The notes: generated by a model from the sequence alone, not told the origin. Positions 1 through 64,000 are shown, counted from the first letter of the stretch. The stretch is 64,000 bases of DNA from Minisyncoccota bacterium (GCA_041675085.1 JBAYUN010000002.1:79967-143966), one strand, 5' to 3'. Made by a program: numbers and translations.

Positions 1-288
1 ATTGCGTTCTGGTATGTAGACCTCAAAATTCGGATATTTTATTTTTTTAAATAAATCCGAAAGTATCACAGCACCTGGAATACCATCGCAATCATAGTCC
101 GTGTAAATAACAATCTTTTCATTATTTTTTATAGCATCAAAAATCCTAACACAAGACTTCTCCATATCTCTCATTAAAAAAGGATCAAAAAAATCTGTCT
201 CATAGAGCGGATTTAAGAAAGATTCTATTTCATCTTTATTTATCAATCCCCTTTTATTCAATAACTGTGTCAAAAATTCACTGTGCAT
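1..288 (-). CDS. recJ: Single-stranded-DNA-specific exonuclease RecJ, N-terminal part; the gene continues beyond the window start
   Basis: Minus-strand translation from ATG at 288 gives MHSEFLTQLL...IVIYTDYDCDGIPGAVIL, which matches the DHH-family motif of RecJ. The ORF runs off the window edge. Confidence 0.55.
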   Translation of the reverse strand, partial: MHSEFLTQLLNKRGLINKDEIESFLNPLYETDFFDPFLMRDMEKSCVRIFDAIKNNEKIVIYTDYDCDGIPGAVILSDLFKKIKYPNFEVYIPERN

Positions 289-328
289 ATATAAATGCAA
301 TTTTAACACATAATGTTATAATATACGC

Positions 329-709
329 ATGAAGGATAACTGTATTTTTTGCAAAATAGTTATTGGTAGTCTTCCAAGCAATAAAGTCTATGAAGACGAA
401 TACTTTTTAGCATTCTTAGATATCAATCCTCTCGGACCCGGACATGTACAAGTAATACCTAAAAAACATTTTCGTTATGTTTGGGACTTGCCTAGTCAAG
501 AATCTATCCCTGGCAATATCCGAGACTATTTCGCTATAGTTCAGAAAATAGCTACCGCTCAAAAGAAAGCTTTCAACGCAGACATAATCCGTAGTCAGAT
601 ATACGGAGAAGAAGTCGAACACGCTCACGTTTGGATCTGGCCTGAGACTCCTGGCAACTCTACGAACTTTACAGAAAACCGAGACAAAATAAAAAATGCA
701 TTAAATTAA
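329..709 (+). CDS. HIT-family (histidine triad) hydrolase
   Basis: 126 aa. N-terminal CIFCKI zinc-ribbon-like start and C-terminal H-x-H-x-h-x-h motif (EHAHVWIWP). Confidence 0.75.
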   Translation: MKDNCIFCKIVIGSLPSNKVYEDEYFLAFLDINPLGPGHVQVIPKKHFRYVWDLPSQESIPGNIRDYFAIVQKIATAQKKAFNADIIRSQIYGEEVEHAHVWIWPETPGNSTNFTENRDKIKNALN

Positions 710-737
710 AAACCTTCAATATTATTGAAGGTTTTTA
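708..737. terminator. Bidirectional rho-independent terminator between the HIT gene and pgk
   Basis: Hairpin aaccttcaat-att-attgaaggtt flanked by A-run and T-run. Confidence 0.6.
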
Positions 738-750
738 ATTTACTATTTCT

Positions 751-1815
751 TTATTTCAAAGCCTTAATTCCAGGCAAAGTACCTTTGGCTAGGAAGTCTA
801 ACGTCGCTCCGCCTCCCGTGGAAACAAAACTAAATTTATTCTCTAATTTCATTTTCGAGATAAGGGCTACTGTATCCCCTCCACCTATAATACTAATAGC
901 TTTTGAATTACCCACACTCTTTAAAATTTTCTTAGAAGCTATATCTCCTCCCTTTTCATACATACCCAAAGGCCCGTTCCAAAGGATTAATTTTGCTTTA
1001 TTGATATAAGATTCTAAATTCTTCACAGACTCAACTCCGACATCTAGAATAATATCATTTTTCAAAACTGCATCAGTCTTCACATTGACTAGTTTGCCTT
1101 CTCTTTCTACGACAACATCAGTCGGTAATATTAATTTCTTATTCTTTAAGAGAGATTTGATATTATAATTTGTTCCGTCAATGAGTGACTTGCCTACTTC
1201 TAATCCTTTAGCTTTTAGAAAATCATTAAGCAAGGCTCCTCCGATAAATACAGAATCGGCAGTATTTAGATACTTCTTAATCAAAGGCATTTTAGTAGAG
1301 AACTTTGCTCCACCTAGAATAAAAAGAAAAGGGTGTTTTGGCTTGGCAAAAGGCAGACTCAGATTCTTCACTTCTTCTTCCAATTGAAATCCTGCATAAG
1401 AAGGTAAAAGTTTTGGAATCCCTACGATAGATGCATGAGCTCTATGGGCTACAGAGAAAGCGTCGTTGACATAGAAGTCCCCCAAACTTGCAAACTCTTT
1501 GGCGAGAGTCTTGTCGTTATGCTCTTCTCCTTCAAAAATACGTATGTTTGGTGAGAATATCACATCTTTTTTAGACATTTTAGACAACCTAAAGAATTCT
1601 TTGACTACAGGTGTGATATCACTACTACCGTCTTTACCTAAATGCATTAAGATCAAAACCTTGGCACCTTTATCTACTAAATACTTAATAGTAGGTATAC
1701 CTTTTTTAATCCTAAAATTATCTACCACCTTTCCCGAGGAGATAGGCACATTAAAATCAACTCTAACAATTATTTTTTTATTTTTTATTTTTTTTAAACT
1801 TTTTATATTTTGCAT
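751..1815 (-). CDS. pgk: Phosphoglycerate kinase
   Basis: 354 aa. The N-terminal KIIVRVDFNVP motif and the overall glycine-rich nucleotide-binding segments are typical of PGK. Confidence 0.85.
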   Translation of the reverse strand: MQNIKSLKKIKNKKIIVRVDFNVPISSGKVVDNFRIKKGIPTIKYLVDKGAKVLILMHLGKDGSSDITPVVKEFFRLSKMSKKDVIFSPNIRIFEGEEHNDKTLAKEFASLGDFYVNDAFSVAHRAHASIVGIPKLLPSYAGFQLEEEVKNLSLPFAKPKHPFLFILGGAKFSTKMPLIKKYLNTADSVFIGGALLNDFLKAKGLEVGKSLIDGTNYNIKSLLKNKKLILPTDVVVEREGKLVNVKTDAVLKNDIILDVGVESVKNLESYINKAKLILWNGPLGMYEKGGDIASKKILKSVGNSKAISIIGGGDTVALISKMKLENKFSFVSTGGGATLDFLAKGTLPGIKALK

Positions 1816-1826
1816 ATTAAATAATA

Positions 1827-2615
1827 TTAAATGAAGTCTTCTGTAATTTTAATAATCTCACTAAACTTTTTAGCATTCAAACTATCTCTCCCAACTAGGA
1901 AGCCTTGACTATCACCTTCCTTCAAGAAATCATAAGCATTCTCTGGATGCACTGAACCACCATAAATGATTCGAATCTTGGATATATTTTTTGCACCAAA
2001 TTTATCTGTAAGTATTTTCTTTATTAAAATAGAGATTTCTCTAAATTCTAAAGATGTGGCTTGACGGAGTGCGTCTTGACCAATGGCCCAGACAGGCTCA
2101 TAAGCAATCACTAGGTTATTTAAAGTATTTTTATTTATCCCGCTCAAGCATTCTTCTACCTGAGACTTAATCACATTTAAATATTCATGATTCTCATCTC
2201 TATCTTTTTCTCCCACACACAATATCGGAGTAATACTATTTGGAATAAGTTTTAATTTCTTGTTTATGACTATGTTATTTTCACCGAGCTCTCTTCTTTC
2301 AGAATGACCTAAAATAATATATTTTACTCCTAAACTATTAAGCATATCAATACTAACTTCCCCAGTATAAGCACCATTACGTGAGATAGAATTTTCTGAA
2401 AAAACATTCTGAGCACCGAGCACACTTCTCTTTGAGACTTTACGTAAACTTTCTAAATAAATATATGGTACGCAAAAAGCAATTTCTATTTTTTTAATTT
2501 TGGAAGTACTAGATAATACTTCTTTAAATAGCCTTACAGCTTCTTTAGAAGTGACAGGGTTCATTTTCCAATTACCAATAATTATTTTCTTTTTCATTAA
2601 ATAATTATAACACAA
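1827..2615 (-). CDS. tpiA: Triosephosphate isomerase
   Basis: IIIGNWKMN, GHSERR and AYEPVWAIG motifs. The true start is probably the internal MKKKIII at 2597. Confidence 0.85.
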   Translation of the reverse strand: MCYNYLMKKKIIIGNWKMNPVTSKEAVRLFKEVLSSTSKIKKIEIAFCVPYIYLESLRKVSKRSVLGAQNVFSENSISRNGAYTGEVSIDMLNSLGVKYIILGHSERRELGENNIVINKKLKLIPNSITPILCVGEKDRDENHEYLNVIKSQVEECLSGINKNTLNNLVIAYEPVWAIGQDALRQATSLEFREISILIKKILTDKFGAKNISKIRIIYGGSVHPENAYDFLKEGDSQGFLVGRDSLNAKKFSEIIKITEDFI

Positions 2616-2618
2616 AAA

Positions 2619-4379
2619 TTATTCTTCCTTCCAAGATGATATATTCCAAGACCCTGAGGGACCTGAAGAAAAATTATTGTCAGTTAATCCTGACTCATAA
2701 GTAATACTAGCTCCCCCTGTGACGGTTAATTTATAAGCTGTAGCTTCTTTCAATGAGGCTCCTCCTGTGGCAACCATAGTACCATTGTGAGCATAAGCTA
2801 TAGTTGATCCCGCTCCTCCATTAATAGTAAATGCGTTCGTTCCGCTATTTGTAGTAAGTAACATTAAATAGCTACCAGTAGTTCCTGAACCTGTAGCACT
2901 ACCTCCGCCAGAGACTGAGATAATACCATCAGCAACAACCACTCCATCATTTGTACCATACGAAGAATCGAGCTTTATCTTGCCTCCACCATTTAAAGTA
3001 ATATCACCAGTAACCCACAAATTACCAGTTAGATTTAATATACCACCACTAGAAACACTCAGATTCCCATTGATTTTCCTTGGACCGAGAGTAGCCCCAG
3101 CCCAACCAACACTATAATTACCATTATATATTTCACCAGCTTCAGCCTCTTCTTTCCAGCCTTCTATATTTGCCTCAGAAACAGGAAATTCTATATAGAC
3201 TGGGTCAGTGCCTGATGTACAACTTTTATTATTATTGACTCCACTTTGGCAATAAATAGTACCACCCGCATTTACGAAATTTACAGTATTGGCTTTGACT
3301 AATCCACCAATACTCAATCTATTATGTTGATCAACTCCGGTAATTCGTCCATTCACACCACCTAAATAAACTTTAAAAAAATAATCTAAGCCTGACGGAG
3401 TTGTATTAGACCAAGAATTTCCCTGACGTCCTATTTTAGCTAAACCGAAAGAATAAGAATTACCAAATGCACCTATCGTATAATAATTGCTAGCATTAGT
3501 GCCAGTATCAACAACAAGCCAATAAGTAGTATTAGTTTGCAATAATGGATTAGTTGTAAAAGATACACCTATCCAACCATAAGAAGTTGTAACTGAGCTA
3601 GAAGATAATGTACCAGTAGCCAGTATTGTACTCCCAGGAGCACCACTAGAATCATTACGAATAGTTACAGTCCCACCACTAGGATTGCCAACTTTTTTTA
3701 TATAGAGTTCAACCTTATTTAAAGGCAAAGTATCATTTGTAATTTCAAAACTCTGAGCAACGTCTTGTGTTCCATTACTATTAGCAAATACAACATCATA
3801 AGTAGGAGTACCTGAGCCGTTGGATTGATTGGCTGTTAGTCCTGGGCTATTTGCAGAGATAGCGCTCCCGCTGATATTATTAGAACCTGATGTAGTTGAA
3901 GTAATTGGTCCATTGGCATAAACATTACCGTTAATTGCGCCACTGTCTAGATGTATTCCTCCAGCACCTACCTGTACTCCATAATTAAAACTCACACCCA
4001 CATCAGTCTCTAAATCTACAGCTAAGGTTCTATTGTAGTCAGATACATCACCCAAAGAGGTAATACTTTTTTCATTCGCTGAAGGAGTCGAAATATTAGT
4101 TGTGACGGTATTACTATTTAACGACAAAATTTCTTCTGAATCTATTGTCATATTGTTTTTAATTCTATAGATAGCATCTTCTACTCCTGATTCAGCTAAA
4201 AATAAACTTTGCTTAGACTTAATTAAATCATTGGAATTTTTAAAAATTTTCACAGAAGGAGAAACAATACCAGACACAGAAGCCAGTGAAATAAACAAAA
4301 AAAATAAAGTAGAAATTATCATTGCATTACCTTTATTTCTTTTATGTAAAAAATTATTTTTATAATATTTGAATTTCAT
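2619..4379 (-). CDS. Large G/S/T/N-rich surface protein, the last gene of the pilus operon; possible pilus-associated adhesin or large minor pilin
   Basis: 586 aa. It has an N-terminal basic segment and then a hydrophobic helix (NKGNAMIISTLFFLFISLA) but no E at +5. The composition is low-complexity G/S/T/N, and it is co-oriented with and abuts the prepilin genes. Confidence 0.4.
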   Translation of the reverse strand: MKFKYYKNNFLHKRNKGNAMIISTLFFLFISLASVSGIVSPSVKIFKNSNDLIKSKQSLFLAESGVEDAIYRIKNNMTIDSEEILSLNSNTVTTNISTPSANEKSITSLGDVSDYNRTLAVDLETDVGVSFNYGVQVGAGGIHLDSGAINGNVYANGPITSTTSGSNNISGSAISANSPGLTANQSNGSGTPTYDVVFANSNGTQDVAQSFEITNDTLPLNKVELYIKKVGNPSGGTVTIRNDSSGAPGSTILATGTLSSSSVTTSYGWIGVSFTTNPLLQTNTTYWLVVDTGTNASNYYTIGAFGNSYSFGLAKIGRQGNSWSNTTPSGLDYFFKVYLGGVNGRITGVDQHNRLSIGGLVKANTVNFVNAGGTIYCQSGVNNNKSCTSGTDPVYIEFPVSEANIEGWKEEAEAGEIYNGNYSVGWAGATLGPRKINGNLSVSSGGILNLTGNLWVTGDITLNGGGKIKLDSSYGTNDGVVVADGIISVSGGGSATGSGTTGSYLMLLTTNSGTNAFTINGGAGSTIAYAHNGTMVATGGASLKEATAYKLTVTGGASITYESGLTDNNFSSGPSGSWNISSWKEE

Positions 4380-4396
4380 TTTATTTTAAAGAATAT

Positions 4397-4939
4397 CTAA
4401 TAATTACTTCTCAAGACAATAGTATTGTAAAAAGTCTCAGTTCTTGAAAAACCAAAATAAATCGTCTGTAAAGTTAACTCTAGTTTAATAACCTGACTAG
4501 CTAAAGGCACCACATTATTTGCTTCGTAATTAGCCGAACCTCGAATATGTCCTAAAGAAGTCACAGAAAAATCTAACACTTTGGTTCTTTTACCAGTTAA
4601 CGAAGCTGATAATTGATCATCTTCATACAAGTTTAAACCATTACCATATTGCAAAAATTCAATAGTATGGTCAGCACCATTAATATCTTTCTTGCTTAAT
4701 TTAATACTAGACTCAGACATACTAACAATACCTTCTGAGTTTTTAATCTCTCTAGCAATATTTTCTATAATCTGTGCATGCTGCTTCAAGTTGTGATTTA
4801 CAAAATTTTCCTTAAAACTAGAAATCATTAAAAAGGTTGAATTCATAACCAACACCACGGTAACTGCAAAAATAGCTACATAAAAAACAACCTCAATCAA
4901 ACTATTACCTTTATTAAATTTTTTAAAAAAAATAATCAT
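4397..4939 (-). CDS. Prepilin-type (type IV pilin-like) protein, minor pilin
   Basis: N-terminus KG|NSLIEVVFYVAIFAVTVV is a class III signal with Glu at +5. Confidence 0.6.
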   Translation of the reverse strand: MIIFFKKFNKGNSLIEVVFYVAIFAVTVVLVMNSTFLMISSFKENFVNHNLKQHAQIIENIAREIKNSEGIVSMSESSIKLSKKDINGADHTIEFLQYGNGLNLYEDDQLSASLTGKRTKVLDFSVTSLGHIRGSANYEANNVVPLASQVIKLELTLQTIYFGFSRTETFYNTIVLRSNY

Positions 4940-5478
4940 TATGAAAATATATCACTAATATAAACTGAGACACTCTTTGTCTTAAGACTTGCTCCTTCTT
5001 GCCAAGACACAGTAACCACCACGAGTTTGGTACCATTATCATTTACACCACCAGTATCAATATCTTGAGTAGTTGTGTTTCTATTAACGTTGAAAAAAGT
5101 AATCTTACGTGTAAAACCATCTATAGTATTAGGTGTAGTAGTAAAATACCAACCATTATGACTAGTATCATATTCAATATAATAATCAGTATTTACACTC
5201 AAACTAGTAATATTACTCCAGCTCGAATCTCTAAATGCTCTAACGATTTCTACTCCCTCTTCTAAAAAGAAAGATGCTTTAGTGGTATTTAATGATTGTC
5301 TTGATATGGCGATGGCTTTTTGAGCAAGACCAGAAAAAGATACAACAGAAACAGAAATAATAAAAACAGAAATTAATACTTCTACTAAAAGAAAACCTTT
5401 ATTTTGTTTTTGCTTAAAATATTTCATTTTATTGACCTCAATCTTTACTTGCACCATTAAGAATAGTAATAACACCAA
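4939..5478 (-). CDS. Prepilin-type (type IV pilin-like) protein, minor pilin
   Basis: N-terminus KG|FLLVEVLISVFIISVSVV has Glu at +5. It overlaps its neighbours by 1 and 41 nt. Confidence 0.6.
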   Translation of the reverse strand: MVLLLFLMVQVKIEVNKMKYFKQKQNKGFLLVEVLISVFIISVSVVSFSGLAQKAIAISRQSLNTTKASFFLEEGVEIVRAFRDSSWSNITSLSVNTDYYIEYDTSHNGWYFTTTPNTIDGFTRKITFFNVNRNTTTQDIDTGGVNDNGTKLVVVTVSWQEGASLKTKSVSVYISDIFS

Positions 5479-5950
5479 AAGGTTCTATGTGTATATTTTT
5501 TGTAGTTTTATGATTTTCAATGCTTAGATTTAATGATCCAACTCCACTCACTTGATTTGTTAATCTATGAAAATAAATTTGATCTGTGGGGTCACCATTT
5601 TCACCAGAGCCCGGTGCTGTGATTTCACTCAAATCTAATTCTAGGGTAACACCAGGATCTAGATTTAGTATTTCAAGATTACTATCTTCTGCGTCATATA
5701 CTGTACCCTCAAATAAAGTTACAGAATTATTTGTAAAATAGACACCGTATGATTCTCCGTTTAAAGAATTGGAAGTTTGATTTTTAGCTTTTTCAATTAA
5801 TGAAATAATATTACTTACGTTAGCAATAAGTATTTGATTTTTGCGTAATTTGGAAAACTCAGGTAAAGCAATAGATATCAAAAGCATCAAAATAGCTATA
5901 ACAACAAGTATCTCTATTAATGTAAAAGCTTTTTGATAAAAGAATTTCAT
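5438..5950 (-). CDS. Type IV pilin-like protein, candidate major pilin
   Basis: N-terminus MKFFYQKAFTLIEILVVIAILMLL is a canonical FTLIE pilin N-terminal helix (Ala rather than Gly at -1). Confidence 0.6.
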   Translation of the reverse strand: MKFFYQKAFTLIEILVVIAILMLLISIALPEFSKLRKNQILIANVSNIISLIEKAKNQTSNSLNGESYGVYFTNNSVTLFEGTVYDAEDSNLEILNLDPGVTLELDLSEITAPGSGENGDPTDQIYFHRLTNQVSGVGSLNLSIENHKTTKNIHIEPFGVITILNGASKD

Positions 5951-5954
5951 ACTC

Positions 5955-7172
5955 TTATTGTATATTATTCAAGACTGAATACAAAGGTGTGATCATGGAT
6001 ATTGCAAAGAAACCTACTCCTCCTCCGATAACAACCATCAAAATCGGTTCGATAATAGTAGATAAATCTTTAGTTTTATTTTCTATTTCTTCTTCATAAA
6101 AAGCTGCGACTTCGAGCAACATGTCGGAGAGCTTACCAGTCTCCTCTCCTACTTGTATCATCTCAGACATCATCACAGGATACAGTTGAGAATTTTCGGA
6201 AAAGACTTCTGAGAAAGGCGAACCTTTTTCTATTCTACTTCTGACCTCTACTAAAGTTTTCTTATAGTACAAATTTTGTACAACGTTTTCAGTAATCTCA
6301 ATAGCCCGAGTAATAGATACTCCAGCGAGTAATAGAGAAGATATAGTGCGAGCTGTACGAGCAGTATTTAATTCTTTTGCCATAGTACCAATAACTGGTA
6401 ATTTTAAAACCACAAAATCAATATACTTGGCCATAAAACGTGCACGGAAAAGAAAGAACAAACCTGCCCCCAAAGCAATAACGAGCAATAAAGACAATAT
6501 CAAATATTCAGAAAAGAAATTACCCATAGCTATTATGAATTGAGTAGTAGATGGCAATTGTACACCTAATTCTTTAAAGGTTCCCGCTAAAGTCGGCACC
6601 ACATAAGCAAACATTAGAATTCCTATCAAAACCATAGCTGACATAATAACTCCAGGGTAGATCATGGCTCCTTTGATTTTCTTTGTTAGAGCGTTGGCCT
6701 TAGAAAGGTTCATGCCTATTTCATTTAAAGATGAGGATAGATTACCTGACTCCTCTCCAGCAGAAGTCATCGAGGTAAATAAAGAAGAGAAGACTTTTGG
6801 ATGCTTATTGAGTCCAGAAGACAAAGTCCCTCCACCTTCAACTTCATTTATCAACTCAATAATAATTTTTTTAAATTTTGCATTTTTGGTCTGCTTTTCC
6901 AAAACAGATAAAGCTCGAGCCAGAGATAATCCAGCTTTCAACATTCCACTTAGATTTTTTGTAAAAATTATCAACTCTGAAGTTTTGACTCTACTAAAAA
7001 TCATCTCAACCATTTGATTTAGATTAAAAGAAGAAGTATTTTTTTGTTTTACAAAAATTGGGGTATTGCCTTTTGACCTCAAATCGCGAGACGCAGAAAA
7101 ACGATCTGAGGCTTCTATTTCCCCTTCCAATATCTCTCCTGTCTTTGATTTTATTTTATATGAAAAAAGCAT
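5955..7172 (-). CDS. pilC: Type IV pilus assembly platform protein PilC / GspF family
   Basis: 405 aa polytopic membrane protein with a duplicated GspF-like domain, immediately downstream of the PilB ATPase. Confidence 0.8.
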   Translation of the reverse strand: MLFSYKIKSKTGEILEGEIEASDRFSASRDLRSKGNTPIFVKQKNTSSFNLNQMVEMIFSRVKTSELIIFTKNLSGMLKAGLSLARALSVLEKQTKNAKFKKIIIELINEVEGGGTLSSGLNKHPKVFSSLFTSMTSAGEESGNLSSSLNEIGMNLSKANALTKKIKGAMIYPGVIMSAMVLIGILMFAYVVPTLAGTFKELGVQLPSTTQFIIAMGNFFSEYLILSLLLVIALGAGLFFLFRARFMAKYIDFVVLKLPVIGTMAKELNTARTARTISSLLLAGVSITRAIEITENVVQNLYYKKTLVEVRSRIEKGSPFSEVFSENSQLYPVMMSEMIQVGEETGKLSDMLLEVAAFYEEEIENKTKDLSTIIEPILMVVIGGGVGFFAISMITPLYSVLNNIQ

Positions 7173-7175
7173 ATG

Positions 7176-8915
7176 TTATTCTGAAACTACACGGAAAACT
7201 TCTTCGATAGAAGTATTACCTAAGACTGCTTGAAATACTCCGTCTTCTATCATAGTCATCATTCCTTCTTTTTTAGCTTGCTCTTCTATTTCGTCTTGAG
7301 AACTACCTTTTATTATCAATTCACGTATAGCTAGACTTACTTTTAAAACTTCATGGATACCAACACGCCCAGAATATCCATCAGTGCTACCCTCAGGTAC
7401 TCGATAAAAAGGGATAGTTTTCCAAGTCGCATTTTCTTCGACTGCTTTTTCAGATATCAAGAATTTCATCATTCTATCTAAGTCTATAATTTTTTCTAAA
7501 CTTTTAATCTCAGCATCGCTCAAGAAATATTTTTGTTTTGTGCTAGTCAGACGTCTCACAAGTCTTTGCGCAATAATAATTCTCAAAGTAGAAACTATCA
7601 AGAAAGGCAAAACTCCCATATCCATAAATCTAGGTATTGCTCCAGCAGCAGAGTTGGTGTGAATGGTAGATAACACCAAGTGACCAGTAAGGGATGCATT
7701 AATCGCAATAGAAGCAGTCTCGCCGTCGCGAATCTCTCCTACCATAACGATGTCCGGATCCTGACGAAGCAAAGAACGGAGTCCAGAGGCGAAAGTGAAG
7801 CCAATATCAGGTTTGACTTGAGTTTGGTTTACACGTGGCATTTGATACTCTACCGGGTCTTCTACAGTAGAGATATTTACTTCTGGTTTATTCAACATGT
7901 CGAGCATGGTATACAAAGTTGTTGTCTTTCCAGATCCAGTAGGACCAGTAGCGAGCACCATGCCTGTTTTTTGTTTTAAAGATTCATAAATAAGCTCTAA
8001 TCCTTCACCATGGAAACCAAGCCCTTCGAGTGAAAAACCATGAGCATTTTCCCTCAATATTCTAATAACAGTTTTTTCTCCAAAGAAAGTCGGCAATGTA
8101 GAAACACGGAAAGAAACCTTGTCGCCATTTTGTTCTATTTTAAATCTACCGTCTTGAGGCAATCTTTTTTCGTCGAGCTTTAGATTGGACAAAACTTTAA
8201 TACGAGCGGTAATACCGGAACCTGCATTTTTATCAAGGACCATCGCATCATGTAAAATACCGTCGATACGATATCTGACAGTGAGGTTTACTTCACCGGG
8301 TTCTATATGGATATCAGAAGCATTTTGCAAAATAGCATGAGAGATGAGAGAATCTACGATTTTTACAATCGGTAAATCTTCTGCCATTTCTTTTAACTCG
8401 GCTTCAGACTTCTCCCCTTCTTCTTTAGAAATTTTTAAAGAGATACTTTCTTTTTGAATGATATTTGAAAATTCTGCTTGCAGACTTTTCTTATACTGCA
8501 TCAAAGCGGATTTGATAGAAGCCGTATCAGTCAAACGAGGTAAAATCTTAAGACCAGAACGCTTCTTGATAAAATCAATCACAGGTAAATCATCTACATC
8601 AAGCATAGCTACTTCGAGCGCATTTTCTTTTCTTTTGTAGGCAATAATATTGTAGTTGTGAGCAATAGGCTCAGGTATCAAAGACAAAACATCTAATACT
8701 ATTTTCTCATCATGCAAACTAATAAAAGGAATACCTAAAACAAAAGCCTCCATTCTTTTCAAGTCTGTTTCCGATATTTTATTTTGGGATAAAAGTAAAT
8801 CTGTCCAACGAGTCTTTTTATCTTCGGATTCTTTAATAATATCTTCAAGATCGCTCTTGTTTACGAGTTTAGATTCTAAAATAAATTTCTTTAATTGATC
8901 TTCATTTATTTGCAT
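7176..8915 (-). CDS. pilB: Type IV pilus assembly ATPase PilB / GspE family
   Basis: 579 aa. Walker A VLATGPTGSGKTTTLYTML, a GspE N-terminal domain and a His-box (LTGHLVLSTIHTN). Confidence 0.85.
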   Translation of the reverse strand: MQINEDQLKKFILESKLVNKSDLEDIIKESEDKKTRWTDLLLSQNKISETDLKRMEAFVLGIPFISLHDEKIVLDVLSLIPEPIAHNYNIIAYKRKENALEVAMLDVDDLPVIDFIKKRSGLKILPRLTDTASIKSALMQYKKSLQAEFSNIIQKESISLKISKEEGEKSEAELKEMAEDLPIVKIVDSLISHAILQNASDIHIEPGEVNLTVRYRIDGILHDAMVLDKNAGSGITARIKVLSNLKLDEKRLPQDGRFKIEQNGDKVSFRVSTLPTFFGEKTVIRILRENAHGFSLEGLGFHGEGLELIYESLKQKTGMVLATGPTGSGKTTTLYTMLDMLNKPEVNISTVEDPVEYQMPRVNQTQVKPDIGFTFASGLRSLLRQDPDIVMVGEIRDGETASIAINASLTGHLVLSTIHTNSAAGAIPRFMDMGVLPFLIVSTLRIIIAQRLVRRLTSTKQKYFLSDAEIKSLEKIIDLDRMMKFLISEKAVEENATWKTIPFYRVPEGSTDGYSGRVGIHEVLKVSLAIRELIIKGSSQDEIEEQAKKEGMMTMIEDGVFQAVLGNTSIEEVFRVVSE

Positions 8916-8953
8916 ACATATATTATAGCAAATAAAATCTTTTTAACTAAAAT

Positions 8954-11266
8954 TTAAATCACAGAATTGTTGATTTTATTTTCTGGTTTATTGTATAAAT
9001 TCTTTTTACGCAAGAAATATTTCAAAATTTCATTCATAAATATATAGACTAATGTCATTGTGAGCAAAACTGACAAAGTATTGTTGGACAAAGGAGCAAA
9101 TTTGAAAATCGAAGCTAGTCCGTTTTGGTAAATTAATACAAAAGGCATAATGAAAGCGAGCACAACTCCAATAGTCAAAGGCATAGACACAGGAGGAGAT
9201 TTCCATAAAGGTCGAGATGAGCGTATCGACAAGATTAGAGCAAGTTCAGCAAATACTGAGAACAAGAACCAACCCGTTTGAAATTCTGCCACTCCAGCAC
9301 CTTTATACATTTGGAAATAAAACAAATCAAACATACTAGATATCAAACCGAAAGCCAAAACGCGTTTTAGTATTTTCTTTGGCTCAAAATGTGGTACATG
9401 AGACAAAGCGTATTTGTCTGGATTGTCTGTAATGATGAGCATTAGAGGCAAATCAGTGAGTAAATTATTTAACAATATTTGAATTGGTAGCATTGGCAAA
9501 ACAGGATAAAAGAACGAAGCAATAATCAGAGAGAAAAAGGTTCCTGCATTCCCTGCTAATGTATACATGATATAAGTCAGGATATTACGCAAAGCCTTTC
9601 TACCCATATCTACACTTTTTAAAACTGGGAATAAATCTTTTTCTAATAAAATAATATCTGCAGATTCTTTGGCTATATCTGTCGCATTGTCTACTGCTAT
9701 ACCTATATCGGCACGCTTTAAAGCTAAAGCGTCATTGATACCATCACCCAAGAAAGCCACAGGGCCGAGAGCTATATATCTATCCATGAGCTCGAGCTTG
9801 TTTACTGGGGTGCATTTTGCAAAGACCAAAGCTTTCAATAAATCCTCATCTGTCAGGTCTTTGACTTCGATTTTATCTAGAGAGAAAATATTTTCTCTAC
9901 TACAAGGAATTTTTAATTCCTCTATCACACTCTGTGCTACTTCGCTAGAATCTCCTGTGAGTATTTTTACATCAATACCTTTTTCTTTAGCGAGATTAAA
10001 AGATTCGAGTGAGCTCGGCTTGACTGGATCATAAAATGCAACAAAGCCAGCGAATTCCCAAACTCCCCCCATACTCCAGGCTACACCCATAACTCTCATA
10101 CCCTTGCTCTCGTAAACATGAGCAGACTCCAAAATCCCAGCTACGGATTTTGAATTTTTGCATTCAGCTAAAACTTTATTTAAAATTCCACGAATCACTT
10201 TGACTCCACCTTCTAAAACAAAAACTTCATATCCAGACTCATGAGTAAACTGAGTAAAGTCCAATATCTTTTTTGGATTGGTTTTAATCTTACCAACAGA
10301 AGAATTCAAGGCTCCGTCATAAGCAATATCCAAAGGTGTCCTCTCGTACTCACCCTCTGATACAGAATTAGACATCTCCCAAAAATTAGATTGATCAAAA
10401 ACATAAGACACTCGCAATTTATTTTCAGTTATGGTACCAGTCTTGTCAGTCAATAAAAATCTCAAAGCTCCAATACTCTCAAGAGAAGAAAGTCTTTTGA
10501 CGATAACTTTATTTTTCGCCAACAACACAGACTCACGAGTGAGAATAATAGTAATGATCAAAGGCAACATTTCTGGAACTACTCCTACCAACATTGCGAT
10601 AGCAAATACAAAGAAATGAGCTAGATCGTATTTACCAAGAACGAAAACCAAAAGAAACATAGCTATCAACAAAGTCACAAGCGAAATAATAAAAATATAC
10701 TTGATGACCTTTTCTGTAAACTCGTTGAAACTACTCCATTTTTTAACTTCCTCTAATTTTTCTTTATATTTTGCCACAGAAGAATCAGCCTGTAAGGCTA
10801 CTACATGTGCGACTATCTTCCCGCCCGAGACTATCGCTCCAGCAAAAAGATTGTCCCCCATTTTTACCTCTTTGGACATAGTCTCTCCAGTTCGCACCGA
10901 ATCGTCCACAAAAGCATTCACTGATTCAATAACAGAAACATCAACAGGCACGATAGACCCAGCGATAAAATGAACAATATCGCCTACCACTAATTCATTA
11001 CCATTCACCTGTATAAGTTTCCCTTCTCTAAATACATAGACTTTAGTCTGAACCAAATGCAATAATTTTTCTGTAGCTTTTGAAGCTTTAAATTCTTGAT
11101 ATAAATCCAGAAAGGTATTTATTAAAATAATCACCACTATGATTATCCCGTCCAATTTCTCTCCAGCAAAAAAAGAAACGAAAGCCGAAACAACAAGCAA
11201 GATAAAAAACAAAGAAGAAACTTGCTTCTTTAGAATAGAAAGAATTAACTTAAAGTTTTCATTCAT
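8954..11266 (-). CDS. Cation-transporting P-type ATPase (P2-type, Ca2+/Mg2+-like)
   Basis: 770 aa. DKTGTITENK phosphorylation motif, GDGINDALALKRADIGIAV hinge, about 10 TM segments. Confidence 0.8.
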   Translation of the reverse strand: MNENFKLILSILKKQVSSLFFILLVVSAFVSFFAGEKLDGIIIVVIILINTFLDLYQEFKASKATEKLLHLVQTKVYVFREGKLIQVNGNELVVGDIVHFIAGSIVPVDVSVIESVNAFVDDSVRTGETMSKEVKMGDNLFAGAIVSGGKIVAHVVALQADSSVAKYKEKLEEVKKWSSFNEFTEKVIKYIFIISLVTLLIAMFLLVFVLGKYDLAHFFVFAIAMLVGVVPEMLPLIITIILTRESVLLAKNKVIVKRLSSLESIGALRFLLTDKTGTITENKLRVSYVFDQSNFWEMSNSVSEGEYERTPLDIAYDGALNSSVGKIKTNPKKILDFTQFTHESGYEVFVLEGGVKVIRGILNKVLAECKNSKSVAGILESAHVYESKGMRVMGVAWSMGGVWEFAGFVAFYDPVKPSSLESFNLAKEKGIDVKILTGDSSEVAQSVIEELKIPCSRENIFSLDKIEVKDLTDEDLLKALVFAKCTPVNKLELMDRYIALGPVAFLGDGINDALALKRADIGIAVDNATDIAKESADIILLEKDLFPVLKSVDMGRKALRNILTYIMYTLAGNAGTFFSLIIASFFYPVLPMLPIQILLNNLLTDLPLMLIITDNPDKYALSHVPHFEPKKILKRVLAFGLISSMFDLFYFQMYKGAGVAEFQTGWFLFSVFAELALILSIRSSRPLWKSPPVSMPLTIGVVLAFIMPFVLIYQNGLASIFKFAPLSNNTLSVLLTMTLVYIFMNEILKYFLRKKNLYNKPENKINNSVI

Positions 11267-11304
11267 TACTTATATAATAGCAGAATAATTTATTTATTAG
11301 AAAT

Positions 11305-12906
11305 TTATTCACCAACAGCAACACCAGAGTCTTGAGCTTGAGCATTAAACCAATACTGCAACTTGTCTTCATTGGTTTGATATTTCATATTAGGAATACT
11401 AGAGACAGCTTTTAAAGCATTTTTACTGTAATCATCTAATTTAAGAGTCACAAAAGAAGCAGCACTAGCACTAGGTCCCATTTTTGGATTAAAAAGTTTT
11501 AATAAAATATTAACCTTTTTCTCTTTTGCTAATTCTAAAACCTTGGCTATTTGTTGATCATAACTATCAGAATCCAAAGTATTATCTGGTTCATCGGTTA
11601 TAACAATAATATCTTTCCCAATACTACTTTCATCTAAAGATACTAGAGCCTTTTCTAAGGTCTGCAGATGAGCCTCGTTATTCCCTCCCTCAAGAGTCAG
11701 GGTCTTAATTTTACTATCAGTATTTTTATTTATCTTTTCTATAATCTTAGAAGCATACTCAGAATCATTTTCCATTGACTTTGATTTGTCCAATATAACG
11801 AAGGCTGCGTTTAAATATTCTTTTTCTTCAGGAGATATCTCCATCTTTTCAGCTTTGTTTATTATTTTCTTAACCACCTCTAAAGACATGCCTTGATTCA
11901 AATCAATTTCTTTTTGCTTTTCAAGATCAGTCATATTGTCTATTTCTTCTTGAGAGAATTTATCAGACAACGCAACTCCTTTAGACATAGATTCTATTTC
12001 AAGATTTTGCAAATAATCTTCTCCATACTTTTCTTTTATAATTTTTTTCAATAAAGCTAAACCTGCTTGCTCTCTGGCTTTAGCAATTTGAGTATTTTTA
12101 TCCCCGTCAGGATTCTCTACAGATATATCTCCCCACTTTCTATCTACAGAATACGTACCCAAAACACGGATACTAGAATTCTCTAAGTCATTAATAGAAT
12201 CCAAGAAATCACGCACAGACTGTTCTGCTTTTAATTCTGCGTCTTTGTCTACGTATTCCACTGTACCTGTTTTGAAAAAAGAAGAAATATTTATTTTCTT
12301 TGTATTATTATCTGGACCGTCGATAGACTCATTGTCTTGATTTTTCTTTAATAAGTTATTGTCTAAGACTGCACCTATTTTATATTTATTTCCATCAGGA
12401 CCTTCTAATACTGTACCTGGTGCCAATTTACCTGCCTTCACTAAATCATAATTTTTAGAAACCCATTTCTCCATATTTTTCTTTCTCACTTCTTCTAAAT
12501 CATTCATAGCAAGCTTGTCTCCATTCTTGTCGAAAGTTTGAGTTGTTTGCCCCACAGCTTCGCTAGTACCAGCAAGCATAATACCTGCCATAGTTACAGC
12601 TTTGGCAGTATTCTTAATATAGTTTTTTAGTTTATCTAAAGCAGTAAGTTTAGTTTTTAAAGCAGGGATATTTTCTACAGTCTCGGGAGGTAAGCCAAGT
12701 TCTAAGCGAACTTCGTTGGTTTGCTCTACGTGTTTTTTTATCTCCCCTTCTAGTCCTACTATCTGCTCTTCAATTTTATTTATATCTGCAATATTTTCAG
12801 TCGGAGAACTTAATTCTACTTGTTCTATATTTTCGCTCTGAGATTTTTCTGGAGTAATCACACCATCTTCATTAGAATCTTTTTTATCAAAATTTGTTGT
12901 TTCCAT
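11305..12906 (-). CDS. Membrane-anchored coiled-coil protein with C-terminal von Willebrand factor A-like domain
   Basis: 533 aa. TM segment AVTMAGIMLAGT, long charged coiled coil, and a C-terminal MIDAS-like DKSKS motif followed by IIVITDEPDN. Confidence 0.45.
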   Translation of the reverse strand: METTNFDKKDSNEDGVITPEKSQSENIEQVELSSPTENIADINKIEEQIVGLEGEIKKHVEQTNEVRLELGLPPETVENIPALKTKLTALDKLKNYIKNTAKAVTMAGIMLAGTSEAVGQTTQTFDKNGDKLAMNDLEEVRKKNMEKWVSKNYDLVKAGKLAPGTVLEGPDGNKYKIGAVLDNNLLKKNQDNESIDGPDNNTKKINISSFFKTGTVEYVDKDAELKAEQSVRDFLDSINDLENSSIRVLGTYSVDRKWGDISVENPDGDKNTQIAKAREQAGLALLKKIIKEKYGEDYLQNLEIESMSKGVALSDKFSQEEIDNMTDLEKQKEIDLNQGMSLEVVKKIINKAEKMEISPEEKEYLNAAFVILDKSKSMENDSEYASKIIEKINKNTDSKIKTLTLEGGNNEAHLQTLEKALVSLDESSIGKDIIVITDEPDNTLDSDSYDQQIAKVLELAKEKKVNILLKLFNPKMGPSASAASFVTLKLDDYSKNALKAVSSIPNMKYQTNEDKLQYWFNAQAQDSGVAVGE

Positions 12907-12974
12907 ACACTAATAGTAACACAATAAGATAAAAACAATAGTATCAAAGAGAGCTCTAATTAATTTGCTTATTC

Positions 12975-13060
12975 TGGTGCGCAGGAGAGGATTTGAACCT
13001 CCACGCCCTTACGGGCACTACCACCTCAAGGTAGCTTGGCTACCGTTACAACACCTGCGC
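12975..13060 (-). tRNA. tRNA-Leu (anticodon GAG), type II with long variable arm, CCA encoded
   Basis: The reverse complement folds as a cloverleaf: acceptor gcgcagg/cctgcgc, 3-bp D stem, anticodon stem ctacc/ggtag with loop ttGAGgt, a 15-nt variable arm and a T arm ggagg-ttcaaat-cctcc. Confidence 0.85.
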
Positions 13061-13062
13061 TT

Positions 13063-13758
13063 TTATTGATATTTGCTTTGCTGTAATTCTTCTACTTTTA
13101 AAGCTTTTTCTATTTTGAGCTTTTTACGAGACAAGCAAATAACATTAGGATTATAGTACATTTTCTTTATAATTTCTAGTGCTTCTTTTTTGGCGTATTT
13201 TAATTGATAAGTCACCCGTTGACCATCCTGTGTTACATGTCCGATTATTCCAACTTTCTTTTTAAGTTCTGCTCTTAACCAATCAATATGTTTTTTGCTC
13301 GCAGAGACAAATTCAATATAAAACATATGGCTCGATCGCCATCTCGGATCCCAATATGAGTAAAAACATCCGTCACCATCAAAACAACCACGCAAAAAAT
13401 CAAAAAAATATTCTTCAGGAATTTTTATTTTCCCTATGGTTTTAGATTTTGCTGGAGTTAATCCAATAGATAATAAAAAATCATAAAAAATTCTATTTTT
13501 AAATTGTATTCTAAAACAAATATCCCCAGTACTATTTAATTTAGTTCCTATTTTAAATTCCACTCCAACTGACTTTGAAAAATTATTTAATTGCTCTTTA
13601 TCTTTAGAGGTTAAATCTATTAGTAAAGTATCTTTAGACAAACAACCATCTGTCACCAATAATCCTACAGCGTAAGCTAAATTTGGATTCCATTCTTCTT
13701 TAATAATTCTTTTTGGTTTAGGTCCCCTTTTCCCCATATTTATATTATATAATCTCAA
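13063..13758 (-). CDS. LAGLIDADG-family homing endonuclease-like protein (double-motif)
   Basis: 231 aa with two LAGLIDADG-like motifs, AVGLLVTDGCLS and FLRGCFDGDGCFYS. The stop codon lies 2 nt from the 5' end of tRNA-Leu. Confidence 0.65.
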   Translation of the reverse strand: MRLYNINMGKRGPKPKRIIKEEWNPNLAYAVGLLVTDGCLSKDTLLIDLTSKDKEQLNNFSKSVGVEFKIGTKLNSTGDICFRIQFKNRIFYDFLLSIGLTPAKSKTIGKIKIPEEYFFDFLRGCFDGDGCFYSYWDPRWRSSHMFYIEFVSASKKHIDWLRAELKKKVGIIGHVTQDGQRVTYQLKYAKKEALEIIKKMYYNPNVICLSRKKLKIEKALKVEELQQSKYQ

Positions 13759-13788
13759 AGGAATAGCGTCTACTAATTATTAAACAAA

Positions 13789-13822
13789 AAAATAAAACTC
13801 CAATTCTGAAGTTTTATTTTTT
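13789..13822. terminator. A/T-rich hairpin terminator downstream of rplS
   Basis: Stem aaaataaaac / gttttatttt with a 12-nt loop, followed by T-run. Confidence 0.4.
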
Positions 13823-13834
13823 GAATATTTAATA

Positions 13835-14344
13835 TTATTCTGTTGCATTTTCTGTAACCTCTGTAGCTTCTGCTACTTCTTCGTCTTTTTCTTCTTCTAG
13901 ATTTTTATCAACAGCCACAGCTCTTAATCTCTTTCTAACATCCTTAACTGCTTTTGTACGGATATAATATAGTTTTGAACGTCTTGCACTAGCTCTCTTT
14001 GTGATTTCGATCTTTTCAATAGTTGGAGCAAATAACGGGAAAATTCTTTCTACTCCTACTCCAGAAGCAACTTTACGAACTGTAAAAGTAGCTCCTATCT
14101 CTGTGCCATGCTTACGAGCAAGGACAAGTCCTTCAAAAGCTTGGACACGGTATTTAATAATAGATTCACCTTTCTTTTTACCTTCTTTTTGTTCAGCAAT
14201 CTTATATGAAACACGTACAGTGTCCCCCGCTTTAAAATCAAGCTTTTTTCGAGCTGCTACATCAACTGTGGTAAGTTTTATTTTGTTTGTTACATTTCCT
14301 GCCATAATGTCCTTTACTTTAGCATAAATCATTTCTAAAGGCAA
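13835..14344 (-). CDS. rplS: 50S ribosomal protein L19 with C-terminal acidic extension
   Basis: FKAGDTVRV...ERIFPLFAPTIEKIEI...RRSKLYYIR matches the L19 signature. Confidence 0.85.
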   Translation of the reverse strand: MPLEMIYAKVKDIMAGNVTNKIKLTTVDVAARKKLDFKAGDTVRVSYKIAEQKEGKKKGESIIKYRVQAFEGLVLARKHGTEIGATFTVRKVASGVGVERIFPLFAPTIEKIEITKRASARRSKLYYIRTKAVKDVRKRLRAVAVDKNLEEEKDEEVAEATEVTENATE

Positions 14345-14436
14345 ACATATAAACCAATATACATATTTGACTTAAAATCCTATTAATTATACTATCAAAA
14401 TGAAATATAGTTTTTTAACAATCAAATACATGTAAT

Positions 14437-15144
14437 ATGGCGACCTTAGCGAGCAAAAAATCTCAAGTAATTTCTTTAGAATTTCAAAAAACCATTAAAG
14501 GTACAAATGATTTATTAACTTTTTCTGGATTATACACAGAAGAAATGAAAAAAATCATAAAAAAGTTACAAGCAAATGAAGGAAAAACAATTCGTTTGTT
14601 TTTTACTAGAATTTCAAAAAATTGTCTTATGGAGGATTTAGGAGATTTTTTTGGAATACCCAATAACATAACAGAAAAAAGTTTTGATTTTACAAGTGGT
14701 AGAATAATTTCGTTAAAAATGTATTCAGACAATGATTTTATAAATCACATAAGGTTTGATAATATTTTAGGAGTTATACCTTCTTTAGGAATAATACGAT
14801 CAGACCAAATAATTGAAACCAGAAACACAGAATTAGCTCAAAAATATTTTTCGTTTAAAGAAGACGTTATTCAAACTTTAAAAACCTTTATTGAAAAACA
14901 CAAGGATCACCATATAAAAATTTTTCTTTCAAATAATTATGTTATAGAAGGAGAGGTTTTAGAAATTAACAAGTCCAATCTACTAATTTTAATGAGTAGA
15001 AAAAGGACTGAAGATTTTAATACTGTAATACTTGGTGTGAGCAACGAGAACGTTTATTTTATTGAAAAAGATTATTTTATAAAAAAAATATTAATTTTCC
15101 CAAGCAAGGAGACCTTCGGTCTACATGACGATGGCGGCTACTAA
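14437..15144 (+). CDS. Hypothetical protein
   Basis: 235-aa ORF with lysine-rich composition and no recognisable motif. It is bounded by a terminator. Confidence 0.5.
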   Translation: MATLASKKSQVISLEFQKTIKGTNDLLTFSGLYTEEMKKIIKKLQANEGKTIRLFFTRISKNCLMEDLGDFFGIPNNITEKSFDFTSGRIISLKMYSDNDFINHIRFDNILGVIPSLGIIRSDQIIETRNTELAQKYFSFKEDVIQTLKTFIEKHKDHHIKIFLSNNYVIEGEVLEINKSNLLILMSRKRTEDFNTVILGVSNENVYFIEKDYFIKKILIFPSKETFGLHDDGGY

Positions 15145-15156
15145 AACTCACAACAC

Positions 15157-15195
15157 AAAGAGCGAATCTATAATAGAAACGCTCTTTTTATTTTA
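15157..15195. terminator. Bidirectional rho-independent terminator
   Basis: Hairpin aaagagcg-N15-cgctcttt followed by T-run. It lies between convergent genes. Confidence 0.6.
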
Positions 15196-15904
15196 ATAAA
15201 TTCTCAAATTCTAAAGGCAACTCGGATTCTACTTTCATAATATCTCCTTTGAGATTTTTAAATTTTATAGATTTAGCATGAAGCATCATTCTATCTATAT
15301 CTTTCATCTTCAAGCCGTCAGGGTTATATAGAGAGTCCCCTACTACAGGATGATTTAAGTATTTCATATGGACCCTTATCTGATGAGTGCGACCTGTCTT
15401 TGGACGGACTTCGAGATAAGTAAATTTATTGCCTTTTCGGTCTTCAATCTTTTTCAAAACTGTGTATTCGGTAATAGCTTCACGCAATTCCCCTCTCGCT
15501 CCTCTCCCTGCCAAACGACGACGAAAATCAGTCGGGCTTCTACCTATCTCTTTATTGATAGTACCCCTATCTTCTTTAAAAGTTCCTATGACTAGAGTAT
15601 TGTAAACTTTACGGACTTCTCTATTTTTAAATTGCTCTTTCAGAGAATCAAAACTTTTTTTATTTTTAGCCAATATTAAAACTCCCGAAGTGTCACGGTC
15701 GAGTCTATGCACTATCCCCGGACGAGGTATTTCTTTTTCTTCGAACATTTTAGGTTCTCCTACACCCGCCATTTTAGGATAATTTTTCAATATCCAATCT
15801 ACTAGAGTTTTACTCTTGATTCGGCCGTCAGAGTGCACAGCTAAACCGACTGGCTTATCTATAGCAAGGATGTCTTTATCTTCATAGAGTATTTTTATTT
15901 TCAT
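15188..15904 (-). CDS. RluA-family pseudouridine synthase
   Basis: Catalytic motif HRLDRDTSGVLILAKN. 238 aa. Confidence 0.8.
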   Translation of the reverse strand: MKIKILYEDKDILAIDKPVGLAVHSDGRIKSKTLVDWILKNYPKMAGVGEPKMFEEKEIPRPGIVHRLDRDTSGVLILAKNKKSFDSLKEQFKNREVRKVYNTLVIGTFKEDRGTINKEIGRSPTDFRRRLAGRGARGELREAITEYTVLKKIEDRKGNKFTYLEVRPKTGRTHQIRVHMKYLNHPVVGDSLYNPDGLKMKDIDRMMLHAKSIKFKNLKGDIMKVESELPLEFENLLK

Positions 15905-15940
15905 AAATTGTGTGCCTGGGGCAGGATATCTTTCCTTATG

Positions 15941-16012
15941 TGCCTTCGGTAGGAATCGAACCTACATCAAAGCCTTAGAAGAGCTCTGTTCTATCCATTG
16001 AACTACGAAGGC
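15941..16012 (-). tRNA. tRNA-Arg (anticodon TCT)
   Basis: The reverse complement folds as a cloverleaf: acceptor gccttcg/cgaaggc, D arm gttc-aatggata-gaac, anticodon loop ctTCTaa, T arm gtagg-ttcgatt-cctac. No CCA encoded. Confidence 0.8.
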
Positions 16013-16016
16013 AATG

Positions 16017-16089
16017 TGCGCGATACAGGACTCGAACCTGTGACCTTCCCGGTGTAAACGGGTTGCTCTACCAACTGAGCTAACCGCGC
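16017..16089 (-). tRNA. tRNA-Val (anticodon TAC)
   Basis: The reverse complement is gcgcggttagctcagttggtagagc...ttTACac...acagg-ttcgagt-cctgt-atcgcgc. It sits 4 nt from tRNA-Arg. Confidence 0.8.
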
Positions 16090-16121
16090 ATTAAAACAAG
16101 CACTAACTTAAATTAGCATTT

Positions 16122-16445
16122 TTAAAGCGATGGGTCAATAATCAAAGTTTCACTATCCAATATTTTAGCAGAATTTGCTTGTTTTTGATCAAAGTACTCA
16201 ATGATATTTTTTATCTTATTTCTCTGATTTGTACCTACAGAATTCTGATCATTCTCTGTATTTACGGCTAAATCTTTGGTTAAATTTTGAAATGTAAAAT
16301 AACCAAACACAGCTCCACCCAAAAATATTAAAAAAAATATAGACAACAATACATTCCAAAATTTATTTGGATCAATTTGGTTGTTTTCTTTTTTGAAAAC
16401 TTTTTTTGATTTAAATTTTTGTAAAAAATTAATATTTAAATTCAT
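16122..16445 (-). CDS. Small single-pass membrane protein at the end of the pilMNO cluster (hypothetical; PilP-like position)
   Basis: 107 aa with one TM helix (LLSIFFLIFLGGAVFGYF). The call rests on operon position only. Confidence 0.4.
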   Translation of the reverse strand: MNLNINFLQKFKSKKVFKKENNQIDPNKFWNVLLSIFFLIFLGGAVFGYFTFQNLTKDLAVNTENDQNSVGTNQRNKIKNIIEYFDQKQANSAKILDSETLIIDPSL

Positions 16446-16448
16446 AAA

Positions 16449-17000
16449 TTAATTCGCTAAAAAGCTAAGTACTTTTAATTTAAAATCTGCTCGCCATTTA
16501 GGAGATTCTCCTATACCTGAAATATCCCCTTCAGATTCTCTAAAGAATTTAGCAGAAACTACATCTAGTTCATATTTAGAATTTTCAAGCAACAGTAAAA
16601 ATTTGTAAACAGAATTAAAACTTCCACCAATATGTAATGCAATCGAGAAATTTTTTGTCTTATCATTCGGTACTTCAACAAAAGTTACTTCAGCTCTAGC
16701 CCCAACAGAAGTAGCTAATTCTTCCAAAGAACTTAAATACAATGCAACTTGTTCGTCTTTTTGATTTTCATTAATAAAATGAGAATCCAATATTGCTATC
16801 TCTGTATCTATTTCTGATATGGCTTTATTCAAAGACTGTATCTCTTCCCTTCTATCTTCTTCGGCTTTATAATCGTTGGTCAATTGCTCGTAAGCCCCAT
16901 GATTCATATTTATCCCTCGATACAAAAAGAATAGTCCTAAAGACATAGATACTAGAAACAATCCCGAGAATATTAAACTTTTGACATAAACTTTTTTCAT
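16449..17000 (-). CDS. pilO: PilO-like type IV pilus assembly protein
   Basis: N-terminal TM followed by a coiled coil (EQLTNDYKAEEDRREEIQSLNKAISEIDTEIAILD), located directly after pilN. Confidence 0.5.
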   Translation of the reverse strand: MKKVYVKSLIFSGLFLVSMSLGLFFLYRGINMNHGAYEQLTNDYKAEEDRREEIQSLNKAISEIDTEIAILDSHFINENQKDEQVALYLSSLEELATSVGARAEVTFVEVPNDKTKNFSIALHIGGSFNSVYKFLLLLENSKYELDVVSAKFFRESEGDISGIGESPKWRADFKLKVLSFLAN

Positions 17001-17001
17001 A

Positions 17002-17550
17002 TTAATTAGGAGTTAGGATTAAGTTAAATTGGATATTGGTTGATTTGATAAAATTCGAAATAGGCAGATCAACTTTTTTAAAGTCCGCATCTCTGTCGAA
17101 ACTATTCTTAAACGCCAAAAGGTCGTCACGAGTCAAAGCCGAGCCTCTCACTTCCAAGGTCATACTTTTTGTCTCATCATTTAGATAATTCATCTCAGTA
17201 ACTTTAATACCACTTGTTAACTTTGCATCAATTTTATTGATAACTCTTTCTGAGACCAAGAATTTATCTTTTTGTGAATTTTCTACCAAGTTTAATTTGT
17301 TCTCTAAATCTTTTATCAAATTCTCAGCTCCTTGTTCGAATTCTATCGGAGGATTATCTTTCTGCGCACCCAATTGACCCACAGCAATATCTCTCTCAAG
17401 AGAAGAATAAAAAAAAGAAGGCAAAAGCAAAATAGCAGACAATAACACCCCTACCCCGAGCACCACAAAAGTCACGATCACAAATCGAATATAAAATACT
17501 TTTCTGATTACTTTTTTTTCTTCACTTGGTATTAAATTAATCATGTTCAA
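17002..17550 (-). CDS. pilN: PilN-like type IV pilus assembly protein
   Basis: Starts MNMINLIPSEEKK (the INLLP signature of PilN) followed by a TM helix. It overlaps pilM by 14 nt. Confidence 0.6.
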   Translation of the reverse strand: MNMINLIPSEEKKVIRKVFYIRFVIVTFVVLGVGVLLSAILLLPSFFYSSLERDIAVGQLGAQKDNPPIEFEQGAENLIKDLENKLNLVENSQKDKFLVSERVINKIDAKLTSGIKVTEMNYLNDETKSMTLEVRGSALTRDDLLAFKNSFDRDADFKKVDLPISNFIKSTNIQFNLILTPN

Positions 17551-18625
17551 AGTCTCTTAATGATAAACCTATAGCGGTCGCAAAAGACAAAGCTTTCCTC
17601 GAAGGTATAGAAGGTATGTGCATTTTTAGGTCGCAAATATTACTCCAGACATTCGCTATCTCAACTTCTGTTTTCATACTGACTGCAAAATAATCCGCCA
17701 ATCCTATAATACTAGAATTCCCACCACAAAGCAGGATTTTCTTAATAGGAGGATTACGGACGCCGTCTTCGTCTTCGTGAGTATGCCAATACATAAAATT
17801 CTTTTGAATCTCATCTCTTAAGATAGATGCTCCGTTTAGTAGAATAGGGAAAATTTCTTTATTCTCTAGATTTCTCTGCAAGCCGTAAGTGATTTTAATT
17901 TTCTCAGCTTCTTCAAAAGAAATATTTAAATTCTTTTGTATCATTTCGCTAAAAGTCACTCCACCGAAATCCACGGTAGAAGTAAACATAACAATACCTC
18001 CAGACACGATAAAAATCCCAGTTCTCCTCTCTCCGAAATCAATAATCATATAAGTATCTTTATCCTCTTTTTTGATTATAGAACGAGCGATAGCTTGAGC
18101 TTCGAGCTCAAAAGAATGCACATTAATAGCACAATTCTCAAATACAGCTAGATAGTCTTCGATAATATTTACCTGTATTGCTCCTACTTGGAGGATCAAT
18201 TTATGCTCTGTTTCCTCTAAAATATCATAATCAAAAATAGCCTCCGAAGCAGGTATCGGGATATGTTCTTCTAATACTAGCTCGATACTTTCTTTGACAT
18301 TAGAGATGCTCTCTTTGTCCAATTTTAATTTAAAAAGATAAATCTGATTTTCCAAGATAGACACACGTACGTCTTTTATTTTAACTTCCTTTTTTAAATC
18401 TAAAATAATTTCTTCTAGTTTTTCTTTATCGATTATTTTGCCGAGTTCTACGACTCCATTAGGTATTTTCTTTTCTCCATACTTTCTAGTCTGAATACCG
18501 TTCTTGCTAGAAACTAGCTCCATATATTTTATAGAATCATCTGAAATATCCAAACCAAAAGAAGGCATCTCTAAATAAATTGGTGTAGAAAATATTTTAT
18601 TTGCTTTATGAGTACTTCGTAACAT
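17537..18625 (-). CDS. pilM: PilM, actin-like ATPase of the type IV pilus assembly system
   Basis: 362 aa. N-terminal FGLDISDDSIKYMEL (the GLDIGS-type motif of PilM/FtsA-fold proteins). Confidence 0.7.
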   Translation of the reverse strand: MLRSTHKANKIFSTPIYLEMPSFGLDISDDSIKYMELVSSKNGIQTRKYGEKKIPNGVVELGKIIDKEKLEEIILDLKKEVKIKDVRVSILENQIYLFKLKLDKESISNVKESIELVLEEHIPIPASEAIFDYDILEETEHKLILQVGAIQVNIIEDYLAVFENCAINVHSFELEAQAIARSIIKKEDKDTYMIIDFGERRTGIFIVSGGIVMFTSTVDFGGVTFSEMIQKNLNISFEEAEKIKITYGLQRNLENKEIFPILLNGASILRDEIQKNFMYWHTHEDEDGVRNPPIKKILLCGGNSSIIGLADYFAVSMKTEVEIANVWSNICDLKMHIPSIPSRKALSFATAIGLSLRDFEHD

Positions 18626-18677
18626 TACAAATATATTATACTATAAAATATATTTTTTCTGCTATTCTTTTTTAGAA

Positions 18678-19058
18678 TTATTTAGCTTTTATTCCTTCTT
18701 GAATATTTTGATCTGGATAAAGTAGAGAAAAACTTCCGTCACTAGACGAGACAGCCAATATCATGCCGTTACTCTCAAGTCCGCGAATACTTCTAGGAGC
18801 GAGATTAGTAACAAACATGACTTTTTTATTCACGAGTACACTATAGTCTTCGAAATAAAGAGCTATCCCTGAGACTATCTGTCGTACATCTTCGGATACA
18901 GTTTCTATCTCATTCCCCTCTTCGTCTTTTTCTACTTTTTTTATTTCTCCAAAAGAAACAGAAAGTTTCAACAACTTATCCGCGTCTTCTACTTTTTCTA
19001 CTGTTAAAATTTTCCCCACTTTCAATTCTACTTTCAGAAAATCATCTATATTAATCAT
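18678..19058 (-). CDS. tRNA-binding domain protein (CsaA / Trbp111 / EMAP-like)
   Basis: VGKILTVEKVEDADKLLKLSVSFGE...RQIVSGIALYFE...LAPRSIRGLESNGMILA matches the OB-fold tRNA-binding domain. Confidence 0.75.
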   Translation of the reverse strand: MINIDDFLKVELKVGKILTVEKVEDADKLLKLSVSFGEIKKVEKDEEGNEIETVSEDVRQIVSGIALYFEDYSVLVNKKVMFVTNLAPRSIRGLESNGMILAVSSSDGSFSLLYPDQNIQEGIKAK

Positions 19059-19074
19059 TTTATTTTTATGTATT

Positions 19075-19506
19075 TTATTTATTAATTTGTAAATTTCTTT
19101 TTTCTAAATATCTTTGCAAGATTATCGCCGCCGCTTTTGCATCTAGATTCTCTACTTTCCCAAAAGAAGCCGTACGAGCATTATTCCTCTCTTTGCCCAT
19201 ACGTCCATGAGCCTCAAAAGAAGTAAAAAATTCTTTTTCTTTGTGGATTTTCCCTTGCCAGACTTTTCCTAAATCCAAAATAAAATCATCAACCTTCTCA
19301 GCCAGAGAATTATTCTCTCCATTCTGATTCAGAGACTCACCAAAGACTATTTCTTCGATTTGCTCAGTATTTAAGATATTTAAAATTTTAGAAATAATAT
19401 TTTTGTCATTCGGGAGCACTTCTCGAGGAGAAGCCAAAGTAGCATTCTCGTCAGAAATAGCAATTCCTATTCTTTTTGTCCCATAATCTACCCCTAAAAT
19501 CTTCAT
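19075..19506 (-). CDS. ruvX: Holliday junction resolvase-like protein YqgF/RuvX
   Basis: The N-terminus MKILGVDYGTKRIGIAISDE is the RuvX signature. Confidence 0.8.
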   Translation of the reverse strand: MKILGVDYGTKRIGIAISDENATLASPREVLPNDKNIISKILNILNTEQIEEIVFGESLNQNGENNSLAEKVDDFILDLGKVWQGKIHKEKEFFTSFEAHGRMGKERNNARTASFGKVENLDAKAAAIILQRYLEKRNLQINK

Positions 19507-19552
19507 AATTAAGATACTAGCATAAAACCATTAACTTTGATATAATCCATGC

Positions 19553-19825
19553 ATGGATTTAATAAATGATTTATTTTTTGATAGCACAGCCCTAGGTATT
19601 ATTTTATTTACTATATTTATTATTTGGGTTTTATTCTGGAAAATATATTCAGTTTGGTTTGCTGCTAAAAGTAACAACAAAATCTGGTTTGTGATTTTAC
19701 TAGTGTTTAACACTTTTGGTATTTTGGACATAATATACGTATTTGGAGTACTAAAGAAAACCATACCTGAGGTTAAAAATGATATTTCAAAAACTTTTCA
19801 TAAAATTAAAAATAAATTAAAGTAA
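19553..19825 (+). CDS. Small two-TM membrane protein (hypothetical)
   Basis: 90 aa with two strongly hydrophobic helices. The overlapping minus-strand ORF 19531..19764 is judged spurious. Confidence 0.35.
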   Translation: MDLINDLFFDSTALGIILFTIFIIWVLFWKIYSVWFAAKSNNKIWFVILLVFNTFGILDIIYVFGVLKKTIPEVKNDISKTFHKIKNKLK

Positions 19826-19947
19826 ATAATTCTTATTCAAATTTATTTTTGTTTTCTGACTAAAACTTGAAAAAAATACAAAAATACAGTAAAGTCTAAT
19901 AAGTTCTTGGAAAAGTATAGTCATGCCAATAAATAGCTTTTAAATCA

Positions 19948-20085
19948 GAGGCGTAGCATAGTATTTAGTGTAATGGCTTAATTATTGGTAATAAGTTGAA
20001 AATAGAATAAACTTAGAGGCATAGCATGGTATTTAGTGTAATGGATTGCCTCTAGATATTAGAGTGGTATTGAAAAATAAATAAT
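19948..20085 (+). repeat. Two tandem degenerate copies of the 5' half (acceptor plus D arm) of the adjacent tRNA-Ser
   Basis: Units begin at 19948 (gaggcgtagcatagtatttagtgtaatgg) and 20016 (gaggcatagcatggtatttagtgtaatgg). Compare the tRNA start, ggaggcgtcgcatagtggtttagtgcacc. Unit 2 is closed by agaggca...tgcctct. Confidence 0.6.
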
Positions 20086-20170
20086 GGAGGCGTCGCATAG
20101 TGGTTTAGTGCACCTGTCTTGAAAACAGGAGTATCGCAAGGTACCGTGAGTTCGAATCTCACCGCCTCCG
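20086..20170 (+). tRNA. tRNA-Ser (anticodon TGA), type II
   Basis: Acceptor ggaggcg/cgcctcc, 3-bp D stem gca/tgc, anticodon stem cctgt/acagg with loop ctTGAaa, long variable arm, T arm gtgag-ttcgaat-ctcac. Confidence 0.85.
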
Positions 20171-20176
20171 CAAATT

Positions 20177-20203
20177 AAAAAGAGCCTAATTAGGCTCTTT
20201 TTA
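20177..20203 (+). terminator. Rho-independent terminator after tRNA-Ser
   Basis: Hairpin aagagcctaa-ttaggctctt followed by T-run. Confidence 0.6.
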
Positions 20204-20259
20204 ATTGAGCAAGTTAACCATAGTACTCAAATACACAAATTTAAGTTAATATTATAGAT

Positions 20260-20694
20260 ATGAGATTTTCAAATATAATATTAAATAAAGCAATAAAATC
20301 ATCAGCAGATTCAAACTTAGCATGGAAGAAAGAAGATATCTTTTCAGCGATTGATGAAGTGACAGCGAATGGCTATGCAATACTTGGTGGTGATGTTTGG
20401 GCAATCATAAAAAAAAGTAGTAGTGAACTTGTGCTGACAGATGTAGATCCTGAAAATATTGCAGTTGGTATAATAAAAGGAAAAGATGGTAAAGATGACG
20501 TGTTTAACTGGTATTCAGACAAGAAAGAAGTGGAATCATGGGAGGAATATGTAAATCGCTCAAAACAAGAAACCATAGAAGCAATTGAATCGATGAAAGC
20601 AGAAGAATCTGTTTCTAAAGAATTTCAAGACGCTATTTATTACAATTTAGTTTTTGCCAACAAGACTGAATATAATAATTTGCATAAAAAGTAG
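20260..20694 (+). CDS. Hypothetical protein
   Basis: 144-aa acidic ORF with no recognised motif. Confidence 0.45.
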   Translation: MRFSNIILNKAIKSSADSNLAWKKEDIFSAIDEVTANGYAILGGDVWAIIKKSSSELVLTDVDPENIAVGIIKGKDGKDDVFNWYSDKKEVESWEEYVNRSKQETIEAIESMKAEESVSKEFQDAIYYNLVFANKTEYNNLHKK

Positions 20695-20872
20695 ATTGCA
20701 ATCCATACACCTACTTCAAACGTTAGACATACCAAAAAGCTATTTTATCGAAAAGTACTAGCCGTAGTATCGCAGAATCTCACCATCCTTGTATTAAAAA
20801 TTTAATATCAAATTGACCTTTGTATTACATGAGTCATGTGACCCAATTATTTAAATAAGTTATAATTCAATC

Positions 20873-21394
20873 ATGAAAACATTTATCTACGGAGTGCCAG
20901 GAGTCGGCAAAACTACATATAGTATAAATCTTCAAAAACAAAACAGTTTTCCTGTCGTCGAAGGAGATGTTCTTAGAGGGCTTGCTCAGCAAGGTAAAAC
21001 TAAAGAAGAAGCACCTTTTGCTTATATGGGGATCAGTGGTGCGTTTCGAAAATTTGGTGAACTGACAGAAGAAAATGTGATAAAAGGATTGAAGGCTGTA
21101 AGAAATAATATGGTCCAGCACATAAACGAAGAAATAGAAAAATATCCAAATGAGCTAATATTAGAGTGCGCCTTTTTAAACCCAGAACAAGTAATTGGTA
21201 AAGGTAAAATATTTTTATTAATTAAAACAGATGAGGAAAGTCACAGAAAACAGTTCTTTGCCCATCGAGAAGAGAATGAAAAGAGTTTAGAACATTTTAA
21301 AGCATCTCGAATGATTCAAGATTATTTAATCGAAGAAGCCAAAAATTTCCCAATCAAAATTATTGAAAATAATTTTGATTTTCAAACAATGTAG
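20873..21394 (+). CDS. P-loop NTPase / nucleotide kinase-like protein
   Basis: N-terminal Walker A FIYGVPGVGKTTYSINL. The size (173 aa) is consistent with the small adenylate/nucleoside kinase fold. Confidence 0.5.
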   Translation: MKTFIYGVPGVGKTTYSINLQKQNSFPVVEGDVLRGLAQQGKTKEEAPFAYMGISGAFRKFGELTEENVIKGLKAVRNNMVQHINEEIEKYPNELILECAFLNPEQVIGKGKIFLLIKTDEESHRKQFFAHREENEKSLEHFKASRMIQDYLIEEAKNFPIKIIENNFDFQTM

Positions 21395-21448
21395 GGAATA
21401 TTTATACTACTTACCAAACTGAATATCGAATATGCTATAATTATAAAT

Positions 21449-21811
21449 ATGGAAGAACTAAAAAATACAATTCACGAACTAGAAACCTCACTTTTAAAAC
21501 CAGAAGTTAGGTCTTCTTTTGATAAATTAAACTTGCTACTTGCTGATGATTTTAAAGAGTTTGGAAGCTCTGGGTTAATTTATGATAAAAAACATATACT
21601 TGAAAGACTTCCCTCAAATACAAATAATGTTGTTTATATTGTTAGTGATTTTGAAATCAAAATTTTATCAGCAGATATTATCATGACAAATTTTAAAACA
21701 GACAGAACTATTAATGATACGGAAAAAGTATCTTCATTAAGAACATCTTTATGGAGAAAAGAAGAAAATGGTTGGAGAATGTTTTTTCATCAAGGAACAC
21801 AAACTCAGTAA
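21449..21811 (+). CDS. NTF2-like / SnoaL-like (DUF4440-type) protein
   Basis: 120 aa. LLADDFKEFGSSG...WRKEENGWRMFFHQGT is the characteristic DUF4440 pattern. Confidence 0.55.
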   Translation: MEELKNTIHELETSLLKPEVRSSFDKLNLLLADDFKEFGSSGLIYDKKHILERLPSNTNNVVYIVSDFEIKILSADIIMTNFKTDRTINDTEKVSSLRTSLWRKEENGWRMFFHQGTQTQ

Positions 21812-21906
21812 TTATATTATGTTTTATGTTAAAACATAACGCTTTAGGTAACAATTACAAATCAAAAAAACACATTAATAAAATAATGTGTTTTTTATTG
21901 ATTAAA

Positions 21907-22653
21907 TTATTTACCCTCAACAAAAACAATCATCGCGTCATGCATAAACTTGGCGAGACCTTTTTTGTAATTTTCGAAATACTGAGTAAACCTAGTATCA
22001 CTTATATACATCTCCGCCAAACCTCTATACATTTCTGGATTCGGTGTATAAAAATTTGATAAATGTTTATAGTGGATAGCAATCACCTCTTGGACTTCTT
22101 TATCTCTCACATCTCTATCGATCAACAGAGAGGCTTTTCTAGCAATCTCATCACCTTCTTTTTTAATTTGATCCATCCCCTCTTTTGTCATACTTCGCAT
22201 TTTTTGCTCAGACTCTTTATATGCAGATGTATGACCCCAACGCTCTTTGGCTTCATTCGCCAATTCTTCCATTTCTTTTTTTGTAAATGAATCGTACAAT
22301 TCTTCATCTTTCATATATTTTTTCTTTGTTACTTTATTAATTGTTTTATCTATCGTCTTAATCAAAGAATCAAGCCTTTTTCTTTTTAAGAGAATCATTT
22401 GTTTATGATCTTTTAAAGCACTCGAAATATCAAAGTCCTCCCTCTCGAGAATATTCTTGATATCGTCCAATGCAAAATCCAATTCTCGAAAAAACAAAAT
22501 CTGTTGTAATTTCAAAAGATCTTTTTCTTCATAAATTCTATATTTATTTTTTTGATTTCTTTTAGATACAAGTAGCCCAAACTTATCATAATGATGCAAA
22601 GTTCGGACACTAATATTAGCTATTTTGGCAAGTTGATTTATTGTATAAGGCAT
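21907..22653 (-). CDS. MerR-family transcriptional regulator with C-terminal TipAS-like effector domain
   Basis: The N-terminus YTINQLAKIANISVRTLHHYDKFGLL is a MerR HTH. It has a long C-terminal domain with TipAS-like features. Confidence 0.7.
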   Translation of the reverse strand: MPYTINQLAKIANISVRTLHHYDKFGLLVSKRNQKNKYRIYEEKDLLKLQQILFFRELDFALDDIKNILEREDFDISSALKDHKQMILLKRKRLDSLIKTIDKTINKVTKKKYMKDEELYDSFTKKEMEELANEAKERWGHTSAYKESEQKMRSMTKEGMDQIKKEGDEIARKASLLIDRDVRDKEVQEVIAIHYKHLSNFYTPNPEMYRGLAEMYISDTRFTQYFENYKKGLAKFMHDAMIVFVEGK

Positions 22654-22696
22654 AGTTTTTCAAAATCTATATGATGCCGACCATCATCACAACAGT

Positions 22697-22727
22697 ATCA
22701 TAAACTATGACGCAACGTCAAAGTCAA
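22697..22727 (-). promoter_or_regulatory. MerR-type promoter with dyad operator within a 19-bp spacer
   Basis: Minus strand reads TTGACT - ttgacgttgcgtcatagtt - TATGAT, about 44 nt upstream of the MerR ATG. The spacer contains the palindrome tgacg-ttg-cgtca. Confidence 0.5.
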
Positions 22728-22735
22728 GCTTTATT

Positions 22736-22775
22736 AAAATAGCCAAATAAATTTTATTTATTTGGCTATTTTAAT
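22736..22775. terminator. Hairpin terminator between the MerR promoter region and the SRPBCC gene
   Basis: atagccaaataaa-ttt-tatttatttggctat followed by T-run. Confidence 0.5.
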
Positions 22776-22797
22776 TCTTATTTTAAATTGTTAACTT

Positions 22798-23253
22798 TTA
22801 TCCCCTCTCCGCAATCTCCTTCAATTTCTCTAAAGCTTTAGGCCAAGTTTCCATGAACATGTCATAATACTCATCAGTTGCATCCATATCCAAAGTAAAC
22901 AAAGTTCCGCCGTCTTTCTCTTCAAAAGAATAATTCTCATGACTCGGAGTCCATTTCTTCACCTCTTCGCTTGTCGTATCTTCTACCCCGTTATTTATCA
23001 CGCCGTTATGTTTGATAGAGATATATTTGTGTGGGATATTCTCGGCTATTTCGCTGACCATACCGCCTTCTTCTCCAGTCTCAGGATTTGGACCCAAGAA
23101 AAGGATTTTAGACCCCTTACTCCAATCCCCCTTAAAATAAGATCCCGGGCAAAAAGCCGATGTCCATTCTCTATAACTCTCATCATTGATAACAGTATTC
23201 CAAACCTTCTCCACTGGAGCATTGATATATGTACTCAAATTTATTTTTTTCAT
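22798..23253 (-). CDS. SRPBCC-superfamily protein (AHSA1 / polyketide-cyclase-like)
   Basis: 151 aa. The N-terminus LSTYINAPVEKVWNTVINDESYREW is typical of SRPBCC proteins. Confidence 0.6.
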   Translation of the reverse strand: MKKINLSTYINAPVEKVWNTVINDESYREWTSAFCPGSYFKGDWSKGSKILFLGPNPETGEEGGMVSEIAENIPHKYISIKHNGVINNGVEDTTSEEVKKWTPSHENYSFEEKDGGTLFTLDMDATDEYYDMFMETWPKALEKLKEIAERG

Positions 23254-23267
23254 CCTGTAGTGAATTT

Positions 23268-23540
23268 TTAATTTGTTAAATTTTTCGACTTGTATAAATA
23301 ATCTTTTATCCTTCTTTTAATTAACCTGTTTCCTTGTGTAGTTTTTAAGTACTTCTCTCGTCTCTTTGCGTCACTCTCTTCTGTGCATGCTTCATAATAT
23401 ATTATATCCCACGGTATGTATCTTTTAGTAGAAAAATTTAACCCTTGATTATGTTCTAATATTCTCTTCCTTAGATCAATAGTATAACCTATATAAAGTT
23501 CTTTATTTTTATTACTTTGTAGTATATATACGTAGAACAT
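23268..23540 (-). CDS. Small GIY-YIG nuclease-domain protein (YhbQ-like)
   Basis: 90 aa. FYVYILQS...LYIGYTIDLRKRILEHNQG matches the GIY-YIG signature. Confidence 0.7.
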   Translation of the reverse strand: MFYVYILQSNKNKELYIGYTIDLRKRILEHNQGLNFSTKRYIPWDIIYYEACTEESDAKRREKYLKTTQGNRLIKRRIKDYLYKSKNLTN

Positions 23541-23661
23541 AATCGAATTAAAAATCTACTACGGGATTCATATTTTTATTATAGCTAATTCAATATACAA
23601 AAAACAACAAAATTTTCTGTTTCTGCTATAATAAAATCATTAACAATAACTATCTAATTTT

Positions 23662-24054
23662 ATGGAAAAACACACAGAAGAATTTATATTACGTTCAGAT
23701 TCAAAAGCTCTAGCTACCTATGGAGCCAAAGGTATTAACGTTATCCCAGTCTCCTCTCTCAAAATTGTCGATGGAGAAATATGGCTTATCAATTACTTCA
23801 TGGATAAAACTTTAGAAAATATTTTAGAGAACAAAGAAGTAGGGCTCGTTTGTTGGTCAAAAATGTTTGGTTATCAGATTAAGGGTGAAGCTTCTTATCT
23901 CGAAGAAGGAGAGAAATTTATACAAGCTAAAGATTGGATCAAAGAAATACTCCCAGAGAGAATAGTCAAAGGATTAATAATTATTAAACCTAAAGAAATA
24001 TTCGATATCGCTCCTACAAAAAATACTAATGAATTTGATTTTAATAGAAGATAA
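23662..24054 (+). CDS. Pyridoxamine 5'-phosphate oxidase-like FMN-binding split-barrel protein
   Basis: 130 aa with the PNPOx-like pattern LRSDSKALATYGAKGINVIPVS...VGLVCW. Confidence 0.5.
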   Translation: MEKHTEEFILRSDSKALATYGAKGINVIPVSSLKIVDGEIWLINYFMDKTLENILENKEVGLVCWSKMFGYQIKGEASYLEEGEKFIQAKDWIKEILPERIVKGLIIIKPKEIFDIAPTKNTNEFDFNRR

Positions 24055-24059
24055 TATTT

Positions 24060-25697
24060 CTATTTCCAAACATCTTCATCTTTAAAATCCAAAAACTTTA
24101 ATATCTCTCTTGTGTTCTTGAATACTTTGCCTTTTTCTATTAATTGATTAAAGGTCTCCCCTTTTTTGAGCTCGTTCTCTACAGGTTGAGTCACACTCGA
24201 GACATATACTTTGATCCCATTCTTTTGTAGATTTTGAACAATATGATCAAAAGCATAAACACCTTCAAGGTCGATAAAAGCCAATTCTCTCATACGTAAA
24301 ATAATAGTCTTGAACATATCAGAATGACCTTCGAGTCTCTCGGTATGAGCTTCGATATTCATATAAGCGAATTCACCTTTCATAGAGTAGACTAAGACTT
24401 CGCATTTCTCTTTAAAGCATTCAGACTCCTCTTCATAATACCTATGCATGATTTTCTTGTCTTCACTGTTAGTAGTCATCTCAAATTGGCCTTTCGATAA
24501 TTTCTCAACAAAGAAAAGCAAAGCTAAAATAGAACCGATAAGAAGCCCGACTACAGTATCCACAGCGATCATCACAAAAGCAGTAAAGATAGCTAGCCAA
24601 AAGTCTTTGCGAGCTTTATGCCAAAGTATAACAAAGCTCTTGATCTCTATCATACGAATAGAAGCAAAGACTAAGATAGAAGCGATCACAGCCATAGGCA
24701 AATAAGCAAAATAATTAAAAAAGAAAATACAAATAAAAGCGACAGCAATAGCATTGATAGTCGCTGAGATTTTATGAGTAGCGCCCGCTTTGACGTTGAG
24801 ACTAGTACGGACGAATACTCCCGTCGCCGGCAATCCCCCGAAAAGCCCAGACCCGATATTGGCGAGTGATAGTCCGAGCATTTCTTTTCTTGCTTTAAAT
24901 TTTGTATTGGTCATATTGTCGGCTATCTTGGCAGAAATCAAAGTCTCAAGAATAGCGATAAAAGCAACACCAAGAGCTGGAGTCAAAAGAGATAAATCAA
25001 AACTAAAACTTGGTAATGAAAAAAGATTGATAGATACGTCGCTAAATCTATCCTGCAAAGTATCAACTCCAGAAAAAAGTCCCCTAGTCTTTATCAAATA
25101 GCCTAGCATGATACCTAAAGGTGTCACAGCGATAATAGCCGGTACTTTAGGCAACAATCTAACCAAGACAAATAAAGCTATTAAGAAAAATAAAAAGATA
25201 GAAAAAGTAGGTAGATGAATTTCTGAAATATGACTAAAAGTCGCCAAAACTCCAGAAATAAATTCTGAATGCTTTGGTAAATCTTTTAAACCAAAAGCAA
25301 AGTTCAATTGGCCTAGACCGATCATAAAAGCAACACCCAAAGAAAAACCATGCATCACTGTAGCAGGCACCAAGACTAAATACCTTTCGAGTTTGAGAAT
25401 ATAAGATATCAAAATAAAAATACCTGAGAAAATAGCTAGCATAGGCATCATCTCCATACCATGACTAATGCTAAACGCCATCAATAGCCCAGTCAGAGCT
25501 CCCGCTGGACCGACGATATTAAAATTGCTTCCTCCAAAGATTGAAGCAAAGAGACCTGCCCAGACCGCCGTAATAATACCCATACTAGGGCTAGCTCCTG
25601 AGGCTACCGCCAGAGATACGGACAAAGGCACAGAGATAAGAGCTACAGTCAAACCAGACTTCCAATTTGCAAAAATACGTTCTTTAATAAGTTTCAT
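24060..25697 (-). CDS. SulP-family anion (sulfate/bicarbonate) permease with C-terminal STAS domain
   Basis: 545 aa. N-terminal GLTVALISVPLSVSLAVASGASP SulP motif, about 11 TM segments, C-terminal soluble domain. Confidence 0.8.
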   Translation of the reverse strand: MKLIKERIFANWKSGLTVALISVPLSVSLAVASGASPSMGIITAVWAGLFASIFGGSNFNIVGPAGALTGLLMAFSISHGMEMMPMLAIFSGIFILISYILKLERYLVLVPATVMHGFSLGVAFMIGLGQLNFAFGLKDLPKHSEFISGVLATFSHISEIHLPTFSIFLFFLIALFVLVRLLPKVPAIIAVTPLGIMLGYLIKTRGLFSGVDTLQDRFSDVSINLFSLPSFSFDLSLLTPALGVAFIAILETLISAKIADNMTNTKFKARKEMLGLSLANIGSGLFGGLPATGVFVRTSLNVKAGATHKISATINAIAVAFICIFFFNYFAYLPMAVIASILVFASIRMIEIKSFVILWHKARKDFWLAIFTAFVMIAVDTVVGLLIGSILALLFFVEKLSKGQFEMTTNSEDKKIMHRYYEEESECFKEKCEVLVYSMKGEFAYMNIEAHTERLEGHSDMFKTIILRMRELAFIDLEGVYAFDHIVQNLQKNGIKVYVSSVTQPVENELKKGETFNQLIEKGKVFKNTREILKFLDFKDEDVWK

Positions 25698-25780
25698 AAT
25701 TTATTTTTTTTAATTATTTATAGACAATAAACAATCTTACTCCTATTAAAATTTAAGGCAAGTCCTAGCTGTGAATACAA

Positions 25781-25812
25781 AAAACTCTAGACTTTAAGCC
25801 TAGAGTTTTTTG
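25781..25812. terminator. Bidirectional rho-independent terminator
   Basis: aactctag-actttaagc-ctagagtt followed by T-run. Confidence 0.6.
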
Positions 25813-25833
25813 TTTGTAATATTTTAGAAATAT

Positions 25834-26844
25834 TTAGTAAAGATAATTTCTTGTATTTCTACCTACGATACCGTCAGGGAAAAGTCCGTTTGCTCTTTGC
25901 AATAATACAACTGCGTTTCTAGTACTTACATCAAAGTAAGAACTAGTACTAGTGTTATATAGATAACCCTTGTTCATAAGGTATGATTGCAAACAAGATA
26001 CATCAGCTCCAGACATTCCGTATTTCAAAGTACGAGAAATATAACAAGTACCAGATGTAGATGCACCTAAAACAGATCCAGAACTGATAATGTTATTACC
26101 ATTTACAGTTATGTTTATAGTATTACAGTTATTTGAAGTGTTTGAGTAATTGTTGTAATAATTATTTTGACAAATAGTAATCACAGAAGTACCAGTAGTA
26201 AGACCAGTGATAGTCACAGAACCGTTATTGGTATTGTAATTTGTATTTGTATAATAATTTGATCCATAGTAACAAGGTTGACCTGTTAGAGGATTGTATT
26301 GATCGTACTGACCACATCCAGTATTGATAGTATTAGATGACAAGATAGCATTAGCTACGTTTGGATTTGAATTACTTGAGACATATACCCCACTCGCACC
26401 GTTTGCCATACTGATAGTAGCAGAACCAAAAACAGGAATAGACAAACTTGAAATAGTGAAATTATTATTTGCAACAACATTATTATTGTTGTTGTTATTG
26501 TTTTGATAATACGTATTTGGCCAAATTGCAGAATTTGATTGTTGATTGTTTACAATCACATAAACTGAATTACCTTGTACAATATTGTAGTTTGTAGTAC
26601 TCAAAGTAGTATAAAAATAACCTACGTTATTAGTAGTACCCAAGTACACATTTTGCAAACCATAATTTGAACTATAGTATAGGTTCACAGAAGAATTCGC
26701 ATCCCCATATACTGTTAGGGTTACGTTGTTAGTATTTATCAATGACAAAGACAAAGTCGGAGTCATAGCCAAAACACTAGAAGATATCCCAAAAAACGCT
26801 GATAAAATAAGACCTAAAACAAACAATTTATTATAAATTTTCAT
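25834..26844 (-). CDS. Secreted N-rich surface protein with C-terminal peptidoglycan-binding (PG_binding_1-like) domain
   Basis: Signal peptide, an Asn/Tyr/Thr-rich body including an N9 run, and the C-terminal motif LQSYLMNKGYL...DGIVGRNT. Confidence 0.55.
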   Translation of the reverse strand: MKIYNKLFVLGLILSAFFGISSSVLAMTPTLSLSLINTNNVTLTVYGDANSSVNLYYSSNYGLQNVYLGTTNNVGYFYTTLSTTNYNIVQGNSVYVIVNNQQSNSAIWPNTYYQNNNNNNNNVVANNNFTISSLSIPVFGSATISMANGASGVYVSSNSNPNVANAILSSNTINTGCGQYDQYNPLTGQPCYYGSNYYTNTNYNTNNGSVTITGLTTGTSVITICQNNYYNNYSNTSNNCNTINITVNGNNIISSGSVLGASTSGTCYISRTLKYGMSGADVSCLQSYLMNKGYLYNTSTSSYFDVSTRNAVVLLQRANGLFPDGIVGRNTRNYLY

Positions 26845-26889
26845 AAATTTTAATGATTAATACTGATAATACTACCTATATTATGCATA

Positions 26890-27288
26890 TTACTCTTTTT
26901 TTGCGATTTGGCTAGTATATTTCTGAATAAAGAAAAATCTACCCATAAAGAGAAGCATCACTGCAAAAACCAAAAGAACTAATTCTAGAGAAGAATCTTC
27001 GAACAAAAGTATCTTGCGAGCAATCACGAAAACCAAAAGTTCGATAACAGTATTCATATTATATGATATCAATAGTCGAGCGAGCTCCACCCCAACAGCA
27101 AGATGCAAGATGAATTCCATGAATTCTATGAAAGTAGCCATTTGAGTCCAGTCACTACTAAAAAATATCGGCACTTGGTAAACAAAAGTTGCCAAAACTC
27201 CTAAGATCACAACACCAGCCAAAAAAAGCTCAATAGCGTGAAGGAAAGATTTTTGTTTTTCTAAATGAATATTCACTAGATTTCTCAT
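26890..27288 (-). CDS. Small polytopic membrane protein, PsiE-like
   Basis: 132 aa with four hydrophobic helices. Length and pattern resemble the phosphate-starvation-inducible PsiE family. Confidence 0.35.
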   Translation of the reverse strand: MRNLVNIHLEKQKSFLHAIELFLAGVVILGVLATFVYQVPIFFSSDWTQMATFIEFMEFILHLAVGVELARLLISYNMNTVIELLVFVIARKILLFEDSSLELVLLVFAVMLLFMGRFFFIQKYTSQIAKKE

Positions 27289-27331
27289 TACTATAATAAT
27301 AACACAAAATCTATTTTTTTACAAATAAAGT

Positions 27332-28798
27332 TTAATTCAATTCAAACTTCACAACACACTGATCAGCACGCACTCTAGGAAAATTTAATCTACTCCAATC
27401 AGAATCACCACCTTTTAAGCTAACCCCATTTATACCTAACAATGAAGCCTTGTAAGTGGCGAGCCTACTTTTGTTACCATGCCGACAGACAAATATCACA
27501 TTTGTATTTTTGGTTAAATGTTTTTTATTTTTTTTAAAAAAATCATCTAAGTTATGGAATGGCACATGAACAGATTGAGGAATATGGTGATCTTGATACT
27601 CCCCTTCATCCCGCAAATCTACAACAATCACATCTTTTTTAATTTCTATTTTTTCTTTATTTTTTATTTTAATCCAAATTTTTTCAATAGTATCAGAAAA
27701 AATAACCTTGAAAATTTCTTTAGAATCTAGTTCTTTAACTAAAAGTCTAGTAAATAAAGGTTCAAAGAATCTATGTTTATCATTTAGTAAATTTTCATTT
27801 TCAATTTTTGGGAACAAAGAAGGCTCAATAGCTTCAAAATATTCATCAATATATGGAAACGGTCCATCAGGACAAACAAAAACAGCTATTTTTTCTTTTC
27901 CATCAAAACTCTGTTTTGAAAGGTATTTTAACAACCCTGCAAACGCAAAACCAGAACTAGGTCCTGCTAAAATTCCATGCCTGCAAAGATTCATAGACAT
28001 AGAATAAGATTCATTTGTACCAACTTCTTCCCTAGGGCCAACAACAGACTTCCAGTCAAAAGATATTTCTCTTAAAAGAGTATTCGTTCTTACTCCTGGT
28101 ACGGGATTATTAACAATTCTAGAAACACCTAGTACCTCAATATTTTTATTTTGTTCTTTCAAGAACTTACCAATACCTGAGGCAGAACCAGTGGTACCCA
28201 GACCAACAGATACAATAGACACTTTCCCTTTTGACTGCTCCCAGATTTGTGGACCAGTCCATTTGTAGTGAGCTTCTGGATTTGCTTGATTGTCATATTG
28301 ACCAGGATTAAACCAATCATTTTTCACAGAATCAATCTTTGCCTTATATATACCGCTTGTAGGATCAGTAGGGTCTGGACAAATTGGTTCTTTGTTTACA
28401 ATAATTTGCACACCAAACAATCTAAGAATATTAAGCTTCCCACGACTAACTTCATGTGAAACTATTGCCTTAATGTTTTTAACACCCATCAATCGAGCTA
28501 TTACAGCAAGAGAAAACACTGTATTACCTGATGAATTTTCTATAACAGTATCTGGTATCTCCCCTTCTTTTTTTTTCTGTAAAAGCATATTGTAGGCTGG
28601 AAGAGATTTTGTATTAGCTAAGGGTAAAGCATTCATTAGTTTTGCAAAAATTCTTACACCTTTGCCTCGATATGGATTTAAAATATCAGGAATTTCAACT
28701 AAAGGTGTATAAGGGGCATTATCTGGATTAAGATAATCTAGTACAGAATTAGAGCCCTCAAAAGTATTTAAATAAAAATTATTATTCACTTTTTTCAT
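27332..28798 (-). CDS. Fusion protein with an N-terminal PLP-dependent cysteine-synthase-like (CysK/CysM fold) domain and a C-terminal rhodanese domain
   Basis: PLP-fold motifs TPLVEI...NTKS and SGNTVFSLAVIARLMG. The C-terminal rhodanese has the active-site Cys loop VIFVCRHGNKSR. Confidence 0.65.
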   Translation of the reverse strand: MKKVNNNFYLNTFEGSNSVLDYLNPDNAPYTPLVEIPDILNPYRGKGVRIFAKLMNALPLANTKSLPAYNMLLQKKKEGEIPDTVIENSSGNTVFSLAVIARLMGVKNIKAIVSHEVSRGKLNILRLFGVQIIVNKEPICPDPTDPTSGIYKAKIDSVKNDWFNPGQYDNQANPEAHYKWTGPQIWEQSKGKVSIVSVGLGTTGSASGIGKFLKEQNKNIEVLGVSRIVNNPVPGVRTNTLLREISFDWKSVVGPREEVGTNESYSMSMNLCRHGILAGPSSGFAFAGLLKYLSKQSFDGKEKIAVFVCPDGPFPYIDEYFEAIEPSLFPKIENENLLNDKHRFFEPLFTRLLVKELDSKEIFKVIFSDTIEKIWIKIKNKEKIEIKKDVIVVDLRDEGEYQDHHIPQSVHVPFHNLDDFFKKNKKHLTKNTNVIFVCRHGNKSRLATYKASLLGINGVSLKGGDSDWSRLNFPRVRADQCVVKFELN

Positions 28799-29750
28799 CT
28801 ATAAAAATAAAATCAGGGTCAATTTGATTTTCAAGGTCGCCAAAGCGATCTTTTATAAAACTCTGTGCAACATATTTTTTATGTAGGTCCCAAATCTTAT
28901 TAAGTCGTTGATTTCTATTATCTGGCAATACCATGATTGTATTAAAAATTTTACTTAAAAGCTCCTGATTACTATTATTTAGTTTAACCACAGAAAGCTT
29001 ATCTCCATTTTGATCAATGTCTCTAATATGTTGATCTTCGTAAAAATAGCCGATAATTTTTTCTACAGGGACATGTGTCTCTATAAATTCTTTATCATTT
29101 TCATTTCTAATTTTATTACCAATAACTTTTACCGTGTCACCAATACCTGCTTCTATGGCTAAATTCATATATTTTTTATAGACTTCTACGCTTCTCATTG
29201 TAGGTTCCACAACGAGACAAGTTAGATCGAATTGTGCGTGCAATGTACCAGCAAATGAATCTACCCCAGCCACCATATCTGTTATTAAAAATCCATTTAT
29301 ATCATCAGTATGAGATAAAATATTCTCTAAAACAGAAAGATTGTTGTGATAGCAACTTGACCCGATGTCCTCCTCTTGATATGTACCAACAGCAAAAACA
29401 GAGAGATTCCCTCTATGAAATCCAAACTCTCCTATCGGGGTTTCTTTAATAGACTCAAGTTTAATAATGTTTGATTTTCTTGTAGGAGGTGTGGATTTAC
29501 GAAAAGCCCCAAGATTAGGTATATCATTTTGTCCTATCAACCATCTCTTAATAACACCTGAAGTCCTATCTCCTGAAAGATGCTTTTCCGTAGGGATAGA
29601 ATCAAAACCAAGCAACTCTGGAATATGAATGTTAAGATCAGCATCAAAAACTAAAACAGGAAGATTGTTTTTTGTTACTACATATGAAGCAAAGGAAGAA
29701 GAAAGTGTACTTTTCCCTGAACCACCCTTACCAACAAAAGATATTCTCAT
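28782..29750 (-). CDS. CooC/MinD-like P-loop ATPase
   Basis: N-terminal deviant Walker A ISFVGKGGSGKSTLS. It overlaps the downstream fusion gene by 17 nt. Confidence 0.55.
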   Translation of the reverse strand: MRISFVGKGGSGKSTLSSSFASYVVTKNNLPVLVFDADLNIHIPELLGFDSIPTEKHLSGDRTSGVIKRWLIGQNDIPNLGAFRKSTPPTRKSNIIKLESIKETPIGEFGFHRGNLSVFAVGTYQEEDIGSSCYHNNLSVLENILSHTDDINGFLITDMVAGVDSFAGTLHAQFDLTCLVVEPTMRSVEVYKKYMNLAIEAGIGDTVKVIGNKIRNENDKEFIETHVPVEKIIGYFYEDQHIRDIDQNGDKLSVVKLNNSNQELLSKIFNTIMVLPDNRNQRLNKIWDLHKKYVAQSFIKDRFGDLENQIDPDFIFIDEKSE

Positions 29751-29865
29751 AAATTAATTTAAATTATTTTTATAATAAACTAAAATACATAGGTTGCCCT
29801 ATGATTTTAGCTATATGTGTATTGCAAATTAGTTGCAATAAATCCATTGTAACAGATTAAAACAC

Positions 29866-29886
29866 AAATGCAAGTAATTTGCATTT
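29866..29886. promoter_or_regulatory. Perfect 8-4-8 palindrome in the divergent promoter region; candidate metalloregulator operator
   Basis: aaatgcaa-gtaa-ttgcattt, located between divergently transcribed operons and 0.7 kb upstream of a Fur-family regulator gene. Confidence 0.4.
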
Positions 29887-29949
29887 AGTTTATCAACATG
29901 CTAGATTTAATTTGATATATTTGTTTTTTGAATTCAAAATCTTACAAAA

Positions 29950-30525
29950 ATGAAACATAAATTGTTTTCTATATTTTTAGTTATTTATTTTTTAGTTATA
30001 TTCATGCATGCAAAAGAAGAAGACGCCTTCACTTCCCTCTTCCTTTATTTAGGCATAGCTTTATCAATATTTGCTCATGCCAAAAGAAACTGGATAACTA
30101 TCCTACTTCTTTTCTTGCACATGGCGATAGAGTGGTACGTTTGGGGCGATACATTTACTTGGGAAATTAAAAATAACTCATTTATGATAGTGCATGTCAT
30201 TATGGATTTTATATTTCTGTCTCATGAAATAAAAGTTCACATTAAAAAGAATTATTCTATGATAATGTTTGGAATTATTTTTGCTTTAATATTTTTATTC
30301 TCTTACAGTAGAGTCGAGAAAATTAAACAAGAAAAAATAGAAAATCAAAAACCAAAAGTTTTTGGACAAATCTATATAAAACAACATCAAGAAAATCATG
30401 ACACACATTCGCACGAACATGAGAATAGTTTAATACTACACCTCTTTGCTTTAGGTGGAGTGTTGGGTTGTGTAGGAAGTCATGCTTTCTATCACCTATT
30501 TAAAGAAAAACCGGACAAAAATTGA
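29950..30525 (+). CDS. Membrane protein with His-rich C-terminal tail (putative metal-binding)
   Basis: 191 aa with about five TM helices and the C-terminal segment HQENHDTHSHEHEN. Confidence 0.45.
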   Translation: MKHKLFSIFLVIYFLVIFMHAKEEDAFTSLFLYLGIALSIFAHAKRNWITILLLFLHMAIEWYVWGDTFTWEIKNNSFMIVHVIMDFIFLSHEIKVHIKKNYSMIMFGIIFALIFLFSYSRVEKIKQEKIENQKPKVFGQIYIKQHQENHDTHSHEHENSLILHLFALGGVLGCVGSHAFYHLFKEKPDKN

Positions 30526-30535
30526 TCCGGTTTTT
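30506..30535 (+). terminator. Hairpin terminator overlapping the stop of the His-rich membrane protein gene
   Basis: aaaaaccgga-caaaaattga-tccggttttt. Confidence 0.45.
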
Positions 30536-30572
30536 ATTTTACTTTTCAAAATAAAAAGCATATATTAAAACT

Positions 30573-31001
30573 ATGAAGAACAATCTAAACAAAGGTGAAA
30601 CAATCTTGGAAAAAAGCGGTCTCAAGAAGACTGGACCAAGACTAAGTTTCATAGAATTTTTCCAAAAGAACAAAAAACCTTCTTCGGCTTTGGATATATT
30701 CAATACTTTATCAAAAGAAAACATAGACAAGGTTACTATATATAGAACACTAGAAAGTTTTCTAAAAAAAGGCATCATCAAAAGAGTAGATACAGGTAAA
30801 AGAGAAGCCGAATACGAACTCATAGACGAAGAACATGATCATCATCACATCATCTGCATCAAATGCAAAAAAATTGAAGACTTTACTGGATGTGATAGTG
30901 AAATGTTTGTAAAAAATGCATTAAAAAATGCAAAAAACTTTAAAAATATCACTCATCATTCTTTTGATTTGTTTGGTATTTGCAACTCTTGCAACAAATA
31001 A
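30573..31001 (+). CDS. Fur-family metalloregulator (Fur/Zur/PerR type)
   Basis: 142 aa. DNA-binding helix TIYRTLESFLKKGII, a metal-site HDHHH motif, and paired CxxC motifs (CIKC...CNSC). Confidence 0.8.
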   Translation: MKNNLNKGETILEKSGLKKTGPRLSFIEFFQKNKKPSSALDIFNTLSKENIDKVTIYRTLESFLKKGIIKRVDTGKREAEYELIDEEHDHHHIICIKCKKIEDFTGCDSEMFVKNALKNAKNFKNITHHSFDLFGICNSCNK

Positions 31002-31133
31002 TAAAAATCTGTGGATAACTCGATAAAATCCTAAAATACCCTTATTTTTAAGGGTGTTTTCTTTTGTAAAAAAATGTTAAGATTAATAGACTAAAAGTAA
31101 ATTGAAGTTAGAAATTAATCAAAAAATAAAAAT

Positions 31134-32450
31134 ATGGATACCAAAAACGAACCACAATTAGTCAACTGCATAAAGAAAAGAGATCACACGATTCAAGACT
31201 TTGATTTAAAGAAAATAGCTTCTGCTGTATACAAAGCTATGACCTCTGTAGGTAATGGAACCATGAACGATGCAGAGAAAATTGCCGAAGAAGTGTCTGT
31301 TCGTGTAAATGAAAAATTCAACAAGACTCTAGAAGGCTCTACTACAAACAAAGAAGCTTGTCCTAGTGTAGAAATAGTCCAAGATACCGTAGAAGAAGCC
31401 CTAATGGCCAACGATTTCTTTGATGTAGCCAAAGCTTATATCCTATACCGCTCTCAAAGAGCTGAAATGAGAAAGAGAGATATTTTCAAAAAAAGAATAA
31501 CTCTAAAACCTTACGAATATCCTGAATTATACGAGTATGTGAGTGCTATAAGGCATTCATATTGGATTCACAGTGAGTTCAATTTTACTAGTGATGTTCA
31601 AGACTTTAAAGTTAATGTAAATGAAATAGAAAAAAGTGCTATTAAAAACGCCATGCTGGCTATCGCTCAGATAGAAGTAGCTGTCAAAACTTTCTGGGGA
31701 GATATTTATAAAAGAATGCCAAAGCCAGAGATAGGAGCAGTCGGAGCCACTTTCGCTGAAAGTGAAGTCCGTCACACAGACGCCTACTCTCACCTACTCG
31801 AGATATTGAACCTCAATAGTGAATTTGAAAACATAAAAGACATTCCAGCTCTAATGGACAGAGTTCAATATCTAGAAAAGTCCTTGAAGAATGCTCGTAG
31901 TGAAGACAATCGTGAATACACTCAATCTATCCTACTATTCGCTTTATTTATAGAACACGTATCCCTATTCTCTCAATTCTTGATCATAATGTCCTTTAAT
32001 AAGCACAGAAACCTTTTCAAAGGTATATCTAATGCTGTCGAAGCCACTTCCAAAGAAGAACAAATTCACGGACTATTCGGTATAGATATTATAAACATAA
32101 TCAAAGAAGAACATCCTGAATGGTTTGACCAAGAATTCGAAGAACAAGTCATCAAGCTATGTCATGAAGCTTTTGAAGCCGAAATGAAAGTAGTCGACTG
32201 GATTTTTGAAAAAGGAGAATTATACTTTATGCCAAAATCTGTAGTACTAGAATTCATAAAGCAAAGATTCAATAATTCCCTAGTAAGCATCGGTAGCAAA
32301 AAGATTTTTGAAGTCGATGAGACATTTACCAAAGAATCAGACTGGTTCTACGACGAAGTTATCGCTACCAAGCACGGAGACTTCTTTAATAAGAGATCAA
32401 TCAATTACAGTAAAAAAACCAAAAGTATCACAAGTGACGATTTGTTTTAA
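31134..32450 (+). CDS. nrdB: Class I ribonucleotide reductase small (radical-generating) subunit NrdB with N-terminal ATP-cone
   Basis: The N-terminal roughly 95 aa form an ATP-cone (CIKKRDHTIQDFDLKKIASAV...VAKAYILYRSQRAEMRK). These are followed by a ferritin-like R2 body with metal ligands (ESEVRHTDAYSH...). Confidence 0.75.
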   Translation: MDTKNEPQLVNCIKKRDHTIQDFDLKKIASAVYKAMTSVGNGTMNDAEKIAEEVSVRVNEKFNKTLEGSTTNKEACPSVEIVQDTVEEALMANDFFDVAKAYILYRSQRAEMRKRDIFKKRITLKPYEYPELYEYVSAIRHSYWIHSEFNFTSDVQDFKVNVNEIEKSAIKNAMLAIAQIEVAVKTFWGDIYKRMPKPEIGAVGATFAESEVRHTDAYSHLLEILNLNSEFENIKDIPALMDRVQYLEKSLKNARSEDNREYTQSILLFALFIEHVSLFSQFLIIMSFNKHRNLFKGISNAVEATSKEEQIHGLFGIDIINIIKEEHPEWFDQEFEEQVIKLCHEAFEAEMKVVDWIFEKGELYFMPKSVVLEFIKQRFNNSLVSIGSKKIFEVDETFTKESDWFYDEVIATKHGDFFNKRSINYSKKTKSITSDDLF

Positions 32451-32479
32451 TTAATAATATAATCATAAATTTAAAATAT

Positions 32480-34216
32480 ATGTACTGGCTAAACGAAAAT
32501 AGTAAAAAGTTTTTATCAAAAGGTTATCTAATGGAAGGCGTAACAGCCGAAGAGCGTATTCGCGAAATAGCTAATATCGCTGAAAAATATCTAAACAAAC
32601 CCGGTTTTTCTGACAAATTTTATGATTATATGTCTCGTGGGTTTTACTCTCTAGCCTCCCCTGTTTGGTCAAACTACGGATTAGAGAGAGGTTTACCTAT
32701 TAGTTGTTTCTCTAGTTATATTGGAGACGACATGTCTCGTATTCTATACACTCATGCTGAAGTCGGCATGATGACTAAATACGGTGGCGGTACAGCTGGA
32801 CACTTTGCAGGTCTTCGCCCTCGTGGAGCTGTGATCAAAGACAATGGTCAGTCTTCCGGTGCAGTACACTTTATGGAGCTTTTTGATAATCTTATCAACA
32901 TAGTTAGTCAGGGTTCTGTACGTCGTGGTCACTTTGCTCCGTATCTACCTGTAGAACACGCTGATATCGAAGAATTTCTAAATATCGGAAAAGAAGGTCA
33001 CCCTATCCAAGAATCTACTTATGCTGTTACCGTCACTGACAAATGGCTAGAAGATATGGTTGGCGGAGATGAAGAAAAGAGAAAAATCTGGGCAAAAATA
33101 ATCCAAAGAAGAACTGAAATAGGATATCCATACATCTTGTTTAGCGATACTGTAAACAACAATACTGTAGACGTATACAAAGACAAGAAAATGAAAATCC
33201 ATGGTAGTAATCTCTGCTCAGAGATAGCTTTGCCTACCTCTGACGAGATATCTTTTGTTTGTTGTTTATCTTCTATGAATATCAAGCATTATGATGAATG
33301 GAAAGATACTGATGCAGTCGAGACTCTAGTTATGTTCTTGGATACTGTTATCACTAGTTTTATCGAGAGATTAGAATCTCTGAGAGACAGCGCTGATGCC
33401 GACAAGCAATCTGCATTTTATTTCATGAAGAGAGCTCACAAATTTGCCAAAGAGCATAGAGCTCTAGGCTTGGGAGTATTAGGCTGGCACACATACCTCC
33501 AAGAACACAATATCGCTTTTGAGAGTAAACAAGCCTTCGACCTAAACAAAGAAATCTTTAAATTAATCCACGAGAAATCATACGAAGCTTCAAAAGAATT
33601 AGCAAAAGAATACGGCGAACCAGAAATACTAAAAGGCTACGGTCGTCGCAACACTACCCTCTTAGCTATCGCTCCTACTACTTCATCTGCTTTTATCTTA
33701 GGACAAGTATCTCAAGGTATCGAGCCAGTTATGTCTAATGCTTTCGTAAAAGATGTAGACAAGATGAAAGTAACCATCAAGAACCCGACTCTCGAAGCTC
33801 TCCTAGAAGACAAAGGTATGAACAATACCGATACTTGGAATAGTATTAGAGACAATGACGGTTCTGTGCAACACCTCGACTTCCTGACTACTCATGAGAA
33901 AATGGTATTCCGTACTTTCAGTGAAATAGATCAGACAGCTATCATAGACCAAGCAGCAGAACGTCAAGAATTCATAGATCAATCTCAATCCTTAAACCTT
34001 ATGATAGATCCTACGATAACTACAAAAGAATTGAATGCTCTATATCTACATGCTTGGAAGAAAGGAGTTAAAACTCTCTACTACCAACACAGTATGAACG
34101 CTGCTCAACAATTCGGTAGAAAGAAACTTCAAGAAGCTGAAATGAAAAAGAAACAAGCAATAAAAGACGCTGACGAAAACCCTGATGCGAATGTTTGCGT
34201 TAGTTGTGAGGGATAA
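32480..34216 (+). CDS. nrdA: Class I ribonucleotide reductase catalytic subunit NrdA-like, lacking an ATP-cone
   Basis: 578 aa. Active-site SNLCSEIALPT (Asn-Cys-Glu triad) and a C-terminal redox-active pair CVSCEG. There is no N-terminal ATP-cone. Confidence 0.75.
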   Translation: MYWLNENSKKFLSKGYLMEGVTAEERIREIANIAEKYLNKPGFSDKFYDYMSRGFYSLASPVWSNYGLERGLPISCFSSYIGDDMSRILYTHAEVGMMTKYGGGTAGHFAGLRPRGAVIKDNGQSSGAVHFMELFDNLINIVSQGSVRRGHFAPYLPVEHADIEEFLNIGKEGHPIQESTYAVTVTDKWLEDMVGGDEEKRKIWAKIIQRRTEIGYPYILFSDTVNNNTVDVYKDKKMKIHGSNLCSEIALPTSDEISFVCCLSSMNIKHYDEWKDTDAVETLVMFLDTVITSFIERLESLRDSADADKQSAFYFMKRAHKFAKEHRALGLGVLGWHTYLQEHNIAFESKQAFDLNKEIFKLIHEKSYEASKELAKEYGEPEILKGYGRRNTTLLAIAPTTSSAFILGQVSQGIEPVMSNAFVKDVDKMKVTIKNPTLEALLEDKGMNNTDTWNSIRDNDGSVQHLDFLTTHEKMVFRTFSEIDQTAIIDQAAERQEFIDQSQSLNLMIDPTITTKELNALYLHAWKKGVKTLYYQHSMNAAQQFGRKKLQEAEMKKKQAIKDADENPDANVCVSCEG

Positions 34217-34232
34217 AAGAAAATTGAAATAA

Positions 34233-34270
34233 GAAAAACCACTTAAGAGAACTTCTTAAGTGGTTTTTTT
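34233..34270. terminator. Bidirectional rho-independent terminator after nrdA
   Basis: aaaaa-ccacttaagagaacttcttaagtgg-ttttttt. Confidence 0.7.
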
Positions 34271-34292
34271 GATTTAGAAACGAAACAACAAT

Positions 34293-34880
34293 TTACAAAG
34301 AGTAGAAAAAAGCACCTTTGTCGTTTTTCATTATTACGTGAGCATGCACGCATTCAATACCAACTGCGTGAATGAAAAAATCGTGTGAAGTCTGATCAAA
34401 TTCAAGAATAACAAGCAACCTGCAACTTTTAGAAGGTTTAAACGGTATTGTGCAAATGTCTGAAAAATCAACGCAAAAAATATGATTTGTTACACCATTA
34501 TGGGTGATGTGTGTTTTTTCTCCTTTTCTTAATTCTTCTATCACGCTAATAGCCGTTGCCAGAAATTGAGAACTATTCAGAGTTTCTTCTTTTTGACCAT
34601 AACCCCAACCAACAACACTATTCGTTAATTGATCAAATCTCTTGTCTATGCTAAGTTTTTTAACACTAAAAGCTTTCTCAGTATTCAAAAAATTAATCTG
34701 ATTAAGAAAATAGATCACCTCATTAATTGCATGATTTCTCGTTGGGCTTAAGTCTTTCCCGTGAAGAGGAAAAAAACTTGCTAAGTCAAAATCTGTAAAA
34801 GTTGGTATTTGAATTTCAGAATCAAATACTAGACACCTTTCTCCTAAAGATAATGTTGGATAAACTGATAAATCTGTCAT
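34293..34880 (-). CDS. Hypothetical protein (cassette gene X)
   Basis: 195-aa ORF with no recognised motif, flanked by the repeat modules. Confidence 0.5.
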   Translation of the reverse strand: MTDLSVYPTLSLGERCLVFDSEIQIPTFTDFDLASFFPLHGKDLSPTRNHAINEVIYFLNQINFLNTEKAFSVKKLSIDKRFDQLTNSVVGWGYGQKEETLNSSQFLATAISVIEELRKGEKTHITHNGVTNHIFCVDFSDICTIPFKPSKSCRLLVILEFDQTSHDFFIHAVGIECVHAHVIMKNDKGAFFYSL

Positions 34881-34904
34881 TTTATAAAATTTAAAAGAAC
34901 GTTA

Positions 34905-35064
34905 AAAAATATATATCCCAATAATAAAACCATATCTATATTAAAAATGCAAGACTCTCGTGCTGGATCTTACATAGCACATAAGATGTTTGCGTTAGTT
35001 GTGAGGGATAAAAGAAAATTGAAATAAGAAAAACCACTTAAGAGAACTTCTTAAGTGGTTTTTT
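34905..35064. repeat. Conserved intergenic module, copy 2. It contains the block tatatcccaataataaaaccatatct, a hairpin tgtgctgg...agcaca, and an exact 79-nt duplicate of the nrdA 3' end plus terminator
   Basis: 34986..35064 is identical to 34191..34270. The upstream part aligns with 35655..35806. Confidence 0.8.
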
Positions 35065-35159
35065 GTTTAAATGTAGATTTACAAAATCTATCAAAAATTT
35101 TTGAATAAAGAGTAAAGTTCAAAGTGAATAAAGAGGTCAAAGTAAAAAAATTCTAAGTT

Positions 35160-35630
35160 CTACTTCCTAAAAATAAGAGCTGGACAATCGTAGAACCAGT
35201 ATTCTTTTACATGAACCCAATCAAAATTAATATTACTATCATACTCATCCAGACAAGGGGCATACAGCTCACCCAAACAGGTAAGGATAACTGATTTCCA
35301 ACCAAACACTCTTTTACCTTTATATAAGTATTGAAATACTTTTATTCCTTTTTGTTGTAGACCGAACAAATCAGCTAGATTAAGACAGTCTTTTAAAAGA
35401 TCATCTTCTTTGAGTTCATCGTAAATTGAATGACCTCTGACTATTCCCTGTACTTGATACTCATGACACCAAAGATTCACGTCATTTTGTAAATCAAATT
35501 TATCAGGTCCAGTTAATTCAAACTCTGGGTGTATTACCTTTTCCAGAAAAACTGGATAAATTGGTTTTTGCGAACGGTCGACTTCAACAAAAAAATCAAG
35601 GACTGGTTCAGATTTTATATTACTACTCAT
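35160..35630 (-). CDS. Hypothetical protein (cassette gene Y)
   Basis: The longest ORF extends to 35684, inside the repeat. The ATG at 35630 (MSSNIKSEP...) gives the same 32-nt spacing to the conserved block as gene X, so it is preferred. Confidence 0.45.
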   Translation of the reverse strand: MSSNIKSEPVLDFFVEVDRSQKPIYPVFLEKVIHPEFELTGPDKFDLQNDVNLWCHEYQVQGIVRGHSIYDELKEDDLLKDCLNLADLFGLQQKGIKVFQYLYKGKRVFGWKSVILTCLGELYAPCLDEYDSNINFDWVHVKEYWFYDCPALIFRK

Positions 35631-35654
35631 AATATCTATATTTAAGGAACATTT

Positions 35655-35806
35655 AAAAATCTTATATCCCAATAATAAAACCATATCTTACAATAAAATG
35701 CAATATTCTTGTGCTAGGTCTTGCCTAGCACAGAAGATGTTTGTATCAGTTGCGAGGGATAAAAGAAAAATAAAAAAACTCTGCGTTTTATTCGCAGAGT
35801 TTTTGT
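35655..35806. repeat. Conserved intergenic module, copy 3: a diverged copy with a compensatory hairpin tgtgctagg-tcttgc-cctagcaca and its own terminator
   Basis: It has the identical 26-nt block tatatcccaataataaaaccatatct, and agatgtttgtatcagttgcgagggataaaag is cognate to the nrdA end. Hairpin terminator actctgcgttttattcgcagagt followed by T-run. Confidence 0.75.
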
Positions 35807-35829
35807 CTTTAAAGACTTAAGTTAAAATC

Positions 35830-36435
35830 CTAAAATCTTTTTTTTAAATCACTCACTTTTACGTAATAACTACACAATCCTCTAATATGGGTAATTGTGC
35901 CATCCTTAATGACGCATATTTCAGTTTTTGGTTCTTCTGCTATTAATTTTTCCACTCCATCAAATCTTGTAATATCTACAAAATTATGCAATTGGTCATA
36001 TGTAGTAAAAATAACTTCATTTTGTTCATCAAATACATACCTTTTATTCCAAATATTCTCGTGTTTAATTTTTATTTTTTTATCTCCAAAAAAAATGTAG
36101 GTCATTTGATTTGTATAAAAATCTAAAAATAATACAGGATCATGATATTTCTTTGGTAATGCATTTTCTTGCTCTCTTTTTAAGACGAATTCTTCTTCTT
36201 GGGGTTGAGTGGTAAATTCAATGAGTTGAGAACCATAACTATCTCTATTAGATTTACGTATTATTACTATAAATCGATAAGATTCAATGGTTACTTCAAA
36301 ATTTTGAAAACTTGAAGTTATTTCTTTTTTTCCAGGATCAATGTACGGTAAGCTAAACAACATGATATACATTTTATATAAATTACAAAATACGAATTTC
36401 ATAAATACTCTACAATAAAAACAAACAAAAATCAA
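35830..36435 (-). CDS. Hypothetical protein (cassette gene Z)
   Basis: 201-aa ORF. Internal ATGs at 36372 or 36363 are alternative starts. No motif recognised. Confidence 0.45.
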   Translation of the reverse strand: MIFVCFYCRVFMKFVFCNLYKMYIMLFSLPYIDPGKKEITSSFQNFEVTIESYRFIVIIRKSNRDSYGSQLIEFTTQPQEEEFVLKREQENALPKKYHDPVLFLDFYTNQMTYIFFGDKKIKIKHENIWNKRYVFDEQNEVIFTTYDQLHNFVDITRFDGVEKLIAEEPKTEICVIKDGTITHIRGLCSYYVKVSDLKKRF

Positions 36436-36496
36436 ATTTAGATAAAAACATAAAAATAGATTTGCTCTAGCGCTCCATTTTGTTTATAATTTAAAT

Positions 36497-36958
36497 GTGG
36501 AAGACAAAAAAATATCTTGGGCAGTACCTGCCTATACTCATAGTGAAAAAAGTGTCGACTGGTTTTGGGCTCTCGGTATCGTAGCTGTCACCAGTAGTAT
36601 CATAGCTATCCTTTTAGCAAATTATTTTTTTGCTATTCTAATAGTCTTGGGTGGTATACTCATGGCTTATTTTGCTCACAAAGAACCCGAGACTCTTTAC
36701 TACGAATTGGACAAAAAAGGACTCAAAGTAAAAGACCGACTTTATCCATACAAAAGTATCTTGGCTTTTTGGGTAGATACAACTAAAAACCCTACCCTAT
36801 TCATCAAAACAGATAGAGTTTTCTTGCCAGTTATCCCTCTTAGTATCAACATAAACGTCTCAGAAAGGATCCGCGAAGCTTTCTTGGCGCAAGAAATTAA
36901 AGAAGAAGAAATGAAAGAGCATCCAGCCGAAGCTATCATGGAACTCATAGGATATTAA
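36497..36958 (+). CDS. Hypothetical membrane protein
   Basis: 153 aa with two N-terminal TM helices. Confidence 0.45.
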   Translation: MEDKKISWAVPAYTHSEKSVDWFWALGIVAVTSSIIAILLANYFFAILIVLGGILMAYFAHKEPETLYYELDKKGLKVKDRLYPYKSILAFWVDTTKNPTLFIKTDRVFLPVIPLSININVSERIREAFLAQEIKEEEMKEHPAEAIMELIGY

Positions 36959-37040
36959 ACAAAATCCTTCTTGGCTTTGATTTTTATCTTAAAACCTGTT
37001 AATCTAAGTCTAGCTATGTATTTTAATTAAAATAGCTTAT

Positions 37041-37112
37041 GCTTCCGTCGTTCAATGGATAGGACGCAACTTTGCGGAAGTTGTGATGTAGGTTCGATTC
37101 CTACCGGAAGCA
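37041..37112 (+). tRNA. tRNA-Arg (anticodon GCG)
   Basis: gcttccg-tc-gttcaatggataggac-g-caact-ttGCGga-agttg-tgat-gtaggttcgattcctac-cggaagc-a. Confidence 0.75.
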
Positions 37113-37113
37113 C

Positions 37114-37848
37114 ATGGAATACCCAATCAGACTCAATAAATATTTAGCTCTTAAAAACATAGCTACTAGACGTGGAGCCGACAAACTTATCGAAGAGCGT
37201 AAGGTTTTTATTAATGGCAAGGTAGCCGTATTAGGTAGTCAGGTCAAAGACGGAGACAAAGTCGAAGTCAAAGGGCAAAAAGAAGTTCCTTATCTTTACT
37301 ATGCTTATAACAAGCCTATCGGAGTCATAACTCATTCTCCAGGCGAAGATGAAGTAGATATAAAAGAAAGCGTCAAAAAACAAAATCAAAAAGTAGAAAA
37401 GAAAGCTCGTATACCCGAAGGTGTCTTCCCAGTCGGACGATTAGACAAAGCAAGTCATGGGCTTTTAATCCTGACCAACGACGGTAGAATAACCGACAAA
37501 CTTTTAAATCCAAAATACGTACACGAAAAAGAATACGTCGTAAGAACTAGCAACAAACTCCGCAATAATTTTAAAGACAAGATGGAAGCTGGAGTTAATA
37601 TTGAAGGCTACAAAACTAAAAAATGCAAAGTAGAAATAGTAAATGAAAATACTTTCAGGGTGATTCTCACCGAAGGCAAAAAGCATCAGATCCGTCGTAT
37701 GTGCTCGGCTCTATTCCAAGAAGTCGCCGACCTTAAACGCATCCGTGTTATGAATATCAAATTAGATAGATTACCTTCGAATTCTTCAAGAGTTATCAAA
37801 GGTAAAGAATTAGAAGTCTTCTTAGAAGAGATTTTAAATCAAAAATAA
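37114..37848 (+). CDS. RsuA/RluB-family pseudouridine synthase with N-terminal S4 domain
   Basis: S4-like N-terminus IRLNKYLALKNIATRRGADKLI and catalytic VGRLDKASHGLLILTNDG. The ATG lies 2 nt after tRNA-Arg. Confidence 0.75.
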   Translation: MEYPIRLNKYLALKNIATRRGADKLIEERKVFINGKVAVLGSQVKDGDKVEVKGQKEVPYLYYAYNKPIGVITHSPGEDEVDIKESVKKQNQKVEKKARIPEGVFPVGRLDKASHGLLILTNDGRITDKLLNPKYVHEKEYVVRTSNKLRNNFKDKMEAGVNIEGYKTKKCKVEIVNENTFRVILTEGKKHQIRRMCSALFQEVADLKRIRVMNIKLDRLPSNSSRVIKGKELEVFLEEILNQK

Positions 37849-37866
37849 TTCTTATATTATTCTAGA

Positions 37867-38130
37867 CTATTCACTTTGAGCCCATTCTTTGAGCTCTTCA
37901 TAAGTAGCTTCTCCGCAAATAAATTTATTGTTTTTTGTATTATAGAAAAAAGGCACTCCTCCACATAGATCTTTGTCGAGCTCGAGTAATTTCTTTTCAT
38001 TTTCTTCATTGTGCCAAACTTCAAGAGATTCTATTTTTATCCCCTCTTCTTTTTCGAGCTTAACAACTAGTTTCCTCATATCCAAACAATGAGGGCATTC
38101 CTCTCCATAAAATTCAAATAAATGTGACAT
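37867..38130 (-). CDS. Glutaredoxin/thioredoxin-fold small redox protein (NrdH/glutaredoxin-like)
   Basis: 87 aa. CPHC active site at residues 12-15. Confidence 0.6.
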   Translation of the reverse strand: MSHLFEFYGEECPHCLDMRKLVVKLEKEEGIKIESLEVWHNEENEKKLLELDKDLCGGVPFFYNTKNNKFICGEATYEELKEWAQSE

Positions 38131-38208
38131 AGCTATATTATATAATAAAAATTAGGAAAATAAAAAACCCTATAAATCTTTAAAGACCTACAGGGTTTTA
38201 ATAAAAAC

Positions 38209-38571
38209 TTACTTATAGACAAAAGCTTCTGAGCTTAAAATGTTTCTTGTCCCCTTTTGATCTAAGTCAAAAAGGTATTCGCTAACCAATCTCCGTCTTA
38301 GGTTAATCAAGAATTGATTTAACCATTCTTTAATTAATGTTTTTTCTGGTTCAGAAGTAATTTTTTGGTATGTTTTAACATCATTATTTCTGCTAATATG
38401 TCTGACTATTTCTTTGTATACTTCCTCAGCAGAATTGAAAACTGAATCCATTGTTTCATATTCTAGCTTTAAGCTAGAATTATCTTGATTATCAGATTCA
38501 TATAAAGACAGAATAATTTCAAAAATATTATTGTCGTCCATTTGTTTTACAATTTTTAAATTAAAGATCAA
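38209..38571 (-). CDS. Hypothetical protein
   Basis: 120-aa ORF with no motif. Confidence 0.4.
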   Translation of the reverse strand: MIFNLKIVKQMDDNNIFEIILSLYESDNQDNSSLKLEYETMDSVFNSAEEVYKEIVRHISRNNDVKTYQKITSEPEKTLIKEWLNQFLINLRRRLVSEYLFDLDQKGTRNILSSEAFVYK

Positions 38572-38620
38572 ATATCGTCTCTATACTACAATATCTCAAC
38601 TAAAATGCAAGTAAATAAAA

Positions 38621-38651
38621 AACCCTCTTAGTTTTACCTAAGAGGGTTTTT
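38621..38651. terminator. Bidirectional rho-independent terminator downstream of rpsT
   Basis: aaccctcttag-ttttacc-taagagggtt flanked by A and T runs. Confidence 0.65.
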
Positions 38652-38653
38652 AA

Positions 38654-38905
38654 TTATTTTACGAGTCTTGTTAAACGAGACTTCTTGCGAGAAGCATTAT
38701 TTTTCTTAATAACACCTCTTTTTGCTGCTTTATCAATAGCTTGATAAGCGACAGGCATCATTTTAATTGCTTCTGCTTTGTCTTTTTTAACAGTTTTCTC
38801 TATTTTTTTGATAATCTCCTTCATAACCTTTTTTCTTCTATCATTAAAGGCTTTTTTGCGAAGAGATCCGCGGATTGCTTTTACAGCTGATTTTGTTATT
38901 GGCAT
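38654..38905 (-). CDS. rpsT: 30S ribosomal protein S20
   Basis: MPITKSAVKAIRGSLRKKAFNDRRK... is a basic, S20-typical sequence. Confidence 0.8.
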   Translation of the reverse strand: MPITKSAVKAIRGSLRKKAFNDRRKKVMKEIIKKIEKTVKKDKAEAIKMMPVAYQAIDKAAKRGVIKKNNASRKKSRLTRLVK

Positions 38906-38951
38906 AAATGTAATATAACAGAAAAGACTAAAAAAGGCAAACTAAAACAGG

Positions 38952-39347
38952 TTAAGAAAAATTAATAACAAAACTATACATACCCATACTGCAAGTACCG
39001 GTAAATGGAACCCCAGCGACAGGTACACCTATATCTATCACCTCTTCCCCGGTTTGAGGTAAGACCTTTTGATAATTAATAGAACGAATAGTTAAAGCAG
39101 CGGAACAATCGAAGACCCCATTAGTCTTCACTATGAGCTTAGTAGGGATACCTGCTTGTGCCTGTGTGACTCTAGGAAAGTAACCTCCTCCGGCATTAAT
39201 AGTGACATATTGAATACCATCAATAATTTCTACTTTTTGTTGATTTTGATCTGTACTAGTATTTGGCTTGTTTGTTATAACTAAGGCTAGCCCTATCAAC
39301 AACAACATAGCTACTATACTCAGGAAAATTTTGGAATTAAATTTCAT
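38952..39347 (-). CDS. Secreted or membrane-anchored small protein, the distal gene of the copper locus
   Basis: 131 aa with an N-terminal signal-anchor and a Cys pair. Confidence 0.4.
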   Translation of the reverse strand: MKFNSKIFLSIVAMLLLIGLALVITNKPNTSTDQNQQKVEIIDGIQYVTINAGGGYFPRVTQAQAGIPTKLIVKTNGVFDCSAALTIRSINYQKVLPQTGEEVIDIGVPVAGVPFTGTCSMGMYSFVINFS

Positions 39348-39356
39348 ATTTTTAGA

Positions 39357-40364
39357 TTATATATTAAATAACGGATTAATAATACCCAAGGCGACGAGTC
39401 CACCCAAGAGCGCAAATAGACCTAACCCTATCACGACTACTCCGGAGGATTTAAAGAAAAGATTAGCGTATTTAGAATTAGCGAAAGAAGAAGAACCAAA
39501 AGACAACAATAGAAGTACCGGTAAAGTCCCTAAAGCAAAAGCAAACATTATCAGACTTCCATTTAGGAATGATCCACTCGATAGAGCTACGACTTGCATC
39601 GATTGAGTAAAACCACAAGGCAAGAAAAAAGTACCAAAACCAACAAGCAGTGGAGTAAAAGTTTTGTGCTCTATTTTTCTAAAGAATTTAAATATTCCCG
39701 AAGGTAATACAATTTTATTCTTTTCAAATATTCCAACTAAATTCAATCCGAGGAATATCATGACTGTAGATGCGATTAGTCCTAAAATAGCAGTCAGAGT
39801 AAAATTAATACCAATAATATTACCTACTAATCCTAGAGCTCCGCCCAATAAACCAAAACTCACCAATCTCCCAACATGGAACAAGATGAAAGTTTTCTTA
39901 TCACTGACGTTATCTTGAGACATCTTGGCAGACAAAGACAAGACGAGCCCTCCGACAATAGCCAAACAAGAAGATACCGACGCAATGAGTCCAACGATGA
40001 AACTTGTAGTTGGCGTAGTCTTACCTCCAAAACCCAGATTTAGAATTCCAGATTTTTGAAGTAAAAAGAAAAGTATCAAGAAACCTAAACCTATAGGTAT
40101 TGCTTGCCACAAAATATCATTATTTTGTTTTTCTACTTTAATATTTTCAACTGAAAGAATATAGCCGTTAGTTTTGATAAGACTACCAAGAATTTCAACT
40201 AACTCTTCTTTACTTTTCGAACTATCAGTCTCGATATCTACCGTCGCAGTTTTTAAATCAACTTTTACATTTTTAACTATCTCCTCTTCCCCTAAAACAT
40301 CTTCGATTAATATCTTGCAAGATGCACAATGTGTACCCGAAACATGAAATGTATATTTGTTCAT
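39357..40364 (-). CDS. Fusion protein with an N-terminal heavy-metal-associated (HMA) domain and a polytopic membrane domain (CcdA/DsbD- or TauE-like)
   Basis: N-terminal FHVSGTHCASCKILIEDVL (GMxCxxC HMA motif), then about 8 TM helices with membrane-embedded Cys (FLPCGFT). Confidence 0.55.
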   Translation of the reverse strand: MNKYTFHVSGTHCASCKILIEDVLGEEEIVKNVKVDLKTATVDIETDSSKSKEELVEILGSLIKTNGYILSVENIKVEKQNNDILWQAIPIGLGFLILFFLLQKSGILNLGFGGKTTPTTSFIVGLIASVSSCLAIVGGLVLSLSAKMSQDNVSDKKTFILFHVGRLVSFGLLGGALGLVGNIIGINFTLTAILGLIASTVMIFLGLNLVGIFEKNKIVLPSGIFKFFRKIEHKTFTPLLVGFGTFFLPCGFTQSMQVVALSSGSFLNGSLIMFAFALGTLPVLLLLSFGSSSFANSKYANLFFKSSGVVVIGLGLFALLGGLVALGIINPLFNI

Positions 40365-40375
40365 AATTTTATTAG

Positions 40376-40909
40376 TTACTTTGCAAAAGGTTCTGGTGAA
40401 TTATTTTTATTTCGACTGATAAAATCTAGTATTTTAGTTTCGTCGTATTCTTCCATATTTTCTAATCTAGTCCAGGAAGCTAAAACTATTCTAGAATCGT
40501 TTCCTTCTCTAGGAGAGATTATAACACTTTGTGAATTTGCTTTTGCTATTTTTTTAAGATTCTCAAGCGTAGATTCATCAATATTTTTATAAGAAATCCA
40601 AATACCTCCATGTTCTAGATTGTGTACAACTTGCTCGTCTATTAAAGGATTGTTATAGACTCCCCATTTTGCAGGATCCACCCAATGGGCACCTGAAGTT
40701 GGTGGATTAGAATTATATGCTTCATGCTCCTCTCCTGGTTTTATATGAGAGACCTTTTGTTCTGGAAATACTTGACCAATAGGACCTAAATTTTCAGTAT
40801 TTTTTTCTGCTTTAAAGGGGGCCAGTTTTGTATCTTGATTAAGTGCCCAAGCTATTAAGCTTCCTACAAACAAGAACACTGCTACTGTGATGATTATATA
40901 TTTTTTCAT
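40376..40909 (-). CDS. DUF3105-domain membrane-anchored protein
   Basis: Signal-anchor plus the SGAHW...HNLEHGGIWI motif characteristic of DUF3105. Confidence 0.55.
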   Translation of the reverse strand: MKKYIIITVAVFLFVGSLIAWALNQDTKLAPFKAEKNTENLGPIGQVFPEQKVSHIKPGEEHEAYNSNPPTSGAHWVDPAKWGVYNNPLIDEQVVHNLEHGGIWISYKNIDESTLENLKKIAKANSQSVIISPREGNDSRIVLASWTRLENMEEYDETKILDFISRNKNNSPEPFAK

Positions 40910-40926
40910 AATTTTAATTATAATTT

Positions 40927-41556
40927 TTATTTATACCAAGTATTATACCAACCTTGCATTTGTTCTATTTCTTTTGTTTGAGATTCGATAATATTATTTG
41001 CAAGTGTTAGCATTTCGGGTCTATTTGTTCCAGCCTTAAGCATCTGAGCCATCATCACAGCTAGTTGATGATGAGGAATCATACCTTCAATAAATGCTTT
41101 ATCGAAATCACTTGCGTTCTCTAATGCACTCATATCTTCTGTTCCTCCCATATGCATTCCACGACCTGACATCATACCTCCACCCATTCTAGATGTATTT
41201 GCCTTAGGCACATCAGCATCAAACCAATCTTTATACCAACTTTTCATATCCACTATTTCTTTATTTTGAGCTTCGATAATAGCTATTGCTAGGGTTTTTA
41301 TTTCTGGGTGGGTAGCTTTTGTTAAAGCAAGTGTAGCCATATCAATAGCTCCTTCATGATGAGGAATCATTTGTTCTATAAAGTGGCTGTCCATTCTATT
41401 AATATCACCACCTACCCTGTCACCAAACACACCTCCATTACTACGAAAATTATTTCCGTACATCATACCTCTATACCCTGAAATGTTACTAAGTAGTAAT
41501 ACTATGATTACTCCCAACACCACTCCTCCAACTCCAAACATAATTTTATTGTTCAT
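40927..41556 (-). CDS. DUF305-domain protein (copper-resistance-associated, ferritin-like)
   Basis: Two histidine-rich repeats: MIPHHEGAIDMA and MIPHHQLAVMMAQ. Confidence 0.65.
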   Translation of the reverse strand: MNNKIMFGVGGVVLGVIIVLLLSNISGYRGMMYGNNFRSNGGVFGDRVGGDINRMDSHFIEQMIPHHEGAIDMATLALTKATHPEIKTLAIAIIEAQNKEIVDMKSWYKDWFDADVPKANTSRMGGGMMSGRGMHMGGTEDMSALENASDFDKAFIEGMIPHHQLAVMMAQMLKAGTNRPEMLTLANNIIESQTKEIEQMQGWYNTWYK

Positions 41557-41573
41557 ATAATTTTTAATTTACT

Positions 41574-43844
41574 TTATAATTTCTTACTTTTAATTCTTAA
41601 TGAATTAGACACAACAGCAACAGATGAAAATGCCATAGCCAGGCCTGCAAAAACAGGATTGAGGAGCCACCCATTTATAGGATAAAATAGTCCTGCCGCG
41701 AGAGGTATACCTATAATATTAAAAATAAAAGCCCAGAAAAGATTTTGTTTGATACCTAGCATGGTCATTTTGGATAATTTGATTGCACTTTTGATCTTCA
41801 TAATATCTCCACCCAAAAGAGTTATTCCAGCAGATTCTATCGCTACGTCTGTCCCCGTACCCATAGCGATACCTACGTCAGCAGATGCGAGTGCAGGAGC
41901 ATCATTAATACCATCTCCAACCATTGCCACAATATTATTATTTTCTTGCAATTCTTTTATTTTTCCAGCTTTTTGTTTTGGTAGTACTTCAGCAATTACT
42001 TCATCTATACCTGCCTGCTTAGCAATATATCTTGCAGCTGGATAATTATCCCCTGTTAACATTACTATTTTAATTTTTAATTTATGTAAAACACTTATCA
42101 ATTCTTTTGCTTCGTTTTTCAAAGTATCACTGAGGGCAATTAATCCAATTAATTTTTTATCTATCTCAATAAGAACAACAGTTTTTCCTTGCTCTTGTAA
42201 ATTCGTAATTTCATTATTTCTAATATCATCCTTTGATGGTTTATGAATATATATTTCTTTACCGTCTAGAAATCCAGTCACCCCTACCCCCTCTAAGGCT
42301 GTAAACTTTTCCACTTTCCCTGGTGTAATATTTTTTAATTCTGCGTATTTTACTATAGCAGAAGCGAGTGGATGCTCTGAAAGATTCTCTATACTAGAAG
42401 CCATATATAAAACCTCATTTGTTGTAAAATTATTGTCTAATAAAATAACATCTGTTACTTCTGGCTTACCTTTTGTTAAAGTGCCGGTTTTATCTAAGAC
42501 AACAATATTTACTTTACTTAATTTTTCTAAAGCTTCTGCATCTTTAATCAATATTCCATTTACCGCTCCTTTACCAACTCCGACTATTATTGCAGTAGGT
42601 GTCGCAAGTCCAAGGGCGCAAGGACAAGCTATAACCAAAACTCCAACAAATGACAATATTCCAAAAGATAAAGCGGATGAAAATCCTAATACTATTGTTC
42701 CTATTGTAAGCCATAGTATCAAGGATAATGCAGCAATTATTAATACAACAGGGACAAAGACATTTGATATTTTATCCGCCAATGCTTGTATTGGGGCTTT
42801 TGAACCCTGAGCCTGTTCTACCATTTTTATTATTTGTGACAAGAAAGTATCGGCTCCTATTTTATTTGTTTTAAATTTGAAATTCCCTTGAATATTCATA
42901 GTGGCCCCATAGACATTATCCCCTGTCTTTTTATCAACAGGGATTGATTCACCTGTAATCATTGATTCATCTATTGACGATTGACCCTCAATTATTTCTC
43001 CATCTACTGGGATCTTTTCACCAGGTTTTACTATTATTATATCTCCTATTTTTACTTCATTGATTGATACTTCCACCTCAATTCCATCTTTTAATACCCG
43101 AGCAGTTTTTGCTTGTAGATTTAATAATTTTTCAATAGCTTCTCCTGTTCGTAATTTTGATCTCATTTCAAGATATTTTCCAAAAACAATAAAACCTATT
43201 ACCACTATAGTTACATCAAAATAAGTTTCTTCTGGAAAACCCAACAGTTCTCTCATTTCAGGCAGAAGTAAGATAAAAATACTATAAAAATACGCAACAG
43301 AAGTTCCTATACCAATCAAGGTATCCATATTAGCGACACGGTATTTAATAAATCTTAATACGCCTTGTAAAAAAGGTTGCCCTACCCAAAAAAGACTGAC
43401 TGTTGCTAAGATCATAGATATGATCCCATAAAGACTCATAGGTATAGGAAAATTTGGTACAAAAAGAAACAACCGTGCTCCTATCTCCCACATCATTAAA
43501 AAGAAGACAAGTAATGATATAGGTAAAACAAATTGCATTTTCATTTTCATTTCTGCTAATTCATTCTCTTTATCAATTTTTTTTTGATTCAATTCTAAAT
43601 GCATACTATGGTCTTCTTTCATTGTATTAGGATCTTCATCAATAAAATTATATCCAAGTTTTTCTATTTCAGAATTCATAGTAGAAACAGAAATTTTACT
43701 ATCATCAAAAATCACGTCAGCTTTCTCTGTAGCGTAATTCACATTAACAGAATCCACTCCCTCTAATTTAGCAACTTTTTTAGTAATAATTGCTGAGCAA
43801 CTAGCACAGTGCATTCCTTTAACTTTTAATGTTTTATTTGTCAT
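41574..43844 (-). CDS. copA: Copper-translocating P1B-type ATPase
   Basis: N-terminal [11 protein letters not shown], membrane CPC motif ([11 protein letters not shown]), DKTGTLT and [10 protein letters not shown]. Confidence 0.85.
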
Positions 43845-43856
43845 ATGTTTAAAAAA

Positions 43857-44420
43857 TTAAATATTGTACCAATCTTTTCTCCAATTCTTAAAAACCTCTA
43901 AAGTATCTTTAAGAAAAGTTTCGACCGCGTCAGCATTATTCAAAACTTCTAATCTGCTAGATTTGGTTTTTATATCTTTTGTCATTTCTAGACCCATATC
44001 ATGATGAGCCATAAGTGCATTCAAAAAACGTAAATCGTAATTTTCATCATACGCACCGAGATTTGAAACTACTGGATCTTTTACTTTACGAGTATCTCGA
44101 TACCAATCTTTTTTCCACGCATATAATTCATCAATCGCCCCAGGCTCATTAGTTAATATTTTTTCGGCTAATTCTTTTATTTCGGGACGTTCTGAATAAT
44201 TTTGAGCTTGCTCTGCTAAAAGCATAGCTCCCCTATGATGAGAAATCATGGCATTTAAATATCTTAAATCTACAGTTCTATCGGCTCTACCGAAATCCAT
44301 ATCAGATTTATCATACATATTTACTTTATATTCTGGATTTGTAAAATAACCTAATAAGACTCCCAATACACCTGAAATAATTATTAATGCTATAGCTAAA
44401 GTTGTAGATATTTTTGACAT
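43857..44420 (-). CDS. DUF305-domain protein
   Basis: MISHHRGAMLLAE and LMAHHDMGLEM repeats, with a signal-anchor. Confidence 0.6.
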   Translation of the reverse strand: MSKISTTLAIALIIISGVLGVLLGYFTNPEYKVNMYDKSDMDFGRADRTVDLRYLNAMISHHRGAMLLAEQAQNYSERPEIKELAEKILTNEPGAIDELYAWKKDWYRDTRKVKDPVVSNLGAYDENYDLRFLNALMAHHDMGLEMTKDIKTKSSRLEVLNNADAVETFLKDTLEVFKNWRKDWYNI

Positions 44421-44425
44421 ATATT

Positions 44426-44689
44426 TTATTTTTTCTTTAATTGATAAACTTTTAATATTTCATTGGTGGCCTTGTCGGTCTCACCTCTTTTAATTTGATT
44501 AACAACACAATGACCCAAATGTTCTTTCAATAACACGTCTTCCACTCCCGAGAGAGCTTGCTTGATAGCTGACGTTTGAGTGATAACATCAATACAATAA
44601 GTATCATTCGCTATGAGATTCTCTAAACCCCTAACCTGCCCTTGTATTATTTTAAGTCTTTTTATTAACTTTTCTTTTTCTGTTTTCAT
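44426..44689 (-). CDS. csoR: CsoR/RcnR-family copper-sensing repressor
   Basis: 87 aa with the C-x-H-x-C signature (YCIDV...HLGHC). Confidence 0.8.
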   Translation of the reverse strand: MKTEKEKLIKRLKIIQGQVRGLENLIANDTYCIDVITQTSAIKQALSGVEDVLLKEHLGHCVVNQIKRGETDKATNEILKVYQLKKK

Positions 44690-44697
44690 GAACTAAG

Positions 44698-44720
44698 TAT
44701 ATACCCCCTAGGGGTATATG
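44698..44720. promoter_or_regulatory. CsoR-type operator: G/C-tract pseudo-palindrome upstream of csoR
   Basis: tatatACCCCCtaGGGGTatat lies 9 nt upstream of the csoR start codon. It matches the ATACCC-N-GGGTAT architecture of known CsoR sites. Confidence 0.6.
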
Positions 44721-44769
44721 TCAAACCTCTTTGTTTGGGTATAACTATATAATTTGGTAAACTATAAAC

Positions 44770-45342
44770 ATGATAGCTAGCATCACAGGCAAAATAACCC
44801 TAATAAAAGACAAATTCATGGTCATAGAGACCAACGGTTTAGGCTACAAAGTTCACGTCTCCCCCGACATTATCGACAGACATACAAAAAATACTAATAC
44901 CGAAATCTCTCTTTTTATTTATTCTCATATCCGTGAAGATGCTTTTGACCTATACGGCTTCTTAGAATACTCTGATTTAGAATTTTTTGAAATGCTTATT
45001 AGTGTATCGGGTATCGGACCGAAAGGAGCTCTCGTTATACTCGCAGTAGCTAGCACTAATACTCTGAAAAAAGCTATCAAGCAAAATGACCTCGGTTATC
45101 TGACGAAGATATCCGGTATCGGTAAAAAGACTGCAGAGAAAATGATACTCGAGCTCCGAGACAAAGTAGGAATAGCAGAAGAGAATGATAGTAGTCTCCA
45201 AAACGAACTAGATGTACTCGAAGCCTTAAAGGCGCTCGGTTATTCTCAATACCAAGTACGTGAAACTTTGAAACAAATGGATCCTAGTATGGACACAAAT
45301 ACAAAAATCCGAGAAGCGTTAAAAATATTAGGTAAAATGTAA
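44770..45342 (+). CDS. ruvA: Holliday junction branch-migration protein RuvA
   Basis: The N-terminus MIASITGKI...NGLGYKVHVS is the RuvA domain I signature. 190 aa. Confidence 0.8.
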   Translation: MIASITGKITLIKDKFMVIETNGLGYKVHVSPDIIDRHTKNTNTEISLFIYSHIREDAFDLYGFLEYSDLEFFEMLISVSGIGPKGALVILAVASTNTLKKAIKQNDLGYLTKISGIGKKTAEKMILELRDKVGIAEENDSSLQNELDVLEALKALGYSQYQVRETLKQMDPSMDTNTKIREALKILGKM

Positions 45343-45343
45343 T

Positions 45344-46243
45344 ATGCCAGAATTACCAGAAGTAGAAAATCTAAGACTAGGATTAGAAAGTAAAATCCTC
45401 GGACAGAAAATACTAAAAGTAGAAGTCTATAAACCTAAATTAGTCTCGAGCAAGAGTACTAAACGCACTCCTTCCAAAAAGAAAGTCGTAGAATTTGAGA
45501 ACGGTTTAACTAATGAGAAATTCATCGCCGTAGAAAGACGAGCCAAGAATCTGATCTTTAGACTAAGTCACGACAAGATAATCCTAGTTCATCTAAAAAT
45601 GACGGGGCAATTCGTCTATAAATCTAAAAAGAAAGAAAAGAATATTACGGGCGGGCATCCGATATTTCTCTCTGAGAGTGAATTGCCAAACAAGCACACT
45701 CATATCATATTTCATTTATCAAACGGGACTCTGTATTATAACGACACCCGTATGTTTGGGTACGTACTATATTATCCAAGTCAAAAAGAATTCGACAAAG
45801 AAAATCATTTTAAAAAATTGGGCTTAGAGCCAGTAGAAAAAGATTTTAATTCTGCATATTTCTCTCAAAAATTAAAAACTAAAAAAGGCAAAATCAAAGC
45901 CGTCTTATTAAATCAAGATATCGTCACCGGCGTCGGCAATATCTACGCGGACGAGAGCTTGTTTGAGTCTGGTATCAGACCTGACCGACAAGCTAATACT
46001 TTAAAAATTGATGAAGTATCTAAATTACATAAAGCTATAATTAGAATTATAAAAAAAGCTATTTCTGTCGGAGGCTCAAGTGTAGCTACCTATCGCCTAC
46101 TCGACGATACAGAAGGCAACTATGCGAGAGAGCATAAAGTTTACGGTAAAGTTGGCAAGAAATGTGTGAACTGTGAGGAAAAACTTGAGAAAATAATAAT
46201 CCAAAGTCGTACTACTATCTTTTGCAAAAATTGCCAGAAATAA
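45344..46243 (+). CDS. mutM: Formamidopyrimidine-DNA glycosylase (Fpg/MutM)
   Basis: N-terminal MPELPEVE catalytic Pro2/Glu3 and a C-terminal zinc finger CVNC...CKNC. Confidence 0.85.
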   Translation: MPELPEVENLRLGLESKILGQKILKVEVYKPKLVSSKSTKRTPSKKKVVEFENGLTNEKFIAVERRAKNLIFRLSHDKIILVHLKMTGQFVYKSKKKEKNITGGHPIFLSESELPNKHTHIIFHLSNGTLYYNDTRMFGYVLYYPSQKEFDKENHFKKLGLEPVEKDFNSAYFSQKLKTKKGKIKAVLLNQDIVTGVGNIYADESLFESGIRPDRQANTLKIDEVSKLHKAIIRIIKKAISVGGSSVATYRLLDDTEGNYAREHKVYGKVGKKCVNCEEKLEKIIIQSRTTIFCKNCQK

Positions 46244-46282
46244 AATATTTTAAAAAATTAGATTAATTGATATAATATACGG

Positions 46283-46432
46283 ATGAAATTGATACTTGGA
46301 TTTATTGGAATAGTTGCGGTCTTATGGCTATTATGGTTTTTCTCTGGTGGCCCTAGAAAATTTGAAGAAAACCCTCAAGGTAAATTTATCCGACCTCTAC
46401 AGATAGACGCTCCAGCTGAAACTTACGACTAA
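46283..46432 (+). CDS. Possible 49-aa small membrane protein
   Basis: MKLILGFIGIVAVLWLLWFFSGGPRK... This short ORF in an otherwise empty 200-nt gap is not in the >=60 aa track. Confidence 0.25.
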   Translation: MKLILGFIGIVAVLWLLWFFSGGPRKFEENPQGKFIRPLQIDAPAETYD

Positions 46433-46440
46433 TTTTAAGT

Positions 46441-46917
46441 TTAGATTTTCAAAACTCCATACAAGAATACGCCCAAAGATACTGAGACATTGAGGGACTC
46501 CTTTTTTCCTTTCATGGGTATCTCGCCTATGACGTCGGCTTTATCTAAAATCTTTTTATCTACTCCGGTAACTTCGTTACCTACGATAAAAATATTCTTC
46601 TCGCCGAGTTTTATTTTCTTATAATGAATAGATCTTTTGTCTTGCTCCAAGCAGATTATTTTGTATCCTTCGCGTGATAACTTTGTTAAAAGAGGTATTA
46701 AGCTTTTTTTGTATTCCCAAGGTACAGACTCCTCAGCACCGAGAGCGGATTTAGCGATATCATTACGCTTTTTACCGAATCTATCGACAGGGCTCGCAGT
46801 ATAGCCAGTAATATATATCTTATCGATACCGGTAGCGTCAGCCGTCCGGAACATAGCTCCGACGTTTTCCGTACTACGAATATCATTAAGTATTAAAACA
46901 TTTGTTTGTTTTTTCAT
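46441..46917 (-). CDS. SpoU/TrmH-family RNA 2'-O-methyltransferase
   Basis: 158 aa with the SPOUT motifs ENVGAMFRTADATG and IVGNEVTGV. Confidence 0.75.
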   Translation of the reverse strand: MKKQTNVLILNDIRSTENVGAMFRTADATGIDKIYITGYTASPVDRFGKKRNDIAKSALGAEESVPWEYKKSLIPLLTKLSREGYKIICLEQDKRSIHYKKIKLGEKNIFIVGNEVTGVDKKILDKADVIGEIPMKGKKESLNVSVSLGVFLYGVLKI

Positions 46918-46918
46918 A

Positions 46919-48295
46919 TTATTTCAAAAAATTCTTACCACGCATTTGTTTATGATACGTTATCGCGAATCTGTGCGCTTCGTTGTTTACCAATATTATC
47001 TCTCTTTTATATTTATTTATAAAGGTCGAACCTTGGACTCCCTTAAGGTTCGACCTTGGGGAGAGAGTTAATTTCGCTACTTTATGTCTATTGTCTTTAG
47101 TCACAGCTACGACTTTGATATCAAGATTATTTTCTCTCAATACTTTCTCTGCCGTATTTATCTGAGCTGTACTACCGTCGACTACTATAAACGAAGGCAA
47201 GGTCCATTCTGTATGCTTTAGCCTTCTCTCCAAGACTTCTCTCAAAGCTCCCGTATCGTTAGCGTCACTCTGTGTTCGGATTTTGAATTTCTTGTATTCA
47301 TTTTTAGCAACTTCGCCATCTTCAATAACAGTCATAACTCCGACCATATTCTGTCCGCTCATATGCGCTATGTCATAGGCTTCTATGCGAAAAGAGAAAT
47401 TTTGGATATGCTTGGAGGAGTATTCGCTACCGCCAGATAAATCTTGAGGATTCAAGATAGAGTGCGAACGACGGAGAGCATTTCCAAAATTTTGATTTTC
47501 GTATTTATCATCCCCTTTTATTAATGCAATATCATTAATATGATTTAGTGCAAAAATCTTTCTTTTTATTTCTCCAGCTTTTTCAAATTCTAATTTCTTA
47601 GCATGGATCTTCATCTCGCGATTTAGATCTATGATAATATCTTTCTTCTTACCGTTTAGGAAAAGAATAATATGTTTAATATTTCTCAAGTACTCTTTTT
47701 TATTTTCTTCACTAGGGACGAGTTTTATCTGTTTATAAAATTCTTTATAGTTTTTAGTCTTGTCGTCATAAAATGGAAATATTTTCCTGATGATTTTGAG
47801 AGCTTCACGAAGCTGACCGCCATTCGTATAAGGGCCAAAGACTTTTTTATAATCACTCTTATCTAAGTTCTTGCCTCTTAGAACTAAGACTTTAGGTAAT
47901 TCGTCCCCGCCTGCATCGCTATGCGAAGCATTTCGGGCAGGTTTTGTAATACAAACATAATTAAAGCTCTTGTCAGACTTCTCTTTGGTATTGTAATATG
48001 GTTGATGCTTTTTTATTAAATTAGCTTCTAGTATCAAAGCTTCAAGGACGCTCGGAGTCTCTATCCATTCGATATTCTCTGCTTTAAAAACCATATCTAC
48101 GAGCAAAGGACCACGAGTATCTATCAAATCCTTACCAAAATAACTACGCACCCTGTCTTTTAGGCTTGTGGCTTTACCGATATATAAAATATTAGAAGAA
48201 AAACCCTCCTTCGCATAAAGCTTCGGATGGGCGAGAAACAGGTAAACTCCTGGCTTGTCGGGTAAATCGTAAGTTTTGAAAGTTTGACTTTTCAT
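46919..48295 (-). CDS. uvrC: Excinuclease ABC subunit C (short form)
   Basis: N-terminal GIY-YIG (GVYLFL...LYIGKATSLKDRVRSYF) and an endonuclease V-like C-terminal region with NNEAHRF. 458 aa, so the C-terminal HhH region is absent or short. Confidence 0.75.
   Translation of the reverse strand: MKSQTFKTYDLPDKPGVYLFLAHPKLYAKEGFSSNILYIGKATSLKDRVRSYFGKDLIDTRGPLLVDMVFKAENIEWIETPSVLEALILEANLIKKHQPYYNTKEKSDKSFNYVCITKPARNASHSDAGGDELPKVLVLRGKNLDKSDYKKVFGPYTNGGQLREALKIIRKIFPFYDDKTKNYKEFYKQIKLVPSEENKKEYLRNIKHIILFLNGKKKDIIIDLNREMKIHAKKLEFEKAGEIKRKIFALNHINDIALIKGDDKYENQNFGNALRRSHSILNPQDLSGGSEYSSKHIQNFSFRIEAYDIAHMSGQNMVGVMTVIEDGEVAKNEYKKFKIRTQSDANDTGALREVLERRLKHTEWTLPSFIVVDGSTAQINTAEKVLRENNLDIKVVAVTKDNRHKVAKLTLSPRSNLKGVQGSTFINKYKREIILVNNEAHRFAITYHKQMRGKNFLK
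47022..47057. repeat. 36-bp perfect-arm palindromic element inserted in-frame in uvrC
   Basis: aaggtcgaacctt-ggactccc...aaggttcgacctt. It encodes ...RSNLKGVQGS... inside UvrC. Confidence 0.6.
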
Positions 48296-48356
48296 AGAAA
48301 CACTATAGTATATAAAATGGATAATGTAAATTTGTTAACGCATAAAATTTTAAATA

Positions 48357-48662
48357 ATGAAATATTTTAGATTCATAATAATAGGACTTTTGTATCTATT
48401 AAAAGATTTATTCTATATAGTATTGGTTCAACCAATAGTAGAATTTTTAGAAGCAATAAAAAAAATTGCTGATGAATTACTAAACATAGTGGCGAGTGCG
48501 CCATACATCAAGGTCTTTCATGAGTTTTTGGCTTTTGGACCAATCACAGTTACAAATCTTTTTCTAAAAGAAGAAAGCAAGTACATAAAAGCCGCAAATT
48601 TTTTAAAAAACTTCAAAACCTCAACCGAGGATACTAACATCTTTAACAAAAAGATTAAATAA
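48357..48662 (+). CDS. Hypothetical small protein
   Basis: 101-aa ORF in the uvrC-uvrA gap, with a hydrophobic N-terminus. Confidence 0.3.
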   Translation: MKYFRFIIIGLLYLLKDLFYIVLVQPIVEFLEAIKKIADELLNIVASAPYIKVFHEFLAFGPITVTNLFLKEESKYIKAANFLKNFKTSTEDTNIFNKKIK

Positions 48663-48717
48663 AATTAGAAAAAAATTAAAACAAAATCGATTCCATTATA
48701 CAATGAAGTCGATTTTT

Positions 48718-51354
48718 TTATTTCCGTAAAACTTTTTTCAAATATTTGCCTGTATGAGATTTTGGAGTATTGGCTATCTGTTCTGGAGTACCTTTAGCTA
48801 CCAGTGTCCCTCCACCTATTCCCCCTTCAGGTCCAATATCAATAACATAGTCAGAACATTTTACGATGTCTAGATTGTGTTCAATTAAAACTACAGTATT
48901 GCCTTTAGTCACTAATTTATTTAAAACTTCGAGAAGCTTCGCAACGTCATCATAGTGCAATCCCACAGTCGGCTCGTCGAGTAGATAGATAGTCTTTTCT
49001 AAATGCGGACGATAAAGTTCACTTGAGATTTTTACTCTTTGAGCTTCACCTCCAGAGAGAGTTGTCGCTGACTGACCGAGCTCGAGATAACCTAGTCCTA
49101 CGTCTATAAGAGTACTTAATCTATCATGCACCGCTGGAATATCTTTGAAGAATACAACAGCCTCTTCGACAGTCATACGCAAAACTTCATAAATATTTTT
49201 CTTTTTATATTTTACAGTTAAAGTCTCTTTGTCGAATCTTTTACCAAGACAGACGTCGCAAGTCACATACACAGTAGGCAAGAAATGCATCTCAACAGCT
49301 ATCTCACCGTTACCCTCACAAGCCTCACAACGTCCACCTTTAACGTTGAAAGAGAAACGATTGGACTTCCATCCACGCAAGCGAGCTTCGTCGGTAGTCG
49401 CGAATAAATCTCTAATATGAGTAAAGGTTCCAGTATAAGTCGCTATATTTGACCTCGGAGTACGTCCTATCGGGGATTGATCTATCAATATCACACGAGA
49501 GAGGTATTCAGTTCCAGAAAAAGAACTGCAGTTGAAAACTTGAGCTGAGCGGTATTTGCGCTCATAGCGAGCTTGAAGATTTTTGAATAAAATCTCATAC
49601 ATAAAAGAACTTTTACCTGATCCTGAAACTCCAGTAATAGAAGTCATAACTCCAATAGGTACGTCGACGTTCATGTTGTCGATATTAAAAACTTTACCTC
49701 CAACAATACGTAAATGACCTTTGGCTTCGCGACGACGTTCTGGAATTTCTATTTTTATTTCTTCTCTTAGATATCCTAAAGTTCTAGAATTATTTGTATT
49801 CTTTTTAGCGGTCAATAAGTCTTCTAGATATCCAATAGCGACGACTTCCCCTCCATGCACTCCAGCCTTCGGTCCGATGTCTACGATATAATCCGACGCA
49901 TAAATAGTATCTTCATCATGCTCTACTACAAGAATAGTATTTCCTAAATCTCTCAAGTCGAGCAAAGTCTTTATCAATCTATCATTATCTCTCTGATGCA
50001 GTCCGATAGTCGGTTCATCGAGCACATACAAAGCTCCTACGAGTCTAGAGCCTAATTGAGAAGCGAGACGAATACGCTGAGCTTCACCTCCAGAGAGAGT
50101 ATTGGCCTTACGAGATAATTGCAAATAGTCGAGCCCTACGTCTAACATGAATTCTAAGCGAGCTTCTATCTCTTTGATAACCGGCAAAGATATCTCTGCT
50201 TCTTTCTCTGTAAGTTTTAAATTCTTGAAAAATTGATAAGCGTCATTAATAGATAATGATGATAGGTCTAAAATATTAACTCGGTTTTTATTTATTTCTT
50301 TTTTACCTTTAGGTGCAGCAGTTTTAATATCAGAATAAAGAAAAACATTCAAAGCCTCGACGCGTAGTCGAGCTCCTTTACAAGTATCACAAGGTTCATC
50401 TCCGCCAAAGTATTTAGAACCCAAACCGTTACAATCCGGACAAGCTCCATAAGGAGAATTGAAAGAGAAAAGTCTAGGCTCTACTTCTGGGAAAGAATAT
50501 CCGTCATTCTTACAAGCGAATTTCGCCGACATAATAAATTCTTCATCTCCTATCTTTATATTCACAAGTCCATCAGATTCTAAAAGAGAACGCTCGAGAG
50601 CTTCCGATAGTCTCATACGAGAACCTTCTTTATCATCAGTGAATTCATGCACCATAAAATTATCTACCAAGATATCTATGTTGTGAGCTTTATTCTTTGA
50701 TAGAGTTATCTGCTCGCGAAGATTTTTCATAGCACCGTCGAGTCGAATCTGAGAAAAACCTTTACCAAGTAAATCATAGAGCAATTGATAGTACTCGCCT
50801 TTCCTACCGCGGACTACAGGAGAGAAAATGCTAATCTCTATTTCATTCCATTCTACACCGAGAACTTTTTTATTATTTTTAGTATTTTTAGAAAGCGTAT
50901 TTATTTTCTCTAAAATAAAATTCAAAATTTCTTCATTAGAAAGTTTCTTGATCTCTTCGCCACATTCTGGACAATGAGGGTGTCCGATACGGGCATACAT
51001 AACACGAAGATAATCGTATATCTCGGTGATAGTCGCGACGGTCGAACGTGGATTATTGCTACGTGATTTTTGATCGATAGAAATAGCTGGAGAAAGTCCA
51101 GTGATTTCGTCCACGTCAGGCTTTGGCATTTGATTCAAGAATTGGCGAGCATAAGAAGACAGACTCTCTACATAGCGTCTCTGCCCTTCTGCGAAAATAG
51201 TATCGAAAGCAAGTGACGACTTCCCAGACCCAGAAACTCCAGTAATAACCACCATTTTATTGCGTGGCATAACCACAGAGATATTCTTTAGATTATGAGT
51301 CCGAGCTCCTTTAACCACTATTTCTTCTATATTTTTGTTTTCTTTTTTAGCCAT
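48718..51354 (-). CDS. uvrA: Excinuclease ABC subunit A
   Basis: 878 aa with two ABC ATPase modules (GVSGSGKSS twice, LSGGE signature twice) and zinc-finger Cys clusters. Confidence 0.9.
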
Positions 51355-51388
51355 AAAAACGTATTATAACACAAAAATACAACTTTTT

Positions 51389-53596
51389 CTATTTCCCCAT
51401 TCGGACTTTTAGAACACCTATCTCATCTCTTAGTATTGCAGCGGTTTCGAAGTCTAGCTCTTTGACTGCTTTAGACATTTCTTTCTCTTTTATTTTTATG
51501 ATTTTCTCATAGACTACGTTACTCCTCTCTTCGTCAGACATATGGAGTTTTACTTCTACTTTGTCTTTTGTTTTAGTTACTTTACTGTTGTCTTGTTTTA
51601 ATTCTTTGGCATAAGCGCGCTTGAATATTTCCAAATCTAAATCAAGTTCAGCGTTCACAGCTTTACCGTGCTCACTCTCCATCTCTTCAGTAATATCTTT
51701 AATATTTTTTAAAATAGTTTTCGGAGTGATGCCATTCTTTTTATTGAAGGCTATTTGAGTATTGCGGCGACGAATAGTTTCTTTGAGTGCTCTCTCCATA
51801 GAACCCGTGAGACGATCGGCATAAAGAATAACCCTACCCTCAGAGTTACGCGCCGCACGACCGATAGTCTGAATCAATGAAGTTTCACTACGCAAGAAAC
51901 CTTCTTTATCAGCGTCAAGAATACCGATTAACGCTACTTCGGGTAAGTCTAAACCTTCACGGAGCAAGTTGACCCCGACTAAAACATCGTATTTACCTTT
52001 ACGAAACTCAGTCAATATCCGTATTCTATCTAAAGTTTTGATATCACTATGCAAATATTCGGCTTTTATCTTTTTGTCTTTTAGATAATTGGTCAAATCT
52101 TCAGCCATCTTCTTGGTCAAAGTCGTAGCCAAAACACGAAAACCTTTCTTTATAGTTATCTCGGCTTCTTTTATAAAATCTTGAATCTGACCAGGGTAAA
52201 TTGAATTTCCAGAGGTCGGACCTCGGGACCCCTTGAGGTCCGACCTCAAATCTGCAGATACAGGTCTAACAATAGTCTCCGGATCAATAAGCCCAGTCGG
52301 ACGAATGATTTGCTCTACAATTTTCTCACTCATATCTCTCTCTTGTTCGCCTGGTGTAGCCGACACGTACACAACTTGGCCTATCCTAGGTTCGAATTCT
52401 TCATAACGAAGAGGCCTATTATCTTTTGCTGAAGGCAAACGAAATCCATATTCAACCAGTGTATTCTTGCGAGATCTGTCACCCGCATACATGCCTCCAA
52501 GTTGAGGCAAGGTCACATGAGATTCATCGATGATAGTCAAAAATTCTGGATTACCATTCTTGTCATGAGGAAAATATGAGAGCAAAGTCTCTGGCGGTTC
52601 GCCTTCTTTTTTGCCTGACAGATGACGAGAATAGTTCTCGATACCAGAGCAGTACCCTACTTCTTTTATCATAGCTAGATCATAATTCGTACGTCTCTTG
52701 ATTCTTTCAGCTTCAAGTAATTTCCCTTCCTTTTTAAAATATTTTAATTGAACATCTAATTCTTTTTTGATATCTATTAGAGCTTTTTTAGTCTTGACGT
52801 CTTCGGTGATAAAGTGCTTGGCTGGGAAAATAAAAATACTTTCTTCTTCTTTCAAGACAATAGAAGATACTGGATCAGTCTTTGTAATTGAAAGAATTTG
52901 CATTCCAGAGGTCGGACCTCGGGACCCCTTGAGGTCCGACCTCAAAGATCCCAATTCAATAGAATACATCAAAGTCTCAGAGACTGGCATGAATTCTACC
53001 TTGGTGCCTACCGCTCGAAAACTACCAGGGGTCAGGTCGGCATTGGTACGCTCAAAATGAATACCAATGAGCTTCTTCATCAAAGTTAAACGGTCGATCT
53101 TCATTCCGATTTCGAGTTTTAAATTTGTCTTCTCGTACTCTTCTGGACTACCAAGACCATAAATACAAGATACGGACGCGACTATAACAACGTCACGACG
53201 AGTGAGTAATGCCTGAGTAGTAGCATGGCGTAGTCTATCTATCTCTTTATTTATCTGAGCGTCTTTTTCAATAAAAGTATCGGATGCTGGCATATAAGCT
53301 TCTGGTTGATAGTAGTCATAATAAGATACAAAGTAATGCACCGCAGCATCAGGGAAAAAAGCTTTGAACTCTTGAGCGAGTTGAGCGGCTAGGGTTTTAT
53401 TGTGAGCTATTATTAGAGTCGGCTTGTTGTGCTCTAGAATAACGTTGGCCATAGTAAAAGTCTTACCGGTACCTGTCGCACCGAGCAAGGTTTGTTTCTG
53501 TAGGCCCTTGTTTAAACCTTCTACCAATTCCGTTATGGCTTTGGGTTGATCTCCCGCAGGCTTGAATTCACTTTGTAATTTGAAAATTTTGTTCAC
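51389..53596 (-). CDS. uvrB: Excinuclease ABC subunit B
   Basis: Helicase motifs GATGTGKTF and DESH, a beta-hairpin region and the C-terminal UVR domain. It carries two identical in-frame peptide insertions, SDLKGSRGPTSG. Confidence 0.9.
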   Translation of the reverse strand: MNKIFKLQSEFKPAGDQPKAITELVEGLNKGLQKQTLLGATGTGKTFTMANVILEHNKPTLIIAHNKTLAAQLAQEFKAFFPDAAVHYFVSYYDYYQPEAYMPASDTFIEKDAQINKEIDRLRHATTQALLTRRDVVIVASVSCIYGLGSPEEYEKTNLKLEIGMKIDRLTLMKKLIGIHFERTNADLTPGSFRAVGTKVEFMPVSETLMYSIELGSLRSDLKGSRGPTSGMQILSITKTDPVSSIVLKEEESIFIFPAKHFITEDVKTKKALIDIKKELDVQLKYFKKEGKLLEAERIKRRTNYDLAMIKEVGYCSGIENYSRHLSGKKEGEPPETLLSYFPHDKNGNPEFLTIIDESHVTLPQLGGMYAGDRSRKNTLVEYGFRLPSAKDNRPLRYEEFEPRIGQVVYVSATPGEQERDMSEKIVEQIIRPTGLIDPETIVRPVSADLRSDLKGSRGPTSGNSIYPGQIQDFIKEAEITIKKGFRVLATTLTKKMAEDLTNYLKDKKIKAEYLHSDIKTLDRIRILTEFRKGKYDVLVGVNLLREGLDLPEVALIGILDADKEGFLRSETSLIQTIGRAARNSEGRVILYADRLTGSMERALKETIRRRNTQIAFNKKNGITPKTILKNIKDITEEMESEHGKAVNAELDLDLEIFKRAYAKELKQDNSKVTKTKDKVEVKLHMSDEERSNVVYEKIIKIKEKEMSKAVKELDFETAAILRDEIGVLKVRMGK
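52213..52248. repeat. 36-bp perfect palindromic element inserted in-frame in uvrB (copy 1)
   Basis: gaggtcggacctc-gggacccctt-gaggtccgacctc. The 44-nt segment ttccagag...ctcaaa is identical to copy 2. Confidence 0.65.
52908..52943. repeat. 36-bp perfect palindromic element inserted in-frame in uvrB (copy 2)
   Basis: Identical to the copy at 52213. The UvrB alignment context (IVRPVS...GQIQDF) indicates extra residues relative to canonical UvrB. Confidence 0.65.
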
Positions 53597-53886
53597 AAGA
53601 TTATATTAGCATAAAAATAAGAAAGGTCCGTATCGTGAGATAAGGACCTTTTTATATTGTGTGCAACTAAAAGTTGCGATGGTTAATTTGGTTTGAGGAT
53701 TGTTTGTTTAAGTTTTGGGTGATCGAATAATCGATCAACTTTTGGAAACAATCCTATAGGAACATTTGTATATATTATAGACCACTGACACATTCCCGCA
53801 ATGATTAAAATGTGGATAACTAATTTAACTTAAAAAGCTTGATTTTTAGCTTTATTTAATATATATTTTAATAGTTATAAATAAAT

Positions 53887-53912
53887 GTGCTCGTAGCTCA
53901 GTTGTAGCGGTT
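53887..53912 (+). repeat. Degenerate partial copy of the tRNA-Lys 5' end (acceptor plus D arm), 43 nt upstream of the intact gene
   Basis: Compare gtgctcgtagctcagttgtagcgg with gcgctcgtagctcagtcggtagagc at 53955. Confidence 0.55.
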
Positions 53913-53954
53913 TCAACTGAAATATATAGCAAAATAAAATTTAATAAAAAATAT

Positions 53955-54027
53955 GCGCTCGTAGCTCAGTCGGTAGAGCAGCTCCCTTTTAAGGAGATGG
54001 TCGAAGGTTCGATTCCTTCCGAGCGCA
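53955..54027 (+). tRNA. tRNA-Lys (anticodon TTT)
   Basis: gcgctcg-ta-gctcagtcggtagagc-a-gctcc-ctTTTaa-ggaga-tggtc-gaaggttcgattccttc-cgagcgc-a. Confidence 0.85.
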
Positions 54028-54028
54028 C

Positions 54029-54277
54029 ATGGTAAATGAAACATTCACTTTAAAAAAACAAATCAATGAATCTACAACTGAAAACCCAATTTCAGCAAGA
54101 GAGGCAAAATTATTAGAAATTCAAAGACAAGAAAACAAATTCAAAATATACATAGAAGAGTTAAAAACTAGCACTCCCTCAGAAGGAAGAAGTCAGGAAG
54201 ATATAAGAAAAATTTTTGAAAAAATAGAACAAAAAATGAATGAAAATTTTGAAGAAATAAGAAAAAGCTTAGAATAG
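54029..54277 (+). CDS. Hypothetical charged coiled-coil protein
   Basis: 82-aa ORF beginning 2 nt after tRNA-Lys, rich in K/E. Confidence 0.35.
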   Translation: MVNETFTLKKQINESTTENPISAREAKLLEIQRQENKFKIYIEELKTSTPSEGRSQEDIRKIFEKIEQKMNENFEEIRKSLE

Positions 54278-54283
54278 TTAGGT

Positions 54284-54928
54284 TTATAAAACCTCCAATA
54301 AAAACCTCTCAAAAACAATCTCCGCATCTTTGCCTTTTCGCCTAGCCTCAGGCAATAAATATGAAATCTTATTTGCAATATCTTGCAAATCTTTTTCTGT
54401 ATATTTACTGAAATTTTTCTTTAATATCATATCTTTAACTTTCCAAAAAAGCACTCCAGTTAACTCCTCTAACCCTACCCCGAGATCTACAGCCTGGCGA
54501 TAATAAAGCCATAACTTTATTTTATCTTTTAATGCGAAAGCATCGGCTAAAAGAAAATTATTAAACTTTTCTTTTTGTTCTTTTCTTAATTCAAAAATAT
54601 TAATAGTGGCTTTAACTTTTTCAAATTCATTTAAGACTGGTTTCAATAATTTTCCCTCTGAAAAAATAAAGATATTATTTGAGGCTTGGAACAGATCCAA
54701 GTTGTCTAAAATAAAAGTAGCGTTATCTTTATTATCTAAAATATTCAAAAATACCACTACGCTCTGTGCATCAAAAAGACTAGAACCTGAATAAAGGCTC
54801 TCTATCTCCATTTTATTAAAATTATTTTTACTGATAGAGATAACAGGCAACGTACCAAAACTTTTCAAAAAAGCCTCGTATTGTTTTATTTTGTTTTGAG
54901 CATCGTCCCCCGCAAAAAGATATATCAT
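54284..54928 (-). CDS. Possible DNA polymerase III delta subunit (HolA-like)
   Basis: 214 aa. The N-terminal MIYLFAGDDAQ pattern and its position adjacent to polA suggest HolA, but the similarity is weak. Confidence 0.35.
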   Translation of the reverse strand: MIYLFAGDDAQNKIKQYEAFLKSFGTLPVISISKNNFNKMEIESLYSGSSLFDAQSVVVFLNILDNKDNATFILDNLDLFQASNNIFIFSEGKLLKPVLNEFEKVKATINIFELRKEQKEKFNNFLLADAFALKDKIKLWLYYRQAVDLGVGLEELTGVLFWKVKDMILKKNFSKYTEKDLQDIANKISYLLPEARRKGKDAEIVFERFLLEVL

Positions 54929-54929
54929 T

Positions 54930-55421
54930 TTAAAACTTAACTATTTTTTTATATTTACGATAAGCATCGCCAAACTTTTTCTCAAGCTCGAGTTCTTGTT
55001 TTTTTACAAAAGTATATTTAGTTATAAAAAATGTAAAGAAAGTTAGAACAATCACAAAGAAAGAATTAATAATGAATCCAAAACCCATCACAGCTAAAAA
55101 CAAACCAAAATGTGTAGGAGTCCTAGTATAGCAATACGGCCCTCGGCAAAAATGCTCTTCGTTCACATCTTCTTTGTGTAATAAATCTATAGAACTATTT
55201 TGTGCCCAAAAAACTAAAATACTAGAAAAAACCAAAAACATAATACCAACAAAAACCATTATAGAATCATGAAAAATTTTAATTGGAAATAAGAAATCCA
55301 AAAAAATACCCAAGATTAAAGCAAATAGATGTACTAAATAAGAATAAGACAAAGATGAATGCACCGCATGGTCTTTGTGCTTGTTATGCTTGAGATTTAA
55401 TTTATTGTCTACTTTGTCCAT
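54930..55421 (-). CDS. Isoprenylcysteine carboxyl methyltransferase / phospholipid methyltransferase-family membrane protein
   Basis: Four TM helices and the C-terminal motif EELELEKKFGDAYRKYKKIV. Confidence 0.5.
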   Translation of the reverse strand: MDKVDNKLNLKHNKHKDHAVHSSLSYSYLVHLFALILGIFLDFLFPIKIFHDSIMVFVGIMFLVFSSILVFWAQNSSIDLLHKEDVNEEHFCRGPYCYTRTPTHFGLFLAVMGFGFIINSFFVIVLTFFTFFITKYTFVKKQELELEKKFGDAYRKYKKIVKF

Positions 55422-55442
55422 AATGTAATTATAACATAAAAG

Positions 55443-57854
55443 CTATTTTACCTCCCCGAAATTTTGCCCAAATCCAGAATTGGCTATCAGAGGCACATCA
55501 GTTTTGTATTTTAAATATGACCTAGACAATACAGTCTCCATAGCGTTTTTAATGATTTTCTCAGCTTGTGGTATAACTTCATCCTTGATTTCATAAACTA
55601 ATTCATCATGAATCTGTAAAACTAAAAATACTTTATCTTTAAGTCCGGCTTCTTTTAAATCCAAATCTGCAAAAAGTATTGCGAGTTTGATAATATCAGC
55701 GGTAGCTGTGCCTTGGATAGGTGCATTGATAGCAGTACGTTCAGCCATACTTTTTAAAAATGGAAGCCTTGAGTTAATATTAGGGAAATATCGGCGTCTG
55801 CCAAAAAGAGTTTCTGTATAAGATGTCTCACGCGCAAAGACCTTTACTGACTCGAGATAAGACTCTATACCGGAGAATTGTTTGAAATAATTATCATAAA
55901 ATTTCTGAGCTTCTTCTCTCGTTCCACCGAGGTTTTTACGCAAAGCAGATACTCCCATTCCATAGATAATACCAAAGTTTATAACTTTAGCCTGACGTCG
56001 CATCTCAGCATCGACTTTGTCTACATCTACACCGAAAACAAAACTCGCCACTCCCGCATGAATGTCTTTACCATCTCTAAAAATCTCATTCATTCTCTTG
56101 TCCCCTGAGAGCATAGCGGCGACGCGTAACTCTATCTGACTGTAGTCAAAAGCTCCGAGCTTGTATCCCTTTGGAGCCACGAAGGCTTTACGTATTCTTT
56201 TACCCAATTCGCTTTTAATGGGCAAGTTCTGCAAATTTGGATCGACAGAAGAGAATCTACCTGTAGTCGTAGCATTCTGCAAAAATCTAGAATGCAATCT
56301 GTCGTCAGCCCCTACCATTTTAGGAATCACATCAATATAAGTAGAAAGCAATTTCTGTAATTCACGATAACTAATAATCTCTGTAATTATCGGATTATCT
56401 TCTTCTAATTCTTCTAAGATAGATATCTTTGTAGAGAGGTTACCGTTTGCTCCCCTCTTTTTACCACTCTTAATACCCATTTTCTCAAACAAAACTTCCC
56501 CCAATTGTTTTGGGGAATTTATATTAAACTCAGTGCCAGCCATTTTATAAATCTTCTTTGTAAGCAAGTCTAATTCTTTATGATATTCTTTTGATAATTC
56601 TGCAAAATATTTCTGATCGATTAGAATACCATGATCTTCCATTTCTTTGACTATAGGCACGATAGGCATTTCTATCTCTTGGTAAACTTTCTTTAATTTT
56701 TCATCACTGTTTAATTTATTTAAAATATATTCTTTTGCATCTTTAAAATTACTAGTCTTCGCATAGAGCAAAATATCTTCGAGTTTAGGCACACTAATAT
56801 CCGAATTCAAAACCCATAAAGCGATAGAGATTTTATTCAACTCATCAGGATCTACGTCTTCTGTTTTAGTTTCTTCTACTTTAGTCTCACCAAATTCTTC
56901 ATCTAGAGATTTAGGATTATTATCATGGATACCAGTACCATTATTAAAAAAACTCTTGAGCCTCGATAATAATGAACGAAATTCAAAAGTTACGAATACT
57001 TCTTCAACTTTTTTCAAATCAGAATTATCCCAAAATGTTTTCTCGGGTAATTTAAAATCAATAGGCGCGTCACGTCTTATAGTCGCTAAAGTCTTAGAAA
57101 ATAAAGCTTCTTCTTGATTATTCTTTAAAAGTTCCAAAATACGAGGAGTGATACCGAGAGGTTTAAATACTGTATCATCACGCTTAATTTGTTTATAAAT
57201 ATTTTCAATAGTTTTAAATTCTACTATGAGAGTAGTCGCAGTTTTCTCTCCTATACCTTTGATACCTATGATATTGTCGGACGGGTCGCCACGGAGTCCT
57301 TTGTAGTCGGGTAAATATTCCGGTTTAAAATTAAATCTCTCTAAGACTTTTTCTTCATCGTACAAAATAGTATCAGTAATACCTTTCTTTAAAGTAAAAA
57401 CTTGGACTTTTTTACCATCCACTAATTGCATAGTATCCATATCCCCTGAGGCTATGATTATCTCTATACTCTTATCTTTTTTAAATTGCTCTACTATTGT
57501 GCCCAAGATATCGTCAGCTTCAAAACCAGGTGCATCATAAATAGGGATATTAAAAGCTTCAAATATTTTTCTAGAACTTATAAGTTGAGAAATTAGAGCA
57601 GGATCAGCTTTAGCGCGACCAGCTTTATAAGCATCATAGGCATCATGTCTAAAAGTTTTCTGAGGCAAATCGTAACAGGCAATTATATAATCAGGTTTTA
57701 GATCTGAAATAATCTTCATCAACATATTAGAAAGACCATACAAGGCTCCGGTAGGTTCCCCACCGGAAGACATAAAGTCTGGAAGTGCATGATAAGCTCT
57801 ATGAATAATAGCGTGAGAATCTAGCAATACTATACGCTTTGGTTTTTCTTTCAT
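55443..57854 (-). CDS. polA: DNA polymerase I
   Basis: 803 aa. N-terminal 5'-3' exonuclease (VLLDSHAIIHRAYHAL) and a C-terminal family A polymerase with motif C QIHDELVYE. Confidence 0.85.
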   Translation of the reverse strand: MKEKPKRIVLLDSHAIIHRAYHALPDFMSSGGEPTGALYGLSNMLMKIISDLKPDYIIACYDLPQKTFRHDAYDAYKAGRAKADPALISQLISSRKIFEAFNIPIYDAPGFEADDILGTIVEQFKKDKSIEIIIASGDMDTMQLVDGKKVQVFTLKKGITDTILYDEEKVLERFNFKPEYLPDYKGLRGDPSDNIIGIKGIGEKTATTLIVEFKTIENIYKQIKRDDTVFKPLGITPRILELLKNNQEEALFSKTLATIRRDAPIDFKLPEKTFWDNSDLKKVEEVFVTFEFRSLLSRLKSFFNNGTGIHDNNPKSLDEEFGETKVEETKTEDVDPDELNKISIALWVLNSDISVPKLEDILLYAKTSNFKDAKEYILNKLNSDEKLKKVYQEIEMPIVPIVKEMEDHGILIDQKYFAELSKEYHKELDLLTKKIYKMAGTEFNINSPKQLGEVLFEKMGIKSGKKRGANGNLSTKISILEELEEDNPIITEIISYRELQKLLSTYIDVIPKMVGADDRLHSRFLQNATTTGRFSSVDPNLQNLPIKSELGKRIRKAFVAPKGYKLGAFDYSQIELRVAAMLSGDKRMNEIFRDGKDIHAGVASFVFGVDVDKVDAEMRRQAKVINFGIIYGMGVSALRKNLGGTREEAQKFYDNYFKQFSGIESYLESVKVFARETSYTETLFGRRRYFPNINSRLPFLKSMAERTAINAPIQGTATADIIKLAILFADLDLKEAGLKDKVFLVLQIHDELVYEIKDEVIPQAEKIIKNAMETVLSRSYLKYKTDVPLIANSGFGQNFGEVK

Positions 57855-57862
57855 ATTTATGA

Positions 57863-58345
57863 TTATAGCATTTTAAACTCAAATTTTCTTTGATTGTTTT
57901 TTGTATGACTTATGTAGATTTTGTAGAATTTTGTATTGATATTTTGCTCTATGATTTCTGGCCATTCTACTAAAATTAAATTTCTAGGATTAGAGACAAT
58001 TTCACTCCAGCCTAATATCTCTAATTCTTTTTTAATATCCTTCCCTTCCAGTCGATAAGCATCAATATGATAAATATTCTTCCATCCAGGGGTCCGACCC
58101 CCGGAAAGCTTTATAGCGTAACGTTTCATTAAGACAAAAGTTGGACTATTTATCTTTTGTTTTATTCCTAATATACGCGAGAAATATTGAACAAAAGTAG
58201 TCTTACCAGCGCCAAGATCTCCAAAAAGTCCTACTATCGTAGCGTCTTGTGTATCTTTATTTTTTGAATTTTGTTTTAAAATTTTATCTAGAAAATCTCT
58301 CGCAACATCTTCAAAATCCTCTATACTCTTGGTAACTTTTTGCAT
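57863..58345 (-). CDS. tsaE: tRNA threonylcarbamoyladenosine biosynthesis protein TsaE (YjeE)
   Basis: Walker A GDLGAGKTTFVQ followed by INSPTFVLMKRY. Confidence 0.75.
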   Translation of the reverse strand: MQKVTKSIEDFEDVARDFLDKILKQNSKNKDTQDATIVGLFGDLGAGKTTFVQYFSRILGIKQKINSPTFVLMKRYAIKLSGGRTPGWKNIYHIDAYRLEGKDIKKELEILGWSEIVSNPRNLILVEWPEIIEQNINTKFYKIYISHTKNNQRKFEFKML

Positions 58346-58443
58346 ATTAAAATACTAGCACGACTTTTAAAATATCAAAATAAAAAAGCCTTAATCATAT
58401 AAATGACTAAGGCTTTTAAGATAATTAATTTTTTAAAGAACAT

Positions 58444-59169
58444 TTAAAAAGGCCCAAACCACTCTCCGGACCCTTGGTCTCGGCATAGGTTCATGGGACG
58501 CTGTTCCCACCTTCTTTGTCTGCTGGAAACTGGAGTCTCTCCTGCTGGAAGAGTAAAGTAACCAATATGGGTTTCTCCCTGATCTATGTAATTATTATCA
58601 GTACCATAATGACGGTTACCATAGTTATGTTTAGAACTTTTCCTTGCATAAACTCTCCAACAAGTGCAAGCTTGCTCTTGCTGAACAACTTGTTGCACTG
58701 GAGCTGGTGATGGTTGCACATAAATTGTTTCCTGTACTATTTTTACATTTTCTTTTACTGGGACTTCTTCTGTTTTTGGTTGTGGTTTGATTACAACCCA
58801 GTCGAGATTCATACAGTCTTTTTTTAAGTATAAATTTACGGTTACTCCTTTCGGGTGACCAAAAATTTCACCATCTGTGCTACCCAAATAAACTACACTG
58901 AAAGTTCCTGTACCTAAACGAACAATTTCACCTTTTGGCGTTACGCCAGAATTCATGACAAATTTATTTTCAAACTTGCCAGAATCGTAAATTTTTTTCG
59001 CTTCTCTTGCTGTTTCCTCTGGCGAGGAAAAACCCATGCTTTGCCCCCATACTCGATAAAGGGCAATCTTAGCCCCTTCAGTTAGGGTGCCATTTTTTGC
59101 CCAAGCTTGAGCGTTAAGAAAATTAAAAGAAAAAAAGAAAATTACTGTAAAAGAAATTATGTTTCTCAT
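58444..59169 (-). CDS. Secreted hypothetical protein
   Basis: 241 aa with a signal peptide (FFSFNFLNAQA). The 5' half of the gene is visibly more GC-rich than its surroundings. Confidence 0.5.
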   Translation of the reverse strand: MRNIISFTVIFFFSFNFLNAQAWAKNGTLTEGAKIALYRVWGQSMGFSSPEETAREAKKIYDSGKFENKFVMNSGVTPKGEIVRLGTGTFSVVYLGSTDGEIFGHPKGVTVNLYLKKDCMNLDWVVIKPQPKTEEVPVKENVKIVQETIYVQPSPAPVQQVVQQEQACTCWRVYARKSSKHNYGNRHYGTDNNYIDQGETHIGYFTLPAGETPVSSRQRRWEQRPMNLCRDQGSGEWFGPF

Positions 59170-59187
59170 TATTTAATATTTTTATAT

Positions 59188-59240
59188 GTTATGAAAAGCT
59201 TTGGAAATGAAGTATTTTCCCAGCCAAAGCTTTTCATAAC
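59188..59240. promoter_or_regulatory. 17-bp perfect inverted repeat in the divergent intergenic region
   Basis: gttatgaaaagctttgg - 19 nt - ccaaagcttttcataac. Confidence 0.5.
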
Positions 59241-59339
59241 AAACTTTTGTCAAATAACCCCTTACTCTCATAGTATAGCATACTTTGATACAAAAGTCAA
59301 GGTTAGAAAACTTGAAAATACTGTATAATTAAAGGATAA

Positions 59340-61037
59340 ATGCTAGATTTTGATGAAGAAAAACAAAATAAACAACTCATAGACCTCAAAAGAAAAGAGG
59401 AAGAAGATTTAGTATCAATGCTCGCTGAGACTAAATACGGCTTACCTTATGTCGATCTGTATCGTGTCGGGATAGACAACGAAGCTTTACGTTCTATCTC
59501 AGAGACAGACGCTCGAAAACTAAACATAGCCCCATTTAAATTGGTAGGTAAAAATATATACATTGCACTTCGCTCCCCTAGCGATGAATTAAAAAGTTCT
59601 CTGATCGAAGACATGGAAAGAAAAGCATTAACTCCAACTTTTTATATGACCTCTATGGCTAGTATTGAAAAAGTCTGGGAGAGATATAAAGAAATCTCCA
59701 TGGCTGAAGATTCAAAAATAGGAGGACTAGATATTTCTTCTGAGATTCTAAGAGAAACAGCTAAAGAAATAACTAAAATGCAAGACATTAAAGTAGTTAT
59801 TACTAAAGAGATGGAAAGTGGAAAGAGTCATAAGATTACTAGATTACTAGAAATAATACTTGCTGGAGCTATAGCTATTAATGCTTCTGATATTCACATA
59901 GAACCTGAAGAAAATGGAAGTAGATTAAGACTAAGACTAGACGGAGTATTGCAAGACATAGATTATTTTAGTAAAGATATTTATCGATTGTTGAATTCTA
60001 GAATCAAACTTTTATCTGGAATGAAACTAACATCTCACAATGCTCAAGACGGTAGATTTTCTATCACTGAAGATGATGATGAAATAAGTATTCGTACCTC
60101 TTTAATACCTGGTTCATACGGAGAAGCTATCGTTATGAGAATACTTGACCCTAAATCTATTCAAATAGACATAGAAGATATGGGAATGGAATCTGATCTT
60201 TACAATATCATCTTAGAAGAAATAGCAAAGCCAAACGGATTGATTTTAGTCACAGGACCTACAGGTTCAGGAAAAACCACGACCCTTTATGGTTTCTTAA
60301 GAAAAATATATTCTAGCGAAATTAATATCATCACAATCGAAGATCCAGTAGAATACAGATTGAAAGGAATAACCCAAACTCAAATAAGTGAAGAAAAACA
60401 ATACGGATTCTTGGAAGGGTTACGCGCAGCACTCCGCCAAGACCCAGACGTAATCATGGTAGGAGAAATACGTGACGCTGAAACAGCTAAAACTGCAGTT
60501 CAATCTGCTTTAACTGGTCACTTGGTTTTCTCCACATTGCACACCAATAATGCAGCTGGCGTTATCCCCCGTTTATCAGACCTCGAAGTAAATCCAAAAA
60601 TTATGGTTTCGGCTTTATCTCTCTCTATCGCTCAACGTTTAGTTAGAAAACTTTGTGTTTTTTGTAAAAAAGAAGTAGCTCCAACAGAAAAAGAAAGAAC
60701 TACAATAAAAGCTATCATAGACGGTATGCTAGAAGAAGGTAAAGATTTAGCCAAGCACAATATAGATAAAGATAAAGAAATCAAACTCTATGTACCGACA
60801 GGTTGTACTGAATGCAATATGACTGGATATAAAGGCCGACTTGGAATATTTGAAGCTATTAAGACTGACGAAAATATTGAGAAAATAATGCCTCAAAACC
60901 CATCAGAAAGAGAGATAAAGAAGATAGCCCGAATGCAAGGAATATTATCAATGAGACAAGACGGGGTCGCCAAAATACTAAATGGAGTCACTTCTTTTGA
61001 AGAAGTCTTAAGTGTGGTAGATTTAAATGAAGAATAA
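59340..61037 (+). CDS. Second PilB/GspE-family secretion ATPase
   Basis: 565 aa. Walker A ILVTGPTGSGKTTTLYGFL, His-box TGHLVFSTLHTN, a GspE N-terminal domain and a C-terminal tetracysteine motif. Confidence 0.8.
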   Translation: MLDFDEEKQNKQLIDLKRKEEEDLVSMLAETKYGLPYVDLYRVGIDNEALRSISETDARKLNIAPFKLVGKNIYIALRSPSDELKSSLIEDMERKALTPTFYMTSMASIEKVWERYKEISMAEDSKIGGLDISSEILRETAKEITKMQDIKVVITKEMESGKSHKITRLLEIILAGAIAINASDIHIEPEENGSRLRLRLDGVLQDIDYFSKDIYRLLNSRIKLLSGMKLTSHNAQDGRFSITEDDDEISIRTSLIPGSYGEAIVMRILDPKSIQIDIEDMGMESDLYNIILEEIAKPNGLILVTGPTGSGKTTTLYGFLRKIYSSEINIITIEDPVEYRLKGITQTQISEEKQYGFLEGLRAALRQDPDVIMVGEIRDAETAKTAVQSALTGHLVFSTLHTNNAAGVIPRLSDLEVNPKIMVSALSLSIAQRLVRKLCVFCKKEVAPTEKERTTIKAIIDGMLEEGKDLAKHNIDKDKEIKLYVPTGCTECNMTGYKGRLGIFEAIKTDENIEKIMPQNPSEREIKKIARMQGILSMRQDGVAKILNGVTSFEEVLSVVDLNEE

Positions 61038-61046
61038 AATAACAAT

Positions 61047-61733
61047 ATGAAAACCAAAACAAACAAAATAAAAACACAGAAAGAAATAGAGAATTTTTTC
61101 AGAGTAGCCCTATTTGGTAGCTCTAAGATTAAAAAAAACGATCCTATATATAAAGAAATAAAAGAACTAGGTAAAGCTCTAGCTAGAGAACAGATAGATA
61201 TAGTAACTGGCGGTGGAGCGGGGCTTATGCAAGCTGCAAGTGAAGGTCACGTTAAAGGACGGACTGGAAAAGAAAAGAATTTTCCTTCGATGAATATTCG
61301 TTCTATTGGTGTTGGAGTCAAGCTACCTTGGAATCAAGGATTTAACAACGCAATAGAATACAAAAAAGAATTTGGAACTTTCTCAGAAAGACTAGATGAA
61401 TTTATGCTTTTATCAAATGCAGTCATCGTCGCTCCAGGAGGTATCGGTACCCTACTCGAACTTTTCTATACTTGGCAACTTGTACAAGTTCATCATATTT
61501 GTAATATTCCGATAATTCTTTATGGAGAACAATGGGGAGGTTTATTGGAATGGATAAAAGAGAGTCCACTTCAAACAAAGTATCTAACAGATAGAGATTA
61601 TCAACTTGTGTTCCATGTTAAAAATCAAGAAGAAGTAATCGAGATGATTAGAGATTTGCACAAGCACTGGAGTACGGGCGGAAAAAATTTCTGTCTCAAC
61701 TACAATAAATACAAAGTATACTTAAAAAAATAA
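61047..61733 (+). CDS. LOG-family protein (cytokinin riboside 5'-monophosphate phosphoribohydrolase-like; TIGR00730)
   Basis: GGGAGLMQA and VIVAPGGIGTLLELF motifs. Confidence 0.75.
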   Translation: MKTKTNKIKTQKEIENFFRVALFGSSKIKKNDPIYKEIKELGKALAREQIDIVTGGGAGLMQAASEGHVKGRTGKEKNFPSMNIRSIGVGVKLPWNQGFNNAIEYKKEFGTFSERLDEFMLLSNAVIVAPGGIGTLLELFYTWQLVQVHHICNIPIILYGEQWGGLLEWIKESPLQTKYLTDRDYQLVFHVKNQEEVIEMIRDLHKHWSTGGKNFCLNYNKYKVYLKK

Positions 61734-61824
61734 CTTGTATTTTATTTTTAAAACAAATCTTTTTAGAGCATTCCCCTTCTGACCTAACGCCAAAAGATTT
61801 GTTTTTAAAAAATTAAAAACAAAA

Positions 61825-61854
61825 AACTCCTTAAAATTAATTAAGGAGTTTTTT
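61825..61854 (+). terminator. Rho-independent terminator
   Basis: aactccttaa-aattaa-ttaaggagtt followed by T-run. Confidence 0.6.
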
Positions 61855-62183
61855 AATAAAAAAAGCAATAATCTCTAAACAATCCTTTATAAGCTTGACC
61901 CATAAAGTAACAAATCATTGAAGGATAGCCCCAGAGATATAAAATATACCAGGACGTCCTACGCAAACATGTAGAACCGAAGGCTGATTGCTTAGAGATT
62001 ACTGCTCTCTTACTTTTCATTATACTATCCACAAAATATTCGTAAATGAATTTATGTGGAAAGGTCTGTTAATAAACTCTTTATAACTTTCTAGAGTATA
62101 GCATATTATAAAAAAATGTCAAGCCTTTTCATATGAGAGATTATATGCAAGACCTATGAGCTATAATATGTTAAAATTGTAGC

Positions 62184-63182
62184 ATGTCAGAGAAAAACGA
62201 AAAAAACACAGATTCTTTTTTAGACCAGACTCTACGTCCCAACAACTGGGATGAGTATATCGGCCAAAAACATATAAAAGACAACGTTAAAATCCTATTA
62301 CGGGCTGCTGAAGAGCGCAATCAAATACCTGAACATATCCTTTTTTACGGACCTCCAGGACTCGGAAAAACAACTATTGCTCACCTTATCGCTCGTGAAA
62401 CAGGTAGACAAATGAAAATAACTTCAGGTCCCGCGATAGAGAAAGTCGGCGACTTGGCTTCTATTCTTACGAACCTGTCATCTGGGGATATCTTGTTCAT
62501 CGACGAGATTCACAGACTAAATAAAATGATCGAAGAAGTCCTCTATCCGGCTATGGAGTCGGGAGTTTTAGATATTATTATCGGTAAAGGCCCCTCGGCT
62601 CGCACTATCCAACTCGACTTACCACCCTTTACCCTCATCGCCGCTACAACTCGCGTCGCCCTTATATCTTCTCCCCTACGCTCTCGCTTCTCAGGAGGAG
62701 TCTTTCGTCTAGAATTTTATACCAATGAAGAAATTCAAAAGATAGTAGATCGTTCTAGTAAATTACTTGATACAAATTTAAATACAGAAGCCTTAGAAGA
62801 AATAGCAAAGAGAAGTAGATTCACTCCACGTATCGCAAACTACTTTTTAAAAAGAGTTCGTGACTACGCTCAAGTAAATAAAAGAGAAAAAGAAATAGAT
62901 AAACAAACAGCCAAAGATTCTCTCGCTATGCTTGCGATAGACGAACTAGGACTCAACTCTTCTGATAGAAAATTCTTGGAAATACTAATAGAAAAATTCA
63001 ACGGCGGTCCAGTCGGCATAAAAACTATAGCGGCGGCTATGAGCGAAGAAGAAGCTACTGTCGAAGAAGTCATAGAACCGTATTTAATCCAGCTCGGTCT
63101 CCTAGAACGCACAGCCAGAGGACGTACAGCTACCAATAAAGCATATGAGCATTTAGGTTTTGATATACCTGAAGTTAAATAA
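62184..63182 (+). CDS. ruvB: Holliday junction ATP-dependent DNA helicase RuvB
   Basis: Walker A LFYGPPGLGKTTIAHLIA, Walker B ILFIDEIHRL, and a C-terminal winged-helix domain. Confidence 0.9.
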   Translation: MSEKNEKNTDSFLDQTLRPNNWDEYIGQKHIKDNVKILLRAAEERNQIPEHILFYGPPGLGKTTIAHLIARETGRQMKITSGPAIEKVGDLASILTNLSSGDILFIDEIHRLNKMIEEVLYPAMESGVLDIIIGKGPSARTIQLDLPPFTLIAATTRVALISSPLRSRFSGGVFRLEFYTNEEIQKIVDRSSKLLDTNLNTEALEEIAKRSRFTPRIANYFLKRVRDYAQVNKREKEIDKQTAKDSLAMLAIDELGLNSSDRKFLEILIEKFNGGPVGIKTIAAAMSEEEATVEEVIEPYLIQLGLLERTARGRTATNKAYEHLGFDIPEVK

Positions 63183-63443
63183 AGCTACAAAGTTGATAGA
63201 AGAAAAATAATACAAGAGAATTGCCAGAGGAGAGAGATTCTAGAGGAGAAAATTTCCATAAGAAATTTTCTCCTCTAAGCAAGACCCAAATTATATTTTT
63301 CTTCGATCAACTATATAGCCTAAATATATGTTTCCCTATCAACTCACCATTTTAGAAATGATGAATTGAATAAGAAAAGAAAGGTTTGATATCATCACCC
63401 CTTTCTTTTTATTTTTAATTTTAAAGAAAACCAATCTTTAAAA

Positions 63444-63674
63444 TTATCCGTGAACCGTTATGTTTCCCTTGTACACAGACACAAGGAAAATTGGTTTCCC
63501 TATTCCTTGCTCTATTTTTTTAAAAATAAAACAAGATTCAAACTGATAGAAACCATACCAGTTTTTGTAAGTTGGCAGTTCACCGATACATCCACTAACC
63601 CGAACCACCGTAGGGTCAATCTTAAACTCCTTGGCAACAATATCGCGAAGGACTTTTGCTGAGAAATTACTCAT
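63444..63674 (-). CDS. Hypothetical small protein, translationally coupled to the upstream ORF
   Basis: Start MSNFSAKVL. Its ATG overlaps the TGA of the upstream ORF (tgATGa arrangement). The longer in-frame extension to 63758 is disfavoured. Confidence 0.35.
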   Translation of the reverse strand: MSNFSAKVLRDIVAKEFKIDPTVVRVSGCIGELPTYKNWYGFYQFESCFIFKKIEQGIGKPIFLVSVYKGNITVHG

Positions 63675-64000
63675 CAATAACGACTCATTATTGCCTGAGC
63701 AAATTCTTGAGTCGGGTAAAAAACCAAATTCATAATCTCTTCTGGGACTGTGTCCCATTTGTTATACTGGCTCTCGTATTCTTTAATTAAAGAATACAAA
63801 AATGGTGCTCTTCTTTCTAGGAACGATTTTGTTCCTGAAAGGCAGTACCCCATACTGTCCACCGTCTTGAACGAAATACCGTCCTTGACGATAATTTCTT
63901 CTGTAGACAAGTCTCTATATTGCCACTTTTCATAAGCTTCTTTAATGGAAGCTCCTTCAAAGTGGTAACGGAAATCATTTCCTTCTTCCCAAAGAAAGAA
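63674..64000 (-). CDS. Hypothetical protein, C-terminal part; the gene continues beyond the window end
   Basis: The open frame runs to the window edge and ends ...FAQAIMSRY*. Confidence 0.35.
   Translation of the reverse strand, partial: FFLWEEGNDFRYHFEGASIKEAYEKWQYRDLSTEEIIVKDGISFKTVDSMGYCLSGTKSFLERRAPFLYSLIKEYESQYNKWDTVPEEIMNLVFYPTQEFAQAIMSRY

Follow-up and report, generated by a model that had tools for sequence, protein, structure and literature searches.

In-frame palindromic hairpins in uvrB and uvrC point to a small insertion element recurring across Patescibacteria

Two genes of one uvr cluster contain, within their reading frames, related GC-rich palindromes, which raises the question of whether these segments are original parts of the encoded proteins, signals serving the host, or insertions. 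The locus lies within a 64,000-nt stretch of DNA (hereafter the window) from an ultra-small bacterium of the Patescibacteria, with a GC content of 33.7%. Its relevant features are the following:

53623..53650, no strand assigned: terminator-like stem upstream of uvrB, AAAGGTCC-N-GGACCTTT with a T-run behind
51389..53596, minus strand: uvrB, host gene, 735 aa, GTG start
52908..52943, minus strand: hairpin copy 1 (uvrB site 1), arms GAGGTCGGACCTC / GAGGTCCGACCTC, 10-nt loop
52212..52247, minus strand: hairpin copy 2 (uvrB site 2), same as copy 1 across 44 nt
48718..51354, minus strand: uvrA, between uvrB and uvrC, no hairpin copy in the window
46919..48295, minus strand: uvrC, host gene, short form, 458 aa
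47906..47941, minus strand: separate 36-nt in-frame uvrC insert, CCTGCCCGAAATGCTTCGCATAGCGATGCAGGCGGG (PARNASHSDAGG), an imperfect palindrome
47022..47057, minus strand: hairpin copy 3 (uvrC), arms AAGGTCGAACCTT / AAGGTTCGACCTT, 10-nt loop

The window UvrB is 100% identical to an NCBI excinuclease ABC subunit UvrB of a Candidatus Paceibacterota MAG, and it matches solved UvrB at E = 1.7e-221. All three hairpin copies consist of a perfect 13-bp stem, as the earlier note had described, and a 10-nt loop; the uvrC element lies in frame exactly where that note had placed it. The identical 44-nt pair in uvrB (TTCCAGAGGTCGGACCTCGGGACCCCTTGAGGTCCGACCTCAAA) is also real, but the repeats are located at 52207-52250 (copy 2) and 52903-52946 (copy 1), with a spacing of 696 nt, rather than at 52209..52252 and 52904..52947 as first given. 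Scanning of the window with the degenerate 36-nt pattern (≤3 mismatches) recovered exactly these three sites (0.00 expected), and the window has no other GC-rich perfect hairpin with a 13-bp stem. The motif AGGTNNNACCT occurs at seven sites (0.67 expected), six of which are arms of the same hairpins. Predicted RNA folding energies of the copies are -28.1, -32.0 and -21.1 kcal/mol (z of about -4 versus shuffles).

The reading frame is kept through all three copies in the minus-strand uvrB and uvrC ORFs. Both uvrB copies encode LRSDLKGSRGPTSG, which forms UvrB residues 218-231, between YSIEL and KISKI (copy 1), and residues 450-463, between VRPVSA and YPGQIQD (copy 2). The uvrC copy encodes SPRSNLKGVQGST, within AKLTLSPRSNLKGVQGSTF (UvrC residues 407-425). 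Translation of the element as part of the host protein is read here from the intact ORFs only.

Alignment of UvrB and UvrC with related orthologues revealed that the extra residues are missing from proteins sharing 94-96% identity with the window ones. The segments are therefore insertions relative to close orthologues, each of about 36 nt and adding 12-14 residues, in agreement with the earlier claim of in-frame insertion twice in uvrB and once in uvrC. Both insert sites fall in gaps of solved UvrB chains (21 residues at site 2), which bears out the statement that canonical UvrB is devoid of these residues. At the DNA level, filled and empty alleles (overall nucleotide identity 87.5%) differ in uvrB by a net gain of +42 nt at site 1 and +39 nt at site 2, the empty allele of site 2 in P0006/L121 being VSAGDKKNSYPGQ, while in the L072 UvrB the gain is precisely the 36-nt hairpin. 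Each insertion also occurs singly, at site 1 in P0003 and at site 2 in P0004, and the copies are thus polymorphic among close relatives. One UvrC 94% identical to that of the window (P0122) has no hairpin and reads HKV-SELKGDK-ALI. UvrC proteins of only 64-70% identity (P0130, P0131, P0136) carry the hairpin at this site, as do L109 and L137. Relatives carry unrelated inserts at the position of uvrB site 2, and uvrC has three further in-frame inserts besides the hairpin, which vary between lineages. No target-site duplication was found at the window uvrB and uvrC sites, with L072 allowing at most a 2-nt TC ambiguity; nor was a sharp, repeatable insertion boundary seen, the flanking codons of the window differing between filled and empty alleles.

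Species-representative genomes were searched with the family pattern AGGTCGNACCT-N10-14-AGGTNCGACCT, which retrieved at least 120 loci where chance would give about 3; of the 120 loci listed, 97 carry Patescibacteria lineage labels. Judged by these matches, the same hairpin recurs across the whole Patescibacteria (CPR) group and is not private to the window genome, a spread at odds with the earlier remark that such elements are rare outside Rickettsia. The pattern has no match in IMG/VR viral contigs, and the hairpin does not belong to the curated structured RNAs of Rfam, which yielded only tRNAs at gathering score and nothing at E ≤ 1 within 46900-53800. No prior description of the family was found in the literature. 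At least five copies are present in each of the MAGs JAGOSH01 and MFVV01, and the window has three per 64 kb; few additional copies were detected in related loci (~1 Mb). Some are locally clustered, with three copies in the uvr cluster of the window, three in that of JAGOSH01 (L072 and L109) and three together in L134. In relatives, uvrA carries the hairpin after ALNVFL, where the window UvrA has 20 other residues (50278-50337).

The unit of ~36 nt is composed of two 13-nt arms, RAGGTCGNACCTY and its complement, with 8-12 nt between them. Each arm (RAGGT-CGN-ACCTY) is itself nearly palindromic. Across 124 copies, 95-96% have a Watson-Crick pair at the 13th arm position, 111 have a central N that pairs between the arms, and 101 keep the pairing of the ends within an arm. 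Lone single arms were almost never found, and decayed copies exist (L088).

Orthologous copies are 84-100% identical and their 240-nt flanks 65-80%, a comparison biased by the recruitment of loci through an exact pattern over 20 of the ~36 positions. The site 1 copies of the window and L072 are identical at 36/36 positions, with flanks at 73%. Where the arms of the window uvrC copy differ from those of L109 and L137, every change is compensated, and in these alignments the arms are seen to keep perfect complementarity as the host gene diverges. Pairing extends into the flanks beyond the core (stems ≥8 bp) in 10.4% of copies versus 1.5% of controls. In a 17-member subfamily the outer helix has both-side changes in 6/7 pairs, and its covariation (0.267, versus 0.101 in shuffles) was reached by 0/500 shuffles. 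The 100% identity of some orthologous copies, together with their patchy spread, could equally be due to selection acting on the sequence or to laterally transferred patches.

With respect to coding context, 76 of 107 copies (71%) are located inside ORFs of at least 150 aa, the corresponding share for 595 positions drawn at random from these loci being 78%; the family thus occurs in coding sequence about as frequently as random positions do. Placement within a gene shows no relation to its start or end. Each element offers two to six stop-free frames of the six, and most frames are free or nearly free of stop codons; both orientations occur, and the RSDL frame is used in 44 cases and the other two in 23 and 9. 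The 94 host ORFs contain 123 Pfam families and include UvrA, DNA ligase LigA, aminoacyl-tRNA synthetases, pseudouridine synthases and P-type ATPases; across the group, most of the genes entered are essential ones. The hit on UvrB and UvrC as partners in a single repair complex, to which the earlier note drew attention, is thus special only in part, although uvrA, uvrB and uvrC are indeed repeat hosts in several lineages.

These copies probably represent a small non-autonomous palindromic insertion element, widespread in Patescibacteria (CPR) and translated as loop extensions of its host proteins; our best reading is that it is built like a REPIN and behaves like an RPE. A trans-acting function would recognize the hairpin or its 13-bp near-palindromes and copy the element to new sites, either by a REPIN/RAYT-type single-strand transposase or by copy-choice template switching between copies. 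Only copies landing in frame in tolerant surface loops would survive, translated as 12-14 added residues such as RSDLKGSRGPTS. Intrastrand template switching (quasipalindrome correction) or selection on the fold may keep the arms perfect and maintain or extend locus-specific outer stems. Copies may be lost cleanly by slippage across the stem; a site would then be found either intact or empty, as is the case. This explanation implies no benefit to the host, and calling the element selfish is an inference. Observations that count against it include the following: the window contains no mobilizing gene (no transposase among 66 ORFs scanned against Pfam, the sole homing-type gene being a LAGLIDADG ORF far from the uvr hairpins), neither a target-site duplication nor a repeatable boundary was seen, and the apparent copy number is low, unlike typical REPIN populations.

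Rickettsia palindromic elements (RPEs) are about 100-150 bp long, form ten families and are confined to Rickettsia (PMC10969869). The Patescibacteria hairpin resembles them in being a palindromic repeat inserted in frame in unrelated housekeeping ORFs of a reduced-genome, host-dependent bacterium, adding a peptide while the protein is kept, and neither has a known transposase (PMC10969869). It is, however, shorter (a 36-nt unit, with a longest exact repeat of 44 nt) and is one simple hairpin with near-invariant 13-bp arms found superphylum-wide; given this size and the hosts, sequence relatedness to RPEs would not be expected. We regard it as a so far undescribed counterpart of the RPEs.

REPINs consist of two inverted copies of a short, self-palindromic sequence with a spacer, forming a hairpin (PMC3337134); the Patescibacteria element has the same architecture and also shares long persistence with a conserved sequence. 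REP/REPIN sequences, however, lie outside genes, are longer, usually number tens to hundreds per genome and sit on either side of a RAYT gene that occurs once, whereas 71% of the Patescibacteria copies lie within ORFs, the arms are only 13 nt, the copy number is apparently low and the 66 ORFs of the 64-kb window include no RAYT (Y1 transposase). Prokaryotic MITEs, such as the Coxiella QMITEs and intragenic ERIC (PMC10969869, PMC5896051), are likewise non-autonomous repeats capable of in-frame fusion with host ORFs, but they have terminal inverted repeats around a body, target-site duplications and lengths of 50-500 bp. The Patescibacteria element, in contrast, is an inverted repeat throughout (stem and loop) and has no target-site duplication.

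Mitochondrial GC clusters and double-hairpin elements were reportedly described by Weiller in 1989 and by Paquin, Laforest and Lang in 2000, and GC-rich hairpin "byps" in Magnusiomyces mitochondria are said to have been described by Lang et al. in 2014. All are GC-rich palindromic mini-elements of an AT-rich compact genome that also enter protein-coding genes, and in them, as in the Patescibacteria hairpin, each half can fold alone; they differ in being organellar and unrelated in sequence, and byps are skipped by the ribosome. DNA-uptake sequences (DUS/USS) occur about once per kb and are made up of existing codons. Like them, the hairpin is a short conserved motif found clade-wide in competent bacteria, inside genes, in some cases as inverted pairs, and with a bias towards genome maintenance, but it is sparse (three copies per 64 kb) and adds codons.

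The hairpin might instead be a DNA or RNA signal selected by the host, its sequence kept by selection and gathering where proteins tolerate it, although we consider this unlikely. Possible forms of such a signal are a pair of 13-bp palindromes bound by a conserved Patescibacteria protein, a motif for DNA uptake or recombination, and a hairpin controlling mRNA stability or translation. Conservation of the arms over very deep lineages, intact despite flank divergence, would fit this proposal, as would their near-palindromic form, which resembles dimer binding sites, and the covarying outer stem, which suggests selection on the fold. Patescibacteria have been described as naturally competent epibionts, and type IV pilus genes (PilB, PilC and PilM) are encoded in the window. 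The many genome-maintenance hosts (UvrA, UvrB, UvrC, LigA) recall the uptake sequences of Neisseria and Haemophilus, whose bias towards such genes was reportedly noted by Davidsen et al. in 2004. However, the copies, sparse in related loci as well as in the window, are much too rare for an uptake signal, the closest relatives manage without them, and their placement is unrelated to gene starts or ends. Moreover, they add residues instead of rewriting existing codons, lone arms are almost absent and decayed copies are known.

It is similarly doubtful that the hairpin constitutes a self-maintaining palindrome system peculiar to Patescibacteria, which might operate in either of two ways. The core could nucleate template switching, so that the arms stay perfect and outer stems grow from neighbouring codons; surface loops of essential enzymes would then be continually rewritten. 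Alternatively, it could be an uptake or recombination signal that drives lineages to exchange patches of genes laterally. Both versions would account for 100% identical copies inside genes that are only 73-79% identical, and for clustering in repair-gene clusters.

Removal of the element at the RNA level, or its bypass by the ribosome as in the Magnusiomyces byps, would yield proteins without the extra residues. A stable GC-rich hairpin within coding sequence of an AT-rich genome, and the mitochondrial analogy, speak for this process, which is nevertheless very improbable: the frame is open through 71% of copies, equal to background coding density, net length changes are all multiples of three, stops are avoided in the used frame with none at a take-off site, and Rfam gave no match. 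Excision or bypass would require neither an open frame nor multiples of three nor stop avoidance, so these features count against it, and translation through the insertion element is the simpler reading.

That the segments are hypervariable ancestral or convergent loops of UvrB and UvrC, and not insertions, is extremely improbable. Three UvrB sites and the UvrC site do vary in length across relatives and hold several unrelated segments, but the uvrB copies are DNA-identical over 44 nt, more than the 86-89% identity between uvrB orthologues, and the same 36 nt occur in unrelated UvrA, P-type ATPase, DNA ligase and aminoacyl-tRNA synthetases. The use of both orientations and all three frames marks the repeat as a property of DNA, not of protein. 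That the copies arose artificially during assembly or sequencing, for example through misjoins at repeats or palindromes resembling adapters, has a practically negligible probability, even though identical 44-nt repeats might mislead an assembler and all the data are metagenome assemblies, as the same alleles occur in NCBI, JGI, ENA and Logan records, a separate JGI record (P0002; 144,627 nt) has the identical two-insert UvrB, some relatives carry either uvrB copy alone, every copy is in frame, and the family is found in at least 120 assemblies from many projects.

Two other palindromes of the cluster fall outside the family. The hairpin at 53623-53650, which the earlier note had related to the uvr elements, does exist, but L125 has at the same position an unrelated stem (AAAGACTTTAATT...) followed by an identical CTCATTTTTATG, and its membership was rejected. 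With its conserved position, non-conserved stem and T-run behind, it is an ordinary terminator-like stem; a simple terminator scanner made no call there because the loop exceeds 8 nt. The uvrC insert at 47906..47941 is missing from the syntenic relative L125 as a clean gap of 36 nt, with no flank duplicated. It folds at -18.1 kcal/mol, and its presence varies among UvrC homologues; it belongs to a different family from the hairpin, yet behaves alike.

Three copies of a conserved hairpin element interrupt two genes of the window without breaking their reading frames: uvrB carries two copies and uvrC one, as the earlier note had claimed. The hairpins are perfect, and they lie as follows:

51389-53596, minus strand, uvrB (735 aa)
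52908-52943, hairpin core at uvrB site 1, perfect, GAGGTCGGACCTC-N10-GAGGTCCGACCTC
52212-52247, hairpin core at uvrB site 2, perfect, GAGGTCGGACCTC-N10-GAGGTCCGACCTC
48718-51354, minus strand, uvrA
46919-48295, minus strand, uvrC
47022-47057, hairpin in uvrC, AAGGTCGAACCTT-N10-AAGGTTCGACCTT

The two uvrB cores are embedded in mutually identical 44-nt segments (52207-52250 and 52903-52946); the same note had recognized these repeats but placed them 2 and 1 nt away. All three copies are open in frame and would be translated as LRSDLKGSRGPTSG (twice, in UvrB) and SPRSNLKGVQGST (once, in UvrC). A search of the 64-kb window (GC content 33.7%) with a degenerate 36-nt pattern, allowing up to three mismatches, returned only the three uvrB/uvrC sites (0.00 expected). 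The half-site AGGTNNNACCT alone is present at seven positions (0.67 expected), six of them being arms of the three hairpins. The predicted RNA folds of the copies have energies of -28, -32 and -21 kcal/mol (z of about -4).

Comparison with orthologues identified the added residues as insertions, since they are missing in close relatives. The UvrB protein of the window is 100% identical to that of a Candidatus Paceibacterota MAG, and relatives sharing 94-96% identity lack one or both segments: homologues P0006 and P0010 have neither insert, P0004 only that at site 2 and P0003 only that at site 1. At the DNA level, the filled uvrB alleles exceed the empty ones by 42 and 39 nt, and the codons adjoining the core also differ between them. 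Contig L125, a syntenic 15-kb relative (87.5% identical), gave the same outcome for uvrB and is devoid of the uvrC copy as well. The UvrB of locus L072 is more distant (84% identical), and its site 1 has gained precisely the 36-nt hairpin (GNS-RSDLKGSRGPTS-EISKI versus TGS-KISKI). Neither a target-site duplication nor a fixed target motif could be convincingly distinguished at the filled/empty junctions. An AlphaFold2 model of the window UvrB, computed from a 16-sequence alignment for surface placement, was unusable (mean pLDDT 42.9); alignment with solved UvrB chains was used instead, and these lack residues at both insert sites.

The element belongs to a family that is widespread in Patescibacteria. 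A scan for AGGTCGNACCT-N10-14-AGGTNCGACCT, with each species represented by a single genome, revealed at least 120 loci, compared with about 3 expected by chance according to our own estimate, and this strict pattern undercounts the family by about half, because it does not catch copies in which the arm order is swapped (AGGTNCGACCT ... AGGTCGNACCT). Such swapped-arm copies include:

L001, 186-220
L050, 4250-4284
L068, 5415-5449
L087, 1123-1157
L112, 3905-3939

Among the matches listed, 97 are labelled as Patescibacteria lineages (Paceibacterota, Saccharibacteria, Nomura-, Taylor-, Kaiser-, Vogel-, Lipton-, Zambryskibacteria and others), 12 as unclassified "bacterium" and 11 as other phyla. 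A near-exact search of metagenomes for the variant found in the window yielded 10 loci: four share one uvrA site, one lies in uvrC at the same site as in the window, three belong to an orthologous P-type ATPase, and the remaining two are elsewhere. The family pattern had no match in IMG/VR viral contigs, and Rfam returned only tRNAs for the whole window at the gathering score and for 46900-53800 at E ≤ 1.

Matches outside Patescibacteria include L020 (7822-7854) and L091 (397-429), the latter two from Bacteroides sp. 224, as well as L069 and L086 (Prevotella, Prevotellaceae). These are intergenic and differ in their outer bases. They may represent an unrelated Bacteroidales repeat with a coincidentally shared core, or chance. 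Locus L088 (Candidatus Vogelbacteria) contains four copies within 8 kb, at 1374, 2032, 4923 and 6668, all sharing the loop TAAATCCCCAAA; three of the four have a decayed right arm, they are apparently non-coding, and the cluster suggests either a local burst or a region that is itself repeated.

Comparison of 124 copies defined a stem of 13 bp. Pairing is seen in 96% of copies just outside the 11-nt pattern and in 95% just inside it, while further positions pair in only 26-48%, and the central N is complementary between the arms in 111 copies. The arms end in A...T in 66 copies and in G...C in 35, which makes most arms themselves palindromic except for the central triplet. Loops are 8-12 nt long and fall into recurrent types, e.g. 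AAGGGNNCCC and RRGAATTYAAA; in some copies the palindrome runs unbroken through the centre. Solo arms are scarce and nearly all of them proved to be one half of a swapped-order pair, which rules out single arms as independent binding sites.

Complementarity extends beyond the core more often than in mismatched controls: flanking stems of at least 8 bp accompany 10.4% of copies, compared with 1.5% of the controls. A subfamily of 17-18 copies, located in different genes, has the arrangement outer stem/GGGAA/core/GAGGA/outer stem. Its outer stem varies in sequence from locus to locus with pairing kept (two-sided changes in 6 of 7 pairs; UA, CG, GC and AU all seen at one position), and the observed covariation score was reached by none of 500 shuffles. 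The outer stem may travel with the element or be built from the target; of two orthologous loci, L008 carries an outer stem of 11 bp and L044 lacks one. These two loci were dropped as UvrB orthologues in the outer-stem test; they encode another protein of about 770 aa, 18-20% identical to UvrB.

Coding sequence is not avoided. Sufficient context was available for 107 copies: 76 of them (71%) fall within stretches that stay open for 150 codons or more, and 17 are clearly non-coding. Random positions in these loci, judged by the same criterion, reach 78%. Copies occur in either orientation and use all three frames, with a preference for the frame read as RSDL (44 uses versus 23 and 9). The host ORFs (n = 94) match 123 Pfam families, including class I aminoacyl-tRNA synthetases (7), UvrA (5), UvrB-type proteins (4), NAD-dependent ligase (4), pseudouridine synthases (4), DnaJ (4), UvrC (3), MnmA, P-type ATPases and translation GTPases. 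Thus, the subunits of the repair complex, to which the earlier note had drawn attention, are indeed frequent and recurrent hosts, but they are only some among many. Distinct hairpin sites number three in UvrB, two in UvrC and one in UvrA. A single contig of JAGOSH01 (loci L072 and L109) carries three copies in uvrB and uvrC, and locus L134 has two in uvrB and one in uvrA. The UvrA site follows ALNVFL, where the window has a stretch of 20 residues (50278-50337) and five other Paceibacterota contigs (L074, L128, L131, L133 and L134) have the hairpin.

Orthologous copies are 84-100% identical, compared with 65-80% for their 240-nt flanks, although the former figure is inflated by the choice of loci by exact pattern; loops were free in the genome scan, yet are often identical. 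Pairs identical at 36 of 36 positions include window site 1/L072, L003/L107, L070/L084 and L129/L136. Where arms differ between orthologues (window uvrC versus L109 and L137; L072 versus L134), each change has its compensating counterpart in the opposite arm. In the UvrB and UvrC alignments, which were not pattern-selected, each site holds either an intact-looking copy or nothing; decayed copies do occur elsewhere (L088). Presence is at odds with relatedness, as distant relatives carry copies that are missing in the closest ones.

A binding, uptake or regulatory signal under selection would account for this conservation and covariation, but does not fit the low density of the element, its lack in the closest relatives and the codons that it adds. 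Removal at the RNA level or ribosomal bypass is unnecessary, given that the reading frames remain open. Ancestral hypervariable loops cannot explain why unrelated proteins share identical DNA. An artefact is excluded because the hairpin alleles recur in independent NCBI, JGI, ENA and Logan assemblies.

The data show repeated insertion of the conserved hairpin, intact reading frames, polymorphism, no avoidance of genes and compensated arms; its spread, survival, maintenance and loss are inferred to run as follows. The element is built like a miniature REPIN (paired REP sequences mobilized by RAYT), and its spread could depend on a trans-acting function that recognizes the hairpin or, alternatively, on copy-choice between copies. 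At the uvrC site the DLKG of the element coincides with a native (D/E)(I/L)KG, which hints at microhomology. The survivors would be copies that keep the frame within tolerant loops. Intrastrand template switching is a known route for correcting imperfect palindromes and might keep the arms perfect with no need for selection; it could also lengthen palindromes into the flanks, which fits the altered codons beside the copies of the window. Clean loss might occur by slippage across the stem. The Pfam scan of window ORFs detected no mobilizing gene or transposase; it distinguished housekeeping, type IV pilus and ribonucleotide reductase genes, the repair cluster and one free-standing LAGLIDADG ORF.

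To our knowledge, palindromic repeats that colonize essential genes in frame are essentially represented by one textbook case, that of Rickettsia. The hairpin would be a second, independent case, and differs from the first in its much smaller unit, its wider taxonomic spread (much of the CPR) and its near-invariant 13-bp arms. The rarity of such elements elsewhere, assumed at the outset, holds for the literature but not for the sequences: a 2024 MITE review singles out the Rickettsia palindromic elements (PMC10969869) and no account of a Patescibacteria case was found, but at least 97 loci are labelled as Patescibacteria. Our search for descriptions of the hairpin in work on Patescibacteria, CPR, Parcubacteria and Saccharibacteria, with most subscription papers outside it, found none. 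The presence or absence of copies can serve as a MAG marker that tells apart relatives with 94-96% identical proteins. The hairpin also explains some of the differences in length between housekeeping proteins of the CPR (for UvrB, the listed homologues span 701 to 792 aa), and annotation of such genomes requires caution, as inserts can misguide alignment, structure prediction and domain calling. The identity of the factor recognizing the 13-mer could uncover a new DNA-handling activity in hosts that are only lately becoming genetically tractable.

The hairpin is one of several families that remodel the loops of CPR housekeeping proteins, because the same genes carry small in-frame inserts of other kinds, polymorphic among relatives. 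Two of these are present in uvrC of the window:

47906-47941, minus strand, second insert family, 36-nt in-frame imperfect palindrome CCTGCCCGAAATGCTTCGCATAGCGATGCAGGCGGG (PARNASHSDAGG)
47414-47473, third insert family, 'RRSHSILNPQD..SEYSS'

The former corresponds to a clean gap in L125 (87.5% identical), with no duplication of the flank, and its peptide PARNASHSDAGG comes and goes across UvrC homologues (P0125, P0129, P0136, P0145 and P0165). The latter has the general form ...(R/N)SHS(I/V)L(E/N)(G/P)Q(D)...SE(D/Y)SS... and in relatives (P0003, P0004, P0009, P0012, P0013 and P0046) occupies two UvrB sites, FPH^PDFL and VRPVSA^YPGQ, the second being a hot spot shared with hairpin copy 2 of the window. 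The uvrC gene of L125 has a clean insertion of a 21-nt perfect mini-hairpin, CCTGCCTGCCGGTAGGCAGGG (LPAGRQG), at about 7019-7039, which is missing in the window (about 47322). Near the UvrC N-terminus, an extra segment (48191-48235, LAHPKLYAKEGFSSN) separates the first two GIY-YIG strands and is lacking in many homologues; L109 has a bona fide hairpin copy (FFLGGKRSDLGDSRGPTSKSQILY) at this position; in the window, the segment could be the remnant of an insert that has decayed.

The hairpin at 53623-53650, which precedes the GTG start codon of uvrB by 27 nt, had been considered related to the uvrB and uvrC elements. Its position and the T-run that follows it are kept in L125 with an entirely different stem sequence, which rules it out as a family member; it is a terminator-like stem. 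A 79-nt exact direct repeat (34191-34269 and 34986-35064, spacing 795 nt) likewise has a terminator-like hairpin at its end (AAAAACCACTTAAG...CTTAAGTGGTTTTT). Together with an overlapping 139-nt repeat of 78% identity (34889-35027/35640-35778), it suggests tandemly duplicated small genes that have no Pfam match.

The ORF at 13063-13758 (minus strand), directly upstream of tRNA-Leu (12975-13060), encodes a LAGLIDADG_3 domain (E = 2.3e-8) and is predicted to be a homing-endonuclease-like gene, with no intron visible around it. The region 44770-63182 is a dense repair and recombination cluster (ruvA, fpg, uvrC, uvrA, uvrB, polA and ruvB), and ruvX is located at 19075-19506. Type IV pilus genes form two sets in the window, with PilB-like genes at 7176-8915 and 59340-61037, PilC, PilM and pilin.
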